Of a DNA stretch of 64,000 nt, positions 1 to 64,000 are shown piece after piece; within the stretch, counting starts at the first letter, position 1; each line of letters begins with the position of its first letter. The translations under genes and the position numbers were made by a program. The stretch covers positions 192,001 through 256,000 of the forward strand of contig CBDCRI010000001.1 in the NCBI GenBank assembly GCA_965220965.1. Reading direction: 5' to 3'. The notes under the pieces were generated by a model. That model was not told where the DNA came from. It saw only the letters and a list, made by a program, of their open reading frames with translations, and ran no database searches. This DNA comes from Candidatus Marinacidobacterium sp. Its GTDB lineage: Bacteria; Acidobacteriota; Vicinamibacteria; Marinacidobacterales; Marinacidobacteraceae.

Positions 1-243
1 CCTCCGGGCATTGACTCCCTGAGCGCGCGCAGCGCCTTCAGCAACGCCGCCTCCAAGGAGGCGTGGCCGCAACTGCATGGAGTAAAGAATGACCTTCTGG
101 CCGTCCCTGCCCGCCGCCCCTGGCTGGGCATGGCTACCGGCCTCGAAGTGCCGAACGGCGTCGCCGAAGTGGCGCACGGCGCTTTGCGCGTCCGCCATCA
201 TGGTCGCCCAAGGCGCGCCGAGCCGCCGGTCCGCCCCATCCAT
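1..243 (-). pseudogene. HEPN (HepT-like) RNase-toxin-like gene, 5' part, with an apparent 1-nt frameshift; runs off the window
   Basis: ATG at 243 reads MDGADRRLGAPWATMMADAQSAVRHFGDAVRHFEAG...ILYSMQ. Removing one base at about 71-72 continues CGHASLEAALLKALRALRESMPG, resembling the SAVRHF...MQSAHTSxEAAL..IL pattern I recall for HEPN proteins. Confidence 0.45.
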
Positions 244-464
244 GGCCTACGGCCGCCCCGAATGCCGCGTGGCGAGCGCAAGGCCGCCCGGGCGCCCATG
301 CGCTTGGGCCGGGCTCGGCAGGCCATGCGTCGCGCCAAGCTTGCTGGCCTGGCCGCCGCGGTCAGCCCTGCCGCCGCTCGCAGCAGGCTGCCGAGGGATG
401 TCCCGGCCGAGCAGCATTGGGATCGGGCCGGAGCCAGCGGGCTTTCCCAGGGCCGGACCAGGGC

Positions 465-1448
465 TCAGGGCGAGGGCGCGCGTCCGCGCGTCCGCCCCGC
501 CCGCCGCAGGGTCGCAAGGTCCGCCTCGACCACGCCGCGGCGGACCTTTCCGAGGAAGGGGTCCCGCCGCCGAAGGGCCTCCCCGGTGCCGCCGCGGCGC
601 AGCGCGGTGCCGCGGCCCCGGCCGATGCGCCAAGCGTGGCCGTGGCCGGGGCTCTCGAGAACGGCGTCCCCATCCCCGTCGCCGCCGCGCGTGACCACGA
701 GGCTGAAGCCGGGCAGCGCCTCCGCGCGCACCAGCAGGTCGCCATCGCCGTCGGAAACGCAATCGACGCGGATTCGCCCGTGCCCGTCGGTGACGTCGAC
801 CGCCACTTCCCAATGCGCCCCGTCCGGGGCCTCGACCTCCACGCCCGCGGGCGGGCGCCTGGCCCGCGCGCCATCGCCGAACGCCACCCCCTCGAACGGC
901 CACGGCTGCTCATAGGGACTGGCCCGGAACCCGGGCGCCAGCACGTCCCGCTCCGCGCCGACGGACCGGTCGCGGTGCAGCCGGCGTATGCCGTCCCTAA
1001 GGTGCGAGCCGAGCGGCGGCAGGCCGGCCGGGCTGTCCGGGGGAAGCTCACCGCTGCGAACGGCCCGCTCCCGGTCGGCGCGCACGTCGGACCAGTCGAA
1101 GCAGATGACCTCAAGGGCCGCCGTGCCGTGCCCGGCGGATGCGACTTCGGCCCGCATCGAGACCTGGCTTCCGCAATGGCCGGGAAAGGGCTTGATGTCG
1201 GCGCTGGCCCGCAGCTCCAAGGCGGCGACCCCCCTGCCCCGGAAGTGATCGAGGACCTCGCAGGCCTCCTCGCTGAGGTGCGCCAAGCGGTCCCAGTGCC
1301 CGCAGTCGGCCGCGTCCGTCACGCCGCGGCCCATGTCGAGCACCCAGTGGGCCTCCAGGCCGCGGCCCTTGCCGGGCTCATGCCCAACCTCGCGCGCCAA
1401 GGCCTCCAAGGCGGCCCTCACGGAATAGGCTTTCGGCTCCCGGCGCAT
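465..1448 (-). CDS. hypothetical protein with Gly-rich 10-residue repeat (RxGxGxGxA) C-terminal region
   Basis: Natural amino-acid composition, TATAAT at 1486-1481 upstream, ends RGRAPSP. Confidence 0.7.
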   Translation of the reverse strand: MRREPKAYSVRAALEALAREVGHEPGKGRGLEAHWVLDMGRGVTDAADCGHWDRLAHLSEEACEVLDHFRGRGVAALELRASADIKPFPGHCGSQVSMRAEVASAGHGTAALEVICFDWSDVRADRERAVRSGELPPDSPAGLPPLGSHLRDGIRRLHRDRSVGAERDVLAPGFRASPYEQPWPFEGVAFGDGARARRPPAGVEVEAPDGAHWEVAVDVTDGHGRIRVDCVSDGDGDLLVRAEALPGFSLVVTRGGDGDGDAVLESPGHGHAWRIGRGRGTALRRGGTGEALRRRDPFLGKVRRGVVEADLATLRRAGRTRGRAPSP

Positions 1449-3024
1449 CGCGCCCGCCCCCTTCGAGATCGCTTGCGTCCATTATAGGAGCCGCCGTCCG
1501 GTCGGAGACCAGCTCGTCGAACCGCCGGTTGACCGCCGCCGGCAGGCGCCCGTCGCGGGCCACCGCCTCGATGGCGAGCGCGGCCGCTGACGCGGGAATG
1601 CCGGCCAGCCACGCCCGGGAGGGCGCGTGCGCGGCGTTGAGGTCCCCCGGCTCGAACTTCGCAAGGCCCCCTCCGTACGCGCGCTGGGTCAGCGCCAGCA
1701 GCCGGCGGCCGGCGTCGGAGAGCAGGTAGAGGAACAGCCGGTCCACCCAGCGGCGTCCGTCCCTAGCCGGCACGAAGCCGTGGTAGCAGGCCAGCGACAG
1801 CGCGCCCGCCCGGTTGAGCACCGGCTTGTACCCGCCGCGCGAGAACGTCCCGACCCACAGCGGGTCCGGCCCGTGGCGCTCCGTCCGGTGCCAGGCCGCG
1901 CGCCGGGAGGTTTGGTGGCGCAGGTGCACGCCCTCCCCCTCCCCGGTCGCGATCCGGGCAAGCGCGGCCGGCGAAGGGGGGTCCCCCGGCGCGAACAGTC
2001 GCACCCGGGCGTCCGCCGCCTCCAGCGCGCGCAGCCGCCGCCCGTCGAGCACCGGGCCCGCCACGTCGGCGCTGCGCGTGACGCACGGCAGCGCCTCCTG
2101 GCCGTCGCGCAGGCCCAGCGCGCGCACCTGCGACGGGCGCAGGGCGAAGAAGGCGTTGGCGCCGGAGACGATGCCCCGGCGGAAGCGCCCGTAGTCGCCG
2201 ATGCGGGCCAGGCCGGGGGCCGGGGCCGCCGCGGCCGGGTCGAACAGGGGCAGCCACCTCCCCGCCGGGTCGAGCCCGGCGGCCGGCTCGTCGGCCCCCT
2301 GCGGCAGGCGGCCGCCGCCGTCGAGCTCGGACAGGGCCGCCACCGAGGCGAAGCGCACCGCGCCGGCGCCCGCGCCGCGCTCGTGCAGCACGATGCCCAC
2401 CGTGGTGACCGCGTCCGGGAACGCCTCGGCCTCGCAGGCGACGCGGATCAGCGCGACCAGGCCGCCGTCCGCGAGCAGCCGCGCCTTGACCGCCCGGCCG
2501 TAGGCGGCGTTCAGGAACTCCAAGGGCATGACGTAGGCCGCCCGCCCGCCGGGCGCCAGCTCCGACAGGGACTTCACCAGGAACGCCGAGGCCATGTTCG
2601 CGTTGCCCGGCAGCGGCACCCCGGTGCGCCGCCTGATCAGCTCGATGGCGGCGGCCCGGGCGGCGAAGCCGTGGAAGCGGACGTAGGGCGGGTTGCAGAC
2701 GACGGCCTCGCGGCCCCCCTGCCCCCAATCGAGCAGGTAGTCCGCCTGCTTGACGCCGCCGCGGCCGGCGCCGCCCGGGGAGGACCGCCAGTGCGCGGCG
2801 ATGGCGGGGTCGACCTCGTGCCCGGTGCAGCGCACCCCCCGCATCCGGGCCTGGGCCTCGAAGGCGCCCAGCCCGAACGCCGGGTCGTGGAGGCTGCGCG
2901 CGCCGCCCCGCAGCGCCCAGCCGACCATGAAGCGGGCGATCGGGTCGGGCGTCATGAACTGCCCGAACCGGCGCCGGTGCGCCTCGCCGACCGAGGCGAC
3001 GTAGGCGGCTTCCGGATCCTTCAC
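1378..3024 (-). CDS. orphan N6-adenine DNA methyltransferase (Eco57I/TaqI-like)
   Basis: GQFMTP, DPAFGLGAF (motif I), NPPY (motif IV), EAFPDA, C-terminal TRD-like region. GTG start at 3024 inferred. Confidence 0.9.
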   Translation of the reverse strand: MKDPEAAYVASVGEAHRRRFGQFMTPDPIARFMVGWALRGGARSLHDPAFGLGAFEAQARMRGVRCTGHEVDPAIAAHWRSSPGGAGRGGVKQADYLLDWGQGGREAVVCNPPYVRFHGFAARAAAIELIRRRTGVPLPGNANMASAFLVKSLSELAPGGRAAYVMPLEFLNAAYGRAVKARLLADGGLVALIRVACEAEAFPDAVTTVGIVLHERGAGAGAVRFASVAALSELDGGGRLPQGADEPAAGLDPAGRWLPLFDPAAAAPAPGLARIGDYGRFRRGIVSGANAFFALRPSQVRALGLRDGQEALPCVTRSADVAGPVLDGRRLRALEAADARVRLFAPGDPPSPAALARIATGEGEGVHLRHQTSRRAAWHRTERHGPDPLWVGTFSRGGYKPVLNRAGALSLACYHGFVPARDGRRWVDRLFLYLLSDAGRRLLALTQRAYGGGLAKFEPGDLNAAHAPSRAWLAGIPASAAALAIEAVARDGRLPAAVNRRFDELVSDRTAAPIMDASDLEGGGRDAPGAESLFREGRLGGLGARGWA

Positions 3025-3059
3025 GAGGCGGGCGCCTTGCGGCCGGGGCCGCGGCGTTG

Positions 3060-3175
3060 GGGACGTGGCGGCGGCCAATGCCTGTCGGCCGCCGCCACTG
3101 GGCACTGCACCATTCGGCGGAGCCGGCCGTGGTGGGAAGGGAGGAGGGAAGCCGGCGCCCCGTGCAATGCGTGGC
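3060..3175 (-). ncRNA. candidate structured small RNA or leader RNA
   Basis: Lies just downstream of a consensus promoter. Stems GCAUUGCAC/GUGCAGUGC and GCCGGC/GCCGGC enclose a C-rich loop, followed by a 12-bp perfect hairpin (3065-3098). Confidence 0.4.
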
Positions 3176-3179
3176 ATGG

Positions 3180-3208
3180 AATATAGGCCGCGATTTTCAA
3201 TTAGTCAA
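3180..3208 (-). promoter_or_regulatory. sigma70-type promoter
   Basis: TTGACT-17 bp-TATATT in an AT-rich island. Confidence 0.75.
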
Positions 3209-3241
3209 GGCCTGTAGCGGAAGGGCCTGCCGACGCGCCGG

Positions 3242-4516
3242 CTACGGTGACGCAGGCGGCCGCGGGGACCGCCTTGCGGCGCCGCCGGGCGCGGGCGCGC
3301 CGACGGCCGGCCCGAACGCGGTGGACCAGGGCTCGGGGACTGAGAACACCTGCCCGCCCTCGGTCGGCGGAGGCACCTTGCCGGAGCCGGCCGACACCGC
3401 CAGGCCCGCGTTGAGCGGCCGGCGCCCGTGCCACGGAAGCCCCTCGGCATGGCCCACGTGGTACGCCCACCCGGCGCCCTCCCCGGCCCGTTCGGCGTTC
3501 CCCGGCCCACCGTAGCGCCCCACCGTGCCGCTGCCGGGCCCGGTTCGAACGGCGTAGCCGAATCCGCGCCCGACGAGGAACAGCCCGCCTGCCATTCCCC
3601 CGTCGAGCGTCACGTGGAGGGACTCCCCCTCCGGCAGGTCGACGATCCAGTCTCGGCCGTCCGCCTCAATGCCGACCGTCATGTACCGGCCGCCGTCCTT
3701 GGATGCGTTCAGGACGCGGGCCCCTCCCGATGCGTCCTGCGCCAGCCGCCGCAGCTGCTGCGCCGTCAGCCGAACGGCGGCCCGGGGGTCCGCCTCGCCG
3801 GGAAGGTATCCCGGCCGCCCGGCCGCTGCCGCCTCCAAGGACCAATAGGCCAGCTCGGCCTCCTCGCCCACCGCCGCCGACGGGCGCCCGCCGCACGCTG
3901 CCATGACTTCGCACTCCTCCCGCCAGCGCCGCCACAGCGGGGCCGGCACCCCCAGCCGGAGGAACTCCGCTTCCATGTCCCGCGGCAGCCGGACGCCGGA
4001 GGCGGCCACGCAAAGCGCCGCCAAGGCCCGCAGCCCGGCGCGGAGGTCCATGGCTTGCGGAAGCTCGCGGCCTTCGGCGACCGCGGCCCGCGCCCTTCCC
4101 GCCAGCGCGCTGTGGCGCGTCGCCCTCAGCAGGGCGCCCTCCTGGGTGAACCGAGCCGCCTCGGGGCTCAGCGCGGAGGCCAGCGGCGCGCCCGCCGACG
4201 AGCGGGCGCACGGGCCTTCGGGGGCCAGCGCCCCGCCCCGCAGGAGGGCGCGGGCCTCCAGCGCCATGGCGGCCACGGCGGCCCGCTCCAGCCGCTCACG
4301 GCCTTCCGCCCCCCCCAGCGGATCCCCGCCCGCGGTCGGATCGGTTGGGCGCCGGCCGGCGGCCACCGCATCGTGGACGAAGCCGCCGCCGAGGAGGCGC
4401 CCGGGGCCGTTGAGGAGCGCCATGGCCACGCCGAGCGCCTCGGCGGCCTTCGCGCTGGCCAGCCGGGCCAGCTCCTGGGCGTCGGCGTCGGGCCGCCCCT
4501 GTTCCGAGTCCGTCAT
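3242..4516 (-). CDS. hypothetical protein with Gly-rich 10-residue repeat region
   Basis: AAGGA RBS before ATG 4516 (MTDSEQG). Contains YAVRTGPGSGTVGRYGGPGNAERAGEGAG; ends RSPRPPASP. Confidence 0.7.
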   Translation of the reverse strand: MTDSEQGRPDADAQELARLASAKAAEALGVAMALLNGPGRLLGGGFVHDAVAAGRRPTDPTAGGDPLGGAEGRERLERAAVAAMALEARALLRGGALAPEGPCARSSAGAPLASALSPEAARFTQEGALLRATRHSALAGRARAAVAEGRELPQAMDLRAGLRALAALCVAASGVRLPRDMEAEFLRLGVPAPLWRRWREECEVMAACGGRPSAAVGEEAELAYWSLEAAAAGRPGYLPGEADPRAAVRLTAQQLRRLAQDASGGARVLNASKDGGRYMTVGIEADGRDWIVDLPEGESLHVTLDGGMAGGLFLVGRGFGYAVRTGPGSGTVGRYGGPGNAERAGEGAGWAYHVGHAEGLPWHGRRPLNAGLAVSAGSGKVPPPTEGGQVFSVPEPWSTAFGPAVGAPAPGGAARRSPRPPASP

Positions 4517-4684
4517 TGGGTTTCCTTGTCCTTGGCCGAGGCGGTCCGCGGCGGCGTTGCCTGAATTAAAGCGGCCCGCCCCCGAATCGGTCCCTGGGCC
4601 GGGCCGGAAGGGGGCGCGAAGCGGACGGGGAGGCCTTCCCGTCGCGGCCCCTATAATCGCCCACCCAGCCCGACGCGGAGGGCG

Positions 4685-5278
4685 ATGATGTCCCCACCAA
4701 CCGACCCCTCCGGCCTGCGCTACGCCGGCATCGGCGCCCGCAGCACGCCGGCCGCGGTCCTCGCCCAGATGGCCACCATCGCCCGGTGGCTGGAGCGCCA
4801 GGGCTGGCACCTCGCCACCGGCGGCGCCAGCGGCGCCGACGCCGCCTTCGCGGACGCCGCCAGTCCCGGGGCGCGCACGCTCTACCTGCCCTGGGCCGGC
4901 TACAACGGCCGCGCGGGCGCCGACGCGGCGGTCCCCTCGCCCGCGCAGCTCGCCGCCTGGGCGGCGTGCGCCAGGGCGCACCACCCGGCCTGGGAGCGGT
5001 GCTCGCCCGCGGTCCGCAAGCTGCACGCCAGGAACGCCGCCATCCTGCTCGGCCCGGACCTCGACCGGCCGGTCGACGCCGCCGTCGCCTGGACCCCCGG
5101 CGGGCGGGCGGCGGGCGGCACGGGGCTCGGGATCAGGATCGCGCGATCGGCCGCCATACCGGTGCTGAACCTCGCGACGGTCGCCCCGCGGGCCGCCTGC
5201 GAGCGCCTCCGGGACCTGCGCCGGGCGCGGCTGTCCGGGCCCGCCGCGGACGGCGCCCGGCCGGGGGCGGGTTGCTAG
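4685..5278 (+). CDS. SLOG-superfamily (DprA/Smf-like) protein
   Basis: YAGIGARSTP, TGGASGADAAF, LYLPW, HARN, GGTG motifs; TATAAT at 4652. Confidence 0.8.
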   Translation: MMSPPTDPSGLRYAGIGARSTPAAVLAQMATIARWLERQGWHLATGGASGADAAFADAASPGARTLYLPWAGYNGRAGADAAVPSPAQLAAWAACARAHHPAWERCSPAVRKLHARNAAILLGPDLDRPVDAAVAWTPGGRAAGGTGLGIRIARSAAIPVLNLATVAPRAACERLRDLRRARLSGPAADGARPGAGC

Positions 5279-5314
5279 AATCCGGTCGACCCCACGACCC
5301 GGAGGCGGCGCCCC

Positions 5315-6913
5315 ATGCCAACCTCAACGCGCTGGCTGTTCTACGACCTGGAGACCACCGGCCTGTCGCCGCAGCACGACCAGGTGCTCGGCTTCGCCTG
5401 GATCCTGACCGACGACCAGCTGGAGCCCTTGGAGCGCAGGGAGGGCGTGGTGCGGGTGCGGCCCGACGTGATCCCGACGCCCGGCGCCGCGATGGTCCAC
5501 GGCCTGTCGCCCAAGGACCTGCAGGCGCGGGGCGTCTCCGAGGCCGACTTCATCGCCGCCTTCCAGACGCGCCTGCTGAGCCAGCAGGGGGCGCACCGCG
5601 TGCTGGTCAGCGGCTACAACACGATCGCCTTCGATGACGAATTCATCCGCCACACGCTGTGGAGGAACCTGCTGCCGCCCTACGACCACGAGTGGCGCGG
5701 CGGCAACGCCCGCTGCGACGTGTACCACATGGTGCAGCTCGCCCACGCCTGGGAGCGCGGGCTGGCCTTCTCGGCCAACGCCGACGGCCGGCCCGACATG
5801 CGCCTGGTGGCCGTGGCGCAGGCCAACGGCATCGACCTGTCCGACGAGGCCGCCCACGACGCGCTCGCCGACGTCGAGGCCACGGTCGCGGTGGCGCGGC
5901 GCATCCGCTCCGAGGCGCCCGAGCTGTTCCGGCTGGCCACCACGGCGCTGACCGACAAGAAGGGGCTCAAGCGGCTGCTGTCCCACGCCAACGTGCACGG
6001 GCTGCCCGTCTGGATGACCTCGCGCAAGCTGCCCGGCGGCGGCTCCCTGGTCTACCCGCTCTGCCTGGATCCGCAGAACCTCAACAAGTACTACGCGGTC
6101 GACCTGAACCGTCCGTGCGACGACCTCCTGGAGGCCGATCCGGCCACCATCCGCGAGAACGTCTTCAAGCGGGCCGCCGAGCGCTCCGCCACGGACCCGG
6201 TGATGCCCTGCGTCTCCATCGAGTGCAACCGGATGCCGATGGTTGAGGCGTTCGAGCCCGACTCGCCCGCCCACGTGGCGCGCGCGGCCCGCTTCGGCCT
6301 AGACGTGGCCCGCTGCGAGGAGAGCCTGGCCCTGCTCGCCGACCGCCAGTCCTCGCTGTCGGCGCGGCTGATCGAGGCCCATGACTCGTCCCACCTGCCG
6401 CCGCCGGCGGACCCGGCGTACGGCGGGCTGTACAGCGGCGGCTTCGTCAGCGACGTGGACCGCCAGGGCCTGGAGGCGCTGCGCGGCCCGCTCTTCCTGG
6501 GCGGCCCGCCGCGGATCGCCAGCGCCGACCTGCGCGCCTACTGGCCCGGCAACGCCGACCCGCGCCTGTACGCCCTGTCGCTGCGCCACAAATGGATCGA
6601 GCACGGCCGCGCCGCCCTCGCCGACTTCCCCGACGAGGGCGGCGACTTCGCGCGCTTCCTCTTGGACCGCTTCTTCGGCGACGGCCCCGACGGCATCCCG
6701 CGGCTGGCCGCCTTCCGCCAGGAGATGGCCGAGAAGCGGATCGCGCACGCCAACGACCCGCGGCGGCTGCAGGTGCTCAACGAGCTGGAGGAGCACGTGA
6801 TGGGGCAGGCCCGGCGCGTGCGCGCCTTCGCGCAGCGCTGCGGGGTGGGCTCCGAGCCGCAGTCCGCGCCCAGGGCCGCCGGCGGCCGTCCGTCGCCCGG
6901 GCAGGCCGCCTGA
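5315..6913 (+). CDS. sbcB: exodeoxyribonuclease I (3'-5' ssDNA exonuclease)
   Basis: DEDDh motifs FYDLETTG, GYNTIAFDDEFIR, AHDALADV, plus ExoI-like WRNLLPPYDHEW and LYSGGF. Confidence 0.88.
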   Translation: MPTSTRWLFYDLETTGLSPQHDQVLGFAWILTDDQLEPLERREGVVRVRPDVIPTPGAAMVHGLSPKDLQARGVSEADFIAAFQTRLLSQQGAHRVLVSGYNTIAFDDEFIRHTLWRNLLPPYDHEWRGGNARCDVYHMVQLAHAWERGLAFSANADGRPDMRLVAVAQANGIDLSDEAAHDALADVEATVAVARRIRSEAPELFRLATTALTDKKGLKRLLSHANVHGLPVWMTSRKLPGGGSLVYPLCLDPQNLNKYYAVDLNRPCDDLLEADPATIRENVFKRAAERSATDPVMPCVSIECNRMPMVEAFEPDSPAHVARAARFGLDVARCEESLALLADRQSSLSARLIEAHDSSHLPPPADPAYGGLYSGGFVSDVDRQGLEALRGPLFLGGPPRIASADLRAYWPGNADPRLYALSLRHKWIEHGRAALADFPDEGGDFARFLLDRFFGDGPDGIPRLAAFRQEMAEKRIAHANDPRRLQVLNELEEHVMGQARRVRAFAQRCGVGSEPQSAPRAAGGRPSPGQAA

Positions 6914-6983
6914 GGCGCCTTGCGCCCCGGCCGCGCCGGCCTCCTGACCGCGCCTTGCCCGGCGGGCCGCTGGCCGGCCCGGC

Positions 6984-7601
6984 TCAAGGGGCGGGGGCGC
7001 GCCTCCCGCGCCGGCGCCCCGCGCCGCCGGGCGCCCGGGCCAAGGCCGCCTCGCTGCGCTCCAGCAGCGCCCGCGCCTCGTCGCGCAGCGCGTCGTGGGC
7101 GCGGGCCAGGGGGCTGCCCGGCGGGCCGTCGTTGGTCAGCGCCTCGTCGATCAGGAGCCGCTTCTCCGCGAGGTAGACGCGGGCGAAGCGGGGGTCGTGG
7201 GCGACGATCGAGTGGGTGTTGTCGATCAGGTCGGCCAGCTTGACCAGCTTGGCGCGGGGCTCGGCGCCGGCCAGGCGGCGCCGGTCGATGGCCTTGCGCG
7301 CGGCGCGGTTGCCGTCCTGCGGGCGCGAGGCGTCGGTCAGGTGGGCCACCAGGCGCGCCACGTGGGGCCCGAGGCCCGACCCCGCAATCTCCGCCTCGGT
7401 CATGGCGGTGTCCTCGATGACGTCGTGCAGCAGGGCCGCGCAGGCGCTGTCCCGGTCCGGGAAGACGGCGATCACGCGCTTGGCGACGGCGATCGGGTGC
7501 TCGACGTAGGGCTCGCGCGTGTACTTGCGCACCTGCCCCGCGTGCGCCCGCACCGCCATGCGCAGCGCATGCGCCACCGAGGGCTCGGCCGCCGGTCCCA
7601 T
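6984..7601 (-). CDS. HD-domain hydrolase, SpoT/Mesh1-like
   Basis: AHAGQVRKYTREPYVEHP, AALLHDVIEDT, VKLADLIDN. Start codon uncertain. Confidence 0.85.
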   Translation of the reverse strand: MGPAAEPSVAHALRMAVRAHAGQVRKYTREPYVEHPIAVAKRVIAVFPDRDSACAALLHDVIEDTAMTEAEIAGSGLGPHVARLVAHLTDASRPQDGNRAARKAIDRRRLAGAEPRAKLVKLADLIDNTHSIVAHDPRFARVYLAEKRLLIDEALTNDGPPGSPLARAHDALRDEARALLERSEAALARAPGGAGRRRGRRAPAP

Positions 7602-7705
7602 GGCCTTGGCCAGGGACAGCAGCTCCCGGCCGGCCTGGCCCGCGCCGGCGTCCTCGACGGGGCGCTGCGGCGGTTGGGACGGGGGGCGGCCCCCTTTGGC
7701 GTCGC

Positions 7706-8614
7706 TCAGTCGGTGCACAGGCAGTCCATCTCCTGCTCGCCCTCCCCGCCGCCCTGCGCGAACGCCTCCGCGAACAGGTCTTCGGACTGCGTGGCGATGC
7801 GCTTCAGCTCGCTGTAGGAGTGGCGCGACGAGAAGCGCGCGGTCTCGGGGCCGCGCATGGCGCGGCCCGCGGCGTCCTTGGCGATCAGGCGCTCCTCGTT
7901 GATCCACCAGTCGGCGAGGTGCGGCTCGGCGCGGATCACCGACAGCAGGTGGCGGCGGCCCTTGAGGAAGCAGAGCGTGCAGTTGCTCAGCTCCGAGGGG
8001 ATGCCCAGGTCGAAGTTCTGCCGCGCCCAGAACGCGTCCACGTCGGCGCGCGCGACCCGCTGCACGACCAGCGGGTAGTCCGACGTGCAGCCCGCCGGGT
8101 TCATGAGGTGCCGGCGCCAGCGGGCGGGCTCGTCGTGGCGGATGCCCAGGACGTTGCGGACCCGCTCCTTGGGGCGGCCGAGGACGCGCGAAACGTAGCG
8201 CTGCGCGGTCATGACCTTCAGCTCCGCCGTGCACTTGCGCATCACCGCGTTGGGCAGGATCCGCGCCGCCCTGTTCAGCTGCGAGAACGGCTCCCCCGCC
8301 CGGCTGGCGGTCTCGAAGCCGACGCGCTCGACATCGTAGACCCACTCCCCCTCCCCCGGGCTCTCCCGGTGCCGGAACTCGAGCCAGTGGACCTCCATCC
8401 CGGCGCGCTCCTCGATGTCGCGCACGAAAGCGTACGTCTCCTCGCGCTCGAGGCCGGTGTTGCAGAACACCACCGCCGCCCGCTCCGCGGGGATCTCGCC
8501 GCCGTTGGCCGCCTGGATGCGCATCGCCATCATCGCGGAGGAGCGCCCTCCGGAGAGGTTGATGGTGCGGAAGCAGCCGTCGTCCGGCAGCTCGTAGCCC
8601 GGCATCGGCATCAC
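7706..8614 (-). CDS. PAPS-reductase-like (PP-loop) protein, phage/plasmid type
   Basis: SGGRSS PP-loop, FCNTGLE, CTAELK, GIRHDE, NCTLCFLK, terminal CLC. Confidence 0.85.
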   Translation of the reverse strand: MMPMPGYELPDDGCFRTINLSGGRSSAMMAMRIQAANGGEIPAERAAVVFCNTGLEREETYAFVRDIEERAGMEVHWLEFRHRESPGEGEWVYDVERVGFETASRAGEPFSQLNRAARILPNAVMRKCTAELKVMTAQRYVSRVLGRPKERVRNVLGIRHDEPARWRRHLMNPAGCTSDYPLVVQRVARADVDAFWARQNFDLGIPSELSNCTLCFLKGRRHLLSVIRAEPHLADWWINEERLIAKDAAGRAMRGPETARFSSRHSYSELKRIATQSEDLFAEAFAQGGGEGEQEMDCLCTD

Positions 8615-8630
8615 GGCACGGCCCCCCGCC

Positions 8631-8900
8631 TCAGTGCCACGTCTCCTCCTCGCCGCTCAGGCAGCGCGCGGCCATGCGCAGCGCCTCGGCCTCGGAGATC
8701 CCCAGGCGGCGGTTCAGCCGGGCGCTCAGCGCCCGGGCGTTGGCCTCGCCGCGCGCCACGAGCCCGGTGCCGAACAGGGACGCAACGCCCTCGATGGCCA
8801 TCAGCACGCGCCCGGCGCGGCCGGGCCGCGAGTCGGCCAGGAAGCAGAAGTTGACCGGCGGGAGGGCCGCCGGCGGCGGCGCTTCCTCGATGTCGCCCAT
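8631..8900 (-). CDS. hypothetical protein
   Basis: AGGAGG RBS, ATG 8900, upstream TGGTATAAT (8996-8988); first gene of the PAPS/HD operon. Confidence 0.6.
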   Translation of the reverse strand: MGDIEEAPPPAALPPVNFCFLADSRPGRAGRVLMAIEGVASLFGTGLVARGEANARALSARLNRRLGISEAEALRMAARCLSGEEETWH

Positions 8901-9076
8901 TGGCCTCAATCCTCCTTTGCGGGCGGGGCCCGGACGGCCCCGGCACCGCCTGCCGGGCCGCGCGCCCCGCCCCGTTGAAACACTTGCATTATACCATATC
9001 CCGGCCCGCCGACGGCGCCGGGACGCCGCCTTGCGGGCCTTGCCGGGCATCCGCCAGGGGCGGGGCGCCGCGTCCC

Positions 9077-10048
9077 TCACGGCCGCGGGAACCCCGCCCC
9101 GGCGGGTCGCGGGGCCGGCGCGCCCAGCGGCCGCCCCTGCGGGTCGAAGGCGGCCTCCATCCGCCGCTCTACGACGTGGCGGCGCAGCCACACGCGCCGC
9201 TCCACGACGATCGCGCCGGCCGCCCCGGCGGGCGCGCGCACGCAGACCCTGACCCGTCCGCCGTCGCCCCGGATCCAGTCGTGCAGCGCACCCTCCGCCA
9301 CGTCGAGCATCGCGCGGGCCAGCGGCGTCGCCGCGAACGCCGCCTCCCTCTCCGCGGCCCCGGCGTCGGACGGGCCGGCGGACGCGCCCCCGGCTCCCAC
9401 CTCCAGGCCGTCCAGCCAAAGCTCCTCGCCCGCCCCGATGAAGGTGGCCTCGATCCGAGCCTCGCGCCCTGCGGGGAGGCCCGCCCGCAGCTCGCCGACG
9501 CCGGCCTGGATGGCCCGCGCGGCGCCGGGGCCGAGGTCGAGCTCGTCGGTGCCCGGCACCGGCGCCGCCGAGCCCCTGGGGATGGCGGTCGAGTGCGCCG
9601 CGCCGGGCCTGGGGACGACGAAGCGCTCGGCCGTGCGGACCGCCGACAGCGAGACCGCCCCGTCTGGCACGGACACGGTGACGGCGAGCGTCCCGCCACC
9701 GCCCTGCTCCAGGCCGTCGAGGTCCGGGCGCTCCTCGATCAGCCGCCAGGCCAGGTCGGCGGCGCGCTCGCGCATGGCCTCGGTCTCGCCCTCGGCAAAG
9801 CCCGGCTCGTCGGACTCCACGTCCATCGGCCCGCCGTCGTCGCGCCAGCGGGCGGCGCGCCCGCCGAAGCGGCAGGAGACGCGCTCCACCGCCCCCTCGT
9901 CGCCGAAGCCCGACCAGTGCACGGTGACCGTCTCCGGCGGCGCCGGGCCGTAGGCGGCCGCGACCTCCGCCAGCAGCGCCCGCAGCGCGGCGTGCGAGGC
10001 CCCGCGCCTGGCGCGGTCCACGGCCTGCGTCCCTTGCCTCTCCTCCAT
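9077..10048 (-). CDS. hypothetical protein, possibly two DUF6878-like domains
   Basis: VHWSGFGDEGAVE...GGGGTLAVTV and a second EATFIGAGEE...GDGGRVRV unit; ends FPRP. Confidence 0.55.
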   Translation of the reverse strand: MEERQGTQAVDRARRGASHAALRALLAEVAAAYGPAPPETVTVHWSGFGDEGAVERVSCRFGGRAARWRDDGGPMDVESDEPGFAEGETEAMRERAADLAWRLIEERPDLDGLEQGGGGTLAVTVSVPDGAVSLSAVRTAERFVVPRPGAAHSTAIPRGSAAPVPGTDELDLGPGAARAIQAGVGELRAGLPAGREARIEATFIGAGEELWLDGLEVGAGGASAGPSDAGAAEREAAFAATPLARAMLDVAEGALHDWIRGDGGRVRVCVRAPAGAAGAIVVERRVWLRRHVVERRMEAAFDPQGRPLGAPAPRPAGAGFPRP

Positions 10049-10326
10049 GGAACCATTAAAGCAATCGGCTGACAGGGGGGGCGGCGCCTTTCTCACCCTG
10101 ATTGTCGCTGGCCTCCGCATTGCCTCTCATCTTGATTGTCGCTAGACAGCGCCCCCTTCGGGGCGGCAATGGCGGCGCCGGCCCCGCGCGCCTGCGCCTG
10201 CCTTTGCTTTTGTGCAGCGATTGCCTCTATGCTGTCAGCCCGCAGCGCCGTTGCGCGCTCGGGGAGAGGGCAGGCCGCCAGAGGACAGGCGAGGAGGAGC
10301 TGTGGGCGATCGGCCACCGCCACACC

Positions 10327-11424
10327 GTGCATAACCCGGAACCGGCCGCCTTGGCCCCCCGCCGCCCCGCCGCCCCGCCGGCCGAGCCGGACGCCGCGGC
10401 GGCGCTGGCGGCGCTGCGCCTGGCCTTCAGCGAGCCCCAGGCGCCGGCCTCGCGCAACGTGCGCATCTTCATGCGCTACTTCACCCCCTTCGAAGGGCGC
10501 GCCACCCTGCGGGGCATCGGCGCGGACATGGGCCTGACCCGGGAGCGGGTCCGCCAGGTGGTGGAGGCCGTCGCCGCCGGCTCCAAGCGGCACCGCCTGC
10601 GCGCGCCGCTGGCCGCCGCGGTGGACGCCCTCGGCAGCGCCTCGCCGGTCCGGGTGGACGCCGTCTCGCCCGGCCTGGCCGCCCCCGGGCAGCTGCTGCG
10701 CCTGGCCAAGGCCCTCGGCGTGGACGCCGGGGGCCTGTCCCTGGAGGTGGTGCGCGGCGCCGAGGTGCTCGCCTTCGCCGCCGACGCCAAGGCGCTGCGC
10801 GCCGCCCTCGCCAGCCTCGAGCGGCAGACCGCCCGCCGCGGGCTGGCGGACGTGCCGACGGCGGTGCGCGCCGGCACCCGCGACGCGGCCCTGCAGCCCC
10901 GCCTGCGGCGCTTCATGCTCCGGGACATGCCGCGCTACCCGCTGGCCTGGGTGGCGGCCGACGGGCGCTGCGCGCAGTTCGGCCCCGCCTGCGCCAAGCT
11001 CAGCCGCAACATCGGCAAGGCGCTCGCGCTGTACGGCGCCATCGAGGAGCGCGACTTCGTCAGCGGCCTGCTGCGCCTGTTCCGCCGCGGGGAGGTGGAC
11101 GGCGCCGGGGCCGCGCACCGCGAGGCGATGCTGTCGGCCGCCGCCGCGCTGCCGTTCGCGGAGCGCTCGGGCGGCTGCGTGCGGGCCGCCGGCGCGCCGC
11201 CGGCCAGCCCGGGGGAGGACGCGGGCGACGCCTTCCTGGAGGACCGCATCGCGGCCCACGTGCTGGCGCGGGGGCAGGCGTCGATCAAGGAGATCATGGC
11301 GCGCTTCGGCCTGCCCAGGACGCTGGTGGCGCCGATCCTGTGCTACTCGGCCCTGCTGCTGCCCACCGGCCGGCCCGGCGTGTACCGGGCGCTGGCCCAG
11401 CGCCCGGCGGACGGGCCGGGCTAG
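10327..11424 (+). CDS. sigma70 region-4-like HTH protein
   Basis: ATLRGIGADMGLTRERVRQV. Start uncertain (ORF is open from 10102). Confidence 0.7.
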   Translation: MHNPEPAALAPRRPAAPPAEPDAAAALAALRLAFSEPQAPASRNVRIFMRYFTPFEGRATLRGIGADMGLTRERVRQVVEAVAAGSKRHRLRAPLAAAVDALGSASPVRVDAVSPGLAAPGQLLRLAKALGVDAGGLSLEVVRGAEVLAFAADAKALRAALASLERQTARRGLADVPTAVRAGTRDAALQPRLRRFMLRDMPRYPLAWVAADGRCAQFGPACAKLSRNIGKALALYGAIEERDFVSGLLRLFRRGEVDGAGAAHREAMLSAAAALPFAERSGGCVRAAGAPPASPGEDAGDAFLEDRIAAHVLARGQASIKEIMARFGLPRTLVAPILCYSALLLPTGRPGVYRALAQRPADGPG

Positions 11425-12824
11425 CCGGCGCTGACGCCGTTGGCCGGCGCCCCCGGCCCCGGCAGGCGCCCGGCCAGCGCCCAGGCGGCCTCCCACTCGG
11501 GAACGCCGCGCCCGAACCGGGCGTGCACGGCCTGCAGGGCGGCGGCCGCGTCGCCGCCGTGCACGGCGGCCCAGCGGCGCACCATGCACAGCGCCGCCAG
11601 CGGCTCGAAGCGCTCCGCGGCGGCCTCGACGTCGGCCTCGATGAGGGCGACCGCGGCGGCCGCGGACACCGGCCCGCGGATGCGGCGCCAGACCGCCTCG
11701 TAGCGCTCCCCCCAGGGGTTGGCGAACTCGCCGTTCGGCTCCGCGGGGTCGATGCCGCGGCGGTAGGCCGCCTCCGCGTTGGCCACCCACACCGCCACCG
11801 CCCGCTCGTCGAGCCGGACGCCGCGGGCCTTGTCCCAGGCGGAGGCGAACATCTCCGGCAGCTCGTCGAGGGTGTTGCCCGACTCCATGGGGCGCGAGCC
11901 GTGCCGGCTTGCGGTGCGCAGCATCCAGGCGGTCAGCGCGGTGACCGCGCGCTCGTCGCCGCAGCGCACCGGACTGCCCGCCGCCGCCATGGTCACCTTG
12001 AGGGCGAACGCGTGCCGCGAGTCGCTCTCATCGAGCGCCTCGACGGCCGGCCGGAAGCGGTGCGCGAGGTCGGCCTCCGAGAACCCGGCCACGCCCTCCG
12101 TCCAGCCGAGCCGCGTCGGGTCGGCCGGGCCGGACGGGGCCGCCCCCGGCGCGGCCGGCGGCGCCCGCCTGGGGGCCCGCCGCGGCCTGCCGGCGGCCCC
12201 GCCGGGGGCGGCGCCGCCGTGGCCGAGCAGGAAGGCCGCGTCCACCCAGGGGCCGCGGGTGCGCTGGATGGTGCCGGTCCAGTCGTTGTCCGGATGGGTG
12301 GCCGGCAGGTAGTAGACGCCCGAGGGGTTCTGCCGCTGGGTGTCGGCGCCGCAGGCGCGCAGCAGGCCGAGCACGTGCGCCTTCCACTGCTCCGCGGGAA
12401 CGTCCTGGGCGAGAGGCGCCACCAGCCGGTACTTGTGCGGCTTCTCCGCGGTCCACGAGTAGGTCCGGTGGATGACGTGCTCGCGGCCGGCGAAGCGCTC
12501 CCGCGCCCGGTCGAGGGCGCCCGGGGCGTCGAGGTCGAGCACCACCATGGTCACCGCCGCCACGTTGGCGTCCAGCCGCACCGAGCGGGTCGGCCGGCCG
12601 GTGTGGCGGCTGACCTTGTCCGACACCCGCCACTCCGACGGCGGCTTGTAGCGCGCCGGGATGAAGCAGGGGCCGTCCTTGCGCGCCAGCGGCCGGTAGC
12701 CCGAGAGGTGCTCGGCCACGAAGGCCTCCCAGGTGCCGGTCTCCATGCCGCGCTCCAGGTCCTCGCGCCGCGTGCATGACGCGGAGTCCATGAGCAGGCG
12801 GGCGAGCTGGCGGTCGCCGCTCAC
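11421..12824 (-). CDS. AEP-type primase / primase-polymerase-like protein
   Basis: RLDANVAAVTMVVLDLD, VIHRTYS, KYRLVAPL, D....PS.VYYLP. GTG start overlaps the recJ stop. Confidence 0.7.
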   Translation of the reverse strand: MSGDRQLARLLMDSASCTRREDLERGMETGTWEAFVAEHLSGYRPLARKDGPCFIPARYKPPSEWRVSDKVSRHTGRPTRSVRLDANVAAVTMVVLDLDAPGALDRARERFAGREHVIHRTYSWTAEKPHKYRLVAPLAQDVPAEQWKAHVLGLLRACGADTQRQNPSGVYYLPATHPDNDWTGTIQRTRGPWVDAAFLLGHGGAAPGGAAGRPRRAPRRAPPAAPGAAPSGPADPTRLGWTEGVAGFSEADLAHRFRPAVEALDESDSRHAFALKVTMAAAGSPVRCGDERAVTALTAWMLRTASRHGSRPMESGNTLDELPEMFASAWDKARGVRLDERAVAVWVANAEAAYRRGIDPAEPNGEFANPWGERYEAVWRRIRGPVSAAAAVALIEADVEAAAERFEPLAALCMVRRWAAVHGGDAAAALQAVHARFGRGVPEWEAAWALAGRLPGPGAPANGVSAG

Positions 12825-14599
12825 GGCGCGGCCCCGGCCGCCGGCCGCGCCGCCAGGGCGGGGCCGTCGAGGACGTCGAGGATGCGCACCTGGAACTCGG
12901 CGCGCCCGTGGCGGCGGCGCACCTCCAGGGCGTAGCGGCAGTCGATCGCCGGCCCCTGCGCCGCCGCGCGCGGCGGCCCGTCCCCGTGGCGCGAGAACAG
13001 CACGCCCTCGAAGCGCCGCTCCGGGGCGGACGGGCAGGCCAGCAGCAGGCGCAGGTGGCCGCCGCGCAGCGGCGTGCGCTCGGCGACCCGCAGCCGCCCG
13101 GCGAAGGCCGGCGGCTCGAACCCGGCCCCCCAGTGGGCCCCGGCCTCCAGCGCCAGGGCCGTCTCCAGGCCGTGCCACTCGGCGGGCGGGTCGATGCGGT
13201 CGACGTAGCGCGCCCCGTCCAGGGCGCCGGGCGCCGCGGTGGCCGCCACCGCCTCCGCGAACGCCTCGCGGAACGGCTCCAGGGCGTCCTCCCGGATGGA
13301 CAGCCCGGCAGCCATCGCGTGGCCGCCGAAGCCGTGGAACCAGTCGGGCCTGGCGCTGTGCAGGCCGTCGAGGACGTGCTTCACGTGCACCCCCTCCACG
13401 GAGCGCGCGCTGCCCTTCAGGCGGCCGGCGCCGGACTGCGCGAAGCACACCGCCGGGCGGCCGTGGCGCTCCACCAGGCGGCTCGCCGCCAGCCCCACCA
13501 CGCCCTCGTGGGCGCCCGCCCGGAACGCCACCATGGCGGCGGCGCCGGCCTCCGCGCCCCAGTCGCCGAGGTCGAGCGAGGCCAGCCGGTCGAGCTCGTC
13601 GCGCCGCTCGACGTTCATCGCCTCCAGCGCCCGGGCGAGGCGCGAGGCGGTGCGGAAGTCGGGCGCCCGCAGCGCGTCGATGCCGGCGCTCATGTTGGCC
13701 ATGCGGCCCGCCGCGTTCAGGCGCGGGCCGATGCCGAAGCTGATGTCGGCGGTGGTCAGGTGGTCGCGGTCGATGCGCGCCTGCGCCATCAGCGCCTTGA
13801 TCCCCGGCCGCCCGCGGCCCGCCCGCAGCCGGGCGATGCCGTGCTCCACCAGGGTGCGGTTGACGCGGTCCATGGGCACCATGTCGGCCACCGTGGCGAG
13901 CGCCACCAGGTCAAGCAGCGCCGCGATGTCCGGCTCCCCGTCGGGAAAGGCGCCGCGCTCGCGCAGCGCCTGGCGCACGGCGGCGGCGACGTACCAGGCC
14001 ACGCCGCAGCCGGCCAGGCTGCGCGTCGGGAAGCCGCAGCGCGGCCGGTTGGGGTTGACGATGGCCAGCGCCTCCGGCTCGCCCAGGGCGCTCTCCAGGT
14101 GGTGGTCGGTGATGATCAGGTCGGGCGGCCGCGCCCAGGAGGCCACCGCCCGCGCCCCGTCGATGCTCGCGGTGCCGTTGTCCACGGTGACCAGCACGTC
14201 GGGCCGGCGCGCCTCCAGGTGCGCCGCCACCGCCGGCGACAGGCCGTAGCCGTGCGCCACGCGGTCCGGCACCGCCCACTCGACCTGGCTGGCGCCGAAG
14301 CCGGCGAGCGCCTCGGCCATCACCGTGGTGGCGGTGGCGCCGTCCACGTCGTAGTCGCCGAGGATGAGCACGCGCTCGCCGCGCTGCACCGCGTCGGCCA
14401 GCCGGTCGGCCGCCTTGCCGATGTCGGCCATGGCGCGCGGCTGCGGCAGCCCGCCGAGCCCGGTGTCGAGGTCGCCGGCGCCGCGCACGCCGCGGTTGTG
14501 CAGGCAGAGGTCGAGGCAGGCGTTGCCGGTCAGCGGCGCCGGGGCGGCGCCGTCGCCGCGCACGATGATCGGCCTCTCGATGTCCCCCGGATTGTCCAC
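12821..14599 (-). CDS. recJ: ssDNA-specific 5'-3' exonuclease RecJ
   Basis: GDYDVDGAT, PDRVAHGYGL, TVDNG, ITDHH, ATVADMVP, GPRLNAAGR, GSARS, GGHAMAAG. Confidence 0.95.
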   Translation of the reverse strand: MDNPGDIERPIIVRGDGAAPAPLTGNACLDLCLHNRGVRGAGDLDTGLGGLPQPRAMADIGKAADRLADAVQRGERVLILGDYDVDGATATTVMAEALAGFGASQVEWAVPDRVAHGYGLSPAVAAHLEARRPDVLVTVDNGTASIDGARAVASWARPPDLIITDHHLESALGEPEALAIVNPNRPRCGFPTRSLAGCGVAWYVAAAVRQALRERGAFPDGEPDIAALLDLVALATVADMVPMDRVNRTLVEHGIARLRAGRGRPGIKALMAQARIDRDHLTTADISFGIGPRLNAAGRMANMSAGIDALRAPDFRTASRLARALEAMNVERRDELDRLASLDLGDWGAEAGAAAMVAFRAGAHEGVVGLAASRLVERHGRPAVCFAQSGAGRLKGSARSVEGVHVKHVLDGLHSARPDWFHGFGGHAMAAGLSIREDALEPFREAFAEAVAATAAPGALDGARYVDRIDPPAEWHGLETALALEAGAHWGAGFEPPAFAGRLRVAERTPLRGGHLRLLLACPSAPERRFEGVLFSRHGDGPPRAAAQGPAIDCRYALEVRRRHGRAEFQVRILDVLDGPALAARPAAGAAP

Positions 14600-14693
14600 G
14601 GGGCCATTGTACAATCCGGCGGCCCGGCGGCCCCGCGCGACGCCCGGCCGCTATAATGGCGGCAGCCCCGTTGCGCGCCGGAGGGAGCGCCCC

Positions 14694-15341
14694 ATGAACC
14701 AAGGCCCGGCCTACGGCTTCCACTTCCTGCTGCCGATGCCCGACCTCGCGGCCGCCCGCCGCGCGGAGGCGGCGATTGCGCTGCTGACGAAGGGCGGCGC
14801 GCGCATCGAGTGGCCCCGCGCGCCGGCGGACGGGGACGGCCCCCCGCGGATCGGCTCGAAGGCCTTCCCGTCGCCGGCGTCCCTGTTCCGCGGCACCGCT
14901 CCCCTGCCGGCCTCCGAGGAGGCCCTCGACCTGGCCTGGCGCCTGGCCAACGACCTGCTGGCGCAGGCGGACGGCCGCCACTCGTTGGAGGCCTGCCTGG
15001 AGAGGGACGGATGGTGGCCCGGGTTCTACCCCGCCGCCGAGGAGAATTGGAGGCGGGGCGCCACCCTGAGGTTCCATGCGCGGGGGCGGTCGGCCAGCGT
15101 TGAAGGCGCCGCCGCCCTGGTTGTCGGGCTGTGCCGGGCGCTCGACCTGCCGCCCCACGAATGGGAGTGGTGGCTCTGGTCCACGGGCGGGCCCGCCGCA
15201 TGCCTCAGCGGGACGGTGGCATGCTCCCGGGAGGGCGCGGAGCACCGCCTCCCGACCGCTTGGGGGGCGCCCACGCTTGGCGAAGCGCAAGCCGAAGGCA
15301 CTTCGGCCGGGCGCGCCTGGGTGCGGTCCCCGGATCCCTGA
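14694..15341 (+). CDS. hypothetical protein, paralog of 15451-16107
   Basis: GGAG RBS, TATAAT at 14652. Shares PMPD..A.RRAEAA..LLT.G.ARI.WP, FPSPASL, AWRLAN.LL, EGAAAL.VGLCRA with the next gene. Confidence 0.8.
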   Translation: MNQGPAYGFHFLLPMPDLAAARRAEAAIALLTKGGARIEWPRAPADGDGPPRIGSKAFPSPASLFRGTAPLPASEEALDLAWRLANDLLAQADGRHSLEACLERDGWWPGFYPAAEENWRRGATLRFHARGRSASVEGAAALVVGLCRALDLPPHEWEWWLWSTGGPAACLSGTVACSREGAEHRLPTAWGAPTLGEAQAEGTSAGRAWVRSPDP

Positions 15342-15450
15342 CCGCGGCCGTCCAGCGACACGCTGGGCCACTGACGCCGCCGCGGGGGCCGAAGCGGCGC
15401 TGCGCTCCTACAATGGTTCGGCGACGACCACTGCCGGAGGGCGGCCTTCG

Positions 15451-16107
15451 ATGACCAACTACCACAAGCGCTTCAACTTCGACATGCCCATGCCGGACGC
15501 CGAGGCCGGACGCCGGGCCGAGGCCGCCGTCGGCCTGCTCACCGACGGCGACGCCCGGATCGCCTGGCCCAGCCTGCCCGACGACCTGGCCGAGAATCCC
15601 TGGCGCGGCTCGATCCCCTTCCCCTCGCCGGCCTCGCTGCTGCGCGGCCCGCCGCCGCCGGGGACGTCCCAGGCCGTCGTGGAGACGGCCTGGCGGCTGG
15701 CCAACGAGCTGCTGGAGCAGGAGGACGGGCGCCACGCCCTGCGCTACCACCGCCTCATGGGCGCGTGGTCCCCCGGGGTCGTGGCCGAATACCGCGAGGA
15801 CGAAAGGCTCGGCCCCACGCTGGCCTTCGAAGGCGACGCGGAATGCGCCTCCGCGGAGGGCGCCGCGGCCCTGGCCGTCGGCCTGTGCCGGGCCTATGAC
15901 CTGCCGGCGTTCGCTTGGGAGTGGGCGGCCTGGACCGACCCGCCGCAGCCCCACACCTGCCATGGCGGGGCGGTGGTGTGCTCCCGGGCGGGCGTTCAGC
16001 AGATGCAGCCGCTCGCGTGGATCGACGCGACGCTCAAGCGCCTCGCCGACGCCGAGGCCGCCAACGCCCCGAAGCCGGCCGCGCCCTCCCCGGCGCCGGG
16101 CCCCTAG
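15451..16107 (+). CDS. hypothetical protein, paralog of 14694-15341
   Basis: GGAGG RBS, upstream TACAAT; ends PKPAAPSPAPGP. Confidence 0.8.
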   Translation: MTNYHKRFNFDMPMPDAEAGRRAEAAVGLLTDGDARIAWPSLPDDLAENPWRGSIPFPSPASLLRGPPPPGTSQAVVETAWRLANELLEQEDGRHALRYHRLMGAWSPGVVAEYREDERLGPTLAFEGDAECASAEGAAALAVGLCRAYDLPAFAWEWAAWTDPPQPHTCHGGAVVCSRAGVQQMQPLAWIDATLKRLADAEAANAPKPAAPSPAPGP

Positions 16108-16244
16108 GGCCGATGCCGGGAAGCGCGGGCGGGCGCCGGGGGGCGCGGGCGATGGGGGGGGGGGGGGGACGTTTCCGCCAGCCTTGCTATACTCCAGCAA
16201 CCCGCAGCCACTGGGGGCGTCGCGATGACCGCCTTGCAGACCCC

Positions 16245-16553
16245 GTGAACGACTTCGACGACCACCGAGTCACGACGCTGCCGTCGCGGCTCGCCCCGCG
16301 GCCCGTCGAGCCCCGGCCGACCGTGGTGAGGGCCGCCCCTGCGGAGATCGACGGGCACAGCGAGGCGCTAGCCGCCGAGGGCGGCGGCCCGATCGAGGTG
16401 CTGCTGCTCGACGAGCGGCGCATCGCCAGCCTTGAGGCCGGCCAGGGCGCAGCCTACGAGCCGGCCTGGTCGGAGACCGGCCCGGACGGGGAGCGCCTGC
16501 TGCTCTGGCGGCCCGGCCCGGCGCCGGCGCCCAAGCCCTCCCCCGCGCCCTAG
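16245..16553 (+). CDS. hypothetical protein
   Basis: GTG start, upstream TGCTATACT; ends PAPKPSPAP. Confidence 0.55.
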   Translation: MNDFDDHRVTTLPSRLAPRPVEPRPTVVRAAPAEIDGHSEALAAEGGGPIEVLLLDERRIASLEAGQGAAYEPAWSETGPDGERLLLWRPGPAPAPKPSPAP

Positions 16554-16569
16554 CCGCCGGCGCCGGGGG

Positions 16570-19500
16570 TCACGGCCCCACCGCGGGGTCGAACGCCCTG
16601 CACGCCCACTCCGCCGCCCCGGGCGCCCTTGCGTACACCCGGTGGACCGGCCCGTCGACCCGCCAGGCCAGCCCCAGCCTGGGGGTGCCCTCGGACGCGC
16701 CGAGGAACGCCGTCAGGTCCAGCGTGACCTCTGCCCGCGCCGGCGCGGGCGCCTCCGCCGCCCCGCAGGCGCCGGCCTCGCGGCCGAACGCGAGCTGCCA
16801 TCCGCCGCTGGCCCCCGGGTTCGGCCAGGCCGGCAGCCCGTCGGCCGCGAAGGCCTCGATCGCCGACGCGTCGGGACGGCGCGCGCCGCCGTCCCCCTCC
16901 ACCACCGGCACGACCACCGCGACGCTGCGCTGGGCGCCGGTCGGCGCGTCGCCCGGACGGACGGCCAGGCCGGCGTTGCGCACCATGTCCCGCCACGTCT
17001 CGGCCGAGGGCACGTTGGGCTCCGCCGGGCTGCGCTCGTTGACGTCGCGCACGCCGGCGCCGTCGAGGTGGGCCACCAGTCCCGGCGCGCGGCTGAGCAG
17101 GTCGAGCCACTCGCCGTCCACCAGGCGCGCCGGCTCGCCCGGCCCCGGGGCGGCCACGTGGAGCAGGTGGGCGGCCGCGTAGGCCCAGGTCTCCACCGCC
17201 TCCCGGTAGCCCTCCCATTGGCGGTCGTCGCAGCTCGCCGGCGTGCCGGGGTCGCACTGCGCCGACGGCACGGCCGGCACCAGGGCGATGCGGGCATGGG
17301 AGCCGTTGAGCGTTCGGCCGGTCCCGACGGTCGCCCGCAGGTCCGACCCGGAGGCCATCAGCACCCAGTCCTTCGGGTCCGTGGCCCGGCTGGCGAACGC
17401 GCCCAGCGCCTCGACCGCGTTGCCGCGGCCCGCCCTGCGGCCGCCGGCCGGCGGAGCCTCGATGTCGCGGGCGCGCAGCGGCAGCGGCACCCGGTCGCCG
17501 ACGTGGGCGAGGAACGCCAGGTGGCCGGCCGGCGCGCTGCCGCCCCAGTCGATGACCACCGGGCGGCGCAGGTCCTCCGCGCCCGCCTCGAAGGCGCCCC
17601 AGGCGACCGTGGCGACCGGCGAGGGGGCGTTGGCTTCGGGCAGCACCACCTGCAGCTCTCCGGACCACTCGCCGCCCTGCGGCAGCGCGAACAGCTGCCA
17701 GGTCCGCAGCGCGCCGGAGGGCGCCGCGGCGGTGCGCTCGGCGAGCGGCAGCAGGCGCTCGCGGGGGCCGGCGGCGCCGGCCGCGCGGTGGCTGACGATC
17801 GGCGCCAGGGCGTCCGGCCCCTCGGCGGCCAGGCTCAGGTGCGTTCGCCGGGCGCCATGGGGCGCCACGTAGCCCGGCTCGGTCCGTCCCAGCAGCGTGC
17901 GGTCGTCCGAGGGGTCGCTGGGGTCGCCGTAGTCCACCCGGCGCACGGTGCGGCCCTGGTGCCAGCCGAGCTGCGCCACGAACGGCAGCACGGCCTGGTC
18001 GAGGCCGCAGGCAAGCTCCACGGCGAAGGCCCGCGGGTCGAGCTCGAAGCCGCCGTTGCCGACGCCGACGGAGAGCGTGCCGCGCTGCACCGCCTTGCCG
18101 GTGCAGTCCCACTCCGCCACCAGGCGGACCTGCTCCTCCAGCCCGGCGGTGCGCGTCCGGTCGGCCAGCACGGCGCACTGGGCGGGCTCGAACGGCTCGG
18201 GCTCCTCCGGCCGCTGCGGCTCGTCGCCGCGGTCCTGCGGGGGAAGCGCGCGCCAGGCCTCCAGCTCGGCGAAGTACTCCGCGAGGTCGGCGGCGTACTT
18301 GCGCGCCTCGCGGTCGGCCCGGCGGCGCTCCGCCAGGCAGCTCAGCCAGCTGCCCGCCTCGAAGAAGCTCATGCGCCCCTCGGACGGCTCCGAGAGGCGC
18401 CAACGCACGTCCGCCACCGCGGCCCGGTTCGGGTTCAGGGAGGACTCAAGCTTCACGTCGGAGTAGCCCGAGTTGCGCAGCGAGTGGAGGTAGTCGTAGG
18501 CGAAGGCCGCCACCGTCGCGTCCAGCGGCGGCGGGCCGCAGGTGACGGCCACCGTTCGCTCCACCGTCGGGCCGCCGGAGGGGGTGACGCGCAGCGTGAC
18601 GTCGCGCGCGCCCTGCGCCGTGCAGGGCACGTGCAGGTGGACGTGCTCGCTGCCGAGCGGCGCCACCTCGACGCCGCGCAGGGTCGCATCGCCCTGGGGC
18701 AGGCGCCCGCCGGGATAGGTCTGGGAGAGCACCCCGCCCCCCGGCAGGGAGAGGTCGAAGCTGACGTCAGCGTCCTCGCGGCCGTTGCTCAGCTGCACGA
18801 CGCCCTCCGCGTACTCCAGCGCCCGTCCGACCGCCGTGAGGCCCTCCTGCACCGGCTCGACCGCCGCTAGGCAGTTGACCGCCACGTCGACGTCGCGCGT
18901 CCAGACCTCCGCGCCCGAGGCGGGGGACTCCGCCCGCAGCGCCACCGTGCCCGTGTGGGAGCTCGCGCCGCCCGCCGGGCACTGCGCCACCAGGATGAAG
19001 GCGGACATCGCGCCGGGCGGCAGGGCGACCTCGCCGACCGGCCGGCACAGGCCGGCGTCGCCCTCGCAGCCCTCCCAGTCCTCGGCCCGGTGCAGGGTGG
19101 CCTCAAGGCCGGCGAACTCGGCGGCCAGCGTCAGGAGCGGCGCCCGCGCGCCCTCCCCGCGGGCGCGGTTCTCCACCCACAGCGGGATGATGGCGTTGGC
19201 GGCCTCGCCGCCGACCCGCCGCGTGACCCGCTCGGGGAGGGCGTGCAGGGGGGCGCCGGCGCAGGTCACCGGCACGCTGAGCGTGGCGCCGCCGTAGCCG
19301 TCGGCCGCCGCCGCCGCGACGGCGCGCGGCGCATCCGCGCCGGTCTCCTCCCGGCATTCCACGGCGTACGCCTGCGGGGCGGAGGTGGCGTTGGCCGGCA
19401 CCGTGACCCGGACGGTCTCAACCGGCGAGTCGGCGCCCTCGAAGGAGACCGCGAAGGTCCGCTCGATCGGGCTGGCGTTGACGATCCGCACCGCCGCGGA

Positions 19501-20457
19501 CGCCGTCTCCAGCACGCGGGCGCTGATCGCGTCGGCGCCGCCCACCGGCTCCAAGGCCGGCTTCGCGGGCGGCTCGCAGGACTGGCTCCAGGCGACTTCG
19601 TCGCCCGCCCACTCGTAGTCCCCGTCGGCGAGCGCCACCTCGATGGCGCCGCTCCACCGCGCCGCCTCCGGGGACACCGGGCAGTCCCAGACCACCGTGA
19701 ACAGGGAGCTTCCGCCGAGGGGCTGCTCCTGCTCGCCCCAGGCCAGCGGCGCGCACTCCCCGTCCGGGCCCGCCGCCCCCTGGCAGGCCTCCCAGACGGG
19801 GCGCGACCAGAGCTGGGGCGCGGGCTCGGCGGCGGGGTCGGAGGAGTGGTCGATGAGCCAGCGCACGGCGTCCGGCTGGCCGGCGTCGCCCTCGAACTCG
19901 GTGACCCGGTTGCCGACGGTGAAGTGGCCGTGCGCGGAGCGCGGGGCGTCCCCCGCGCCCACCGCCAGGTCGCGGTAGGACTCCGGCGACACCGAGGCCG
20001 GGAACGCCTCGCAGGAGAAGCTGAAGCGCAGCGTCTCGTCGTCGAACTGGTCGCGCACGCGCAGCTGCGCCTGAACCTCCCCGGGCGCCTGGCACAGCGC
20101 CCGCCACTCCACCGTGGCGGCCCCCCAGCCCGCGATCGCCAGCGAGCCGTCGCCGGCGGCGAGGGCGACGCCGCCGCCGCTCAGGCTGACCGTGAAGGTG
20201 CGGTCGTCCGGCGAGTCGTTCTCCACCTCGATCCGGCCGGTGGCGACCTCCATGACGGCGGCGTCCCGCGAGCCGAGGGAGGCCAGCCCGAGGCTTGCCG
20301 AGCCGCCGGTCGGGCCGGGCCCGCCGCCGCCGGAGGAGCCCCCGCCGCCGCCGCAGGCCGCGGCCGCCGCGCAGGCCGCGGCGAGGGCCGCCGTCCGGGC
20401 CGTCCGCGCCATGCGCGCGCGCCGCCCTCCTGTCAGGTGTCTGCGGGCTCGGCTCAT
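16570..20457 (-). CDS. large surface lipoprotein with repeated Cys-ended Ig-like modules and a degenerate peptidase-like C-terminus
   Basis: GAGGAG RBS; signal peptide with lipobox AAAC then GGGGG; about 100-aa beta-rich modules ending xxC; YAAAHLLH region. Confidence 0.75.
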   Translation of the reverse strand: MSRARRHLTGGRRARMARTARTAALAAACAAAAACGGGGGSSGGGGPGPTGGSASLGLASLGSRDAAVMEVATGRIEVENDSPDDRTFTVSLSGGGVALAAGDGSLAIAGWGAATVEWRALCQAPGEVQAQLRVRDQFDDETLRFSFSCEAFPASVSPESYRDLAVGAGDAPRSAHGHFTVGNRVTEFEGDAGQPDAVRWLIDHSSDPAAEPAPQLWSRPVWEACQGAAGPDGECAPLAWGEQEQPLGGSSLFTVVWDCPVSPEAARWSGAIEVALADGDYEWAGDEVAWSQSCEPPAKPALEPVGGADAISARVLETASAAVRIVNASPIERTFAVSFEGADSPVETVRVTVPANATSAPQAYAVECREETGADAPRAVAAAAADGYGGATLSVPVTCAGAPLHALPERVTRRVGGEAANAIIPLWVENRARGEGARAPLLTLAAEFAGLEATLHRAEDWEGCEGDAGLCRPVGEVALPPGAMSAFILVAQCPAGGASSHTGTVALRAESPASGAEVWTRDVDVAVNCLAAVEPVQEGLTAVGRALEYAEGVVQLSNGREDADVSFDLSLPGGGVLSQTYPGGRLPQGDATLRGVEVAPLGSEHVHLHVPCTAQGARDVTLRVTPSGGPTVERTVAVTCGPPPLDATVAAFAYDYLHSLRNSGYSDVKLESSLNPNRAAVADVRWRLSEPSEGRMSFFEAGSWLSCLAERRRADREARKYAADLAEYFAELEAWRALPPQDRGDEPQRPEEPEPFEPAQCAVLADRTRTAGLEEQVRLVAEWDCTGKAVQRGTLSVGVGNGGFELDPRAFAVELACGLDQAVLPFVAQLGWHQGRTVRRVDYGDPSDPSDDRTLLGRTEPGYVAPHGARRTHLSLAAEGPDALAPIVSHRAAGAAGPRERLLPLAERTAAAPSGALRTWQLFALPQGGEWSGELQVVLPEANAPSPVATVAWGAFEAGAEDLRRPVVIDWGGSAPAGHLAFLAHVGDRVPLPLRARDIEAPPAGGRRAGRGNAVEALGAFASRATDPKDWVLMASGSDLRATVGTGRTLNGSHARIALVPAVPSAQCDPGTPASCDDRQWEGYREAVETWAYAAAHLLHVAAPGPGEPARLVDGEWLDLLSRAPGLVAHLDGAGVRDVNERSPAEPNVPSAETWRDMVRNAGLAVRPGDAPTGAQRSVAVVVPVVEGDGGARRPDASAIEAFAADGLPAWPNPGASGGWQLAFGREAGACGAAEAPAPARAEVTLDLTAFLGASEGTPRLGLAWRVDGPVHRVYARAPGAAEWACRAFDPAVGP

Positions 20458-20708
20458 GCGATCTCCTCGGTGGGCCGCGCCGGCCGGCGCGGGAGCCACA
20501 AAAGATATGTCGGCCTTCGCGAAATGGCAAGGGCCGCGCCCCTGGTGGGCCGGCGCCGGGAATCCCGGCCTTTCCGCCGGCGCCTGAGCCTAGGGGCCGC
20601 CCCTTTGGCCGCCCCCTGCCATGCGGCGCGGGGCCGCGCTTGGCCGCGGCCGGGCGGGGGGGGGGCGGCGCCGTCAGGGGCGCCGCGTCGCCCCGCGGCG
20701 GGCGCCGG

Positions 20709-23417
20709 TCAGCCGCACTTGCTGTAGCCGCAGCCGCCGCAGACCTGGCAGCCCTCCTCGCGGCGCAGCTCGCCGCCGCATGCCGGGCACGCGCCGGGCA
20801 CCGGCGCCGCGGCGGGCCGGGCGGAGATCGGCTTGCCGAGCAGGTCCTCGGCGGCCCGCTCCAGGGCGTAGCCGACCTCGGAGATGATGGAGGGCACGTA
20901 GCGGTGCCCGCCGTCCACGGAGCGCCCCAGCGCCCCGCCGTCGGCGTCGCGCACCGACTTGAGGTCGCTGATCAGGTCGGCGATCTCGGCCAGGCCGTCG
21001 ATGCGCCGCAGCAGCGCCGACAGCGTCAGCGAGAACGAGGCCTGCCAGGCCGCGTGCTGGGTGTCCTTCGAGTTGATGAACACCTCGTGCAGGCGGTCGC
21101 CGAGCTTGCTCACGTGGACGTAGATCGGCATCGCGTCGGGCACGTTGACGTGCAGCCTGTAGGTCATCGACGGCAGCGCCAGCGGGCGGGTCTTCGCGGA
21201 CTGGGTGGCGCCCCGGCGGATCTCGTCGATCAGCTCGGGCAGCTCCGGCTCCGAGCGGGGCCGCGCCTCGACGGCCGCGGCGGCGTCGGCCTCCGCCGCC
21301 AGCTCCGGCGGCAGCGCGGGGGCGTCCGCGGCGGCCGGCGCCTGCGCGGGGCCCGCCACCGCCCACTCCACCAGCTCGCCCTCGATGCGCCCGGCGCCGT
21401 CCGGCCACGCGGCGCCCTCCGGCGCGGGCCGGGGGGCGTACTGGCCTTGGTTGAGCGCCTCGTGCAGCAGCGCCGCCCGCGTCGGCTCGCGCCGGTCGTG
21501 GGAGACCGACTCGCCGCCGCCGAACTCGCGCCAGGCGCCGTCGGCGGTGCGGAACCGGTAGCGGCGCCGCGCCATCTCGCCCTCGCGGGTGAGCACGCCG
21601 GCCCGCTGCGGGGTCGGCCGGTAGGTCGCGCAGCCCTTCAGGCCCTGCTCGTAGGCCAGCCGGTAGACGTCCTTGAACGCCTGGAACGGCATGTCCTCGG
21701 GCACGTTCACGGTCTTGGATATGCTGCTGTCGACAAAGCGCTGCACCGCCGCCTGCATCGCCACGTGCTCGGCCGGGGAGACGTCGTCGGCCGCCGTCCA
21801 GGCCGGCCCGCGCGGGAGCCCGTGGCGCTCCGCGTAGGCCTCCTCCAGCGAGCGCACGAGCACGGTGCGCTTGGCCTCCCCGGCGGCCACCAGGATGTTG
21901 CGCTCGGTCCGGTGCGCGAAGGTCGGCTCGATGCCGTTGGAGCAGTTGCCGGACACGAACGCCGTCGTGCCGGTCGGCGCCACCGTGGTCGCGTGCGACC
22001 AGCGCAGCCCGTGCTCGGCCGCGGCCGCCCGCCAGTCCCCGTCGAGCACGCCCTCGTCCACCAGGCGGCTGACGTAGGGCGAGGCGAGGTGCGCCTCGAG
22101 CACCGCCGGGTCCTCGAACACGGGCGCCCGGCCCTTCTCCCGGGCCAGCGCCACCGCCTCGCGCCAGGACTGCTCCGCCAGGACCGCCCCGACCCGCCTG
22201 GCGAAGGCCTGCGCGGGGTCCGACCCGTAGCGCAGGCCGAGCAGGTTGAGGGCGCTGCCGAGGCCCATGATGCCCATGCCGTGGCGGCGCTTGGCGCGCA
22301 GCTCCGCGTCCTGCTCGGGCAGCGGCAGCCGGGCGTCCTCCACCACGTTGTCGAGCATGCGCGAGAACGTCCGCGCCGCCCGGGCGAAGCCCTCCCAGTC
22401 GAACGCGGCGCCCTCCGTCAGGCCGTCCGTCACGTGGTCGGTGAGCCGGATGGCCCCCAGCAGGCAGGCGCCGTGCGGCGGCAGCGGCTGCTCCCCGCAC
22501 GGGTTGGTCGCCCAGATCTCCTCGACCGAGCGCAGCGGGTTCATGGCGTTGATGCGGTCGATGAACAGCACGCCGGGCTCGGCGCTGTCGTAGGTCAGGC
22601 GCATGATCCGGTCCCACAGGTCGCGCGCCGGCAGGCGCTTGTGGATGCGGCACAGGTAGCGCCCCTCGGCGTCGCGCTCGTACTCCGCGTCGGGCCCCGG
22701 CCGCTGCCAGCGCGCCCAAGCCGACTCGCCCTCGGGCGGGCGCGGCTCGCCGGCCCGGACCGGGTACATGAGGCGGTGCTCGCCGTCGGCGGCGACCGCC
22801 GCCATGAACTCGTCGCCCACCAGCACCGAGAGGTTGAAGTTGGTCAGCCGCCCGGCCCTGGCCTTGGCCTCGATGTAGTCCTCCACGTCCGGGTGGCGCA
22901 CGTCAAGCGTGCCCATCTGGGCGCCGCGGCGTCCGCCCGCCGAGCTGACGGTGGCGCAGGCGGCGTCGAAGGTGTCCATGAACGGCAGGACGCCGCCGGT
23001 GGCGGCGCCGACGCCGGCGACCAGGGCGCCGCGGGGGCGCAGGGTCGAGAAGCAGTAGCCGATGCCGCAGCCCTTGGCGAGCGTCTCCATGGCCTCGCCG
23101 ACCGCCCGCGCGATGCCCGCCATCGAGTCCTCCACCGTGCGCGACACCGTGCAGTTGATGGCCGAGGCGTTGCGCCCGTCGCGGCCCATGTTGGCCAGGA
23201 TGCGCCCGCCGGGCCGGGCGCCGCCCTCGAGCAGCGCCCACAGGAACTCGCGCTCCCTCGCCCGGCGGGCCTTGGCCGGGCCGCCGTCCAGCTTGGCCAG
23301 CGCCTTGGCGACGCGCTCCGCCACGTCCTCCCAGCACGCCTCCCCGGGCGCGCCGTACTTGTCCAGCAGGGTGTCGAGCATCGGGTCCGCAAGCGGTGCG
23401 GCGGCGGCGTTGAGCAT
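20709..23417 (-). CDS. nrdJ: class II (B12-dependent) ribonucleotide reductase with C-terminal Zn ribbon
   Basis: PGGRILAN, NCTV, GRRGAQM, EPGVLFID, ATNPCGEQPL, CLLG, APTGT, GIEP, SISKTVN, CPACG...CQVCGGCGYSKC. No nrdB nearby. Confidence 0.92.
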   Translation of the reverse strand: MLNAAAAPLADPMLDTLLDKYGAPGEACWEDVAERVAKALAKLDGGPAKARRAREREFLWALLEGGARPGGRILANMGRDGRNASAINCTVSRTVEDSMAGIARAVGEAMETLAKGCGIGYCFSTLRPRGALVAGVGAATGGVLPFMDTFDAACATVSSAGGRRGAQMGTLDVRHPDVEDYIEAKARAGRLTNFNLSVLVGDEFMAAVAADGEHRLMYPVRAGEPRPPEGESAWARWQRPGPDAEYERDAEGRYLCRIHKRLPARDLWDRIMRLTYDSAEPGVLFIDRINAMNPLRSVEEIWATNPCGEQPLPPHGACLLGAIRLTDHVTDGLTEGAAFDWEGFARAARTFSRMLDNVVEDARLPLPEQDAELRAKRRHGMGIMGLGSALNLLGLRYGSDPAQAFARRVGAVLAEQSWREAVALAREKGRAPVFEDPAVLEAHLASPYVSRLVDEGVLDGDWRAAAAEHGLRWSHATTVAPTGTTAFVSGNCSNGIEPTFAHRTERNILVAAGEAKRTVLVRSLEEAYAERHGLPRGPAWTAADDVSPAEHVAMQAAVQRFVDSSISKTVNVPEDMPFQAFKDVYRLAYEQGLKGCATYRPTPQRAGVLTREGEMARRRYRFRTADGAWREFGGGESVSHDRREPTRAALLHEALNQGQYAPRPAPEGAAWPDGAGRIEGELVEWAVAGPAQAPAAADAPALPPELAAEADAAAAVEARPRSEPELPELIDEIRRGATQSAKTRPLALPSMTYRLHVNVPDAMPIYVHVSKLGDRLHEVFINSKDTQHAAWQASFSLTLSALLRRIDGLAEIADLISDLKSVRDADGGALGRSVDGGHRYVPSIISEVGYALERAAEDLLGKPISARPAAAPVPGACPACGGELRREEGCQVCGGCGYSKCG

Positions 23418-23581
23418 GGTCCCTCCTCGTTGGCACAGGTCCGGCGCAGCGGGCGCCATGCAGGCATTGTAGCGACGGCGCGGGGTTTCGCGCCCCGGCC
23501 CGCGCGTTCGCGCCGCCTCAACAGCCGCATCGCGCCCCGCCTTCCTCGCGCCTGCCCCCGGCGATATACTCCCCATCCACG

Positions 23582-24172
23582 ATGCCCACCACGCTCCTCC
23601 AGCCCCCGGAGGCGGCGCCCCTGGCCCTCAAGGCCCTCGGCGCCGCGCCGCCGGGGTTCGGCCCGCTCCCCGCCGAGCCGGTTCGCCGCAGCCCATGGGG
23701 GACGCCCGGCCAGCGGTTCGCGGTGCTGCGCCGCCAAGGCGGCGGGCTCGACGCCGCCATGCCGCGCTGGGGCCTGCTGCCCGCCTGGATGCCGCACGCC
23801 AGCGCCCGCCGGAAGCCCACCTGCGCGCGGGCGGGCAGCCTGCTCAGCCGCAAGGCCTTCCGGGAGGCGTTCCGGCGCCGGCGCTGCCTGGTCCCGGCCA
23901 CGGGCTGGGCGGCCGGCGGCCAAGGGCGGCGCGCGGCCGTGCCGGACGGGGTCGCCCTGCTGGCCGGCGTCTGGGAGCGCTGGACGCCGCCCGATCCCGC
24001 CAAGCCGCCGATCGACACGTTCGCCCTGGTCCTCGCGCCGCGCGGCGCGGGGCTTCCCGCCGCCATCCCGCCGGCCCGCGCGCCGGAGTGGCTGGCCCCG
24101 GACGGGCCGCCGGACGGCCTCATCGCCCTGCTGCGCGACGCCCGGCCATGCGCCCGCGCGCTCGCCGCATGA
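23582..24172 (+). CDS. SRAP (YedK/HMCES)-like protein lacking the N-terminal catalytic Cys
   Basis: PRWGLLPAW, FREAFRRRRCLVPATGW, LAGVWERW; no MCGR start. Confidence 0.75.
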   Translation: MPTTLLQPPEAAPLALKALGAAPPGFGPLPAEPVRRSPWGTPGQRFAVLRRQGGGLDAAMPRWGLLPAWMPHASARRKPTCARAGSLLSRKAFREAFRRRRCLVPATGWAAGGQGRRAAVPDGVALLAGVWERWTPPDPAKPPIDTFALVLAPRGAGLPAAIPPARAPEWLAPDGPPDGLIALLRDARPCARALAA

Positions 24173-24450
24173 GCGACGACCACGAGGCCGAGCGGCGCAG
24201 CCAGCTGGCGTACGGGCGGGCGCTGGCCGGCCAGGGCGCTCCCAAGCCGCCCGGGGGGCGGAGACCCGGGGGAAAGCGGTCCGGGGGAAACCGGTCCGGA
24301 GGCAGGCGGCGGACGCGGTCGGTGGCGCTGCCGGACGCCCTCTGGCGGCGGATGGCCAAGGCGGCCGCGGCGGAGGGCAAGCGGGCGGAGGACTTCGCGC
24401 TGGCGGCGATCCAGGCGTCGCTGCGCGCTTCGGAGGCCCGCGATCCGTGA
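24169..24450 (+). CDS. small ribbon-helix-helix-like DNA-binding protein
   Basis: RTRSVALPDALWRRMAKAAAAEGK...DFALAAI; ATGA overlap with the previous gene. Confidence 0.6.
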   Translation: MSDDHEAERRSQLAYGRALAGQGAPKPPGGRRPGGKRSGGNRSGGRRRTRSVALPDALWRRMAKAAAAEGKRAEDFALAAIQASLRASEARDP

Positions 24451-24529
24451 CGGGCGGGGCCGAAGGCGGAGGGGGCCGGCGCCGATGGGGGGCTCCCGGC
24501 CCCCCAAGGGCAACGCCCCGGCCGTCGGG

Positions 24530-25159
24530 CTAGAGGCCGAACCTGAGCGTTGCCGCGGACGTGCCCGAGTGGACGCACTGAATGGTAATGGTCAGCCCGG
24601 CCGCGTTGCGGTTGGCCGCGGTCGAGAAGGCGCCGGAGGCGGCGTTCGCCGAGCCGGCGGCCTGGACGACGACCTGGTCGCTGCTCTCGCCGAGGTAGGC
24701 GGCCACGTTGTCGCAGGCGTCGCGTCCCTCATCACCGAAGCCATACTGGTACAGCCCGGCGGTGCCGCCGCCATTGGTGCTCGCGGTGACCGCCTGGTTG
24801 TACGCGTTCACCGCAGTGGTGTCGTTGGCGGTCCTCAGGATGTTGGGCGCACCGTGGGCGCGCAAATGCGTCTCGTCGAAGTCGTCGGACTTCTGGGTGC
24901 CGCCGAGGGTCTGCGTGCGCAGCGCTACCGCGGCAATGACCACCTGCGCGTTGTCCTGGCGCGCCTGCTGGATGTTGACGTCCTCGGTCAGCTGCAGGGC
25001 GCCGCCGATGGCCGCGGCGGCGAGTATCCCGGTGATTCCTATCCAGATGGCCAGCTGGGTCATGCTGTAGCCCTGCTGCCGCGACCTCCCGGCGGGGGGC
25101 AGGTCGTTTGCTCGGGGGCGCACGGCCGCAGCCGCCTTCTTGATGATGATGGGTTCCAC
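24530..25159 (-). CDS. type IV (IVb-like, long leader) prepilin
   Basis: Basic leader of about 30 aa ending QQG|YSMTQLAIWIGITGILAAAAIGG, two C-terminal Cys, AGGAG RBS. Confidence 0.8.
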   Translation of the reverse strand: MEPIIIKKAAAAVRPRANDLPPAGRSRQQGYSMTQLAIWIGITGILAAAAIGGALQLTEDVNIQQARQDNAQVVIAAVALRTQTLGGTQKSDDFDETHLRAHGAPNILRTANDTTAVNAYNQAVTASTNGGGTAGLYQYGFGDEGRDACDNVAAYLGESSDQVVVQAAGSANAASGAFSTAANRNAAGLTITIQCVHSGTSAATLRFGL

Positions 25160-25198
25160 GGGTGGTATCTCCTAAAAAATTGACAAACGGTCTTGAAC

Positions 25199-25226
25199 CA
25201 TATATCCTTGTTTTCGAATTAGTCAA
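25199..25226 (-). promoter_or_regulatory. pilin promoter with TTGACTAATTCGAAAA box
   Basis: TTGACT -35 and AT-rich -10; box nearly identical to 3194-3208. Confidence 0.6.
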
Positions 25227-25962
25227 CCCCCCGCCCGGGGAGCCGCGGACGGCTCCCGCACCCGCCAGCCCTGCCCGACGCCGCATCGCCCGCGCCCGCC
25301 CGAATCCGCGGTCGGCCGCGTCCCTTAGGAGCCATCCCCCTCCGCCCGTCCCAGCCCGCGGACAGCCATGCCATCGCCCGCCCGCGGGCGAAGACGCCCT
25401 GCGGACGCCCGGCGCCGAGCCGCGCGCGGGCCTTTGCGTCTATGATTGCCCGAGCGTTGAGCGCCGCTCGGCACCGGGCCCCTGAGGCGCCCCCGGAAGA
25501 GGCCCGCGTCGCAGGGGCCTGCACGCTCGGCCGTCCCGCCGCCCGGCCGCCGAACCGGACGGGACCGCCGACGTCCTGGCCGCCCCCTCGTTCACCGGGT
25601 TGGCGGCCATTTCGAGCTGGACCACCGACCCTGCAGCGCCACGGCGTGCCGCCACGATCCCGATCGGCGCCGCGCGCTCCAGCCGCCCCGCCCGTCCGCC
25701 TTTCCGAACCCGCCCGGACTGCGCTTGCGTCGAACCGCCTCGGGGCGCGTCCGACTGCAACCGCCCTTTCTAGAAAAATCACCCAACGCACTGATCCGAT
25801 TCCCTTTTCTTGAGGGCGGCCATCGCCGGCTCACATGCCTGAAGGCATGTTCCACAACGGCTTTCGGCCAGCGGAATCCGGCATCGCCCCCTCCGCCTCC
25901 TTCGGTGCGGGCGCCTGCGTCCTCCCCTTTCGGGAACGCACGCAGCAGCCCGCTCCAGCAAA

Positions 25963-26021
25963 TGCCAGTAGCACAATCAGCACGCTTGCCGCCGCCCCGC
26001 CTGCTGATTATGCTACTGGCA
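25963..26021. repeat. 20-bp inverted repeat overlapping a promoter
   Basis: TGCCAGTAGCACAATCAGCA (25963-25982) and TGCTGATTATGCTACTGGCA (26002-26021), one mismatch. TTGCCG-17-TATGCT lies inside. Confidence 0.8.
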
Positions 26022-26041
26022 AGGTTGCGCGGAGGGGGCGC

Positions 26042-26695
26042 GTGGGCAGGAAAATAAGCGGGCGGCGGCAAGGCGATGCGGGCGATGGCCCCCGCCGGCT
26101 CACCGTTCCGGCGCTGTACCGCGCCTTCCCGGACGAAAGCGCCTGCCGCCGATGGCTGGAGGGCGTTCGATGGGCCGGGCGGGCCGCCTGCCCGCGCTGC
26201 GGCGGCGAGGCCGCCGGCCGCAAGCCGCCGGCGTCCAAGCCCGGGCACCATTGGTGCGGGCGCTGCCGCAAGCACTTCACGGTCTCCAGCGGCACGTTCC
26301 TGCATGGGTCCAAGGTGCCGATGCAGGACTGGCTTTACGCCGTGCACGGGGCCTTGGCGGCCGACGGGGGCGTGTCCGCCCGGCAGCTTGCCGAGGACCT
26401 CGGGCGCCAGCCGAGGACCGCCCTGCGCATGCTGCGGCGCCTCGGCGCGGCCGCCGCTCAAGCCGCTTGGCCGACGGGCGCCGACGCCCGCCCCGCCCCG
26501 CTCCCGGGCGCCGGGCGGGCGCTGGCGGGAAGCCGGCCCGCGGGGACCACTTGGCCAGAATTCGAGGACTTCGTGCGGCGGGCCCTCGCCGTTCCGGCGG
26601 GCGGCCTGCCTAGGAGCGAGAACCGGGAGCCCACCGCGGCACAGATCGACCGGCGCTTCAGCTTCCGGGCGGGCCGCGGCGAAGGGGACGCTTGA
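26042..26695 (+). mobile_element. IS1595-family transposase derivative: Zn ribbon and HTH kept, DDE core missing
   Basis: FPDESACRRWLEGVRW..CPRCG..CGRCRKHFTV..GTFLHGSK, GVSARQLAEDLG..TALRML, terminal FSFR. Confidence 0.75.
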
Positions 26696-26964
26696 AGGCC
26701 GGCCAGCGCTCCCGCTCCCGGCCCCGGACGGCCGCCCCGCGCCAGCCCGGCGGCGGCCCGGCCGATGGCGGCATGCCGTGTTGGCGGCGTGCCGCCATGC
26801 CGTGGCGCACACAGGACGATAGCGCGGCTTTGCGGCGCCGCGGCGGAGAGGCACTGAGGCGCACGCCCTGCCTCGCGGCCGCCGGCCAGGCCAAGCCGTT
26901 GAGGCCCCAGAAAAAAGTCATGGTATAATACAAATGAAGTCAAGGCGGCAGGGAGCGGGCAGGA

Positions 26965-27969
26965 ATGGAAGAGAAGTCGAGGGCGGTATCGGATGGGTCT
27001 CTCTGGGATCATGCGCTTTTCTGGGGTTTGGTGATTTTGGTGGTGGGCGTTTTAGCAGCAATGGCTGCCCTGATTGCCGAGGACCTTGAGGAGTGGTCGG
27101 AAACAGCGCGCCTGCTGGAGCGCAGGGAGGCGTTTCCCTACGCCGTGGCTCCCCCTCCGTTGGCCATCGTCGCCATCCCCGTGCAAGTCCCGGGCGCCCT
27201 TGGAGAGGCGCCTCCGCCTGGCGGCGAGCTCCCCTCCTTGGCGGACGTCAAGTCGAGTGCGGAAAAGGCGTGGCCGCTGCCGGAGGTGACGGTGCGCCGG
27301 CACGGCGCCACGCTGTCGCTCACCGAAATCGACCCGGGGCAAGGGCTCTCGGCTTGGGACGCCGCGCTTGGAGAGCTCGCGGTCTTGCGCACCTCGGAGA
27401 GCACGGGGACGCCCACCGAGCTGTGGGTCGGCTACGTTGACTGGCCGGAAGGATCCGCGGCCGCCGCTGCGGGCTGCAGCCGGAGCTATGCCGGGACGCC
27501 GTTTGGAAAGAAGCTTTTCAACGACTCCCTTGAGGGCGTGTGGTCCCCGTACAGCGTCGTCCTGGTCAGCGCCGCGCCGGGTTGCGCGTCCTTTCTGGCC
27601 GCAGAGGTGCGCAGGATTTACGACCTGCCCGCCGAAGCGGAGGGCAAGGCCTTGCTTCTGGGGGGACTGCAGGGGGCAGGCGGGGCGTTCAGGCTGACGC
27701 ACAGCCGCCTTGTCGACAGGGATCCAACGCGGGTCCCGTGTTCTTCGCAGCACCCTGGAGACCACAAGCTCATCGTCGACGTCCCGAGCCAAGGCCTCAG
27801 GGCGGAGCGGCCCTTGGCCATCGTGCGGAAGGCCGCTGGCCACGATGCCGGCCTCGGCGGCTTCTGGCTTGACCTCGTTCCGATGACGGCGCAGGCCCAC
27901 CCCACGCAGGTCAGGATCGTCGATGCGGCGGGCAGAACCGTCCTGCAGGAGTGGCTGTTCCGGGAATGA
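26965..27969 (+). CDS. membrane-anchored, catalytically dead paralog of the peptidase at 32309
   Basis: N-terminal TM helix. Shares ELWVGYVDWPEGS, SPY, LTxxRLxD, VPxQGLRxERPL and LxEWLF with 32309; HExxH replaced by AEVRR. Confidence 0.75.
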   Translation: MEEKSRAVSDGSLWDHALFWGLVILVVGVLAAMAALIAEDLEEWSETARLLERREAFPYAVAPPPLAIVAIPVQVPGALGEAPPPGGELPSLADVKSSAEKAWPLPEVTVRRHGATLSLTEIDPGQGLSAWDAALGELAVLRTSESTGTPTELWVGYVDWPEGSAAAAAGCSRSYAGTPFGKKLFNDSLEGVWSPYSVVLVSAAPGCASFLAAEVRRIYDLPAEAEGKALLLGGLQGAGGAFRLTHSRLVDRDPTRVPCSSQHPGDHKLIVDVPSQGLRAERPLAIVRKAAGHDAGLGGFWLDLVPMTAQAHPTQVRIVDAAGRTVLQEWLFRE

Positions 27970-28142
27970 CACCCCCTTGGCCGGCGGAGCGGCCGAGGTA
28001 GCCTCCCCACCGCAGGGCGGGGCGCCCGGCCCGCACGCCGTCCGAATCCTTCCGGCGCGGGCCCCGCGCCTCCCTTCCCGGACCCGGGCGCCGGCAGGCC
28101 GTGGCGACGCATTGCCGGCGTGACGCGGCCCCGGCTGCGGGG

Positions 28143-28970
28143 CTATTCCGTGACGGCGTCCTGCGGCAGCGCGCATTGCTCCAGCCCGGCCGCGGCTGCG
28201 GGTCGAGCCGCGGCATTGCCGCCCAGCAGCAGGCGCCTCAGGGCGCCGGCCCTGGCCGGCGTGTCGAACGAGAGCGCCCTCACCGCGGCGAGCCCATCCC
28301 GCACGCCGCTTTCGCCGTGCGCGTCGATGCAGCTCGCCATGGCCGCGAGGCCTTGCATCGCGGGGCCGTCGTCGCGGGCGTCAGCCGTGGCCCCCGCGGC
28401 CACCATGCGCGAGTAGACGGCCGCCGCGTGGCGCAGCAGCTGCCGGTTGCGCTGCGACAGCGGATTGGCCTCGAGGATGGCGATCTCGATGTCGTCGCGC
28501 ACCCGGTCACGGTCCGCGTCGACGCCGAACAGGCCCTGGCCCGGGCTTTCGGGCTTGGGCGGCAGCCGGTCGGAGTCGAGCTCGCGAAGGGTGAGCGCAT
28601 GGGCGGCCTCGGAGGCCGCCCCGTAGGAGTCGGCCACGCGCAGGCTGACGACGGCGCGGACGTCGGCGGCCAGCTCCCCAACGCTCAGCACGGCGGTCTC
28701 GCCCACGGAGGAGAGCGCCACGTCCGCGCCCTGCGGCCCGTCCAGCGCCATGCTCCAGCCATGGGACACGACGCGGCCGTCCGGGTCCGACGACAGCGTC
28801 CCGTCTAGGACGTATTCGGCCCGCTCGTGGGGATTCCCGGGGACCGAGAAGGCGGCCACCGGCGGCGCGTTGCGGGCCGGGCCGCCGCAGGCGGCCAGCC
28901 CGAGGGCGAGGAGGCCCGCCGCCAGGCCACGGAGGGGAAGGCTGATGCCGACGGCCGTGGACCGAGCCAT
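28143..28970 (-). CDS. lipoprotein with PKD domain
   Basis: Lipobox LAAC; PPVAAF..LDGTLSSDPDGRVVSHGW..VADSYG; then GVDADRDRVRDDIE. Confidence 0.8.
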   Translation of the reverse strand: MARSTAVGISLPLRGLAAGLLALGLAACGGPARNAPPVAAFSVPGNPHERAEYVLDGTLSSDPDGRVVSHGWSMALDGPQGADVALSSVGETAVLSVGELAADVRAVVSLRVADSYGAASEAAHALTLRELDSDRLPPKPESPGQGLFGVDADRDRVRDDIEIAILEANPLSQRNRQLLRHAAAVYSRMVAAGATADARDDGPAMQGLAAMASCIDAHGESGVRDGLAAVRALSFDTPARAGALRRLLLGGNAAARPAAAAGLEQCALPQDAVTE

Positions 28971-29004
28971 TGTCTCCCTGGGCGATTCCGAGTCGCGGGG
29001 CACT

Positions 29005-30378
29005 CTACCAGAACAGGCGGTGGGCGGCCTCGGGCCTCCCCTGCCCCAGCAGCCCGCGCACGCGCTCCACGGCCCCGCCCGGCGCCTCGCAGCCGGCGCA
29101 GGCCTCGACCAGCTCGCTGCCCGCCACGCCCTCCAGGGGGAAGGACTCCGCCAGCCGACCCAAGGCCCACAGGCCCGAGCAGAGCACGTCGAGCAGGGCC
29201 TCCAAGGCGCCGTCGAGCTGCTCCAGGGCGATGAGGCCATGGGTCCAGAGGTCCTCGACGCCGTGGGAGGCCGCGCCGCCGGCCGCGAAGGTGCGGCGGC
29301 CGAACGCCATGCGGGCCCGCTCGCAGGACGCCGCCATCACCTTCGGCAGCTGGATCAGCCCCAGCGGCGCGGCGGCCGTGGCGCCGTCGCGGGGCACGCC
29401 CGGGGCGCGGCCGCTCAGCAGGTGCCCGGTCCAGCCCTGCTGCGCCCACATGAGGAACAGGGCGGCCTCGACGACGGCCCCCGTCCTGATCGACAGCGTC
29501 GGCGCGAGGAAGCTCGCCTGGGAGAGCGGCAACGGCCGTCCCGTCTCCACCAGCGGGTTGCCGGACGGCTTGAACAGCAGGTAGCCGACCTCGGCCAGGA
29601 AGTCCTCCACGGCGCAGCACCACGCCTCCAGCACCTGCGGCATGGCGCGCATCGACACCGGGTCCTGCGTCCCGCCCTTCCGCCCCGTTGCGCGCCCGCG
29701 GACGTGGCGCACGGCCTCCAGCGCCCATGCCCGCTCCGCCGTGGCGGCGAAGTGCAGGTTGGAGTCGTTGGCCCGCGCGGCCGCGTGGTGCAGGGCCGCC
29801 GCCTCGACGGCCAGCGCCGAGGCGCTGCGCAGCTTCGGCGCCATGGCGGCGGCGAGGCCGACGTGGACGAAGCTGCCGTTGACCATGGCCATCGCCTCCC
29901 CCGGGCGGAGCGCGTCGGCGCCCTCCCCGTCCAGCGCCTGCAGAACCGACCTCGCCCAGTGGGCCGCAGGCACCACGTCGCCGCAGGAGTAGCTGGCCCC
30001 CCGGGGCACCAGGGGCCTGAAGCCGTCGCGGACCACCAGCCGCGCCACGGCCCGGAACAGGTCCGGGGAGACGCCGGAAAGCCCGGCGGACCAGGCGTGC
30101 AGCTTCGCGTAGCCGACGCAGCGCGCGGCGCGGGGGCCGTGCCAGGGCGGCGAGGCGATGGCGTGGGAGCGCAGGATCTCCTCCGCGACGCCATCCGGAT
30201 CGGCCACCGGCTCTGCGTCGCGGTGGCCGGGCAGCGTGTTGGCGCCGTAGACCCGCACGGCCGGGTCCTCCACCATCGCCCGCAGGTGGCGGTGCTCGGC
30301 GTCAAGCCGCTTCGCGGCCGCGGCCCAGAGGGGCGGCGCCGTGCGGGCCTCGACGTGCCGCAGGAACTCCGCGAGCAT
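29005..30378 (-). CDS. aromatic amino-acid lyase (HAL/PAL superfamily) with atypical MIO motif
   Basis: VYGANT, ASYSCGD, AMVNGS, QDPVSMRAMPQV, GNPLV, HGVED. Confidence 0.8.
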   Translation of the reverse strand: MLAEFLRHVEARTAPPLWAAAAKRLDAEHRHLRAMVEDPAVRVYGANTLPGHRDAEPVADPDGVAEEILRSHAIASPPWHGPRAARCVGYAKLHAWSAGLSGVSPDLFRAVARLVVRDGFRPLVPRGASYSCGDVVPAAHWARSVLQALDGEGADALRPGEAMAMVNGSFVHVGLAAAMAPKLRSASALAVEAAALHHAAARANDSNLHFAATAERAWALEAVRHVRGRATGRKGGTQDPVSMRAMPQVLEAWCCAVEDFLAEVGYLLFKPSGNPLVETGRPLPLSQASFLAPTLSIRTGAVVEAALFLMWAQQGWTGHLLSGRAPGVPRDGATAAAPLGLIQLPKVMAASCERARMAFGRRTFAAGGAASHGVEDLWTHGLIALEQLDGALEALLDVLCSGLWALGRLAESFPLEGVAGSELVEACAGCEAPGGAVERVRGLLGQGRPEAAHRLFW

Positions 30379-30706
30379 GCCTACCGAGCGCACGGGCGCT
30401 CCCGGTCGGCGGCGCGCCGTCGGGCGCGGAATTGCGGGGGGGGGGGGGGGGGTAGGCAGCGCCAAGCGGGACGCGGCGGGCCTGCACGGGCGCCGGGCCG
30501 TCGACGGATCCCATCGGGCGGTCGACGGCGCCGCCCGTTCGCCGGCCGCGGGCGGCCACGCCCGGGGCGGCTTCAACGGCTGTTGCATTCAGCGGGCGGC
30601 CCGGCAAGGGGAGCGTCAGCATTCGCTGGAGGTCAAGTCGCGCGTCGCGCGTGGCCGACCATGATACAACGGTCGCCCGACCGCCCGCGCCCGGGCTCAT
30701 GGCATA

Positions 30707-31417
30707 ATGCCAAAAACGGCAGGAGGATCGTCGATGGGCTCCAATCGGCCTACCGGCAAGCAGGAGGGCGGAAGCGGCCAGCAAGCGGAGCCGTCCGAAT
30801 CGCGTCGCCGGATGCAAGCGTGGATTGAGGCGGCTGCTGAGCGCCCTTTGATGGCGTTTTTCAAGGTTCTGGCCGCAGCGTCCTTTGTGTTCTGGGGAGT
30901 GGTCGCCTACGAGGAGCTCTGGGCGCCGCGCTGGATGCTCATGCAGGACGGCTCCGGCGGTGAGTTCCTCGCCCTGCGCCAGCCGCACCGTTGCGAGCTG
31001 CCGGAAGCGGCCATCGAACAGAAGCGCTGGGGGATGCTCTTCGCCGACTTCGGCGCCAGCCTTGCCTATTTTGGCGAGGCGCAATGGCGGGAGGGAGGGG
31101 ACCGGATCGGCCGCATCAGCCGAGTGGCCGCCGACCAAGGCCACCTCTGGCTGGCCACCTGGTGGGATCCCCGCGAGGGGCGGGCGGCCTCCGGCCTCTT
31201 CCAGCCCAGCGACTGGACAGTGCCCGGCCCCGCTCCCGTCGCATTGCTCGGCAGCGGGACGGGCGCGGCGGGCGAAGGGTCCGCCGAGGATGTAGAGCGC
31301 CTGCGCGCCCACCAAGCGGAGACGCTCCGCATCGGCCGGCAGGCCGTCCAGCCGCCGGTTTCCTGCGAAGGGGCGCTTCGCCTTGCGGCGCGGCTGCGGG
31401 ACCTGCCCGGTCCGTAG
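30707..31417 (+). CDS. hypothetical membrane-anchored protein
   Basis: TM segment VLAAASFVFWGVVAY; ends LPGP; start uncertain. Confidence 0.6.
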   Translation: MPKTAGGSSMGSNRPTGKQEGGSGQQAEPSESRRRMQAWIEAAAERPLMAFFKVLAAASFVFWGVVAYEELWAPRWMLMQDGSGGEFLALRQPHRCELPEAAIEQKRWGMLFADFGASLAYFGEAQWREGGDRIGRISRVAADQGHLWLATWWDPREGRAASGLFQPSDWTVPGPAPVALLGSGTGAAGEGSAEDVERLRAHQAETLRIGRQAVQPPVSCEGALRLAARLRDLPGP

Positions 31418-31551
31418 GCCGGGGCGCAACGCGGGCCGTCGGCCGCGGACGGCCGTTCCGACCCATGGGGGCGCCCGCCCCCCGCCCCTCGCCCGACCTT
31501 GGTTTATGGTATAATACAGGTAACACCAAAGGCGGCCGCCAAGGAGGGCCA

Positions 31552-31767
31552 ATGGGCGTGAACGGGGCGACGGACAGGCAGGTGCGCTACGCCATGCGCC
31601 TGCTGGCGGAGGCGGGCTACTCCACGAGATACATGAATGCCAAGTTCAAGGATCTCGGCGCCACCATGCGGGAGCGCAGCGGCAGCGTCGAGGACTGGGT
31701 GGCCGGCATGAACCGGCAGGAGGCCTCGGCCCTGATCGAGAGGCTTCTGGCGCAGGAGCCGCGATGA
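31552..31767 (+). CDS. small protein with ATxRQxxY...EASxLI motif
   Basis: AAGGAGG RBS, TGGTATAAT at 31507; motif shared with 60927-61367. Confidence 0.75.
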   Translation: MGVNGATDRQVRYAMRLLAEAGYSTRYMNAKFKDLGATMRERSGSVEDWVAGMNRQEASALIERLLAQEPR

Positions 31768-32144
31768 AGTCCTTCGCCTTCATCGACCGTAAGGGCGGCT
31801 TCCTCTTGGGCCATGCGGAGGCCGAGAGCCCGGAGATCGGCGCGCTGGTGCTGATGCGGGACATCGATGGGGACCGCGGGCAAACGGCGCAGGCCGTGGC
31901 GGACGTGCGCCTCGCGCGCGGAAAGGACGCCTTCGACGTCTACGAGGTGCCGCGCGGCCTGGAACTCCCCGACGCCCAGGCTGACGCGGAGGCCTCGATG
32001 GCCATCATGGGCGGCCGCTATCTCGGCATCGTGGTCGTCCACACCCCGAGCGCCCCGGAGGACACGGACCTTCCCGGCAAGACCCTGGACGTGTTGAGGC
32101 GGGAGCTTCGGTCCCCGCCGGATCCGGGCGCGCCGGGTCCATGA
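31764..32144 (+). CDS. hypothetical protein
   Basis: ATGA coupling to the previous gene; ends PDPGAPGP. Confidence 0.75.
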   Translation: MKSFAFIDRKGGFLLGHAEAESPEIGALVLMRDIDGDRGQTAQAVADVRLARGKDAFDVYEVPRGLELPDAQADAEASMAIMGGRYLGIVVVHTPSAPEDTDLPGKTLDVLRRELRSPPDPGAPGP

Positions 32145-32308
32145 CGGACGCCGGGCATTTGCGGGCGCTGCCGGCGGACGCCCGGCAGCGCTGCCAAGGC
32201 GACGTGGGGGGGCGCTGCGCCCTCCGGCTTGAGAACTTTCCCGAATCGATCAATGCTTGAAGCCCGCCGTCCGGTTCGGGCGGGCTGAAAGCGCACAAGG
32301 AGGCCAAG

Positions 32309-34306
32309 ATGCCCAACCATCGAGCAATGACCTTTCCCGCCCTGCTTGCCCTGGCCCTGCTTGCCGCAGGCTGCGGCGGCGGAGGGGGCAGCGGCGGCAC
32401 CGCCCCCGTCGTCGGGGGCGGCGGCCCGACGTTCGACGTCTCCGTCAGCGTGGCCGAGGCGCCGGGCCGGGCCGCGGGCGGGCCCGCCGAGCCCCCGCAG
32501 GCTGGCTTCGAGTTCACCGCCGCCTCGGACTCGGCCGGCGTGCCGAGGCTGGACTTCCAGGTCACGCCCGGCAGCCAGGGCGCGGCCTCCGGCGCGGTGC
32601 TCGCCGCCCCCGCGTCCGGGCAGCTCACGGTCGGCGAGCCGGTGGCCGTCGAGCTGCGCGTCGAGGACTGCCTCAAGGGCACCGCGGAGCCGGTGACGAC
32701 CGCCATCGGCGTCACCGTGGAGCACGCCGACCGGATCGAGACCGCCTGGACCTGGGAGTGCGACGAGGGCAACCCGCGCATCGTGCAGGTCGAGACCTAC
32801 CAAGGCCCGCTGGTGTCGCGGCTGCTGGTCGAGAGCGGCGACACGGACGGCCGCGGCGGCGTGGCCGTGCACCCGCAGGCGGGCCGCTTCGCGGTCGTCT
32901 CGGTGCACGTGGAGCACGACTCCGAGACCGTCCCGGAGGTCGCCGCCCGGCTGGCCGGGCGCGACGGCCAGGGCGACGGGCAGGGCCTTGACCCCATCGG
33001 CTCCGGGGCCGTCCGGCTGGAGACCCCGGACAGCTACGGGGAGTCCCCGTTCCGCTCGGAGCTGCTCTACCGGGTGCCCGCCGGGGACTACCGCGCGGGC
33101 CTTGACGTGCAGCTGGCCATCGACCCGGACGGGCGCCTCCGGGAGTCGGACGAGGGCGACAACGAGGTGGCGGTCCCGCTGCCCGACGAGGGCATCCACC
33201 GGACCCGCCCACTGGAGGTGGTGGTGGTGCCCGCGCACCGCGAGCCCGGACCCGGTGAGACCGCGCCGACGGGCGGGCTCATCCCTCCGGAGGGCGTGCC
33301 GGCGGATGCGCAAATACAGGCGGTGGTGAACGCGCACTGGCCCGCCCCGGCCGTGACCGTGCGCAACCACGAGAGCGCCCCGGATGAGCCGGAGCCCTTC
33401 GCGCTGCGCGGGGTCGACTACGGGGCCGGGCTGGGCGCCTGGGAGGACGCACTCGAGGAGCTCGTGATCTACCGTACGTCGCAGGCCACGGAGAGCCCGC
33501 ACGAGTTCTGGGTCGGCTACGTCGAGTGGCCCGAGGGATCGGAGCCGGCCAACGCGGCTTGCGGCCTCGGCTACAACCTCAGGGGCGACGGAGCGGTTTT
33601 GAGCCCGTATCGGGCAACCCTCATCAACGTGGGCTGCACCGACTTCGCTCTGGCCCACGAGCTGGGCCACAACCTCGGACTGAACCACGTCGACGCGGGC
33701 TGCGGCTCGACGCCGCCGCACCAGGAGTTTCCCCATGCGGACGGCGGCCTCGGTCCGAACCGGGTCTGGGACGCCCGCCGCAACGATGGCGCGGGCGGCT
33801 TCGTGCCCGGGGTGCCGGGAACCGACGCCGACGCCCCGAAGGACGTCATGAGCTACTGCGATGCTTTCTTCACCTCGGACCACAGCTACCGTGAGGCGCA
33901 GCGGCGGCGCATCAGCCTCGACGGGCTGCCGGAGGCGTCCGCCTACCGGAGCCTGGAGCCGCGGCCAGCGGCGTCCGGCGGGGGCGCGAGGTCCCTTCTG
34001 CTGGCCGGCCGGGTGGACGAGCGCGGGCGGTACAGCCTCACCCGCCACCGGCTGCTCGACAAGGCGCCGAAGCGCCCCGCCCCGGCCGGCGGGGGACGCC
34101 TCCGGCTGGTCGTCGAGGTGCCCGGACAGGGGCTGCGGCTCGAGCGTCCGCTGCTCCCCGCCTACCCCGCGCACGACCTCGACGGCGTGCACGACGGCAT
34201 CTGGGTGGACCGGGTGCCGGCCCCCGCCGGACGGGCGCCCACCTTGGTGACCATCGTGGACCCGGAGGGGCGCGCCCTGCTGCGGGAATGGCTGTTCGCG
34301 GAGTGA
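32309..34306 (+). CDS. lipoprotein zinc metallopeptidase (metzincin, M66-like) with CARDB-like domain
   Basis: Lipobox AAGC; IDPDGRLRESDEGDNE; HELGHNLGLNH; Met-turn DVMSYC. Confidence 0.88.
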   Translation: MPNHRAMTFPALLALALLAAGCGGGGGSGGTAPVVGGGGPTFDVSVSVAEAPGRAAGGPAEPPQAGFEFTAASDSAGVPRLDFQVTPGSQGAASGAVLAAPASGQLTVGEPVAVELRVEDCLKGTAEPVTTAIGVTVEHADRIETAWTWECDEGNPRIVQVETYQGPLVSRLLVESGDTDGRGGVAVHPQAGRFAVVSVHVEHDSETVPEVAARLAGRDGQGDGQGLDPIGSGAVRLETPDSYGESPFRSELLYRVPAGDYRAGLDVQLAIDPDGRLRESDEGDNEVAVPLPDEGIHRTRPLEVVVVPAHREPGPGETAPTGGLIPPEGVPADAQIQAVVNAHWPAPAVTVRNHESAPDEPEPFALRGVDYGAGLGAWEDALEELVIYRTSQATESPHEFWVGYVEWPEGSEPANAACGLGYNLRGDGAVLSPYRATLINVGCTDFALAHELGHNLGLNHVDAGCGSTPPHQEFPHADGGLGPNRVWDARRNDGAGGFVPGVPGTDADAPKDVMSYCDAFFTSDHSYREAQRRRISLDGLPEASAYRSLEPRPAASGGGARSLLLAGRVDERGRYSLTRHRLLDKAPKRPAPAGGGRLRLVVEVPGQGLRLERPLLPAYPAHDLDGVHDGIWVDRVPAPAGRAPTLVTIVDPEGRALLREWLFAE

Positions 34307-34423
34307 CCGGCGCTGCGTCGGAGCGGCGCCCGTCCCGCGGGAGCGCCCGCAGCGGGCCACGGTGGGGGTTCAAGCCCTGCCCGAACGCTACAATCCCTGC
34401 GAGGACCGCAAGAGGAGCGCGGC

Positions 34424-34921
34424 TTGGCCACCAGATGCCTGATCGGGATGGAGCAGCCGCGAGGCAGTGTCCTTTACGCCTACTGCCATTGTGACGGCTA
34501 TCCAGACAGCCTGGGCGTCGGGCGTGACCTGCTGAACGGCCTGCGGAGCCCGGAGGCGGTCGCGGCGATTGTCGCAGGCGGCAACATGATCGCGGTCGTC
34601 GACGGACTCCCCAAGCGGTTCGAGCCCTTCTCGCCGCCGGTCACGGTCGATGACGCGGACGCCTTCGTCGCGGAAATGGAGGGCCTCAACGCCGAGTACC
34701 TGTACCTCTTCACCCGGCAGGGCGACTGGCTGTGCTACGGCCACTGGCGGGGCGAGGGCGACGCATGGCGCGACCTCAGGGAGTACCGGGAGCGCATCGA
34801 GGCTGACGCGCGCTCGCCCTCCAGGCCGGGCGGGCCGGCCGGCGGCGGTCCGGGCCGCGCCGGGCCGAGTGCGGGCCAGCGGGGAACGGGCCGGCAAGGG
34901 CACGGGGCGCAGCGCCAATGA
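34424..34921 (+). CDS. conserved phage/plasmid hypothetical protein (YxHxDGYP family)
   Basis: MATRCLIG..YCHCDGYP..GVG..LL..EYLYLF; GAGGAG RBS, TTG start. Confidence 0.75.
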   Translation: MATRCLIGMEQPRGSVLYAYCHCDGYPDSLGVGRDLLNGLRSPEAVAAIVAGGNMIAVVDGLPKRFEPFSPPVTVDDADAFVAEMEGLNAEYLYLFTRQGDWLCYGHWRGEGDAWRDLREYRERIEADARSPSRPGGPAGGGPGRAGPSAGQRGTGRQGHGAQRQ

Positions 34922-35388
34922 CAGGGAACGGCAGGATCGACGGCATCCGCGTGCGCGTCACGCCGCGGCGCAGCTGGCGGCTGCAGCTCGTCAGGCTGTC
35001 GGGGGAGTGGCACGCCCTCGTGAAGGGCCGCAGCCAGGCTCCGGTCGAGGCCAAGGCCCGCACGGCCCAAGCCGCGCTGGAGCGCGCCTTGGGCGCCTGG
35101 GCCGACAGGCCCGAGGTGACGGCTGCCGCGCCAAGGTCGGCCGGAGCCTTGGCCTTCGAGTTGCCTGATGAGGACGGCGCCTGGCTCTGCCTGAGGCACC
35201 GGGGGATGGACGCCACGTGGTCCTGCGAGTTCGGCAGCGTGGCCCGCCGGCGAACCGTCACCGGGCACCGCTGCCCGGAGGACGCCATCGCCGCCGCGTC
35301 ACGGGCGTGGCCGGCGGCCATTGCGCCCCTGCGCCTCGGCGCCGGGCCGCCTCCCCCGCCAAGCCGGCCCGCGGCCGGCGGTCCCTGA
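34918..35388 (+). CDS. hypothetical protein
   Basis: ATGA coupling; ends PSRPAAGGP. Confidence 0.6.
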   Translation: MTGNGRIDGIRVRVTPRRSWRLQLVRLSGEWHALVKGRSQAPVEAKARTAQAALERALGAWADRPEVTAAAPRSAGALAFELPDEDGAWLCLRHRGMDATWSCEFGSVARRRTVTGHRCPEDAIAAASRAWPAAIAPLRLGAGPPPPPSRPAAGGP

Positions 35389-35407
35389 CGTCCCCGGGCG
35401 CCGCCCA

Positions 35408-36445
35408 ATGCCGGTCTCCATAGTCGTCGGCGGCCAGTTCGGCTCGGAGGGCAAGGGCAAGGTCGCCCACTGGCTCGCGGCCCGGCAGCAGGCGTGCCAC
35501 GCCGTTCGCGTCGGCGGCCCCAACTCGGGCCACACCGCGCTCTCCGAGGGCCGGCTGCGCGCGTTCCGCCAGCTCCCAACCTGCATCCTGCATGAGCCCG
35601 TGGTCGGCGTCATCCCCGCGGGGGCCTACGTGGACGAGGCGCTCCTGCTGTCGGAGGCGGAGGCCGCCGGCATCGACGAGTCCCGGCTGCTGATCCATCC
35701 CGATGCGGTCCTGCTCGACGAGTCCATGCGCGAGGAGGAGCGCCGGGCCGGCCTCGTCGAAGGGGTCGCCTCGACCGGACAGGGCGTCGGCGCGGCGCTC
35801 AGGCGGCGCGTCATGCGCATGCGCTCCGTCAGGTTCGCCCGCGACTCCGAGTCCTTGCGGCCATTCCTGCGGCCGGACCTGGGCGCGCGCCTGGCCGAGG
35901 CGCTCGACCGCGGCGGCCGCATCGTCATCGAGGGCACGCAGGGGTTCGGGCTGTCGCTGCTGCACGGCGGCCACTACCCGTTCGCCACCAGCCGCGACAC
36001 CACCGCCGCGGGCATGCTCTCGGAGGCCGGCCTCAGCCCCCGCGACGTGGACTGCGTGTCGCTGGTGATCCGCGCCCTCCCCATCCGCGTGCAGGGCAAC
36101 TCCGGCCCCCTCCCCCGCGAGACCTCCTGGGCCGAGGTGCGGCGCCGCAGCGGGGCGGGCGTCGACCTGGCCGAGACGACCACCGCCACCGGCCGGCGGC
36201 GGCGGGTGGCGCGCTTCGACCCCCGCGTCGTGCGCCGCGCCATCGCCGTCAACCGCCCGAGCCAGCTGGTGCTCAACCACGTGGACCTCATCGACTGCGC
36301 GGCGCACGGCAAGTCCCGCCTCACCGCGCGCGCGGGCGCCGCGGTGGCGGACATCGAAAGCTCGCTCGGCGCGAGGGTCGACTACGCGGGCACCGGCCCG
36401 GGCAGCCTCATCAGCCGCCCTGCGGGCGGCTGGGCCTGCGGCTAG
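35408..36445 (+). CDS. short adenylosuccinate-synthetase paralog, PurZ/PurZ0-like
   Basis: GGQFGSEGKGK, GGPNSGHT, STGQGVG, EGTQG, YPFATSRD, PIRVQGNSGPL, TTATGRRRRV, NHVD, GTGP; 345 aa. Confidence 0.88.
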   Translation: MPVSIVVGGQFGSEGKGKVAHWLAARQQACHAVRVGGPNSGHTALSEGRLRAFRQLPTCILHEPVVGVIPAGAYVDEALLLSEAEAAGIDESRLLIHPDAVLLDESMREEERRAGLVEGVASTGQGVGAALRRRVMRMRSVRFARDSESLRPFLRPDLGARLAEALDRGGRIVIEGTQGFGLSLLHGGHYPFATSRDTTAAGMLSEAGLSPRDVDCVSLVIRALPIRVQGNSGPLPRETSWAEVRRRSGAGVDLAETTTATGRRRRVARFDPRVVRRAIAVNRPSQLVLNHVDLIDCAAHGKSRLTARAGAAVADIESSLGARVDYAGTGPGSLISRPAGGWACG

Positions 36446-36533
36446 CCGGGAGCGGCGGGGAGCCGGGGCGCCCATCGCCCCGGATCGCGGTCCGGCCGGG
36501 CGGCCGGCTCCCGGGGAGCGCCAAGCGCCGGCA

Positions 36534-36971
36534 TCAGCCGCCGGCCCCGACCGGCGCCTCGAGCCAAGCCTTGAGCGCGGCCCACTGCCGCTCGTCGGCG
36601 AGCCTGCGGCGGACCAGCGCGTCGAAGAGGTCGGGAACGCACTGGCCGCGCAGGTGGCCGTCGAGCAGCCTGCGGCTGTCGCGGTCGTCGCCGAGGGCCG
36701 GGAGGTAGCCGGCCGCCGCGGCGCGGCGGGCGTCGTCGAGCCGCTCCGGCGCCTCCGCCAGCCAGCAGTCGAGGTCCTCGCAGGCCGCCAGGACGCGGTC
36801 CGCCTTGCGCCGGTAGGCGGCGAGGAAGGCGTTGGACGCCCGCGACACGCGCCGCCGCTCCGCCATGGGCAGCCCGCCCAGCGCGCCGTCGAGGGTCCGG
36901 TCGAGGGCGGCGAGCGCTATGAGCCTCGGATGGCGCAGGCGGTCCTGCAAGGGCGTGCTGGTCGGGGTCAA
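36534..36971 (-). CDS. hypothetical protein
   Basis: TTG start with GAGG RBS and upstream TGGCATAAT. Confidence 0.55.
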   Translation of the reverse strand: MTPTSTPLQDRLRHPRLIALAALDRTLDGALGGLPMAERRRVSRASNAFLAAYRRKADRVLAACEDLDCWLAEAPERLDDARRAAAAGYLPALGDDRDSRRLLDGHLRGQCVPDLFDALVRRRLADERQWAALKAWLEAPVGAGG

Positions 36972-37028
36972 ACGTCGGCCTCGATGGCGGTCCCGGGCAT
37001 TATGCCACGCCCGCCGCGCCCTTGCGCC

Positions 37029-37985
37029 TCACGGGCCCGGCGCGGCCGCCCCCCGGCCCGGCGAGGCCTTGGGCGAGGGATCCCACATGTGCCTGGCGGC
37101 GCCCATCCACTCCGCAACCGCGCACGCCTCGAAGGCGGCCGCCATGCTGGGCAGCCCCCGCCCGATCGCCTGCCGGCCGCCGACGTCCCGCTCCAGCCAG
37201 GCGTGCCAGCCGCCGTCGGCCTGGCCCACGCGGTAGAGGCCGTGCGCCCACAGACCGTCGCCGGCCGCCGCCCAGTGCCAGGCCCGGAGGGCGGCCGCCG
37301 GGTCGCCACGGTAGGTCCAGCGCAGGCCGCTCTCCATTGCCTGCGCCCGCCAGGCCGCGCCGAGCCGTCCGGCGCGGACCAGGTTCTCGAAGTGGGACGA
37401 GCGCAGCGTCCGCCGCAGCCGCAGGCTGCCGGCCTTGCCCGGCCAGCCGCGCTCGCTGAAGTAGCCGGCCGGCCCCTTGAGGGCGGCCAGCCCGACCGCG
37501 GCGTGCCACTGCGCCCGCGCCAGCGCCTTGGCCGCCTGGGGCCGGAAGGCGTGCTCGGAACCGTAGTGGGCGTCCATGCGGGCGGCGACCTCGTCGAGGC
37601 CCAGCGCGGAGAGCGCGCGCGGCCGGCCGGCCGCGCCGTGCCCCATCAGGTCCATGGCCGCGTCCATCAGGCGGCACAGCATGGCGGCCGACTCCTCCAG
37701 CCGCCGGAAGTCGTAGAGCGGGCGCTCGCCGGGGCGCTCGATGACGTGGCGGGACGCGTCCACGGCGCCCGCCATGTGCGGGGTGCCGGCGGGGTCGTCG
37801 CGGCGGCGGGGCGCGGCCCCGGAGCGAATCCCGGCCAGCGCCAGCGTTCGCGGGTCGAGCCGCCACTCGCCGCCGGCCAGGCCCTGGGCGAACCGGTCCG
37901 CCAGCCCGCGGCTGCGGGCGCCGCAGGCGGCGGCCTCGGCCCCGGCGAGGGCCGCGGCGGCCCGTTCGGCCTCGCGGGGACTCAC
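37029..37985 (-). CDS. class II RNR-scaffold-derived protein, no catalytic core
   Basis: Colinear matches to NrdJ blocks (see findings); paralog of 38758-39753; ends APGP. Confidence 0.75.
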   Translation of the reverse strand: MSPREAERAAAALAGAEAAACGARSRGLADRFAQGLAGGEWRLDPRTLALAGIRSGAAPRRRDDPAGTPHMAGAVDASRHVIERPGERPLYDFRRLEESAAMLCRLMDAAMDLMGHGAAGRPRALSALGLDEVAARMDAHYGSEHAFRPQAAKALARAQWHAAVGLAALKGPAGYFSERGWPGKAGSLRLRRTLRSSHFENLVRAGRLGAAWRAQAMESGLRWTYRGDPAAALRAWHWAAAGDGLWAHGLYRVGQADGGWHAWLERDVGGRQAIGRGLPSMAAAFEACAVAEWMGAARHMWDPSPKASPGRGAAAPGP

Positions 37986-38053
37986 GGACGGCCTCCCGCC
38001 GCCGCCCTGCCGTTGCGTCCCATTTCGGCGCCGCTGGCCGCTGCGTGCGAAGG

Positions 38054-38623
38054 CTAGGGGCCTGGCGGGGCGGACGGGGCGGCGCGCCCGCTCGCCGCCG
38101 CGCCGGCATCGGCCCCGGGGCCAGGCCGCAACTGGCGCTCCGCGCGGCAGCCCCCTTGCTTGAAATGGGCATCGTCCGGCTGGTGGATGTCCTCATCCGA
38201 GCTGGTGACGACGGCGGCCGCGCCCCCGGCGGTGTCGAGCACCACGACGACATCCCCCCAGGGCTGCTTGATGGCCTCGTGGAACGCGGCCAGGGCGTCG
38301 TCCTTGTCCCTGTGGGCGGACAGGAAGTCCCCGACCGTGGCCAGGTCGAAGTCCAGCGCGTAGAGGATGGTCTGGCTGATGACGCGGACCTGGTAGCGGT
38401 GGTAGCGGTCCGGAACGCCTTTCCAGAGCGTCCTGCCGTTGAAGCGGTCGAGAACGAGGATGGTGCAGTCGGGATGGGCGCGGACGCGGCGCTCGGCCTC
38501 CTCCAGGGCGGCGCGCCTGTCGTTGGTGAGGGACGGGGGGTCGAACAGGTCGATCCCGCCCTCGTCGACGGTGCGGATGGCGTATCGGGGCGCCAGTTTC
38601 TGGCGCGGGGCGTTGGCGTTCAT
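38054..38623 (-). CDS. hypothetical protein
   Basis: GAGGAG RBS, ATG 38623; ends APSAPPGP. Confidence 0.7.
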   Translation of the reverse strand: MNANAPRQKLAPRYAIRTVDEGGIDLFDPPSLTNDRRAALEEAERRVRAHPDCTILVLDRFNGRTLWKGVPDRYHRYQVRVISQTILYALDFDLATVGDFLSAHRDKDDALAAFHEAIKQPWGDVVVVLDTAGGAAAVVTSSDEDIHQPDDAHFKQGGCRAERQLRPGPGADAGAAASGRAAPSAPPGP

Positions 38624-38757
38624 GCTTTCTCCTCGGTTGAACTGGGCTTGCGCGGCGCTTCGCCGCACTCCCCCTCCCTGCCGCGCAGCGTCGCGGCCGC
38701 CCTGGCGGCGGCGCGGGCCAGCGGCCCGCGCCCCGATGGCCCCGCCGGCACCGGCCG

Positions 38758-39753
38758 CTAGGGGCTTGGGGAGGCGGACCGAACCGGGCGCCCGGCCGCC
38801 GCAGGCGAGGCGGGCGCGGGGGCGCGGTCGACGCTGAAGTGGTGCTCCAGCCGGCAGCCCCAAGCGTGCTCCGCGCACGCCGCGTAGGCCTCGCCGCGGC
38901 TGTCGTTGGCAAGGCCGACCGACCAGCGGTAGTCGGAGAGGTCGGACTTGCGCGAGGCGTGCCACCGCCCGTCCTCCAGCCAGACGCGGTAGGCGCCGTG
39001 CGCCCAGGCCGCCTCGCCGACCCGGGACCACTCCCAGTACCAGGGGGCGGGCGCCGGGTCGCCGAAGTGCGTCCAGCGCAGCCCGTGGGCGGCGGCGCGC
39101 CGCCGCCAGCGCTCGTCGAGCTCTCCGAACTTGATGGCGGTGGCGATGCGCTTCGAGTGCAGGGTGCGCATGAGGGCGTTGCGGTCGCGCGCGAAGTAGG
39201 GGGCGGGTCCCTTGGCGCGGGCCAGCGCCACCGACGCGTTCCATTGCCCGCGCGCCAAGGCCCGCAGGATTCCGAAGTCGAGCCGGTTCGTCCGTTCCAG
39301 CGGCAGGCCCGACTCGAGGGGGAGGCTGTCGATCTGGCGCAGCTCGCGGCGGCAGCCCGCAGCGGCCGCGCCCACCATGGCCATGGCCGCGTCCATCAGC
39401 CGGCTCAGCATGGCGGCGGACTCCTCCAGGCCGCGGAAGTCGTAGCGCTCGCTCGCCGCGAAGCCGGGGACGGCGTGGCGGCCGAGGTCCACCCGGCCCA
39501 CCATCGGGTCGGCCCCCTCCGGCTCGCGTCCGGTGCGCGCCGGCACGAGGCCCTGCCCGAGCCCGACCGCGGCCCGGGTCGCCACGTCAAGCCCCCATTC
39601 GCCGCTCAGCAGGCCTTCTGCGAAGCGGCCGGCAAGCCGCCTGCGCCCAAAGGGGCCGTTCAGGCCGTCGGCCTCGGCGAGCGCCAGCGCTGCGCTCCGC
39701 ACGACGCGCTCCTCCGGCATTTCGGCCCTCATTGTCTCCGCGTTCGCTCCCAT
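38758..39753 (-). CDS. class II RNR-scaffold-derived protein, no catalytic core
   Basis: YDFRGLEESAAMLSRLMDAAM, SVALARAKGPAPYF, WRRRAAAHGLRWTH; AAGGAG RBS; ends SASPSP. Confidence 0.75.
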   Translation of the reverse strand: MGANAETMRAEMPEERVVRSAALALAEADGLNGPFGRRRLAGRFAEGLLSGEWGLDVATRAAVGLGQGLVPARTGREPEGADPMVGRVDLGRHAVPGFAASERYDFRGLEESAAMLSRLMDAAMAMVGAAAAGCRRELRQIDSLPLESGLPLERTNRLDFGILRALARGQWNASVALARAKGPAPYFARDRNALMRTLHSKRIATAIKFGELDERWRRRAAAHGLRWTHFGDPAPAPWYWEWSRVGEAAWAHGAYRVWLEDGRWHASRKSDLSDYRWSVGLANDSRGEAYAACAEHAWGCRLEHHFSVDRAPAPASPAAAGRPVRSASPSP

Positions 39754-39883
39754 GCCTGCTCCTTGACCGCTTCGGGGGTGTGCACGCCATTAAAGCGGCC
39801 CGCGCCCGAATGGCCCCCGGGCGCGCGGCCCAAGGCCGCCGCGAATCCTAGAATGGGCTTGGCAAACCGACGGCGGGGAGGCC

Positions 39884-40318
39884 GTGATGCCCGACTTCGT
39901 GGAGCCCAACAGCCGGCAGGTGGGCGGCCGTCACTACAAGACGGTCGACTACGAGCCTTGGGACTTCGTCGCCGACTGCGGCCTGGACTACTTCGCCGGC
40001 ACCGCCGTGAAGTACCTGGTCCGGCGCAAGGGCGACCGCGCCGAGGACCTGGAGAAGGCCGTGCACTTCCTGGAGAAGCGCGCCGCGGTGGCCGCCGCGC
40101 GGCCCGGGCGCTGGGGCCGGCCTCCCGAGCGGGACGGCGAGCCCGCCAGCGGGCGCCTCGGCCGCCTGTGCCGCGCCCACGGCGCCAGCGGGGCGGTGCG
40201 CAAGGCGCTGGAGCGCCTGCTCGCGGGCCAGTGGCTCGCCGCCGCCGCCGCCGCACGGGAGGAGATCGCGGCGCTCCCCGGCTCCCAGGCTGCGCCCGGC
40301 CGCGGACCGCGGCCCTAG
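39884..40318 (+). CDS. DUF3310-family protein
   Basis: QVGGRHYK, EPWDFV, GTAVKYLVR..KG..EDLEKA. Confidence 0.85.
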   Translation: MMPDFVEPNSRQVGGRHYKTVDYEPWDFVADCGLDYFAGTAVKYLVRRKGDRAEDLEKAVHFLEKRAAVAAARPGRWGRPPERDGEPASGRLGRLCRAHGASGAVRKALERLLAGQWLAAAAAAREEIAALPGSQAAPGRGPRP

Positions 40319-40345
40319 GACGAACCAAGACGAGGAGACGCTTCC

Positions 40346-40996
40346 ATGGCCCTATCCCTTGCACTGCACACGCCGCATCCCCTGCGCGACGAGGCCGCCT
40401 TGGAGCTGCTGCTCGGCGGCACGGTCAGCTGGAAGGCCGCGGCGGCGGCCACGAAGGCCGTCCCGCCGGCGGTGGTGTTCCCCGACTTCTCCGACCTGGC
40501 CTACACGGGCGAACGGCTCCAGGGGGCCAAGCTCGCCGTGGCCGTGGCCCGGCGCGTGGCCAAGCGGCCCCCGCCAGGGGAGCGGCCGTGGAGCCAGGTG
40601 TCGGCGGAGATGCCGTTCGTGGACATCCGGGTGTACATGATCCCGCTGCGCGGGACGCCGGCCCCAAGCGTGGGGGTGGACATCGACGACTCCTCGGGCC
40701 TGATGGAGCACGTCAGCGCGTACCTCGCGGAGGTCTGCGCCGGCCTGCTCCTGGAGACGGGCAGCCGGGAGGCGGTGGCCTTCGACTGGCAGTCCGAGGA
40801 CGACCAAGGCCAAGCGTTCGCCAGCGCCGAGGGCGTCGTCCACTCCCAGCCCCCCGCCTGGCGCCGAGAGGCGCTGCGCCTCCACCAAGCGGGAGGCATC
40901 GAGGCCGTTCGCGCCTTCGCGAACGCCGCTGGCGCGCCCCCGCTCCGGCCCGTGGGCGCCGCGGGGCCGGAACGCTCGCTGGGGCCGTCCCCTTAG
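40346..40996 (+). CDS. hypothetical protein
   Basis: GAGGAG RBS; ends RSLGPSP. Confidence 0.7.
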   Translation: MALSLALHTPHPLRDEAALELLLGGTVSWKAAAAATKAVPPAVVFPDFSDLAYTGERLQGAKLAVAVARRVAKRPPPGERPWSQVSAEMPFVDIRVYMIPLRGTPAPSVGVDIDDSSGLMEHVSAYLAEVCAGLLLETGSREAVAFDWQSEDDQGQAFASAEGVVHSQPPAWRREALRLHQAGGIEAVRAFANAAGAPPLRPVGAAGPERSLGPSP

Positions 40997-41137
40997 CCCG
41001 TGGTCAGGCTCCCGCACAGGCCCGTTGAGGCTCCCTCCCCCAGCCCGACTTAAGGGCCGCCCCGCCGGCCGCGCCGCCTTCGGCGTGCCATAATGCGACC
41101 ATGTCCTCCCGCTTCGGCAAGGCGCCGCGGCCCGCCA

Positions 41138-42499
41138 GTGGCGGCCGCTGAGCGCGAGCTCACGCAACCGGCGGACCGCCTGTTCAGGCGCGCCGAGCCC
41201 GTGCTCAGCAGGCACTTCGGCCCCAGCGCCTGCGCCGTCGGCGGAGGCGCGGCGCTCGCTGCCCTCTGGGGCCACCGGCGCTGCGCGCGCATCGACCTCT
41301 TCATCGACGGTTCGGCGTACCGGGCCGTGGCCATGGACGTCCGGCGGCGGGCCGCGCTCGAGGACGGCCTGCTGCGGGCCCTTCGCCCGGTGCGCCTGGA
41401 CGTGGCGTGCGGACGCCTCAAGGCGCTGCTCGCCGGCGGCGAGGTCACCGTTTCCACGTCCCCGGCGCCGATCGCGGCGGACCGCCCCTTCCCGCACCGG
41501 GTGGCGGGAACATGGACCGCCCTCGAGCCGCCATCCCTTGCCCTGGCCCGCAAGATCCACGGGCGAATGCTCGACAGGGGCCTGTTCCTGGCCCGCGACC
41601 TGCACGACGCCGCGGCGGCCGCCTGCCTTGACCGGGCAGCGCTGGCCGCCGCCCTGGATGCCTTGACGGCAGGGGAGCGGGCGGCGCTTGGCGACGAGCT
41701 CGACCGGCTTGCGGATGCCCAAGGGGGCGCCGCACGGCTCTTGCCCCCCTTCAGGGCGGCGCTGGCCGGGGACTGGCCGGCCGCGGCCGCCCTGGGCGCC
41801 CCCGCCGCAGGCCGCTGGCCCTCGCCCGCGGACGTCCCCGACCTCCGCGCGGTCCGCGCCGCCTACGCCGCCGGCCCGCCCGGCGAGGCGTTCGCCGGCG
41901 TGCCGACCCGGGAGGAGCGCGTTGCGGAGAGCGAGCGCGCGCTGCTTGGCCTGTGCGTCGCGGGCGGGCGGGATCCCGCCGCCGCGCGCCTGGGGCCGCA
42001 CGGCGCCCTGCTCGGCGGCCCCGGCCAGGCAGGGCGGTGCCGCTCGCCGGCGTCCCGGCTGGCCGAGGACTACGCCCCGGTCCGCCTGGCGCCCCCCGCC
42101 TGGTTCTCGCACGACCGGCCGGCGGAGGGCGCCCAAGACGCTGGGCGGGGCATCCTCGCGATGCTGGTCGCCGCCCACATGGCCGGCGTGCCACGGGCGG
42201 ACCGGCCGACGCCCGACGCCTTGCGGCGGGCGTTCGACGCCGACCCGCCGAGTCCCCTCGAGCGGTTCTGGCTGCATGAGGTGCTGGCCTGCGGGACCGT
42301 GAGGGAGCTGCGCGCCCTCATCCAGGAGACGGGCATGCCGCTGGGCACGTTCGTCCGGGGGCTGCACGCCGCCGGCGTGCGGCGCCACGACGTGGCGGAC
42401 TGGATCAACCAGTTCGCGGTCGAGCCGGCGGTGGGAGAGCCCCGCCTAGCCCTCTGGAGGGCGCCGAAGGGCAAGGGGCGGGCCCCCGCCCCCGGCTAG
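41138..42499 (+). CDS. AbiEii-like nucleotidyltransferase fused to an unknown C-terminal domain
   Basis: VGGGAALAALWGHRRCARIDLF, K..GR..RDLHD; start inferred. Confidence 0.65.
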   Translation: MAAAERELTQPADRLFRRAEPVLSRHFGPSACAVGGGAALAALWGHRRCARIDLFIDGSAYRAVAMDVRRRAALEDGLLRALRPVRLDVACGRLKALLAGGEVTVSTSPAPIAADRPFPHRVAGTWTALEPPSLALARKIHGRMLDRGLFLARDLHDAAAAACLDRAALAAALDALTAGERAALGDELDRLADAQGGAARLLPPFRAALAGDWPAAAALGAPAAGRWPSPADVPDLRAVRAAYAAGPPGEAFAGVPTREERVAESERALLGLCVAGGRDPAAARLGPHGALLGGPGQAGRCRSPASRLAEDYAPVRLAPPAWFSHDRPAEGAQDAGRGILAMLVAAHMAGVPRADRPTPDALRRAFDADPPSPLERFWLHEVLACGTVRELRALIQETGMPLGTFVRGLHAAGVRRHDVADWINQFAVEPAVGEPRLALWRAPKGKGRAPAPG

Positions 42500-44011
42500 C
42501 GCGGACGCAGGCCCCTTGGGAGCTGGAAGGGGCGCCGGCGCTTCCGGGCCGGCTCCGGCCGATTGCGCGCGGCCGTGCGCTTGGCGTCCGCCAGCGCGCC
42601 GCGCGCCTCGCGCAGCTCCTCCAGCGCCTCGCCCGACTCCCAGGCCATGGCCGCCTCCGGGCCGCCCGCGTCGTAGTCGCTGCGCACCGCGTCGAACCAG
42701 GCGTCGGGGTTGTCCATGACGACGCAGCCGCGGGCCACGAACACCAGCCCGCCGTGGCCGTTGCCGCCCCACGTGAACCCGATCCGCGCGTCCGAGCCCA
42801 CGTCCTCGAGCCATGCGGCGAGCAGGTGCGCGCAGAGCTCGACGGCCTGGGAGGACTCGGCGCAGTCGCAGGACACGGTCAGCAGCACCGGCGTGACGAG
42901 CAGGCGGTAGGCGTGCGGCAGGTGCCCGTCCGCGTCGAGGAACGCCGCCCTTTCCGCACGGCCCTCCGGGCCGTCGTCGAACAGGTCCATGGCGTCGGCG
43001 ACCCCCGCCCGGATTTCCCGCAACGCGGCGCGCTCCTCGTTGGACCACTCGGCCTCCCCCCTGCCGGGCGGCGGCCGCCCGAACAGCAGCGCCAGCCTGC
43101 GGGCATGGGCGGGCGGGACCGACATCACGTGGCTGACCTGGAACTCTATGGACATGGGGCCCCCTCTTCAGATTCGTCGCAGCGTCCGGTTGGCTGCGCG
43201 GCGCCTCGATTGTAGCGTTCCGCTGGGGATTGAAGACCCCGGCGGCCATGCGCGGCTCGGCGGGGTAGCCGTAGGGGTTGCCGATGCAGCGGGTGGCCCC
43301 CACGCGGTAGTCGTAGGGCTCGTGCGTGTGCCCGGACACCCACAGCTGGGCGCCCACCTCGCGCACCAGGTCGGGGCGGTCGTTGATGAAGTACGGGTTC
43401 AGCAGGTCGCCGTAGAAGCGCGGGTGGATCGCCTCCTTCGTCGGCGGCCAGTGCGTCACCACCACGTCGACCTCTCCGGCCGCGGCGCGCAGCCGCTCGG
43501 TCTGCTCGCGGTGGGCGCTGACGTGCCGGTCCACGGTCCAGGGCGCGCCCCAGCTGAAGCCCGGGTGGAAGTCCGTGATCGCGCCGCCCACCATCTCGTG
43601 CAGGCGCCTGCCCTCGACCGTGCGCGGGGAGGCCCCCCAGAGGTCGGAGTACCATGGACCGCCCCAGAAGCGGACGCCGTCGATCACCGCCGCCTCTCCG
43701 AGCAGGAAGAACAGGCCCGGCCGGGCGTCCGCCATCGCCTTCCAGTCAGCGTCGATCTCCTGGCGCATCTGCCGGCTGTAGTACTCGTGGTTGCCGGGCA
43801 CGTAGACCACCGGCGAGACGCGCAGCTCCCGGTCGATGAACTCAATGGCCTGGTGCTCGATGCCGATGTCGCCGGCGAGCACCAGCAGGTCGCGGCCGAT
43901 GAGGGGCTGGAAGGCGTCCGGCGGGGGCAGCGGGGCGCAGGGCCTGCGGCCGCGCCGGGCGTGGGCCTCCAAGTGCAGGTCGGAGGCGACCTGGATGGTC
44001 AGCTCGCCCAC
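42446..44011 (-). CDS. calcineurin-like metallophosphoesterase; the domain ends near 43200 and the rest of the ORF is probably run-on
   Basis: SDLHLE, AGDI, PGNHEYY, VVTHWPP, SGHTH, NPYGYP. Confidence 0.85.
   Translation of the reverse strand: MGELTIQVASDLHLEAHARRGRRPCAPLPPPDAFQPLIGRDLLVLAGDIGIEHQAIEFIDRELRVSPVVYVPGNHEYYSRQMRQEIDADWKAMADARPGLFFLLGEAAVIDGVRFWGGPWYSDLWGASPRTVEGRRLHEMVGGAITDFHPGFSWGAPWTVDRHVSAHREQTERLRAAAGEVDVVVTHWPPTKEAIHPRFYGDLLNPYFINDRPDLVREVGAQLWVSGHTHEPYDYRVGATRCIGNPYGYPAEPRMAAGVFNPQRNATIEAPRSQPDAATNLKRGPHVHRVPGQPRDVGPARPCPQAGAAVRAAAARQGGGRVVQRGARRVAGNPGGGRRRHGPVRRRPGGPCGKGGVPRRGRAPAARLPPARHAGAADRVLRLRRVLPGRRALRAPARRMARGRGLGRADRVHVGRQRPRRAGVRGPRLRRHGQPRRLVRRGAQRLRRGRPGGGHGLGVGRGAGGAARGARRAGGRQAHGRAQSAGAGPEAPAPLPAPKGPASALAGGGGPPLALRRPPEG
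42496..43155 (-). CDS. hypothetical protein
   Basis: GAGGGG RBS, natural composition (IGFTWGGNGHGGLVFV). Confidence 0.7.
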   Translation of the reverse strand: MSIEFQVSHVMSVPPAHARRLALLFGRPPPGRGEAEWSNEERAALREIRAGVADAMDLFDDGPEGRAERAAFLDADGHLPHAYRLLVTPVLLTVSCDCAESSQAVELCAHLLAAWLEDVGSDARIGFTWGGNGHGGLVFVARGCVVMDNPDAWFDAVRSDYDAGGPEAAMAWESGEALEELREARGALADAKRTAARNRPEPARKRRRPFQLPRGLRPR

Positions 44012-44322
44012 GGACGCCCTCCCCGGTCCCGTGCGGGCCGTGCAGCGGCTCCTGGGCCTGGCTGGCCAAGCCGATGGTCCGCGGCGGGGTCAATCGCCGC
44101 GGGGGCGCTGTAGCGGTTCTCGGGCACCTGGGCCTCCGTTCAAGGACAGGACCGCATTCTAGCAACGCCCGGCCTCGGTCGCGCTGCGCTGGCTCATGCC
44201 GCGTTCCTGGGGCAGCGTCTTGCCGGAAGGGTCCAACGCCGCAGCCTGCCGCCGGCCGCGCCCCTTCGCCGCCAGCCCGGCGGGTGCGACAATGGCGGCC
44301 CCCATGCCCAGGGCTGCCCTCG

Positions 44323-45285
44323 ATGGCCAGGCCGGTTTCCCCAGTTGAGGTGACGGCGGCGGAGCGGGACGAGCTCCGCGCCCGCGCCCGCTCGCCTTCC
44401 ACCGCGCCCCGCGACGCGCTGCGGGCGCGGATCGTCCTGCTGCGCAGCCAAGGCCTGAGCCAGGTTGAGGTGGGCCGCGAGCTGGGCGTGTCCGCGGCCA
44501 CGGTCAACAAATGGTCGCAACGCTTCGAGCGGCTGGGGCTGGAGGGACTGGCGGACCGCCCCGGGCGCGGCGCCAAGCCGAGGATCCCGCCGTCGGCGGT
44601 CAAGAGGGCGCTCGCCCTGGCCCGAGAGGGGGGCGGCGGGCAGCGACGGCCAAGCGTGCGCGCCGCGGCCGCCGCGGCGGGCATCTCCGCGTCGAGCGTG
44701 GCCCGCATCTGGCGCGAGCACGGCGTCCCCGCCCGCCGCGCCAACGCCCCGGTCGCCTGGGACTTCGCCGGCCTGTACCTCGACCCCCCCGTCCGCGCCC
44801 TCGCGCTTTGCCGGGCGCCACCGCCAAGCGGCGCGACCCCACCGGAAGCCCTGCCCGACCCCGTGGGCCTGCTGGGAGCGATTGCCCTTCTCGACGCGCA
44901 GCTGGCGGCCACCGCCGGGGACGCGCAGGCCCATGTGGGCTGGCTGCGCTTCCTGCGGCAGGTGGACCGCGAGACCGGCCAGCTGGCGGTCCACGTGCTG
45001 GCTGACGACGGCGCCGCCCAGGCGCACGCCGAGGTCAGCTCCTGGCTCGCCCGACGGCCGCGCTTCGCGCTGCAGCTGCAGGCGCCGACCGCCCCGGGGT
45101 CGTGGCTGCTCACGGTGGAGCGCTTCCTCGCCGGCATCGCCGGGGAGTCAGCCGCAACGAGCCTTGCGTCCCTAAGCGCCCTGCAGGGCGACCTTCGCGA
45201 ACGGCTCGCGCAGCGCGCCGCACAGCGGCGCCCGTACCGCTGGACCGCAGGAGGCGGCCGCGGCCAAAGGCCGAGGATTATTTAA
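44323..45285 (+). mobile_element. IS630-family transposase derivative with HTH intact and DDE degenerate
   Basis: LRARIVLL, LGVSAATVNKW..RF..GLEGLADRPGRG, GLYLDPP, HVLADD, PT..SWL..VERF. The usual CVDEK is replaced by LCRAP. Confidence 0.8.
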
Positions 45286-45327
45286 ACCCTTTCACGGCAC
45301 GGGCGGCCGAGGTTATTTAAACCCTTT
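45269..45327 (+). repeat. pair of about 23-bp AT-rich direct repeats
   Basis: GGCCGAGG(A)TTATTTAAACCCTTT at 45269 and 45305. Confidence 0.8.
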
Positions 45328-45523
45328 TGTTGCACAACCAGCCCTCCCGCCCCATCGCTTGAAAAGCTCTTATTCCCCCTTCCCGTTCCGGCAACCGCCC
45401 AGCGGCCGCGGGGCAGCGGCGCGATAAGTTATTGGACATATAGGACAGGAATATAAGGGCTCTGGGATTGGACCCTGAAACCGGCGGAAAATCAGCTACT
45501 TGCGGATATTTTCGGGAAAGGAG

Positions 45524-45764
45524 CGTTGCAGTTGGACTGCTCGGGGTTGCAGTTGGACGAGCCCGAGCGTTGCGCTTTGACTGGAGGCGTTGCAGTTGGA
45601 CTGACACCGTTGCACTTGGACTGTCCGCGTTGCAGTTCGACTGGTTCCGTTGCAGTTGGACTAATTCCGTTGCAGTTCGACTGACACCGTTGCAGTTGGA
45701 CTGATCCCGTTGCAGTTGGACTGGATTCGTTGCAGTTGGACTGACCGCGTCGCAGTTCGAGCGG
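45524..45764 (+). repeat. iteron array of the probable replication origin
   Basis: 12 copies of consensus CGTTGCAGTTGGACTG plus 4 variable nt; ten copies at exact 20-bp period (45569-45749); lies between an AT-rich region and the repA stop. Confidence 0.88.
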
Positions 45765-45810
45765 TTCCCAGGCGGATCGACGCGCCCGCTCAGCGGGGCG
45801 TTGGTCAGGG

Positions 45811-47064
45811 CTAGGCGTCCCGGCCCGCCGCCGGCCCCGGAGCGTCGATCAGGACGCTCGCCGGGCGCATGGGCACGGGCGGTGGGGAGTGGCGCAGCTG
45901 CAGGCGGTCGCCGGCGATCTCGACGTCGAACCCGGAGTGCACGCGGGCGATGGCGGTGAGGTCCGAGGCCAGCCGGTGCTTGAACATCCGCAACCCGGCC
46001 ACGTCCGGGGCGAAGATCGGGTGCAGCGCGGACAGCCTGATGGGCAACGGGCGCCCCTTCGGCACCCGGGGCAGGCGGTAGGACAGCCACGAGTACAGGT
46101 CCATGCGGCGCGGGCTGCGGGTCAGCTTGCGCAGGTGCGCGAGGTCCACGGGCACGGGATGCTCGGAAACGGCTTCGTAGAAGCGCTCGGACAGGCGAAC
46201 GCCGACCTCAACCGGGCCGTCGTCCGCGCCGAGGCCTTGGCCCCACCAGGACAGCCTGTCCGCCACCGCAAGCAGGGCGAAGCTCTGCTCCACACGGCCC
46301 TCCTGCCCGAGGGCGAACCGGAAGCTCGCCGTGGCGACGTTCTCGGTCTCCCGCGCCAAGGTCCGGGCGTTGTGCGCGGTGTAGGTGACCCCGACGAAGT
46401 TCCGCACGTAGTCGTGCACGGTGCGTCCGAGCGGCACCTCCCTGGTCCGTTTCATCAGCGCGTGCCGCGTGATGGTCGGCAGGATCAGGCGGGCCATCGA
46501 GCCGGACGGCACGGCGCAGTCACGGGCGGGCCTGCCGGCCGAGGCGGGCAGCGTGCCCGCCACCACGTCCAGCCGCGCGAGGCCGTGGTTTGCCGACCAG
46601 AGGCGCTGACCGGCGGGCAGCTGGCGCTGGGGCAGGAAGCACTGCATGAGGATGCCGTGGGTGAAGCCTATGTCGCGCCCGAGCAGCGCCTCGTCCGCCT
46701 CCCGGACCGCGGCGGCGTCCCGCTGGTCCGGCGCCGGCACGCGCGCGGAGGCCCGCCTTCTGGCCTCGGCCAGCAGATCGTGCCGGGCGTCGGCGGGGAA
46801 CGCCCGCCTGGCCTGGTCCTCGTGGTCGTTGGTGACCCGATCCGTGTCCCCGGCCTTCAGGAGCGCGTGGAACAGCCGGCCCGGCGTGCCGAGGGAGTCG
46901 TCGGCCAGCGCCTTCATCGCGAGGGCCAGGAAGTCCAGGACGGCCTTCTCGCCCACGTCCCAGAAGCCTCGGCGGACCGCCTCAAGGTAGAGCGCGCCGA
47001 GGCGCTGGGGATCAGTCAGGTCGCCACGCTCGATGTGGCCAAGGTCGACGCCCGGCCGCGTCAT
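45811..47064 (-). CDS. repA: plasmid replication initiator (RepA_C-type) with N-terminal extension
   Basis: IGFTHGILMQCFLP, VPSGSMARLIL, LSERFYE..EHPVPVD, SPRRMDLYSWLSYRL, F..RL; adjacent to iterons. Confidence 0.85.
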   Translation of the reverse strand: MTRPGVDLGHIERGDLTDPQRLGALYLEAVRRGFWDVGEKAVLDFLALAMKALADDSLGTPGRLFHALLKAGDTDRVTNDHEDQARRAFPADARHDLLAEARRRASARVPAPDQRDAAAVREADEALLGRDIGFTHGILMQCFLPQRQLPAGQRLWSANHGLARLDVVAGTLPASAGRPARDCAVPSGSMARLILPTITRHALMKRTREVPLGRTVHDYVRNFVGVTYTAHNARTLARETENVATASFRFALGQEGRVEQSFALLAVADRLSWWGQGLGADDGPVEVGVRLSERFYEAVSEHPVPVDLAHLRKLTRSPRRMDLYSWLSYRLPRVPKGRPLPIRLSALHPIFAPDVAGLRMFKHRLASDLTAIARVHSGFDVEIAGDRLQLRHSPPPVPMRPASVLIDAPGPAAGRDA

Positions 47065-47490
47065 CCGAGGCGGTGCCTGCGCGGCGCGGGACTTCGGGAG
47101 GCCGCCGGTCGACGCCCGGTACCCCCAGCGCGCGGCGACCCGAAGGGGCCACCCTCAAACGCTTTCCCGCATGCCCCGAGACGCTCGGGGAAAATCTGAA
47201 CAGGCATGGCCGGAAATCTAACAAACCCCGTCCGGGCAAATCAACGGAATCTGCGAAAATGGCGCCGCAAAGATCCCTTCTGCAGCGGAAGGCGGCGCGC
47301 CCCGGCCGGGAAGCGCCACGCCAGGATGCGGAAGTCCGGGAGGCCGCGGGCAGCGCCCCGAAGGGCCGGCTTCCCCCGCTAGGCGTCCAGGCGGCGTCAG
47401 CCGCCGCAGCGCTGCTGGAGCGGGGGGCGGGCGACGGTGGCACAATGCCCCCGCCCAGCCACCAGGAGCGCCCCCGGCGCCCATCCCCCA

Positions 47491-47748
47491 ATGGCTAAGA
47501 TCGCTGACGTCAGGCCCTGCTGGAACCGCACGAACCGCGTCGCCGCCCGGCAGGAGGGCGCCAAGCCGGTGGCCGAGGCCCGCGAGGCGCTGCTCGGGCG
47601 CACCGGCAAGCTGGAGGATCTGAAGCGGGCCGCGCAGGCCTACGCCGAGCTTTGCCTGGCGGAGGTGTGGATCGCGGCGGAACGCGGGCGGACGCACATC
47701 GTTGAGCCGGCCCCGAGGGAAGGGTCCAGTCCCGGCGCAGACTCCTAA
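47491..47748 (+). CDS. small hypothetical protein
   Basis: ATG 47491, helical natural-looking sequence. Confidence 0.45.
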   Translation: MAKIADVRPCWNRTNRVAARQEGAKPVAEAREALLGRTGKLEDLKRAAQAYAELCLAEVWIAAERGRTHIVEPAPREGSSPGADS

Positions 47749-47790
47749 AATGGCTTCCACCGACCAGCGTGAACGAGCAAGGAGGCGACC

Positions 47791-49398
47791 ATGCCGGAAC
47801 TGATTCGGGCCGAAGAGGCGAAGGCCATCATCCTGAAGGGCGAGGCGAAAGGCTCCCTGAACGTCAAGGGCGACCTGCGCTTCGGCCCGCAGGACGGCTT
47901 GGAGGACCACATGCTGCCCCCGGGCCTGCGAGTCGACGGCGAGCTGGGCCTGGACGGCTGCGACATCACCCATGGGCTGCCCTCCTGCGAGGTTTCCGCG
48001 CTGTCGATCTCCATCAGGGCCTGCGCGGGGATCAAGGAGGTCTCCAGCTGGCGGGCGGCCACGCACGCGCTGATCGCGGACTGCCCGGCGCTGACCGCGA
48101 TCAGGGGCGTGACCGTGGCCGAGGGCGCGCTGCGCGTGGAGCGGTGCCATTCACTGCGCACGCTGAGCTTCGGCGCGCTGGAGCGCCTGCACGTCGAGGG
48201 CTGCGCCAGCCTGGAGAGCGAGGGGCTCCAGGGCGGCTGGGCGGACGCGGCCTCGCTGGTCGACCTGCCCCGGCTCAAGTCCGCCGCCATCCTCCACAGG
48301 ACCGGCCACCTGGAGCTGGTCTCCTGCCACGCGCTCGCCAGCCTGGGGAGCGAGGGGATCACCCGAGGCGAAACCGTCCGCGTGACGGACTGCGCGCGCT
48401 TCGAGCGCCTGGCCCAGCCCAAGGAATCCCCTTGCCTGCTCACCGGCGACCTGCTGGTGGCGGACTGCCCGAGGTTCCAGGGGATCGACCCGGGCGCGAC
48501 AGTCAACGGCGACGTGCGGATAACGCGCTGCGCGGACTTCGCCCAGAAGCACTTCCAGTTCACCGTGGGCGGCGACCTCGTCCTGCGCGAGTGCCCGGAG
48601 CGGGGCCGGGCGGTCGAGGAGTTCCGGGTCGGCGGCTCGGCCTACAGAAGCGACGGCCCGCAGGAGACCGCGGTCATTGACTCCTACAGCCCCCTGCGGT
48701 CGTGGGTGGGGGCCACGCACGACCCCGAGAGGAACGAATGGCGGGAGGACGCCTCGGCCGGCATCGACCCGCACTGCGAGGTGGCGCTGGACGGCTGCCT
48801 GGTGACCGGGCCGGGCGAGATGCCGCCGCACCTCGCCGCAACCTTGGAGCATGCGGCGCAAGTGGCGGTTTCCGGCACCGCCTTTCGCCTGCCGCCGCTG
48901 TTCGCCTGCCGTCCGGAGGACGCCTGGCGGCTCAGGCACATCCCCGCCCTGGTCGCCGTGGAGCCGCTTTGCATGGATGCGGAGAGCGGCGAGTGGCGTC
49001 CGCTGGCGGGCGACCCCGGGGTGCGCAAGGCCCCCTGCGCCGTGCGCCTGACGACCAAGGGCGGCAACGCGTCGCTGCGGCGGCGCACGGTGCGCGTGCC
49101 GGCACTGCTCGGCAACGACCGCGGCCTAGGGCTCGAGGCGGCGCCGATCGCCGTCGACCCGGACCACCCGGCTGCCCCGGCTGCATCGCGGGCCCTTGAG
49201 GCGCTGAGCGACGCCCTGTCCAAGGCCTACTTCCGTCCGCAGGCGCTCAGCGCTGCGGACAAGGAGAGCGGCCGACGGGCCAAAGAGGTAGACGCGTTCC
49301 GAGAGCGCGCCGTGGGCTTCGCCAAGGGGGCGCTGGACAAGGCCGGGGAGTCGCCCGCCCCAAAGCCGAAGGCCAAGCGGCCCTCGCCCTCCCCCTGA
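47791..49398 (+). CDS. protein with Cys-containing leucine-rich repeats
   Basis: IADCPALTAI, VERCHSLRTL, VEGCASLES, LVSCHALASL, VADCPRF; AAGGAGG RBS; ends KAKRPSPSP. Confidence 0.8.
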   Translation: MPELIRAEEAKAIILKGEAKGSLNVKGDLRFGPQDGLEDHMLPPGLRVDGELGLDGCDITHGLPSCEVSALSISIRACAGIKEVSSWRAATHALIADCPALTAIRGVTVAEGALRVERCHSLRTLSFGALERLHVEGCASLESEGLQGGWADAASLVDLPRLKSAAILHRTGHLELVSCHALASLGSEGITRGETVRVTDCARFERLAQPKESPCLLTGDLLVADCPRFQGIDPGATVNGDVRITRCADFAQKHFQFTVGGDLVLRECPERGRAVEEFRVGGSAYRSDGPQETAVIDSYSPLRSWVGATHDPERNEWREDASAGIDPHCEVALDGCLVTGPGEMPPHLAATLEHAAQVAVSGTAFRLPPLFACRPEDAWRLRHIPALVAVEPLCMDAESGEWRPLAGDPGVRKAPCAVRLTTKGGNASLRRRTVRVPALLGNDRGLGLEAAPIAVDPDHPAAPAASRALEALSDALSKAYFRPQALSAADKESGRRAKEVDAFRERAVGFAKGALDKAGESPAPKPKAKRPSPSP

Positions 49399-49439
49399 CC
49401 TGGCGGGCGGCCAAGCCGCCACCGCTGACGCCAGCCGCC

Positions 49440-50147
49440 TCACATCCCCGGAGGCGGCGCCATCCCGGCCCTGCCCCGGACGAGGCCGCCCTCGAGAAGG
49501 CGCGCGGCCCCGTCGAGCCCGACCGCGCGCAGCAGGGCGGCCGCCTCGCCAAGCCCGGCGTCCGTGGCCGCCAGCGACCGGCGCAGCCCAAGCTCCGAAG
49601 CGCTCCGGCCGGCCAAGGCGCCCTGCCGATCGAGAAGGGCCGCCGTGGCGGCCAGCCCCAGCGCCCGCGCCGGCACCCGGCCGGCAGCGCCCACCAAGGC
49701 CCGCGCCGCTTGGGGGCCAAGCCGCCCGAGGCCAGCCGGAGCCGGGCTCGCGGAAGTCTCGAAGACCGGGCAGGCCGTTCCGTGGCGGGCGGGCGCCCGG
49801 CCCAGGCCGATCCGCCCGGATCGGACCGCGGCCCGGCAGGCTGCGTCGACCTCGAACGACCAAGGCCCGAAGCTGCGGTGGATGAAGCCGATGCCGCGCA
49901 GGCCGGCCCCGCTGCAGTCCGCGAGGCAGGCCTGCCAGTGCAGGGGCGCGCTGCCGACCACGCGGCCGCCGTTGAGCCCCACCAGGGCCACGATGACGTC
50001 CAGCGCGTCCACCGGCACCTTCCCGGGATTGGGCGCAGCGGCGGCGGGCGCAAGCCCCGGGGCCGCCGCGGGCCCGCCCGCCGGGCGCCGCCAACGCCTG
50101 GCCGCCCCGCATGGCTCGCCGCCGCCGATCCATTTGCCTCGCGCCAT
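49440..50147 (-). CDS. hypothetical protein with SocA/Panacea-like FGP(W)S motif
   Basis: LDVIVALVGLNGGRVVG...FIHRSFGPWSFEV; upstream TACAAT and GGAGG; ends PPPGM. Confidence 0.45.
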   Translation of the reverse strand: MARGKWIGGGEPCGAARRWRRPAGGPAAAPGLAPAAAAPNPGKVPVDALDVIVALVGLNGGRVVGSAPLHWQACLADCSGAGLRGIGFIHRSFGPWSFEVDAACRAAVRSGRIGLGRAPARHGTACPVFETSASPAPAGLGRLGPQAARALVGAAGRVPARALGLAATAALLDRQGALAGRSASELGLRRSLAATDAGLGEAAALLRAVGLDGAARLLEGGLVRGRAGMAPPPGM

Positions 50148-50297
50148 GGGCTGGCCGCCTCCCGCTCCTTGGTCTCCCGGCTGATTGTAGGGCTTGGGGC
50201 CGAAGCGGGCCGGGCCGGGCCAGGCCCGGAGCCCGGCCGGGTCGGCCGCGCGGCCCGGCGAAGCGGCCCCTGAGCGGATCGGCGGGCCGAACGGCGG

Positions 50298-50804
50298 CTA
50301 GGGCGCGGGGGCCGAGTGCGGCCTGAGCCGCGAACCGTCGAAGCGCGCCCACACCGAGATCACCCCGCCCGCCTCGGGGCGGACCTCCAGCCGGTCGGCC
50401 TTTGGGTGGTCGCACGCCGGCTTGAGAAGCTCAAGGGGCAGCGCGTGCGCGAAGTCGTCGCCCCCGAGAAGCGCGTGCGCTGCGTCGTACCAGTCGTCCT
50501 CGTTCGGGTCGAACCCCTCGGCGTACACGACGAGCCTGGCGTCGGGGTCACCCGGGCGCGCCGGGTCGGGCTGGTGCGGAATGCCGGAGGACATGAGGTA
50601 CACCCCGCGGTCCATGACCAGGTGAAGGGCCGGCGGCGCCCTGCCCTCCAGCTCGCGCAGCTCCGACTCCGAGGGCCAGCGGAACTCGGTCTCGCCAAGC
50701 AGGTCAAGCGCCTGCTCCAGCGTCACCCAATGCCGTCCGGCGCCCCTGGCGTGGTCGTAGAGCCGCAGGACGTCATCCATGTCAAAGCTGAGCGCATCGG
50801 CCAT
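50298..50804 (-). CDS. DUF3085-like protein
   Basis: LVMDRGVYLMS, VVYAEGFDP, WYD, GGDDF; GAGGAGG RBS. Confidence 0.8.
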   Translation of the reverse strand: MADALSFDMDDVLRLYDHARGAGRHWVTLEQALDLLGETEFRWPSESELRELEGRAPPALHLVMDRGVYLMSSGIPHQPDPARPGDPDARLVVYAEGFDPNEDDWYDAAHALLGGDDFAHALPLELLKPACDHPKADRLEVRPEAGGVISVWARFDGSRLRPHSAPAP

Positions 50805-50882
50805 TGCCGCCTCCTCTTGTTTTCAGTTGCCGGTCGGGGAGGCCCACGGCCGCCCCGGCCTCCAAGCCGGGCCGGGAGGCCG

Positions 50883-51386
50883 TCAAGGGGCCGCGCCGGG
50901 CCTTCGCGTCGGGCGCCGCGCGTAGCCCAGCTCCAGCTCGCCGTCGGACACGGTGATGACGATCCGCTCCGCGTCCGGGTCGGCCAGGGCCGGCCCGAAA
51001 AGGTCCAGCGGCAGGGCGTGCGCGAAGTCGTCGCCGCCCAGAATCCGGCGCGCGCCGTCGTACCAGTCGTCGAAGGCCTCCACGTTGGGGTCGAACCCCT
51101 GGGCGTAGACCACGCGGCTGGCGTCGGGGTCCCCCTGCCGCGCCGGGTCGGGCAGGTGCGGAATGCCGGAGGACATGAGGTAGACCCCGTCGTCCTTCAC
51201 GAACTGCAGGGCGGGCGGCGCGAGGCGCTGCGCCTTGCGCATCTCCGCGTCGCTGGGCCGGCGGCCGTCCGGCAGCCCCAGCAGGTCAAGCGCCTGCTCC
51301 AGCGTCACCCTGTGCCGCTTGGCCGTCCTCGCGTGCTCGCACAGCGCCGCGACGCCCGCCAGGTCGAAGTCCATCGAGTCCGGCAC
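50883..51386 (-). CDS. DUF3085-like protein, tandem paralog
   Basis: FVKDDGVYLMSSGIPH, VVYAQGFDP, GGDDFAHALPL. Confidence 0.8.
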   Translation of the reverse strand: MPDSMDFDLAGVAALCEHARTAKRHRVTLEQALDLLGLPDGRRPSDAEMRKAQRLAPPALQFVKDDGVYLMSSGIPHLPDPARQGDPDASRVVYAQGFDPNVEAFDDWYDGARRILGGDDFAHALPLDLFGPALADPDAERIVITVSDGELELGYARRPTRRPGAAP

Positions 51387-51440
51387 CTTCCCTCCCTTGC
51401 CCCGCCAAGGCGTCCGCAACGCGTCCCGTCCGGCCCGCGC

Positions 51441-53054
51441 CTAGGGGCGCGCCCGCCGGCGGGGACGGCTGCGGCGCCCCTCGACGCCGCGCACCACGAT
51501 GCGCCCGGCCAGTGGGTCCACCTGCGCCACGCGCGCCCTGACCCGGTCGCCCAGGCCGATGACGCGCCTGCCGCTGCCCTCCGCGAAGATCTCGTGCGGG
51601 CGCTTGACGCCGCGCTCGCTCCACGCGCCGCCCCCGAGGTCCCTGACGTGCGCCAGGCCCTCCACGCCCCAGCCGTCGAAGGCCACGAAGGCGCCGAAGT
51701 CCGCCACGCCCGAGACCGTGCAGGCCAGGCGCTCGGAGCGCCAGGGGGCGTGCACGGCGAACCAGCCGCACAGGGCGACGCGCTCGGCGTCGCGCGCGGC
51801 CCGGTCGATGAGGGCGCCGCGCTCGTTGAGGCGCTCGCAAAGGCCGGCGGGCAGCCGGCCGGGGCGGCCGCCGCGCAGCACGGCCTTCATCCCGCGGTGG
51901 ACCAGCAGGTCGGCGGTCCGGCGGATGGGCGAGGTGAAGTGCGCGTACAGCGGCACCGCCAGGGCGAAGTGCCCCGCCTCGGCGTCCTCGCCGTAGCCGG
52001 CCCTGGGCATGCCGCGCTTGACGGCAAGGTCGCACAGCCAGCCGGCCGCCCCGGCGGACCGGGCGGCGTCGCGCCGGGCGGACAGGTAGGCGGCCGGGTC
52101 GGCCAGCGCCGCCGGCCCGCCCGGCCCGCCGCCGGCCTTGGGCGCCAGCGCGCCGAGCATGGCGCAGGCCCGCTCCAGGTCCTCCTCGCCCGGGGCCGGG
52201 TGGCTCCGGTGGGGCGCCGGGATCCGGTGCTCGCGCAGGAACTCGGCCGCGCAGCGGTTGGCGGCGATCATGGCCTCCTCGATGACCGAGTGCGCCTTCA
52301 GCGGCGCCTCCGGGGCCATCCCGGACATGGCGCCGTCGGCGTCAACCAGCACCTCGGTGCCGCACGGCGCGAAGGCCAGCGCGCCGCGGCGGCGGCGCTC
52401 GCCGAGGAGCGCCTCGTGGACCGCCGCCAGCGCCTCCAGGGAGGCGTCCAGGCCGGCGTCGCCGGCGCTCCCCGCGGCCCCGCCGAGCAGGGCGTCGGCC
52501 TCCTCGTAGGTCAGCCGGCGCCGCGAGCGGATCACCGCCTCCTGGAACCCGTGCGCCTCGACCTCGCCGCCGGCGGACACCCGCATCGAGCAGACGACGG
52601 CCAGCCGGTCCTCGCCCGGGCGCAGCGAGCAGGCGCCGTTGGACAGCGCCTCCGGCAGCATGGGGACGGTCAGCCCCGGCAGGTAGGCGCTCTCGCAGCG
52701 CAGCTGCGCCTCCCGGTCGAGCGCTGAGCCGCGCCGGACGTACTCGGCCACGTCGGCCACCGCCACGCGCAGCTTGAAGGCGCCGCCCTTCAGCCGCTGG
52801 GCGGCGACGGCGTCGTCGAAGTCCTTGGCGTCGGCGCCGTCCATGGTGCAGAAGGGCACGCCGCGCAGGTCCGTCCGGCCCGCGCCGGGGCGGACCGCCA
52901 CCGTGCGCGCCAGGCGCCGCGCCTCCTCGGCGGCGGCCTTGGGGAACGCGCGGCTGAGGCCGTCGCGCTTGGCGAGGGCCTCGGAAATGCGCCGGGCGGG
53001 GACCGCCTGCGCCGCCTCGGGAGCCCGCTCGGCCGCGGCGGCGGCCACGCTCAC
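51441..53054 (-). CDS. RNase R/RNase II-family exoribonuclease (RNB plus S1, no N-terminal CSDs)
   Basis: TMDGADAKDFDDA, VADVA, PMLPEALS, IEEAMIAAN, HFTSPIRRTADLLVHR, S1 FGAFV..EGLAHV. Confidence 0.9.
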   Translation of the reverse strand: MSVAAAAAERAPEAAQAVPARRISEALAKRDGLSRAFPKAAAEEARRLARTVAVRPGAGRTDLRGVPFCTMDGADAKDFDDAVAAQRLKGGAFKLRVAVADVAEYVRRGSALDREAQLRCESAYLPGLTVPMLPEALSNGACSLRPGEDRLAVVCSMRVSAGGEVEAHGFQEAVIRSRRRLTYEEADALLGGAAGSAGDAGLDASLEALAAVHEALLGERRRRGALAFAPCGTEVLVDADGAMSGMAPEAPLKAHSVIEEAMIAANRCAAEFLREHRIPAPHRSHPAPGEEDLERACAMLGALAPKAGGGPGGPAALADPAAYLSARRDAARSAGAAGWLCDLAVKRGMPRAGYGEDAEAGHFALAVPLYAHFTSPIRRTADLLVHRGMKAVLRGGRPGRLPAGLCERLNERGALIDRAARDAERVALCGWFAVHAPWRSERLACTVSGVADFGAFVAFDGWGVEGLAHVRDLGGGAWSERGVKRPHEIFAEGSGRRVIGLGDRVRARVAQVDPLAGRIVVRGVEGRRSRPRRRARP

Positions 53055-53347
53055 GGCCCCCCCAACGGCGCGGGGGCGCGCCCGGCCGACGGCGGGCGGG
53101 GCCGCGCGCCGGGCCTCGGGAAGCGCTCCGCGTAGCGCAGGGCGCTCTCGATCGCCTCCCGCGGCAGCTCCGGGAAGTCGTCCATGAGGTCCTCCACGGT
53201 CTCGCCGCCCAGCAGGCGGGCCTGGACGTCGTAGACGGTGGCGTTGGTGCCGGCGAGCGTGGGGGCCCGGCCCTCGGCGGCGGACGGGACGGCGAGGAAC
53301 CGCCAAGGCCCGGCGCCCGGGTCGGGCTTCGAATTCGGTTGCTTCAT
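53051..53347 (-). CDS. DUF433-family protein
   Basis: G..PTLAGT..TVYDV..L.GGET.EDL..DFPEL..EAIESALRYA. Confidence 0.8.
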   Translation of the reverse strand: MKQPNSKPDPGAGPWRFLAVPSAAEGRAPTLAGTNATVYDVQARLLGGETVEDLMDDFPELPREAIESALRYAERFPRPGARPRPPSAGRAPAPLGGP

Positions 53348-53465
53348 GGTGTCTCCTGAATGCGCGCGCCGGCAAGACGGATCGGCCCGGGCCGGCGCCC
53401 CCGGGATGCGGGCATTCTAGCAACGCCCCGCCAAGGGGCGCTTCGCGGCCGCGTTCGGGCCGGGC

Positions 53466-53738
53466 TCACTCCCCGCCGCCGAACATCGCCGCCCACTCCT
53501 CGGCCAGCGTCCCGGTGATGAGGAACTCCAGCTGGTCGGCGTCAAGCTCCGGAAAGGCCTCCTGCGCCAGCAGGTCGGTCCCGGCGTAGAACCCGCGCAC
53601 CCGCTCCGCGGACACGGGCAGCTCCAGCGCGTTGATGCGGCCGGTGGCGCCCGACCTGGCGGTCACGCGGACGGCGGAGGGACCGATCGGCTCCACCGAA
53701 ATGGGCGGGGTTGGGGAGGACAGCATGGGCGCGCTCAC
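53466..53738 (-). CDS. small phage-type hypothetical protein
   Basis: LAQEAFPELDADQLEFLITGTLAEEW; GTG start coupled to the upstream stop. Confidence 0.65.
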   Translation of the reverse strand: MSAPMLSSPTPPISVEPIGPSAVRVTARSGATGRINALELPVSAERVRGFYAGTDLLAQEAFPELDADQLEFLITGTLAEEWAAMFGGGE

Positions 53739-54478
53739 GGGGCGGGCGCCTTGCAGGCGGCCGGCGGGGCCAGCTCCCGCGACAGGCCGTCCAGCACCCG
53801 CTCGACCTTGGAGAGGTCGAAGTGCCCGTCGGTGCGCACCCCCGCCTCCATGTCGAACCAGACCCGCGCCCCCGCCCGCTCGGCCTGGCGGGCCATGTCG
53901 GCGATCCGGCGGACCTGCCCGGCGTCGGGGCCGAGCCCGCCGGCGTACCCCCAAGCGCGGCCCTCGCACCACGCCCCCTTGCCGGGGGCCGGCGGGTCCG
54001 GCCATGCGCCGGACAGGCCGCGGCCGCCGGAGCGGTCGTGCAGCGCCTCGAGCTTGCGGTGGTGCAGGAAGAGCGTGTCGAAGCGGTTGCCGCGGTACTG
54101 GACCACCACGCGCTGCGCGGCGGTCGCGTCGCAGAAGGCGCCCACCTTGGCGGGGTCGTAGTCCTGCGGGCGCAGGTTGAGCTGCACGCGCGGCACGCCG
54201 ATCCGCTCTATGAAGTCGTGCACCCACGTCTCGCCCGCCATCGCCCCCCGGCTCCAGCGGCCGCACAGGTGCAGCGCCGTGCGCGGCAGCGTCATGGCCG
54301 CCGCCTCCACCACCGGCTGGCACGGGAAGCGCCCGGAGTCCGCGGAGCGGCTCACCCACGTGGACGAGCCGACCAGGACGCCGAACTCGACGGGCACCGC
54401 GGAGGCCTCGGCGATGCGCCGGGCCCGGGCCAGGTCGGTGCGCTCGTCAACGCCGGTGAAGGTGATGCACTCAATCAT
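53735..54478 (-). CDS. TrpF-like TIM-barrel protein
   Basis: ITFTGVDE, EFGVL, LHLCG, RVQLN, LHDRSGGRG, GYAGGLGP, WFDMEAGVR. Confidence 0.75.
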   Translation of the reverse strand: MIECITFTGVDERTDLARARRIAEASAVPVEFGVLVGSSTWVSRSADSGRFPCQPVVEAAAMTLPRTALHLCGRWSRGAMAGETWVHDFIERIGVPRVQLNLRPQDYDPAKVGAFCDATAAQRVVVQYRGNRFDTLFLHHRKLEALHDRSGGRGLSGAWPDPPAPGKGAWCEGRAWGYAGGLGPDAGQVRRIADMARQAERAGARVWFDMEAGVRTDGHFDLSKVERVLDGLSRELAPPAACKAPAP

Positions 54479-54614
54479 GGGGTTCGCTCCTGGCATGCTG
54501 CCGGGATTAAATCATTCGTCAGGCGACTCGGCCCCCGGGCGGCGTGGGCCAGGCCCGGAGGCGGCTGCCGTTCCTATAATCGCGCACCGCCCCCGCAGCC
54601 CCTGGAGGCCCGCG

Positions 54615-55928
54615 ATGCCAAGCCCCGCCGCCCAAGACCGCGCCCGTTCCGGCAGCCCCGCCCTCCTCCGCGACCATGCCGAGGGCGCAGCGGCGGCGCC
54701 GGCGGGGCAGGATGCGGCCGGCCAGGGCGCAGCGCCCCTGCCGGAGGGCTGGCTCGGCCTGGAGGTCGGCGAGACGGCGCTGCTCATCGCGGCCAAAAGC
54801 GGCTGGCTCCTGCCCATGCCGCGCCAGCAGGGCCGCCCGCTGCTGCAGGGCGGGTTCGCCCGCCACGCCGAGGACCGCGTGGCGGGCGACGAGTGCTGGG
54901 TGCGCCTGGCCCTCGACCCCGACCGGCTCTGGACGGCGCCCGTCGGCGCCTCGGGCCACGAGGACGGAACGTGCGCGTCCGCCGTGCCGGCGGGGGCCGG
55001 CCGGCTCGACTGGGTGGCGCCGATCCCGCTGTCGGCCGTGGCCGCGGTGGAGGTGGACGAGCGGATGCACCCGGGGAACTTGCGGATGCTGATCCGCCAT
55101 GGCCTCAAACTCTCGCTGCCGGAGGACGTGGCTGCGGCGAACCCGCGGGCGTCCGTCACGCTGCCCTGCGAAGCCCAGCGGGGCGGCTGGCGCCTGCCCG
55201 CCGAGCTCAACGAGGTCCAGGGGGCGATGTCGGCGGCGGTCTGGGCGGCGTGGGACGCGCTGCCGGAGGACCGGGCGCGCAGGGACGCCGTGCTCAGCGC
55301 CATGGCCGGCGAGGGGGAGTCCCTCTCGCCCACGGCCCCCTGGCTGCGCCCGCCCTGGCTTGCGAAGGAGGTCTCGGCCCGGCCGTCGCCGGAGCGTGCC
55401 CTGTGGAGCAACGCGCCGCACGTGCTGCGGTCCAGTTGGCGAGCGGACGCCGCGCTCGAGCGGGTCGGCCACCACATGGAGGCTGCCGGCGATGGCGGGC
55501 GCGGGCGCGAGTGGACGGCTTGGGCCAGGGCCGTCCTGAGCGGCGAAGTCACCGTCTTCGAGCACGAGCTGGTCCCCGCCGCGAGCGGCCCCGGCCTGGC
55601 GGTGATGGTCGCGCTGCTGAAGAACGACTTGGAGGGACTGGGCCAATTCGTGCGGGAGTGGGGTGGCGACGGCACGCTCTTCAAGCCCGGCAGTCCCTGG
55701 GCGGATGCCGTCCTCGGCGCCGCCGTGCTCCTCGGATGGGGAAAGGGCTTCTCCTTGATCTCGGCGGACCTCCGGGGCGACGCGATGCGCCGCGAGGCCG
55801 TTGCGCGGCTGGCCATGGCGGCATCCTGGGACCAGCCGGGGGAGCCTCCGGCGCCCGCCGGGCGAGCGGCCGCACGGCCAGGCAATCCCCAAAGGCCGCG
55901 CGGCCCCGCGGGCTCGCCGGGCCCATAA
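54615..55928 (+). CDS. hypothetical protein, copy 1 of a tandem triplication
   Basis: GGAGG RBS, TATAAT at 54575; ends GSPGP. Confidence 0.8.
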   Translation: MPSPAAQDRARSGSPALLRDHAEGAAAAPAGQDAAGQGAAPLPEGWLGLEVGETALLIAAKSGWLLPMPRQQGRPLLQGGFARHAEDRVAGDECWVRLALDPDRLWTAPVGASGHEDGTCASAVPAGAGRLDWVAPIPLSAVAAVEVDERMHPGNLRMLIRHGLKLSLPEDVAAANPRASVTLPCEAQRGGWRLPAELNEVQGAMSAAVWAAWDALPEDRARRDAVLSAMAGEGESLSPTAPWLRPPWLAKEVSARPSPERALWSNAPHVLRSSWRADAALERVGHHMEAAGDGGRGREWTAWARAVLSGEVTVFEHELVPAASGPGLAVMVALLKNDLEGLGQFVREWGGDGTLFKPGSPWADAVLGAAVLLGWGKGFSLISADLRGDAMRREAVARLAMAASWDQPGEPPAPAGRAAARPGNPQRPRGPAGSPGP

Positions 55929-56144
55929 AACTCCCCGCGCCGCCCCTTCTCCGGTGGACCGAGGCCGCCCTGCCGCCTAGGACCGCCCTTCCGAGGCAAC
56001 CCAAGGCCGCGAGCGCAATGTCCAGAGCGAGGCGCCCGTCCGCCTCGGCCGTCCACTCGGCCTCCGGGCGGCATGGGCCAGGCCCGGAGGCGGCTGCCGT
56101 TCCTATAATCGCGCAACGTCCCCGCAGCCCCCAGGAGGCCCGCG

Positions 56145-57455
56145 ATGCCACGCCCCGCCGCCCACGACCGCGCCCGTTCCGGCAGCCCCGCCCTCCTCCG
56201 CGACCATGCCGAGGGCGCGGCGGCGGCGCGGGAGGGGCAGGACGCGGCCGGCCAGGGCGCAGCGCCCCTGCCGGAGGGCTGGCTCGGCCTGGAGGTGGGC
56301 CAGATGGCGCTGCTCGACGCGGCCGAGGGCGGCTGGCTGCTGCCCATGCCGCACCAGCAGGGCCGCCCGCTGCTGCAGGGCGGGTTCGCCCGCCACGAGA
56401 GGGATGAGGTGGAGCGCAACGAGCACTGGGTGCGCGTGGCCCTCGACCCCGACCGGCTCTGGACGGCGCCCGTCGGGGCCTCGGGCCACGAGGACGGAAC
56501 GTGCGCGTCCGCCGTGCCGGCGGGGCCCGGCCGGCTCGACTGGGTGGCGCCGATTCCGCTGTCGGCCGTGGTCGCCATGGAGGTGGACAAAGCGGAGCAG
56601 GCCGCTCGGCTAAGGGGGCTGATCCGCCATGTCCCCAACCTCGCGCTGCCGGAGGACGTGGTTGCGGCGAACCCGCGGGCGTCCGTCACGCTGCCCTGCG
56701 GAACCATGCGGGGCGGAGGCTGGCGCCTGCCCGCCGAGCTCAACGAGGTCCAGGGGGCGATGTCGGCGGCGGTCTGGGCGGCGTGGGACGCGCTGCCGGA
56801 GGACCGGGCGCGCAGGGACGCCGTGCTCAGCGCCATGGCCGGCGAGGGGGAGGCCCTCTCGCCCACGGCCCCCTGGCTGCGCCCGCCCTGGCTTGCGCCG
56901 GAGTTCGCGCCGCGGCCGTCGTGGGAGCGCGCGCTGTGGAGCAATGCGCCGCACGTGCTCCGGTCCACCACGCTTGCGCTCGAGGCGGTCAAGCGGCTCG
57001 CCCACCACATGGAGGCGGACGGCGACGCCGGGAGTGCGCGCGAGTGGGCGGCATGGGCGGAGGCCGTCCTGCTCGGCGAAGCCAGCGTCTTGGAGCACGA
57101 GCCGGTCCCCACCGCGCGCGGCCCCGGCCTGGCGGTGATGGTCGCGCTGATGCAGGTCGACATCGACTCGCTGCACTGGTGGGCGTGGCGTCGAGACGAC
57201 ATCGACCTCGAGCCCGGCAGCCCTTGGGCGGACGCCGTCCACGGCGCCGCCGTGGCCATCGGATGGGCGAAGGGGTTCGCCTTGACCCCAACGGACTTCC
57301 GGGGCGACGCGAAGCGCCGCGAGGCCGTCGCGCGGCTGGCCATGGCGGCGGCCTGGGACCAGCGGGGCGAGCCCCCGGCGCCCGTCGGGGGAGCGGCCGC
57401 GCGGCCGGGCAATCCCCAAAGGCTGCGCGGCCCCGCGGGCTCGCAGCGCCCATGA
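56145..57455 (+). CDS. hypothetical protein, copy 2
   Basis: Near-identical blocks to copy 1; TATAAT at 56104. Confidence 0.8.
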   Translation: MPRPAAHDRARSGSPALLRDHAEGAAAAREGQDAAGQGAAPLPEGWLGLEVGQMALLDAAEGGWLLPMPHQQGRPLLQGGFARHERDEVERNEHWVRVALDPDRLWTAPVGASGHEDGTCASAVPAGPGRLDWVAPIPLSAVVAMEVDKAEQAARLRGLIRHVPNLALPEDVVAANPRASVTLPCGTMRGGGWRLPAELNEVQGAMSAAVWAAWDALPEDRARRDAVLSAMAGEGEALSPTAPWLRPPWLAPEFAPRPSWERALWSNAPHVLRSTTLALEAVKRLAHHMEADGDAGSAREWAAWAEAVLLGEASVLEHEPVPTARGPGLAVMVALMQVDIDSLHWWAWRRDDIDLEPGSPWADAVHGAAVAIGWAKGFALTPTDFRGDAKRREAVARLAMAAAWDQRGEPPAPVGGAAARPGNPQRLRGPAGSQRP

Positions 57456-57735
57456 CCCCGCCCCCTCGCCCCGTCCCCGGTGGTCCCAGGCCGCCTAGGA
57501 CCGCCCTTCCGAGGCAACGCAAGGCCGCGAGCGCAGCGTCCGGAGCGAGGCGCACCGAAGCCCGCCACGCCCAGGCGGTCACCGAACGCCTGGCCCAGGA
57601 CGTCTGCGCAGAGCGTCCGGAGGCGCTCGTCCGCCTTCGTCCGGCGACTCGGCCCCCGGGCGGCATGGGCCAGGCCCGGTGGCGGCAGCCGTTCCTATAA
57701 TCGCGCACCGCCACCGCTGCCCAAGGAGGCCCGCG

Positions 57736-59076
57736 ATGCCACGCCCCGCCGCCCACGACCGCGTCCGTTCCGGCAGCCCTGCCCTCCCCCGCGACCATGC
57801 CGAGGGCGCAGCGGCGGCGCGGGAGGGGCAGGACGCGGCCGGCCAGGGCACAGCGCCCCTGCCGGAGGGCTGGCTCGGCCTGGAGGTGGGGGAGATGGCG
57901 CTGCTCATCGCGGCGAAAAGCGGCTGGCTCCTGCCCATGCCACACCAGCAGGGCCGCCCGCTGCTGCAGGGCGGGTTCGCCCGCCACGCCAAGGACCGCG
58001 TGGCGCGGGACGAGTACTGGGTGCGCCTGGCCCTAGATCCCGACCGGCTCTGGACGGCGCCCGTCGGCGCGTCCGGCCACGAGGACGGAACGTGCGCGTC
58101 CGCCGTGGCGGCGGAACCCGGACGGCTCGACTGGGTGGCGCCGATTCCGCTGTCGGCCGTGGTCGCCATGGAGGTGGACGACCGGACGCACGCCGAGGAC
58201 TTGCGGATGCTGACCCGCGACGTCCCCAACCGCTTGCTGCCGGCCGCCCCTGTGACGGTGAACCGGCGGGCGTCGGTCCCGCTGCCCTGCGAAGCCATCC
58301 GGGGCACCGGCTGGCGCCTGCCCGTCGAGCTCGACGAGATACAGGGGGCGATGTCGGCCGCGGTCTGGGCGGCGTGGGACGCGCTGCCGGAGGACCGGGC
58401 GCGCAGGGACGCCGTGCTCAGCGCCATGGCCGGCGACGGGGAGGCCCTGTCGCCCACGGCCCCCTGGCTGCGCGCGCCCTGGCTCGCGCTGGACGGCCCT
58501 CGCCCACGCAAGCCCTGGCTTGCGCAGGAGTTCGAGACCCGCCCGTCCCCGGAGCGCGCGTTGTGGAGCAACGCGCCGCACGTGCTCCGGCACAACTCGC
58601 CAGCGCGCGTGGCGGTCGAGCAGCTCACCAGGAGAATGGTCTCGGCCGACGAGACTTGGAGTGGGCGCGAATGGGGGGCGTGGGCGCGGGCCGTCCTGCG
58701 CCCCGACGGGCCTGGCTTGGCGGTGGCGGTCGCGCTGCTGCAGGACGACCTAGACGGACTGGGCCACTTCGCGCGGGCGTGGGGCCGCGGCGGAATCAGC
58801 CTCGAGCCCGGCAGCCCTTGGGCGGATGCCGTCCTCGGCGCCGCCGTGCTCATCGGATGGCGGAACGGGTTCGCCTCGACCCCGGTGCGCCTCCGGGGAG
58901 GCGCGAGGCGCCGGGAGGCCGTGGCACGGCTTGCAATGGCGGCCGCCTGGGACCAGCGGGGCGAGCCGCCGGCGCCGGTCGGGGGAGCGTCCGCGCGCCC
59001 CCGCGGGACCGCTGAGCCCATGACCCCGCCCCGCCCTGCCCCGTCTCCGCTGGACCGAGGCAGCCCGGCCCCCTAG
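57736..59076 (+). CDS. hypothetical protein, copy 3
   Basis: Near-identical blocks; TATAAT at 57696; ends RGSPAP. Confidence 0.8.
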   Translation: MPRPAAHDRVRSGSPALPRDHAEGAAAAREGQDAAGQGTAPLPEGWLGLEVGEMALLIAAKSGWLLPMPHQQGRPLLQGGFARHAKDRVARDEYWVRLALDPDRLWTAPVGASGHEDGTCASAVAAEPGRLDWVAPIPLSAVVAMEVDDRTHAEDLRMLTRDVPNRLLPAAPVTVNRRASVPLPCEAIRGTGWRLPVELDEIQGAMSAAVWAAWDALPEDRARRDAVLSAMAGDGEALSPTAPWLRAPWLALDGPRPRKPWLAQEFETRPSPERALWSNAPHVLRHNSPARVAVEQLTRRMVSADETWSGREWGAWARAVLRPDGPGLAVAVALLQDDLDGLGHFARAWGRGGISLEPGSPWADAVLGAAVLIGWRNGFASTPVRLRGGARRREAVARLAMAAAWDQRGEPPAPVGGASARPRGTAEPMTPPRPAPSPLDRGSPAP

Positions 59077-59113
59077 AATCGCCCTCCCGCCGCAACCCAA
59101 GGCCGCGAGAGCA

Positions 59114-59350
59114 ATGTCCAGAGCGAGGCGCACCGAAGCCCGCCACGCCCAGGCGGTCACCGAACGCCTGGCCCAGGTCGTCGGCGCAGAACGCGCCGAG
59201 GCGCTCGTCCGCCTTGCCCGGGACGGCCCCGAAGGCGTCCCGCGGATGCCTGAGACCCCGACCGGCAAGGCGATGCGCCTGCTCCGCACCCCGCGGGGGC
59301 GCGAACGCTTGGGCGCCGCCCGGACCTGGGATGACGTCCTCGACCTGTAG
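59114..59350 (+). CDS. small protein, putative antitoxin of the downstream PIN protein
   Basis: Overlaps the PIN-like gene; upstream TAGAAT. Confidence 0.55.
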   Translation: MSRARRTEARHAQAVTERLAQVVGAERAEALVRLARDGPEGVPRMPETPTGKAMRLLRTPRGRERLGAARTWDDVLDL

Positions 59351-60275
59351 CGGGGGGCCGGGAGCGGCCGGCGCTGAGCGCGTGGCCGTCGACGCGAACA
59401 TCCTGTCCAACCCCTTCGACCGCCGCTTCGTCATGGCGTCATGGGAGGCCTTAGGCGCCCGCGCGCCAGTGCTGCCGCGGGTCGCTCTGGAGCTTTGCGG
59501 CAGGATGGCGGACGGTGAGGTGGCGCATTGGGGGCGTCGGGTGCTGCCGCATGAGGAGCGGCGGGGATGGAGCCACACAGATGAGGACCGCCACCGCATT
59601 CTGCATGCGGTGGACGCGGGCACGCGGGCTTGGGTCGCGGAGGAGATCGACGCGCAGCTCGAAAGGCCGGGCGACGCGCGCCCGGACACGGCGCTCGCCG
59701 CCGTGCGCATGTCGCCGGCGCAGCGCGGCGCCGCGAGCGCCATTGCCCTCGCCATTCCGGACGACTGCTTTCGGGGGGCCAGCCCCAACAACCACCACGG
59801 CGACCGCATGGTGATCGCCGAAGCGTCGGTCATGGGGTTCGCCGCGCTCGCCTCCCACAACCGGATATCCATCGACCGGCGCCGCGTCAACGCCTGGCTC
59901 AGGAAGGGCGTCGGGCTCAACTCGGACTTGGTGTGGGATGCCGACGAGGCCGTGGAGGCCCTGCTCGGCCGAACGGGCGCTGACCCCGACGAGATGCCCC
60001 TGCGCGCCGTCCTGCTTGCCTGCCTGCCGGAAGCCCCGGCCCCTCCCGGGCGCGAGGCGGAGATCGTCGGCCGCTTCATCGACGCGCTTGGCGACTCAAG
60101 CTTCCCGAGCTGCGCCGCCGGGGCGTTGCGGACGTGGACGGGGCCAAGGGGGCTCGAACTGGCGCGGGAGGCCAAGCAGGGGCTGGCGGCGTCGCGGGCC
60201 CGGCAAACGGAGGCCCGCCGCCTCGCCAAGGTCCGCGGGGCGGCCGCGGAGGCCGGATGGGCGCCGTGCCGGTGA
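59331..60275 (+). CDS. PIN-domain-like protein
   Basis: VAVDANIL, V..EL, GDRMVIAEA..GF..LASHN. Confidence 0.6.
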   Translation: MTSSTCSGGPGAAGAERVAVDANILSNPFDRRFVMASWEALGARAPVLPRVALELCGRMADGEVAHWGRRVLPHEERRGWSHTDEDRHRILHAVDAGTRAWVAEEIDAQLERPGDARPDTALAAVRMSPAQRGAASAIALAIPDDCFRGASPNNHHGDRMVIAEASVMGFAALASHNRISIDRRRVNAWLRKGVGLNSDLVWDADEAVEALLGRTGADPDEMPLRAVLLACLPEAPAPPGREAEIVGRFIDALGDSSFPSCAAGALRTWTGPRGLELAREAKQGLAASRARQTEARRLAKVRGAAAEAGWAPCR

Positions 60276-60389
60276 CGCCCCGCCCCACTCCGGGGCGCGC
60301 GAGCGGTCCCGTGGCGCGCCCGGCAAAACCGGCCAGGGGCGCCGGCAGCGGCCAAGCGCCTCGGCCGAACGAAAACTGGTATAATACGA

Positions 60390-60680
60390 ATGACAGACCG
60401 ACGGATCAGGGCAGGCGAGCCAATGGGCCCAGCAACGTTGAAAGCGACCGCGTTGTCCGCATTCGAGCGGTACGCGAAGCATGGCGACCGCGGCGGGCTG
60501 CCGGAAGCCGACGCCGACGGCTGCGCGGCGGCGTGGGACGCGATGGTCGCGGCGAACGCCGGCTACCGCCTGCGCTCGGTCGGTGGCGCGGCGTTCGGGC
60601 GCTGCGACCTGACCGCGTACCAAGGGCCGGTCAGCGAATTCGTTTTTGAGAGGGAGGCGGCCGGAGGGCCGCCTGCATGA
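60390..60680 (+). CDS. small hypothetical protein
   Basis: Directly after TGGTATAAT (60377); start at 60390 or 60423. Confidence 0.5.
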   Translation: MTDRRIRAGEPMGPATLKATALSAFERYAKHGDRGGLPEADADGCAAAWDAMVAANAGYRLRSVGGAAFGRCDLTAYQGPVSEFVFEREAAGGPPA

Positions 60681-60699
60681 GCGTTTGGGGAGGTTGGCA

Positions 60700-60906
60700 A
60701 TGACAGACGCCGTCGACGAGATCATGGCTTACGCCCAAATCAAGGATCTGTCCGGCGAGGACGGCGGCGTGGTGGCCGTTGTCGATCCGGACAGCGCCGG
60801 ATACGCGGCGCTCCCAAGCCGCCTGCGAGGCTACGGAGACGATGCCGAGTCCGCCGAAGCCGATCTGCGATGCGCTGTTGAGCACGCGCTGGCCAGCGAC
60901 GACTAG
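60700..60906 (+). CDS. short HicB-like protein
   Basis: GGAGG RBS; IKDLSGEDGGVVAV.DPD...GYGDDAESAEADL..AVE. Confidence 0.5.
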   Translation: MTDAVDEIMAYAQIKDLSGEDGGVVAVVDPDSAGYAALPSRLRGYGDDAESAEADLRCAVEHALASDD

Positions 60907-60926
60907 GCTGGCAAACAGGCCGCCAA

Positions 60927-61367
60927 ATGAAAGCGATCATCAACGCATCAGCGCTCAAGGCGTTGACGACGGAGCAGGCGCTCGAAGTCGCGAAGCGCGA
61001 GCATTCCCGCCACGTGGGAATCGAAACGGAATACGGCAAAGCCTGGATAGTGACGGACGGCGGTAACGCACGCGAACGGGAACGGGTAGCGGACGCCATT
61101 CTCGCCGCCGACCGACGGGCGAACGAGCCGAACGTGATCGCCGCCGGGCCCGCGCCGGCCACGCAGCGCCAGCGCGACTATCTCGTTCACCTGATCGCGG
61201 AGGACCAAGGCGCGGCGACTGGATTCGGCGTTGCCCAGGGACTCCCCGAGAGCCTGTCGAAGCGGGAGGCCAGCCGCCTGATCGACAAATTCCTCAAAGC
61301 AGCGCAGGAGGACAGGGAGTGCGCAAGGAGCGACCCCAAGCCTGCCCGGCCTGCCAGCCCGGGCTGA
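60927..61367 (+). CDS. hypothetical protein with PATxRQxxY...SKxEASxLID motif
   Basis: Motif shared with 31552-31767; ends PKPARPASPG. Confidence 0.7.
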   Translation: MKAIINASALKALTTEQALEVAKREHSRHVGIETEYGKAWIVTDGGNARERERVADAILAADRRANEPNVIAAGPAPATQRQRDYLVHLIAEDQGAATGFGVAQGLPESLSKREASRLIDKFLKAAQEDRECARSDPKPARPASPG

Positions 61368-61652
61368 TCAAGGACGGCGCAACGCCCCGCCGCTGCATTC
61401 TGCACGGAGGCGACGACGAGCGCGTGCAGCCGACGAACGCGAGCCTGAACGGGTTCTGGATTGCCGAGAGGGACGGGGGCCGCAGGGCGCCAACCGCCCC
61501 CCGGGAAACGCCAGAGTAGGCGTTGCGCAAACGTCAAGGCCGGTGAGCGCGTCAACTCGCAGTCACGGATGGCGCGCGGTGAATGGGCTTGGGCAGGCAC
61601 TGTTGGACATGCACTGCCCCGTCATCTGAGAGTCCAGTTGAGCACGCTGGAA

Positions 61653-64000
61653 TCATGCGCCGGGGCGGGTGGACTTGCCCCCATGGACGGAGGGCTCCGA
61701 GCACCACTGGAGCCGAAGCAGGTTCAGGCCGTCCTTGAGTGAATCGGGGTAGCCAAGCGCACCGAACAGAACGGCCTCGTCCAGAGCCTTGCGAACCGGA
61801 TCGCGGTACGCTTCGTTGGCTGGCAGGAACTCATGCTCGCTGAAATCCACGAACGTCCTCTCCAAGCGCTGGCGTTGCGTTGCGGAGAGGCTCGCAACAT
61901 CGAAAACGGGCAGGTCGGGGACAGCGGATATGGAAAGTCTCGACCGCCCCTGCTGCTGCCTGGAGCCGCTCCACCAGTGCAGCATCAACCCCAAGGTAGT
62001 ATTTAGCCAAAGGAGCAACGGACGCTCGCAAGGCTCATTGCGGGGCAGCAGGTTTGGCCAAGCCGGGCCCCCGATACAGGGCAACGGTGTCAGGCAGGCA
62101 CCCAAGCTCTGGGAATTGAGCCGGAAGTCCTGATTGTAGTGCAGGCGCGACGCAGTGGCGCCCCATGTGGCAGCCGCCTGGTCGCGCATGCCCGGCCTGA
62201 CCTTTCCCCGCGATTTGGGCTCAACAATGAGGCGGCGCTCAGTATCTGCTCGGTGGCTCCACAGTGCCGGATAGGTTGGAGCCCCCCGTCCGTCCCAAGG
62301 CTCCACGTCAAACGCTCCCCTCCCGTCCTTGCCATTGATGTCCCGATGCAAAAGGCCTCGACCAGCGATTTTCGCCAGCTTCACGATGGGGAAGTCAATG
62401 GAACGAGCTTGTCGTGGAAGCCGCAGACGGCCGCCACGGAGGCCGACCAGAGTGTCAGCAACTTCGGCCTCCAGAACACCGACCGCCCCGGTGTCGGCGA
62501 AGGTACCGGCAACGCCAATCCTGCCAAGCTGGATGGCCCTTGCCACCTCGTGCGCTTCCATGGCGGTTTTCGGCCTACGACGCAGGCTTACGAAGCGAGC
62601 TGTGGCCTTGGCGGCGCCAATGCCCTTCTCAGTTCGGGTGGCCACCACGAGGCACTCCGCCATGCTTGTGTCGGCGGAGAAGGCGCGGTCTTGGGAGCCG
62701 CTTACGGCCATTGACGCCACGGTGACGTCATCGTAGAACCGTTCGAGCGCACCTCGGGCGCGCTCCCAGGACCGCCCCGCCGCAAAAGTTAAAGGCAAGA
62801 CAAGCGCCAGGACTCCCCCTTTCCTTACCTTTTCGTGGGCCAGATCCATGAAGTGCGATGCGAGCCCCGCGTTGCCATGGCCGAAAAGCTTCTCATGTCT
62901 CTTGAGCTTTTCGGCCATGGCATCTTGCTCCGCTGTTGAGGTCCCGAACCCGGCAAAGGCGGGGACTGGGATGTCGGCCTTTTCCGCCTCGTGGTTTGTG
63001 GACCTAGGGAAGGGAGGGTTCATGATCACGAGATCGAACGAGGCCTGCTCGACGTTGAAACCTCCACCGCCATCCTCAGCCGAACCGGTCGGTGACATCC
63101 CCCTCCCTCCGAAGTCGTCGCCCCTGTTGAGGCCAGAAGATTCGAACAGCCCGTGCGCGACATCGCCGAATCGGAGGTCAAGAGCCCCAATGTACGCCGT
63201 ATCCGCCGGGAGGCCGCGGCTCTCGGACAGTTTCCCGTCCAAGCCGTACGGCAAAACCCGGACCAAAGACTGTTCGTAGCGTGCGCTCGGGTGCGCGCTT
63301 GACAGCATGGACGCGGTTAGGTGCGCCGCCGAGGGCATGATGTCCGTCCCCAGAAGAACCTTCTCCATGAAGCTGTGGTGTAGCACGGCATCGTCCAAGC
63401 CGGCCCTGCGAACCCTGCGGTACATCGCCCTTTGGGCCGCGGCGAGCAGCGCGCCGGTTCCGCAGGCGAAGTCCGCGACCCTCAGTGACTTGACCGCCTC
63501 TGGATCGGACCAGTCGACGGGCAGCTTGGAGATGGCTAGATCGGCCAGCAGGCTGGCAGATGCTGGCAGCGTGTAGAAGGTCCCGAGAAGCTTTCGATCC
63601 GTGATTAGCGTCTGGAACATGCGTGCGGCGAGATCATGGAAGGTTGACGCGCCGACGTCGACGAGGTTCGCTGCCACCTCGCCGGCCCGTCCAAGCAGGC
63701 CATTCGCCAACCGGGCGGGAAGCGGATCGAGCACGGACCTCGCAATGCTGAAGACAGGCCAGTAGTTGACCTTGAGAATCCGGTCCCAGCAGCGCACGAC
63801 GCGGCTTTTGAGGTAGCCCCTAGGCCCTTGCCCTTCCTTCACGTAAGGGATCCCGCGCTGCCCCTCTATGGCGTGGTGGAAGATGAACGCATTAACGATG
63901 ATCGCCGTGGCCATCCGCGTCGTCTGCGCGCCGGGCTCCTGGTGCAGAGCCTCGGCAACTCGGTCCATGGCTTCCGTGCCAACTGCCGACGCATCCAGCG
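61653..64000 (-). CDS. type IIG/Eco57I-like N6-adenine methyltransferase (R-M fusion type); 5' end outside the window
   Basis: LGTFYT, VADFACGTGALL, GTDIMP, VIMNPPF, LALVLP; visibly lower GC than the rest of the window. Confidence 0.88.
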   Translation of the reverse strand, partial: LDASAVGTEAMDRVAEALHQEPGAQTTRMATAIIVNAFIFHHAIEGQRGIPYVKEGQGPRGYLKSRVVRCWDRILKVNYWPVFSIARSVLDPLPARLANGLLGRAGEVAANLVDVGASTFHDLAARMFQTLITDRKLLGTFYTLPASASLLADLAISKLPVDWSDPEAVKSLRVADFACGTGALLAAAQRAMYRRVRRAGLDDAVLHHSFMEKVLLGTDIMPSAAHLTASMLSSAHPSARYEQSLVRVLPYGLDGKLSESRGLPADTAYIGALDLRFGDVAHGLFESSGLNRGDDFGGRGMSPTGSAEDGGGGFNVEQASFDLVIMNPPFPRSTNHEAEKADIPVPAFAGFGTSTAEQDAMAEKLKRHEKLFGHGNAGLASHFMDLAHEKVRKGGVLALVLPLTFAAGRSWERARGALERFYDDVTVASMAVSGSQDRAFSADTSMAECLVVATRTEKGIGAAKATARFVSLRRRPKTAMEAHEVARAIQLGRIGVAGTFADTGAVGVLEAEVADTLVGLRGGRLRLPRQARSIDFPIVKLAKIAGRGLLHRDINGKDGRGAFDVEPWDGRGAPTYPALWSHRADTERRLIVEPKSRGKVRPGMRDQAAATWGATASRLHYNQDFRLNSQSLGACLTPLPCIGGPAWPNLLPRNEPCERPLLLWLNTTLGLMLHWWSGSRQQQGRSRLSISAVPDLPVFDVASLSATQRQRLERTFVDFSEHEFLPANEAYRDPVRKALDEAVLFGALGYPDSLKDGLNLLRLQWCSEPSVHGGKSTRPGA

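Follow-up and report, generated by a model that had tools for sequence, protein, structure and literature searches.

Introduction

The committed step in synthesis of the Z base (2-aminoadenine) is catalysed by PurZ-type enzymes, and ToyG is a PurA-like enzyme of 7-deazapurine antibiotic pathways. The archaeal-type short PurA, exemplified by the P. horikoshii enzyme (2D7U/5K7X; family model NF003295), has the catalytic Asp and a PTRV motif. In the part of PMC12884076 on which we draw, PurZ-type enzymes are treated as a phage trait with a few archaeal relatives. PurZ itself (phiVC8, S-2L and PMBT28-type) has the P-loop GSTGKG, a longer insertion after PIRV and Asn in place of the guanine-specifying Asp (NFCN), which fits the use of ATP/dATP, and it is encoded alongside DatZ and MazZ or DUF550. 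For the S-2L enzyme, the section of PMC8342488 used here gives ATP/dATP as the donor, with Ser23 lying next to the 2-amino group of dGMP. PurZ0, found in Gordonia phage Archimedes (7VF6; identified as such in PMC12884076) and Arthrobacter phage Wayne, is a short PurA-type enzyme with Ser in the motif GSExKG; in PurZ0 phages, as described in that paper and seen at the Archimedes locus, DutZ, DmtZ and DpoZ adjoin the gene. In addition, the neighbourhood of the Lmac_3114 family (PMC12522546) includes a plasmid-borne Ser-type PurA-like enzyme with an N-terminal P-loop kinase fusion and, encoded downstream, a DarT-like partner that is an FFW-motif ART-like protein.

Here we report on a PurZ-like gene located within a 64,000-nucleotide stretch of DNA (the window) that is part of a 363-kb iteron/RepA, type-IVB conjugative replicon (C2). 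Its predicted protein resembles PurZ0 in being short, in having the P-loop Ser, PIRV with an N-S-G insertion after it, and Asp in the predicted guanine-specifying motif, and in belonging to the same clade, with ~37–40% identity over ~70% of the length (tblastn). However, PurZ0 has a phage as its host whereas the present gene has a plasmid, on which dUTPase and PolA were not found. The protein is also of the same superfamily and Ser clade as PurZ, and shares its P-loop Ser, but the match is much weaker (E=2e-26 for phiVC8 and 5e-23 for S-2L, versus 2e-45 for 7VF6). Among solved structures the best match is the P. horikoshii PurA (E=1.6e-48), which has the same length and fold class, although the archaeal-type enzymes form a separate clade. 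With the Lmac_3114-type enzyme the gene shares a plasmid location, the Ser clade, GSEGKG and PIRV; the window is without its kinase fusion or ART-like protein.

An intact Ser-type paralogue of PurA

The gene and its predicted product are as follows.

35408-36445 (+): short paralogue of adenylosuccinate synthetase (PurZ group, Ser-type; 345 aa), with Ser13 in GSEGKGK, Ile226 in PIRV and Asp293 in NHVD

In the ORF listing of the window the reading frame spans 35321-36445 (+), and the ATG at 35408 yields a protein of 345 aa whose N-terminus is MPVSIVVGGQFGSEGKGKV; its relatives begin likewise. The frame is coding, as GC at the third codon position is 0.93–1.00 along it (0.96 overall). The protein matches Pfam Adenylsucc_synt (PF00709, E=1.1e-41) and, among phage protein families, phrog_1211 ('2-aminooxy adenylosuccinate synthetase', E=1e-67). 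All the features listed in a preliminary description of this DNA, namely GSEGKGK, PIRV, STGQG, NHVD and a short length, were found in it, with PIRV extending to PIRVQGNSGP. A structure-anchored alignment equates GSEGKGK with the P-loop Asp13 position of PurA, STGQG with its IMP-loop, PIRV with the xTRV motif and NHVD with the guanine-specifying [ST]K[LI]D motif. These motifs are not due to chance, since they are common to most of the 120 best database relatives (the protein itself included): G-S-E-G-K-G lies within the first 60 residues in 119, PIRV is present in at least 111 and NHVD in 106. In addition, the protein retains 91 of the 91 columns that are invariant among 34 family members. The presence of an intact, predicted Ser-type member of the PurA superfamily is thereby confirmed.

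The protein fell below the cut-offs of the NCBIfam PurZ model NF038379 (211.1 bits versus 300) and of the PurA equivalogs TIGR00184 (166 versus 395.55) and archaeal-type NF003295 (258 versus 368), the last of which scores true archaeal PurAs at 510–586 bits. The score on the archaeal-type model is therefore higher than that on the PurZ model. The putative enzyme is not the cell's PurA, an identity we rejected on the basis of the Ser at the catalytic Asp13 position, the missed equivalog scores and a separate, canonical purA on the chromosome (C1:1754350-1755597, 545 bits). The chromosome also encodes adenylosuccinate lyase, PurB. Deoxy-specificity is not predicted, because the protein retains the TGRxRR Arg that contacts the ribose 2'-OH in PurA. 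A check on horizontal origin found the gene, at E<=1e-30, in none of 60 relatives.

Phylogenetic position and predicted reaction

Two trees were calculated, one of 78 rows with the C20 model and SH-aLRT support, the other of 44 rows with LG+F+G4 in IQ-TREE. In both, all the Ser/Gly-type sequences (cellular, PurZ and PurZ0) formed one clade (SH-aLRT 99 in the 78-row tree; 99.7/100 in the 44-row tree) that was separate from Asp-type archaeal PurA and from a ToyG-like enzyme. The preliminary description had proposed membership of the PurZ/PurZ0 type and a phylogeny with PurA, PurZ and PurZ0 as a check; the membership is borne out, as both phage groups fall in one clade with the protein and archaeal PurA lies outside it. 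It lies within neither phage subgroup, and its closest rows are the proteobacterial MAG loci L006, L007 and L012 (98.8/100, 44-row tree). The order within the Ser clade differs between the trees, PurZ0 being nested in the cellular clade at 91 in the 78-row tree, whereas PurZ and PurZ0 are joined at 86.8/93 in the 44-row tree. Derived features held in common with PurZ0 are G-S-E-x-K-G, PIRV, the N-S-G insertion and a one-residue deletion before GPN[SA]GHT. Also as proposed, the Asp that would specify GTP is retained as in PurZ0: in the alignment NHVD is matched to TKLD in PurA and to SMAD/TMLD in PurZ0, the counterpart in ATP-using PurZ being NFCN.

The reading we prefer, at a probability of roughly 55%, is that the gene encodes a horizontally acquired and probably active GTP-dependent guanine-nucleotide–aspartate ligase of the PurZ group. 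GTP would serve to activate a guanine nucleotide (dGMP, perhaps GMP as well) at its 6-oxo group, the activated nucleotide would be condensed with aspartate to N6-succino-2-amino-(deoxy)adenylate, and the chromosomal PurB could turn that compound into (d)ZMP. We infer the substrate from phage relatives at ~30–40% identity, and we infer the product and the biological role as well.

An unlikely alternative is that the PurA-like enzyme acts on IMP, dIMP, XMP or a modified purine, unrelated to Z. Secondary metabolism does make use of short PurA paralogues, and a plasmid homologue in R. leguminosarum lies between folE and purB and adjoins queC/D/E, a nitrile hydratase gene and a phosphoribosyltransferase gene. 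The comparison of family models, in which archaeal PurA outscored PurZ, also points in this direction. However, the R. leguminosarum ToyG-like enzyme retains the Asp (in GDEAKG) as well as PTRV and branches outside the Ser clade, whereas the Ser, PIRV and N-S-G insertion of the plasmid protein are of the PurZ0 type, and there are no purine-antibiotic genes nearby. An antibiotic gene of the ToyG type was rejected on the same grounds, the ToyG cluster genes being absent from the window, in which we found no folE, queC/D/E, purB or nitrile hydratase.

A cellular family with a conserved operon

The preliminary description gave phages as the source of PurZ-type enzymes, but the family is not confined to them: Ser-type relatives occur in at least 481 species genomes, with a patchy spread over many phyla and with an operon of their own; viral matches numbered 195. 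Judged from sequence comparison, the plasmid gene belongs to this large cellular clade, whose members have 55–66% identity to its protein. Elsewhere the family is part of a predicted nucleotide-processing operon, often inside restriction/defence islands. The operon comprises the PurZ-like enzyme, usually with an RNase-H-like exonuclease–DUF429–P-loop kinase fusion and a deoxynucleoside kinase alongside, and a membrane-anchored dCTP-deaminase/dUTPase-like (Dcd-like) protein or an AAA ATPase. One or other of the latter two adjoins the PurZ-like gene in 77 of 80 loci, and partner genes were present in 68, 66 and 45 of the 80. The Lacibacter and Mariprofundus loci, from environmental, non-pathogenic members, are examples with all four genes. 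The Dcd-like protein has only weak matches in the PDB, to dCTP deaminases (1e-4), and phage DutZ was rejected as its homologue (E=0.47, not significant). The type-2 partner of the operon resembles IetA. In the literature searched we found no paper on the cellular PurZ-like operon and no published name for it.

The surroundings of the operon at 70 loci were scanned with PADLOC (E<=1e-20), taking in ORFs of 300 aa or longer up to 2.5 kb away. Restriction/defence genes were this close in 26 of the 70, a raw count with no random-gene baseline, and 30 of 152 neighbouring ORFs matched PADLOC models. The matches included type I, IIG and IV R-M, PglW, RmrA, HmaC, dGTPase, PD-Lambda-2 and SoFic, and several were generic (TnpB-like, PolA-like, RmuC, helicases). 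A known defence system was ruled out for the PurZ-like gene and the Dcd-like partner, as no PADLOC model matches either protein.

These neighbourhoods bear on a second alternative, which we judge quite unlikely, namely defence by abortion or poisoning: upon phage infection the enzyme would produce dZ/Z nucleotides or deplete dGMP, and the plasmid copy would still have this role. The restriction/defence neighbourhoods are suggestive of such a role, and the patchy distribution, the combination of exonuclease, kinases and dCTP-deaminase-like protein in one operon, and the IetA-like partner are consistent with it, as is the abundance on the plasmid of toxin-antitoxin modules, methylases and cas genes. 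Against it stand the lack of PADLOC matches for the PurZ-like and Dcd-like proteins, the uncorrected and partly generic neighbour count, and a plasmid copy with no operon partner and, by PADLOC in the window, no defence gene directly beside it.

Separation of the plasmid copy from the operon

In the replicon studied here, the predicted PurZ-like gene is separated from the conserved operon. It has no Dcd-like or AAA neighbour, a situation otherwise seen at only 3 of the 80 comparison loci, and searches of C2 by tblastn with all partner sequences and with four profile HMMs found none of the operon partners. The same searches of C1 gave weak generic matches only, and no hidden partners or pseudogene remnants were found in the genome. 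A comparison of synteny with relatives for insertion borders returned short GC-rich matches only.

Since all the usual operon partners are missing from replicon and genome, the plasmid gene may be idle, and the absence of a Dcd-like or AAA partner would be in keeping with a functionless remnant of a disrupted operon. We nonetheless consider a relic highly improbable because the frame is uninterrupted, the family-invariant columns are all kept, GC3 matches that of the host and the gene is tightly packed behind two co-directional genes.

Replicon context

The neighbouring features of the window are listed below.

20709-23459 (-): adenosylcobalamin-dependent (class II) ribonucleotide reductase; TIGR02504, 509.6 bits versus cut-off 399.95
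34424-34921 (+): upstream gene X, 165 aa, phage-type protein; phrog_1987, E=7e-16
34918-35388 (+): upstream gene Y, 156 aa; no family match
37029-37985 (-): RNR-fragment-like protein, paralogue of 38758-39753 by sequence comparison
38758-39753 (-): RNR-fragment-like protein, paralogue of 37029-37985 by sequence comparison
39884-40318 (+): DUF3310 protein; marginal, 24.1 bits versus cut-off 24
45524-45768 (no strand): iterons in an array of about ten, each of 20 bp and made up of CGTTGCAGTTGGACTG and 4 further nt
45811-47064 (-): plasmid replication initiator (RepA_C domain); PF04796, E=9e-18

Much of the setting given in the preliminary description was recovered: the RepA/iteron replicon, the class II RNR, the DUF3310 protein (marginal as it is), phosphoesterases of the DHH/RecJ-like and HD types, and downstream RNR-like proteins, which are two paralogues with 41% mutual identity that match the central part of NrdJ at 29% over 170 aa. 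The start of gene Y overlaps the stop of gene X, and 20 bp separate the end of gene Y from the start of the PurZ-like gene. Gene X is a possible operon partner of the PurZ-like gene; family and Atlas searches gave no usable function for either X or Y.

The earlier report of no visible DNA polymerase is correct as far as the window goes but fails for C2 as a whole, which encodes a DnaE-type Pol III alpha (C2:47219-50551). C2 also encodes an epsilon-like exonuclease, two DnaB, SSB, two RNRs and, among methylases, at least five C5, two N6 and one MT-A70; the replicon thus clearly invests in replicating and modifying DNA. No phage structural domains were found among the 252 C2 ORFs scanned. The reported absence of DatZ and MazZ extends to the replicon: C2 was without DatZ (phiVC8 DatZ as query), MazG-type, dUTPase or PolA matches, and matches to PolA, MazG and dUTPase were on chromosome C1 only. 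An HD_4 protein in the window was rejected as DatZ, having a 58-residue local match only (E=0.002) and an NCBIfam assignment as SpoT/RelA-like.

That the plasmid partly swaps A for Z in its own DNA and thereby evades restriction after conjugation is the least probable of the readings: the replicon is conjugative, has its own replication and modification genes and could draw on chromosomal PurB, but no DatZ, DutZ-type dUTPase, MazG-type pyrophosphatase or PolA-type DpoZ was found on C2, dZTP in a shared cytoplasm would enter the chromosome too, and base composition is ordinary for the genome, with the assembly reading ordinary A; Z-substituted DNA of the plasmid is unsupported.

Implications

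What is new here is a large cellular clade with the signature residues of PurZ, a conserved operon and a restriction/defence-island neighbourhood, together with a stand-alone plasmid copy. If the cellular enzymes act on dGMP, bacteria would themselves be able to make Z nucleotides, which would alter the account of how the phage Z pathway originated and might point to nucleotide-based conflict systems of a new class. Possibly, and we offer this tentatively as a rather unlikely reading, the Ser-type enzymes form the core of, and with their operon partners constitute, a widespread and hitherto undescribed nucleotide-conversion system of bacteria and archaea that makes 2-aminoadenine deoxynucleotides from guanine ones in conflict with phages or plasmids. 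PurZ0 and PurZ would then have been captured from the cellular pool and not directly from archaeal PurA, and the detached megaplasmid copy would feed Z to DnaE replication or otherwise alter the purine dNTP pool. The coexistence of a canonical PurA with a Ser/Gly copy is not confined to the present genome, as the two were found together in four others as well.

The PurZ-like gene and its origin

In this analysis, the PurZ-like gene was found to be an extra, foreign paralogue in its genome. The ORF is called at 35321-36445 (+), and an ATG at 35408 gives a protein of 345 aa with the N-terminus MPVSIVVGGQFGSEGKGKV common to all its close relatives. GC at third codon positions is 0.93–1.00 in this frame from ~35400 to 36400 (0.96 overall), which fits a real gene since the GC content of the window is 64–79%. 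The assembly comprises two contigs, C1 (2,884,672 bp) and C2 (363,302 bp), of which C2 contains the window at 192001-256000, and both the canonical purA (545 bits) and PurB (ADSL_C) are encoded on C1. At E<=1e-30 the PurZ-like gene was identified in none of 60 sampled relatives (two from the same genus, 25 from the family, 27 from the order and six from the class), and no synteny with window 30000-44000 was found in 30 relatives.

The protein matches Pfam Adenylsucc_synt (E=1.1e-41) and PHROGs phrog_1211, '2-aminooxy adenylosuccinate synthetase' (E=1.2e-67). Its scores against the NCBIfam models for archaeal-type PurA (NF003295, 258 bits, cut-off 368), PurZ (NF038379, 211 bits, cut-off 300) and bacterial PurA (TIGR00184, 166 bits, cut-off 395.55) are all below the cut-offs, and therefore no curated equivalog threshold is passed. 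The best sequence matches among solved structures were Pyrococcus horikoshii PurA (2D7U/5K7X, 1.6e-48) and 7VF6 (2.1e-45), the latter identified in a section of PMC12884076 as PurZ0 of Gordonia phage Archimedes, with far weaker matches to the PurZ structures of phiVC8 (6FM1, 2.2e-26) and S-2L (7ODX, 4.8e-23).

Active-site motifs and phylogeny

We aligned the protein with two bacterial and two archaeal PurA, two each of PurZ0 and PurZ, a ToyG-like enzyme, a Bacillus phage homologue and five other cellular relatives of Ser or Gly type, one of which is a plasmid enzyme fused to a kinase. Its GSEGKGK falls on the GDEGKGK of PurA, the counterparts being GSEAKG in PurZ0 and GSTGKG in PurZ. PIRVQGNSGP falls on [PT]TRVG-xGP of PurA, and there the query and PurZ0 share a short insertion, N-S-G; all Ser-type sequences, including the query, have a one-residue deletion before GPN[SA]GHT. 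NHVD aligns with bacterial PurA TKLD and PurZ0 SMAD/TMLD; the PurZ motif is NFCN. In the passages of PMC8342488 that treat these residues, the equivalent Ser of S-2L PurZ, S23, lies 3.7 Å from the 2-amino group of dGMP and is counted among the PurZ-unique residues, and PurZ uses ATP/dATP. The preliminary description had read the gene as combining the Asp-to-Ser change with a retained GTP-specifying Asp, a reading that is correct because the alignment and those passages agree. The retained Asp is taken to point to GTP as the probable phosphate donor, and from homology the enzyme is predicted to condense a guanine nucleotide with aspartate in a GTP-dependent reaction. Deoxy-specificity is not predictable, since the query keeps the Arg that in PurA contacts the 2'-OH. 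In section 24 of PMC12884076 the preferred donors of PurZ0 and PurZ are given as 'ATP and GTP, respectively', an order that appears reversed when set against the relevant parts of PMC8342488 and preprint 10.1101/2025.10.22.683976 and the Asp/Asn state of the base-specifying motif.

The phylogeny with PurA, PurZ and PurZ0 that had been proposed as a check places the query in a Ser clade with both phage groups. In the first tree (78 rows, LG+C20 PMSF, quick search with SH-aLRT only, bacterial PurA as outgroup), one clade (99) holds all Ser/Gly-type sequences: 53 cellular, five PurZ, four PurZ0 and one from a Bacillus phage. The ten archaeal PurAs, all of the Asp type, group in a separate clade (99), the ToyG-like enzyme lies outside the Ser/Gly clade, and the query belongs to a five-row group (99) with the proteobacterial MAG loci L006, L007, L008 and L012. 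An independent IQ-TREE analysis (44 rows, LG+F+G4, SH-aLRT/UFBoot) recovered the Ser clade at 99.7/100 and the query with L006, L007 and L012 at 98.8/100. Phages may have acquired the enzyme from the cellular clade, but the two trees conflict in their inner branching: PurZ0 is nested inside the cellular family in the first (91), and in the second PurZ and PurZ0 pair up (86.8/93) and form the sister group of the cellular sequences (71/88).

Distribution of the family

Of 8000 candidates scored in a protein database search, 5572 reached E<=1e-20; the best 119 non-self matches are 55–66% identical to the query and ~356 aa long, and many lie on contigs of 1–7 Mb. Among the 120 best sequences (self included), G-S-E-G-K-G occurs within the first 60 residues in 119 and NHVD in 106, and the query keeps all 91 columns that are invariant across 34 family members. 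When one genome per species was scanned by a pattern search plus tblastn, at least 481 genomes proved to encode relatives; since the scan was seeded with the Ser motif itself, it gives no measure of how often the Ser is retained. The matches listed include Proteobacteria, Cyanobacteria, Bacteroidota, Acidobacteriota, Nitrospirota, Firmicutes, Actinomycetota, Verrucomicrobiota, Chloroflexota and one Archaeoglobaceae archaeon; in four of the at least 481 genomes a canonical PurA was found beside the Ser/Gly copy. Matches were also found in 47 plasmid records, the best being a Sinorhizobium medicae plasmid (47% identity, with GSEGKGK and PIRV), and on 195 IMG/VR viral contigs at 49% identity or less. 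A motif scan of 80 of these viral loci found GSEGKG in 64 ORFs, GSEAKG in 11 and GGEGKG in one; seven loci have an N-terminal kinase-like extension or fusion, and none of the 80 has the full bacterial operon. The GenBank note for phiVC8 reads 'similar to Solibacter usitatus', which shows that a bacterial homologue was already noticed at annotation.

The usual operon and its neighbourhood

Clustering of the ORFs around 80 genome loci, with Pfam searches of representatives, revealed a conserved four-part operon across many phyla (e.g., L045:5791-10719).

Components of the conserved operon
(a) exonuclease-kinase fusion, ~690 aa: RNase_H_2 (PF13482), DUF429 and P-loop kinase; 68 of 80 loci
(b) the PurZ-like gene itself, Ser-type PurA-like
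(c) Dcd-like protein, ~345 aa: dCTP-deaminase-like domain (PF22769) and a hydrophobic, coiled C-terminus; 66 of 80 loci
(d) deoxynucleoside kinase (PF01712); 45 of 80 loci

The fusion gene (a) usually ends no more than ~10 bp before the PurZ-like start. An IetA-like AAA ATPase (PADLOC 1e-14) is present in 12 loci, mostly of Acidobacteriota and Verrucomicrobiota, and substitutes for the Dcd-like protein in 11 of them, so that one or the other occurs in 77 of the 80 loci, all except L008 and two on short contigs, L021 and L071. On the S. medicae plasmid just two genes are present, the PurZ-like and the Dcd-like one. A literature search that did not reach the 2021 Science and 2023 PurZ0 papers, which are possibly relevant to novelty, found no description of PurZ-type operons in cellular genomes.

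Neighbouring ORFs that encode 300 aa or more and lie no further than 2.5 kb from the operon were compared with PADLOC models (E<=1e-20). One set of 35 loci gave 18 matching ORFs among 86, spread over 15 loci, and a second set of 36 loci gave 12 among 66, spread over 11. Over the 70 distinct loci combined, 30 of 152 ORFs matched, and these fall in 26 loci. The matches include type I, IIG and IV restriction, PglW, RmrA, PLD-helicase, HmaC, HEC-07, dGTPase, PD-Lambda-2_B and SoFic, together with generic matches to Cas12f-type models (here probably detecting TnpB), a PolA-like reverse-transcriptase model, RmuC and RecQ-like helicases. These raw counts suggest, but do not demonstrate, that the neighbourhoods are defence islands. 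The PurZ-like family appears to belong to a conflict system centred on nucleotides.

Other arrangements were seen on plasmids. In Burkholderia thailandensis (L086:6431-8774) and Agrobacterium rubi (L087:6449-8741), a separate architecture joins a P-loop kinase to a PurA-like domain of Ser type in one protein, which is followed by a ~216-aa protein with an FFW motif that matches the DarT-like Lmac_3114 ART family, members of which adjoin adenylosuccinate-synthetase genes in 60% of cases according to PMC12522546. Rhizobium leguminosarum plasmid p3 (L002:11375-19721) has a toyocamycin/sangivamycin-like 7-deazapurine cluster comprising folE, an Asp-type short PurA, purB, queE, an IMPDH-like gene, nitrile hydratase, queC, a HAD hydrolase, a phosphoribosyltransferase and queD.

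The solitary window copy and its replicon

The window copy has lost that putative conflict system. No operon partner was detected on C2 at E<=1, either by tblastn with every partner sequence or by four profile HMMs against all stop-to-stop genome ORFs, and the searches of C1 gave weak or generic domain matches only. Two small genes precede the PurZ-like gene:

34424-34921 (+), X, co-directional with the PurZ-like gene, phage-type protein
34918-35388 (+), Y, co-directional with the PurZ-like gene, no match

The X stop overlaps the Y start, 20 bp separate Y from the PurZ-like start, and the genes downstream are convergent on the opposite strand.

A RepA_C gene and approximately ten 20-bp iterons in the window bear out the earlier assignment of the gene to a RepA/iteron replicon. 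Outside the window, 200 of the 201 called C2 ORFs of at least 120 aa were scanned, the one left out spanning two stretches. They include type IVB conjugation genes (DotI, DotH, DotD, DotM and TraI-type), a DnaE-type Pol III alpha (C2:47219-50551), an RNase-T-type (epsilon-like) exonuclease, two DnaB, SSB, and a second RNR (C2:268178-270763), making two on C2. Also present are five C5, one N6 and one MT-A70 methylase, type I-E-like cas5/6/7, four AbiEii, two HipA and one Fic. Among these 200 ORFs there was no match to a terminase, portal or capsid domain. The suggested search of the replicon for a Z-genome kit found PolA, MazG and dUTPase families on C1 only, and a phiVC8 DatZ query was without match. 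The kit is therefore absent from C2 save for the PurZ-like enzyme, with PurB available from the chromosome. Nothing positive was found in favour of the earlier proposal that the plasmid carries Z in its DNA.

Other genes of the window

Two genes at 37029-37985 (-) and 38758-39753 (-) are paralogues (41% identity to each other) without a family match, and look like diverged RNR fragments because both have 29% identity over 170 aa to residues 328–489 of the window NrdJ. A metallopeptidase-like lipoprotein gene (32327-34306, +) has a second copy at C2:29082-30935 (74% DNA identity). An SspD/PAPS-reductase-like gene (7706-8614, -; PADLOC SspD, 9.5e-17) overlaps the end of a SpoT-like HD_4 hydrolase gene (6984-7718, -), and a type II N6 methylase is encoded at 1378-3105.

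What the first reader, a model, noticed from the sequence alone, without database searches (positions are those of the whole stretch)
37029..39753. Two mini-proteins carved from class II ribonucleotide reductase
Both align colinearly with this window's NrdJ: ERVAKALA vs ERAAAALA; FLWALLEGGARPGGRILANMG vs FAQGLAGGEWRLDPRTLALAG; GAIRLTDHV vs GRVDLGRHA; FDWEGFARAARTFSRMLDNVV vs YDFRGLEESAAMLSRLMDAAM; RYGSDPA vs HYGSEHA; SWREAVALAREKGRAPVF vs QWNASVALARAKGPAPYF; LDGDWRAAAAEHGLRWSH vs LDERWRRRAAAHGLRWTH. The segment from NCTV through NPCGE (catalytic cysteines) and everything from APTGT onward is deleted, replaced by a new Trp-rich domain (W.W...G...WAHG.YRV....G.WHA) and a PxP tail. Two diverged copies sharing the same deletions imply selection. 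Inference: an RNR mimic, inhibitor or nucleotide-binding decoy, notably next to the PurZ-like gene.
Basis: partly seen in the sequence, partly recalled or inferred. Interest (0 to 1): 0.8.

Follow-up and report, generated by a model that had tools for sequence, protein, structure and literature searches.

The report
Two truncated, non-catalytic ribonucleotide reductase relics
Two neighbouring genes encode small proteins whose middle part descends from a vitamin-B12-dependent ribonucleotide reductase but lacks every catalytic part, a rare case of an essential enzyme being cut down into a new protein found in no other genome searched.

Summary
Window 37029-37985(-) (318 aa, mini1) and 38758-39753(-) (331 aa, mini2) are paralogs (41% identity, E 2e-45). 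About 155 residues of each are truly homologous to the stretch of class II RNR (NrdJ) between the NPCGE finger loop and the APTGT loop (hhalign 98.8%, E 7e-17; BLASTP down to 1.6e-19). The first half-barrel, finger loop, both redox cysteines and everything after APTGT are missing.

The claimed N-terminal match is only marginal. The Trp-rich C-terminal domain is conserved between the two copies and matches nothing known.

In a tree the pair sits beside a second, foreign NrdJ of the same 363-kb replicon, on a very long branch. Codon-position patterns, Trp retention and ribosome-binding sites argue for translated genes under weak purifying selection. No full-length relative was found in any collection searched.

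They cannot be reductases. An "RNR mimic or inhibitor" role is untested, and the canonical dimer and nucleotide sites lie in the deleted parts. The function is open.

The parts
38758..39753 (-). mini2 gene, 331 aa (P0002), ATG start
   Evidence: ORF and translation; codon-position GC 0.75/0.59/0.93
37029..37985 (-). mini1 gene, 318 aa (P0001), GTG start
   Evidence: ORF and translation; codon-position GC 0.80/0.64/0.96; 41% identical to mini2, E 2e-45
39046..39522 (-). mini2 residues 78-236: NrdJ-derived segment (betaF to just before the APTGT loop)
   Evidence: BLASTP 1e-11 / 7e-13 / 1.6e-19 against NrdJ1 / NrdJ2 / P0131; hhalign 98.8%, E 6.9e-17
37302..37790 (-). mini1 residues about 66-228: NrdJ-derived segment
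   Evidence: BLASTP 1e-09 / 3.7e-11 / 1.1e-14 against NrdJ1 / NrdJ2 / P0131
38839..39045 (-). mini2 residues 237-305: Trp-rich beta-sheet plus helix domain
   Evidence: AF2 of this domain alone gives pLDDT 74, pTM 0.67, four strands and one helix; motif W.W...G...WAHG.YRV....G.WHA shared with mini1; no significant fold or sequence match
37086..37301 (-). mini1 residues 229-300: Trp-rich domain
   Evidence: Alignment A3, 40% identity; own-genome search E 4.1e-8
39523..39753 (-). mini2 residues 1-77: N-terminal helical region, possibly from the NrdJ N-terminus (about 27-78 of NrdJ2)
   Evidence: Marginal only: 13/2000 and 64/2000 shuffles reach the score in the restricted test; hhalign E 0.059 at the colinear place; no hit to the NrdJs in the own-genome search
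37791..37985 (-). mini1 residues 1-65: N-terminal region
   Evidence: Restricted tests 42/2000, 174/2000 and 34/2000
39759..39764 (-). AAGGAG Shine-Dalgarno-like hexamer, 5 nt before the mini2 ATG
   Evidence: Upstream sequence printed
37992..37997 (-). GGGAGG Shine-Dalgarno-like hexamer, 6 nt before the mini1 GTG
   Evidence: Upstream sequence printed
38054..38623 (-). Intervening orphan gene, 189 aa, ATG at 38623 preceded by GAGGAG; same strand, probably the same operon
   Evidence: Sequence; no Pfam/PHROG/NCBIfam/PADLOC family
36534..36971 (-). Downstream orphan gene, 145 aa, same strand
   Evidence: Codon-position GC 0.81/0.56/0.97; no family
38720..38743 (+). 24-nt direct repeat, copy 1, just past the mini2 stop
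39794..39817 (+). 24-nt direct repeat, copy 2 (2 mismatches), 41-64 nt upstream of the mini2 start
   Evidence: 2 matches in the window; shuffles give a mean of 0.03
20709..23417 (-). NrdJ1, full-length class II RNR of the window (902 aa, P0006); comparator, not part of the minis
   Evidence: PF02867 2e-113; NPCGE, NCTV and APTGT present

Best explanation
The two genes encode non-catalytic proteins born from a partial copy of a horizontally acquired class II RNR (NrdJ) carried on the same 363-kb replicon.

Shown:
- One ancestral event removed the first half-barrel, the finger loop and everything from the APTGT loop onward.
- The remnant gained or kept a short N-terminal helical piece and carries a Trp-rich beta-sheet/helix domain of unknown origin.
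- It then duplicated in tandem.
- What stayed conserved is not the barrel strands but three helices that follow betaF, betaG and the next insert, together with the Trp-rich domain.
- Neither protein can reduce nucleotides.

Inferred: they are translated and kept by weak purifying selection. They work by binding rather than catalysis. The RNR remnant acts as a helical scaffold, and the strongly conserved helix (YDFRxLEESAAMLxRLMDAAM) and the Trp-rich domain act as contact surfaces for a protein or nucleic-acid partner of this mobile-element-like region. The partner is unknown and need not be an RNR.
For: Homology of the middle segment.

Loss of catalytic parts:
- No NCT/NPC/APTG motifs.
- The betaF redox Cys is replaced by Pro (mini2) or His (mini1).
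- Of 52 columns at least 90% conserved in 30 NrdJ rows, only 18 (mini2), 20 (mini1) and 13 (both) are kept.
- Pfam and NCBIfam scores are far below the cut-offs: 11.1 and 9.7 bits against 23.9, and 15.3 against 399.95.

Origin:
- In the tree the minis are sister to NrdJ2 (99/77) inside the NrdJ1+NrdJ2 clade (99/90), on a stem of 7.46 changes per column.
- The host-type chromosomal NrdJ is not hit by mini2.
- In 29 of 30 relatives the best NrdJ match is mostly only 25-30% identical to NrdJ2.

Shifted constraint, identities per 20 alignment columns, minis against the NrdJ1/NrdJ2 pair:
- betaG blocks: 4/20 and 2/20, against 11 and 16.
- Helix blocks: 14/20, 10/20 and 9/20.

Selection and translation:
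- GC by codon position matches real genes.
- Excess identity 0.39/0.41/0.25 at codon positions 1/2/3 (NrdJ pair 0.50/0.53/0.26); bootstrap difference 0.146, 95% CI 0.039-0.253.
- 9 of 12 Trp conserved.
- AAGGAG and GGGAGG lie 5-6 nt before the starts.

The C-terminal domain folds with moderate confidence (pLDDT 74).
Against: - The naive NG86 estimate gives pN 0.414 against pS 0.416, a ratio near 1. Only the composition-corrected measure shows constraint.
- No expression data: no RNA run is listed, and the runs laid were contigs only.
- No relative exists elsewhere, so conservation rests on two sequences.
- Long open frames are common by chance at 76% GC: 102 ORFs of at least 250 aa in 64 kb.
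- The full-length AF2 model is poor (pLDDT 40.7), so neither 'helical scaffold' nor any binding surface is shown.
- A basic pI (9.7-10.5) is common among neighbouring genes: 13 of 34 are above 9.
Confidence: 0.45

Rival explanations
1. RNR-directed modulator. The minis bind the replicon's NrdJ enzymes, the host NrdJ, or a factor that normally docks on the outer helices of the second half-barrel (for example the enzyme's own C-terminal reducing domains). In this way they tune or block deoxyribonucleotide supply.
For: - They derive from the replicon's own NrdJ clade.
- They lie 13.6 kb from NrdJ1 and about 37 kb from NrdJ2, beside phage-type nucleotide-metabolism genes: PurA/PurZ-like, DUF3310 and a metallophosphoesterase.
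- The retained helices are surface elements in RNR (recalled structure knowledge).
- The minis are basic and the NrdJs acidic, pI 9.7-10.5 against 5.6-5.8.
- Inactive RNR homologues with new binding roles exist in betaherpesviruses (search listing and abstract starts of PMC5469499 and PMC11772975).
Against: - There is no direct evidence.
- The canonical dimer interface and the specificity site (alphaA/alphaB, loop 1; PMC9669993 passages) belong to the deleted first half-barrel, so heterodimer poisoning by the usual interface is not possible.
- The barrel-strand motifs are no longer conserved.
Confidence: 0.2
2. Decaying relics. A partial NrdJ duplicate fused to junk was then tandemly duplicated on a replicon that duplicates genes constantly. 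The frames stay open only because stops are rare at 76% GC, and there is no function.
For: - NG86 pN/pS is near 1.
- The branches are very long: 7.46, 1.58 and 3.02.
- The replicon is full of tandem paralog arrays.
- Long chance ORFs abound.
- The proteins are orphans.
- The full-length AF2 confidence is low.
Against: - GC at the second codon position is still 0.60-0.64, like real genes, although about 40% of first and second positions have changed.
- Positions 1 and 2 are more conserved than position 3.
- 9 of 12 single-codon Trp are kept.
- Identity is blocky, 14 of 15 in one helix.
- Both genes keep Shine-Dalgarno-like sites.
- The alignment of the two copies has few gaps, all in frame.
Confidence: 0.15
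3. Small-molecule decoy. The remnant still binds a nucleotide effector, a substrate or adenosylcobalamin and sequesters it.
For: Only the ancestry from a nucleotide- and B12-binding enzyme, and the neighbourhood of nucleotide-metabolism genes.
Against: - The substrate-phosphate loop (APTGT), the finger loop, the Cys pair and the effector site are deleted or replaced.
- Only 13 of 52 conserved NrdJ columns survive in both copies.
- Which residues bind cobalamin was not checked, because no open paper giving them was read.
Confidence: 0.05

Closest known systems
Class II (adenosylcobalamin-dependent) ribonucleotide reductase NrdJ, dimeric type with a long C-terminus; specifically NrdJ2 of the same replicon (P0004), P0131 and NrdJ1 (P0006)
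   Same: About 155 residues (betaF to just before the APTGT loop) are homologous and colinear, 29-34% identical by BLASTP. The N-terminal helices may be homologous too, but only marginally.
   Different: The minis are about one third of the length. They lack the first half-barrel, the finger loop NPCGE, both redox cysteines, the APTGT loop, the last barrel strands, the IscU-like/TSCPD domain and the zinc finger. They are basic instead of acidic and carry an unrelated Trp-rich domain.
Betaherpesvirus inactive RNR large-subunit homologues (HCMV UL45, MCMV M45, HHV-6B RNR)
   Same: An RNR large subunit lost its enzyme activity and was kept by a mobile genome for a binding role (search listing and abstract starts of PMC5469499 and PMC11772975).
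   Different: Those proteins keep a full-length R1-like body (recalled), are class I derived and eukaryote-virus encoded, and have known host targets. Here two thirds of the enzyme are gone and no partner is known.
Split or interrupted NrdJ genes (NrdJa/NrdJb; intein- or intron-interrupted NrdJ)
   Same: Database NrdJ pieces begin at or near the same place as the minis' homology. P0013 and P0041 start 'MEQPLPP', and P0008-P0010 and P0079 carry inteins at NPC|GEQ.
   Different: Those pieces run on through APTGT to the end of the barrel and together rebuild a whole enzyme. 109 of the 120 short hits examined keep APTG[ST]. The two minis carry the same segment and cannot complement one another.
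dsRBD-like beta-beta-beta-alpha domains
   Same: The C-terminal domain model superposes on dsRBDs: best 7zpj_D, Z 6.8, rmsd 2.1 over 63 residues, and most of the top 26 rows are dsRBDs.
   Different: Z is below 8, which the tool itself says is common background. Foldseek finds nothing at E <= 0.001. The first helix of a dsRBD is missing, and there is no sequence signal.

Membership tests
Class II RNR NrdJ (PF02867 barrel / TIGR02504) | Whole-protein score above the curated family cut-off | tested here: not met
   PF02867 scores 11.1 and 9.7 bits against a cut-off of 23.9. TIGR02504 scores 15.3 bits against 399.95 for mini2 and gives no hit for mini1.
Class II RNR NrdJ | Detectable homology to the catalytic barrel | tested here: met
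   hhalign 98.8%, E 6.9e-17 over 153 columns; BLASTP 1.6e-19 against P0131.
Class II RNR NrdJ | Finger loop NPCxE carrying the thiyl-radical cysteine | tested here: not met
   No NPC in either protein. The alignment starts after the loop. The motif definition comes from PMC9669993 section 2.5 (passage read).
Class II RNR NrdJ | Redox cysteine pair on betaA and betaF | tested here: not met
   The betaA region (NCTV) is absent. The betaF Cys (C323 of NrdJ2) aligns to Pro in mini2 and His in mini1. The pair is described in PMC9669993.
Class II RNR NrdJ | APTG(T/S) loop and the remaining barrel strands up to betaJ | tested here: not met
   No APTG. Homology ends at ...GLRWTH.
Class II RNR NrdJ | Ten-stranded alpha/beta barrel fold | tested here: inconclusive
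   The full-length AF2 model has pLDDT 40.7, so the fold is not readable. By sequence only about 155 of about 510 barrel positions are present.
Split NrdJ (NrdJa/NrdJb or intein/intron pieces) | The pieces together contain all RNR motifs | tested here: not met
   Both minis hold the same segment and lack all catalytic motifs.
dsRBD | alpha-beta-beta-beta-alpha fold with a clear structural match | tested here: inconclusive
   Best Z 6.8, and none of 48,161 chains reaches Z >= 8. Foldseek's best E is 0.45.
Viral inactive RNR homologues (UL45/M45 type) | Full-length R1-like protein with catalytic residues lost | tested here: not met
   The minis are 318 and 331 aa and keep only one segment. The resemblance is functional (pseudoenzyme), not membership.

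The most novel reading that the evidence does not exclude
The minis found a new kind of RNR-derived regulator. In this reading a cut-down NrdJ keeps only the outer helices of the second half-barrel, is fused to a new Trp-rich domain, and docks on class II RNRs (or on their C-terminal reducing domains). This would let a mobile replicon with a possible modified-purine pathway control the cell's deoxyribonucleotide supply.
Probability: 0.12. Interest if true: 0.75.

Novelty: new variant of a known kind. Interest (0 to 1): 0.4.

Why it matters
RNR is the only de novo route to DNA precursors, and its barrel is one of the most conserved enzyme cores.

Here a fragment of that core, without any catalytic part, has been kept as two separate small genes. 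Its pattern of conservation has moved from the barrel strands to the surface helices. This is a clean natural example of how a pseudoenzyme or a new protein can arise by internal deletion and tandem duplication on a fast-evolving replicon.

If the proteins act on RNR they would be the first prokaryotic RNR-derived regulators.

The limits are plain. There is one genome, two sequences, no expression data and no partner.

Tried and rejected
Searches for relatives
- No full-length relative was found in any of these:
  - the word-indexed search of 5.8e9 proteins (self only among 8000 scored candidates);
  - the profile search of 1.84e9 representatives (8 hits: the 2 minis and 6 RNRs);
  - 60 related genomes (0 of 60, completeness 66-100%);
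  - phage tblastn;
  - plasmid megablast and tblastn;
  - pattern scans of genome and metagenome contigs;
  - an exact degenerate scan for the Trp motif in genome contigs (0 hits).
- Short proteins carrying the NrdJ segment: 320 hits, of which the best 120 were examined by script and 8 read. All are ordinary NrdJ pieces. One (P0123) lacks APTG but has a long unaligned tail, and three (P0038, P0087, P0104) have unaligned N-termini; none of these four was inspected further.

Structure
- PDB by sequence with the minis' profile: 0 hits.
- Fold search with the poor full-length model gave only generic helical matches, best Z 7.7.
- ESM Atlas for the C-terminal domain: best score 0.83, below the lead threshold.

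Possible NrdJ ancestry of the two ends
- The idea that the Trp-rich domain descends from the NrdJ post-barrel hairpin was not supported. hhalign gives E 0.26. In the restricted shuffle tests only 1 of 6 comparisons was low (25/2000); the others were 311-1909 of 2000.

Neighbourhood and context
- Paralogy of the two flanking orphan genes: E 0.018, not convincing.
- Relatives of the middle gene by pattern scan: none.
- PADLOC: no defence family for the minis or their neighbours.
- Rfam and tRNA scans of the window: nothing.
- Promoter and terminator scan: 0 promoter-like sites, 1 terminator-like site on the opposite strand.

Expression
- No RNA holder is listed. Three runs were laid as contigs. 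One is probably the source sample, and two hold a few identical 151-nt pieces at depth about 2.

Tools not available
The queue was full and the tool was then declared unavailable, so binding to NrdJ is untested.
Full report
What is there

On the minus strand of a 76% G+C window lie two ORFs. They are 38758-39753 (mini2, 331 aa, ATG) and 37029-37985 (mini1, 318 aa, GTG). A 189-aa orphan gene (38054-38623) separates them and a 145-aa orphan gene (36534-36971) follows, all on the same strand with gaps of 57-134 nt.

At this G+C content long open frames are common by chance: there are 102 ORFs of at least 250 aa in 64 kb. Openness alone therefore means little. Both frames do show the codon-position G+C of real genes here, 0.80/0.64/0.96 and 0.75/0.59/0.93. 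The overlapping alternative frames do not. AAGGAG and GGGAGG sit 5-6 nt before the two starts. The two proteins are paralogs, with 122/295 identical residues and E 2e-45.

The RNR relationship

The window's NrdJ (20709-23417, -, 902 aa) matches PF02867 at 2e-113. Both minis align to it colinearly over about 170 residues, with BLASTP E-values of 1e-11 and 1e-09. A second NrdJ of the same replicon lies just outside the window (C2:268178-270763, P0004) and matches better, at 7e-13. A third member of that small clade, P0131, matches best, at 1.6e-19 and 1.1e-14.

Profile-profile comparison gives 98.8% probability and E 6.9e-17 for mini2 83-236 against NrdJ 371-535. Smith-Waterman against shuffles gives z 19-27, with 0 of 200 shuffles reaching the score. 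Family models see almost nothing: PF02867 E 0.15 and 0.39, phrog_84 E 0.31, TIGR02504 E 0.0055. This shows how far the segment has diverged.

The segment starts just after the NPCGE finger loop and ends just before APTGT. The alignment of NrdJ2 to the T. maritima enzyme (1xje) puts the two cysteines around the start of the segment at chain positions 322 and 333. These agree with the catalytic and redox cysteines as I recall them. The betaA/betaF cysteine pair and the NPCxE motif are described in PMC9669993 (passages and section 2.4 read).

In the minis the betaF cysteine is Pro or His. NCT, NPC and APTG are absent. Of 52 columns at least 90% conserved in 30 NrdJ rows, mini2 keeps 18, mini1 keeps 20, and both keep 13. 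They cannot be reductases.

The two ends

An own-genome search with the N-terminus does not hit the NrdJs. Five of those six best alignments share one register, about residues 27-80 of NrdJ. I call this suggestive, not shown.

The C-terminal block (W.W...G...WAHG.YRV....G.WHA) is conserved between the copies. Folded alone it gives pLDDT 74 and pTM 0.67, with four strands and a helix. It has no significant match:
- Foldseek's best E is 0.45.
- VIA-align's best Z is 6.8, to dsRBDs, with none of 48,161 chains reaching Z 8.
- The Atlas score is 0.83.

A weak, colinear similarity to the NrdJ post-barrel hairpin (hhalign E 0.26) did not survive the restricted tests.

Origin

The genome holds three NrdJs: one chromosomal (NPCSE type) and two on the 363-kb contig C2. 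In 29 of 30 relatives the best match to NrdJ2 is mostly only 25-30% identical (one of these genomes, G036, is flagged unpublished). The C2 enzymes are therefore foreign to the host lineage.

I built a maximum-likelihood tree of the segment with 33 rows:
- 30 NrdJ rows, made of 25 of the 120 short hits, chosen by hand, plus P0004, P0006, P0007, P0009 and P0010;
- the two minis;
- the chromosomal NrdJ.

P0131 is not included because it was found later. In the tree the minis group together (100/99). They are sister to NrdJ2 (99/77) inside the NrdJ1+NrdJ2 clade (99/90), on a stem of 7.46 changes per column. The bootstrap had not fully settled, and mini1 has deviant composition. Sitting next to a zero-length branch is the opposite of long-branch attraction.

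The N-terminal boundary of the homology lies a few residues after a known break point of NrdJ genes. Inteins sit at NPC|GEQ in P0008-P0010 and P0079, and the called ORFs P0013 and P0041 start 'MEQPLPP'. This is a possible, untested route to the fragment. A 24-nt direct repeat brackets mini2. Contig C2 is full of tandem paralog arrays.

Are they maintained?

Naive NG86 gives pN 0.414 and pS 0.416. With G+C at the third position near 95%, that position can only toggle G/C, so I compared identity in excess of the compositional expectation. It is 0.39/0.41/0.25 for codon positions 1/2/3 in the minis, against 0.50/0.53/0.26 for NrdJ1 versus NrdJ2. The bootstrap difference is 0.146, with 95% CI 0.039-0.253 and 0.3% of replicates at or below 0.

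Trp is the best-kept residue, 9 of 12 in each copy, against 42% identity overall. Identity is blocky. It reaches 14 of 15 in EESAAML.RLMDAAM, and the helix blocks score 14, 10 and 9 of 20. The betaG blocks, which are the best conserved in true NrdJs (11 and 16 of 20), drop to 4 and 2 of 20 between the minis.

This points to translated proteins under weak purifying selection whose constraints have moved from the barrel core to the former surface helices and the new domain. No RNA data could be found.

Uniqueness

No full-length relative appeared in any search. None of the 120 short NrdJ-segment proteins examined has this architecture.

How it may work

The following is shown: the ancestry, the loss of catalysis, the duplication and the shifted conservation. 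The following is inferred: a binding role, with the RNR remnant as scaffold. From RNR knowledge, the dimer interface and the effector site lie in the deleted half, which argues against classical subunit poisoning or nucleotide sequestration.

A role on NrdJ remains possible. The genes sit among phage-type nucleotide-metabolism genes (a PurA/PurZ-like gene, DUF3310 and a metallophosphoesterase). The minis are basic while the NrdJs are acidic, although basic proteins are common here. The complex prediction meant to test this never ran.

The nearest conceptual precedent is the inactive RNR homologues of betaherpesviruses (listing and abstract starts only). My two literature searches for RNR pseudoenzymes or inactive homologues in phages returned nothing relevant in their listings (one hit, PMC10820379, was opened). 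Supplements were not consulted.

Verdict

This is a real, well-delimited and unusual feature: a pair of RNR-derived pseudoenzyme genes unique to one replicon. The functional inference is open and in part disfavoured.

Noticed in passing
G000 contig C2, 339-363 kb and 0-8 kb; window 47791-49398 (+): There is an array of about 25 tandem paralogs (about 100-490 aa, 33-79% identical). It runs across both contig ends, so the replicon may be circular. A distant member lies in the window. The two members tested have no Pfam family.
   Followed up: partly
window 54177-55928, 56145-57455, 57679-59076 (+): Three tandem paralogs, 70-77% identical. The first has no Pfam, PHROG, NCBIfam or PADLOC family; the other two have no Pfam or PHROG family.
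   Followed up: partly
window 50301-50804 and 50886-51419 (-): A tandem pair of DUF3085 proteins, 57% identical, next to an RNB-domain exoribonuclease (51441-53423).
   Followed up: no
window 35321-36445 (+): A short adenylosuccinate-synthetase-like gene. It hits phrog_1211 (PurZ) at 1.5e-67, but it is below the curated cut-offs of both NCBIfam PurZ (210.7 against 300 bits) and short PurA PRK04293 (257.5 against 368). Whether it makes 2-aminoadenine precursors is open. No DatZ or MazZ partner was looked for.
   Followed up: partly
window 38720-38743 and 39794-39817: A 24-nt direct repeat (2 mismatches) brackets mini2, with a spacing of 1074 nt. These are the only two matches in the window. It could be a cassette scar or a shared operator.
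   Followed up: partly
G000:C2:268178-270763 (-), 12 kb beyond the window end; window 20709-23417 (-): The replicon carries two foreign class II RNRs (48-55% identical to each other, depending on the alignment) in addition to the chromosomal NrdJ (C1:1581851-1584649). Their only close relative found is P0131 (53% identical), on a 29.6-kb contig.
   Followed up: partly
window 16570-20499 (-): A 1309-aa acidic protein directly downstream of NrdJ1, with no Pfam, PHROG, NCBIfam or PADLOC family.
   Followed up: no
window 1-16000 and 23582-24169: A cluster of DNA-end and ssDNA-processing genes: an exonuclease I-like gene (5315-6913), RecJ (12821-14614), SRAP (23582-24169), N6 methylases (1378-3177, 61653-63968) and a PAPS-reductase-like gene (7706-8614). 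Plasmid RepA_C lies at 45811-47064. No phage structural gene was seen in the window.
   Followed up: no
window 38423-38595: In run X2 a 503-nt contig of another organism matches part of the middle orphan gene with 29 differing letters and 2 gaps over 173 nt. The middle gene may therefore have relatives, even though the pattern scans found none.
   Followed up: partly
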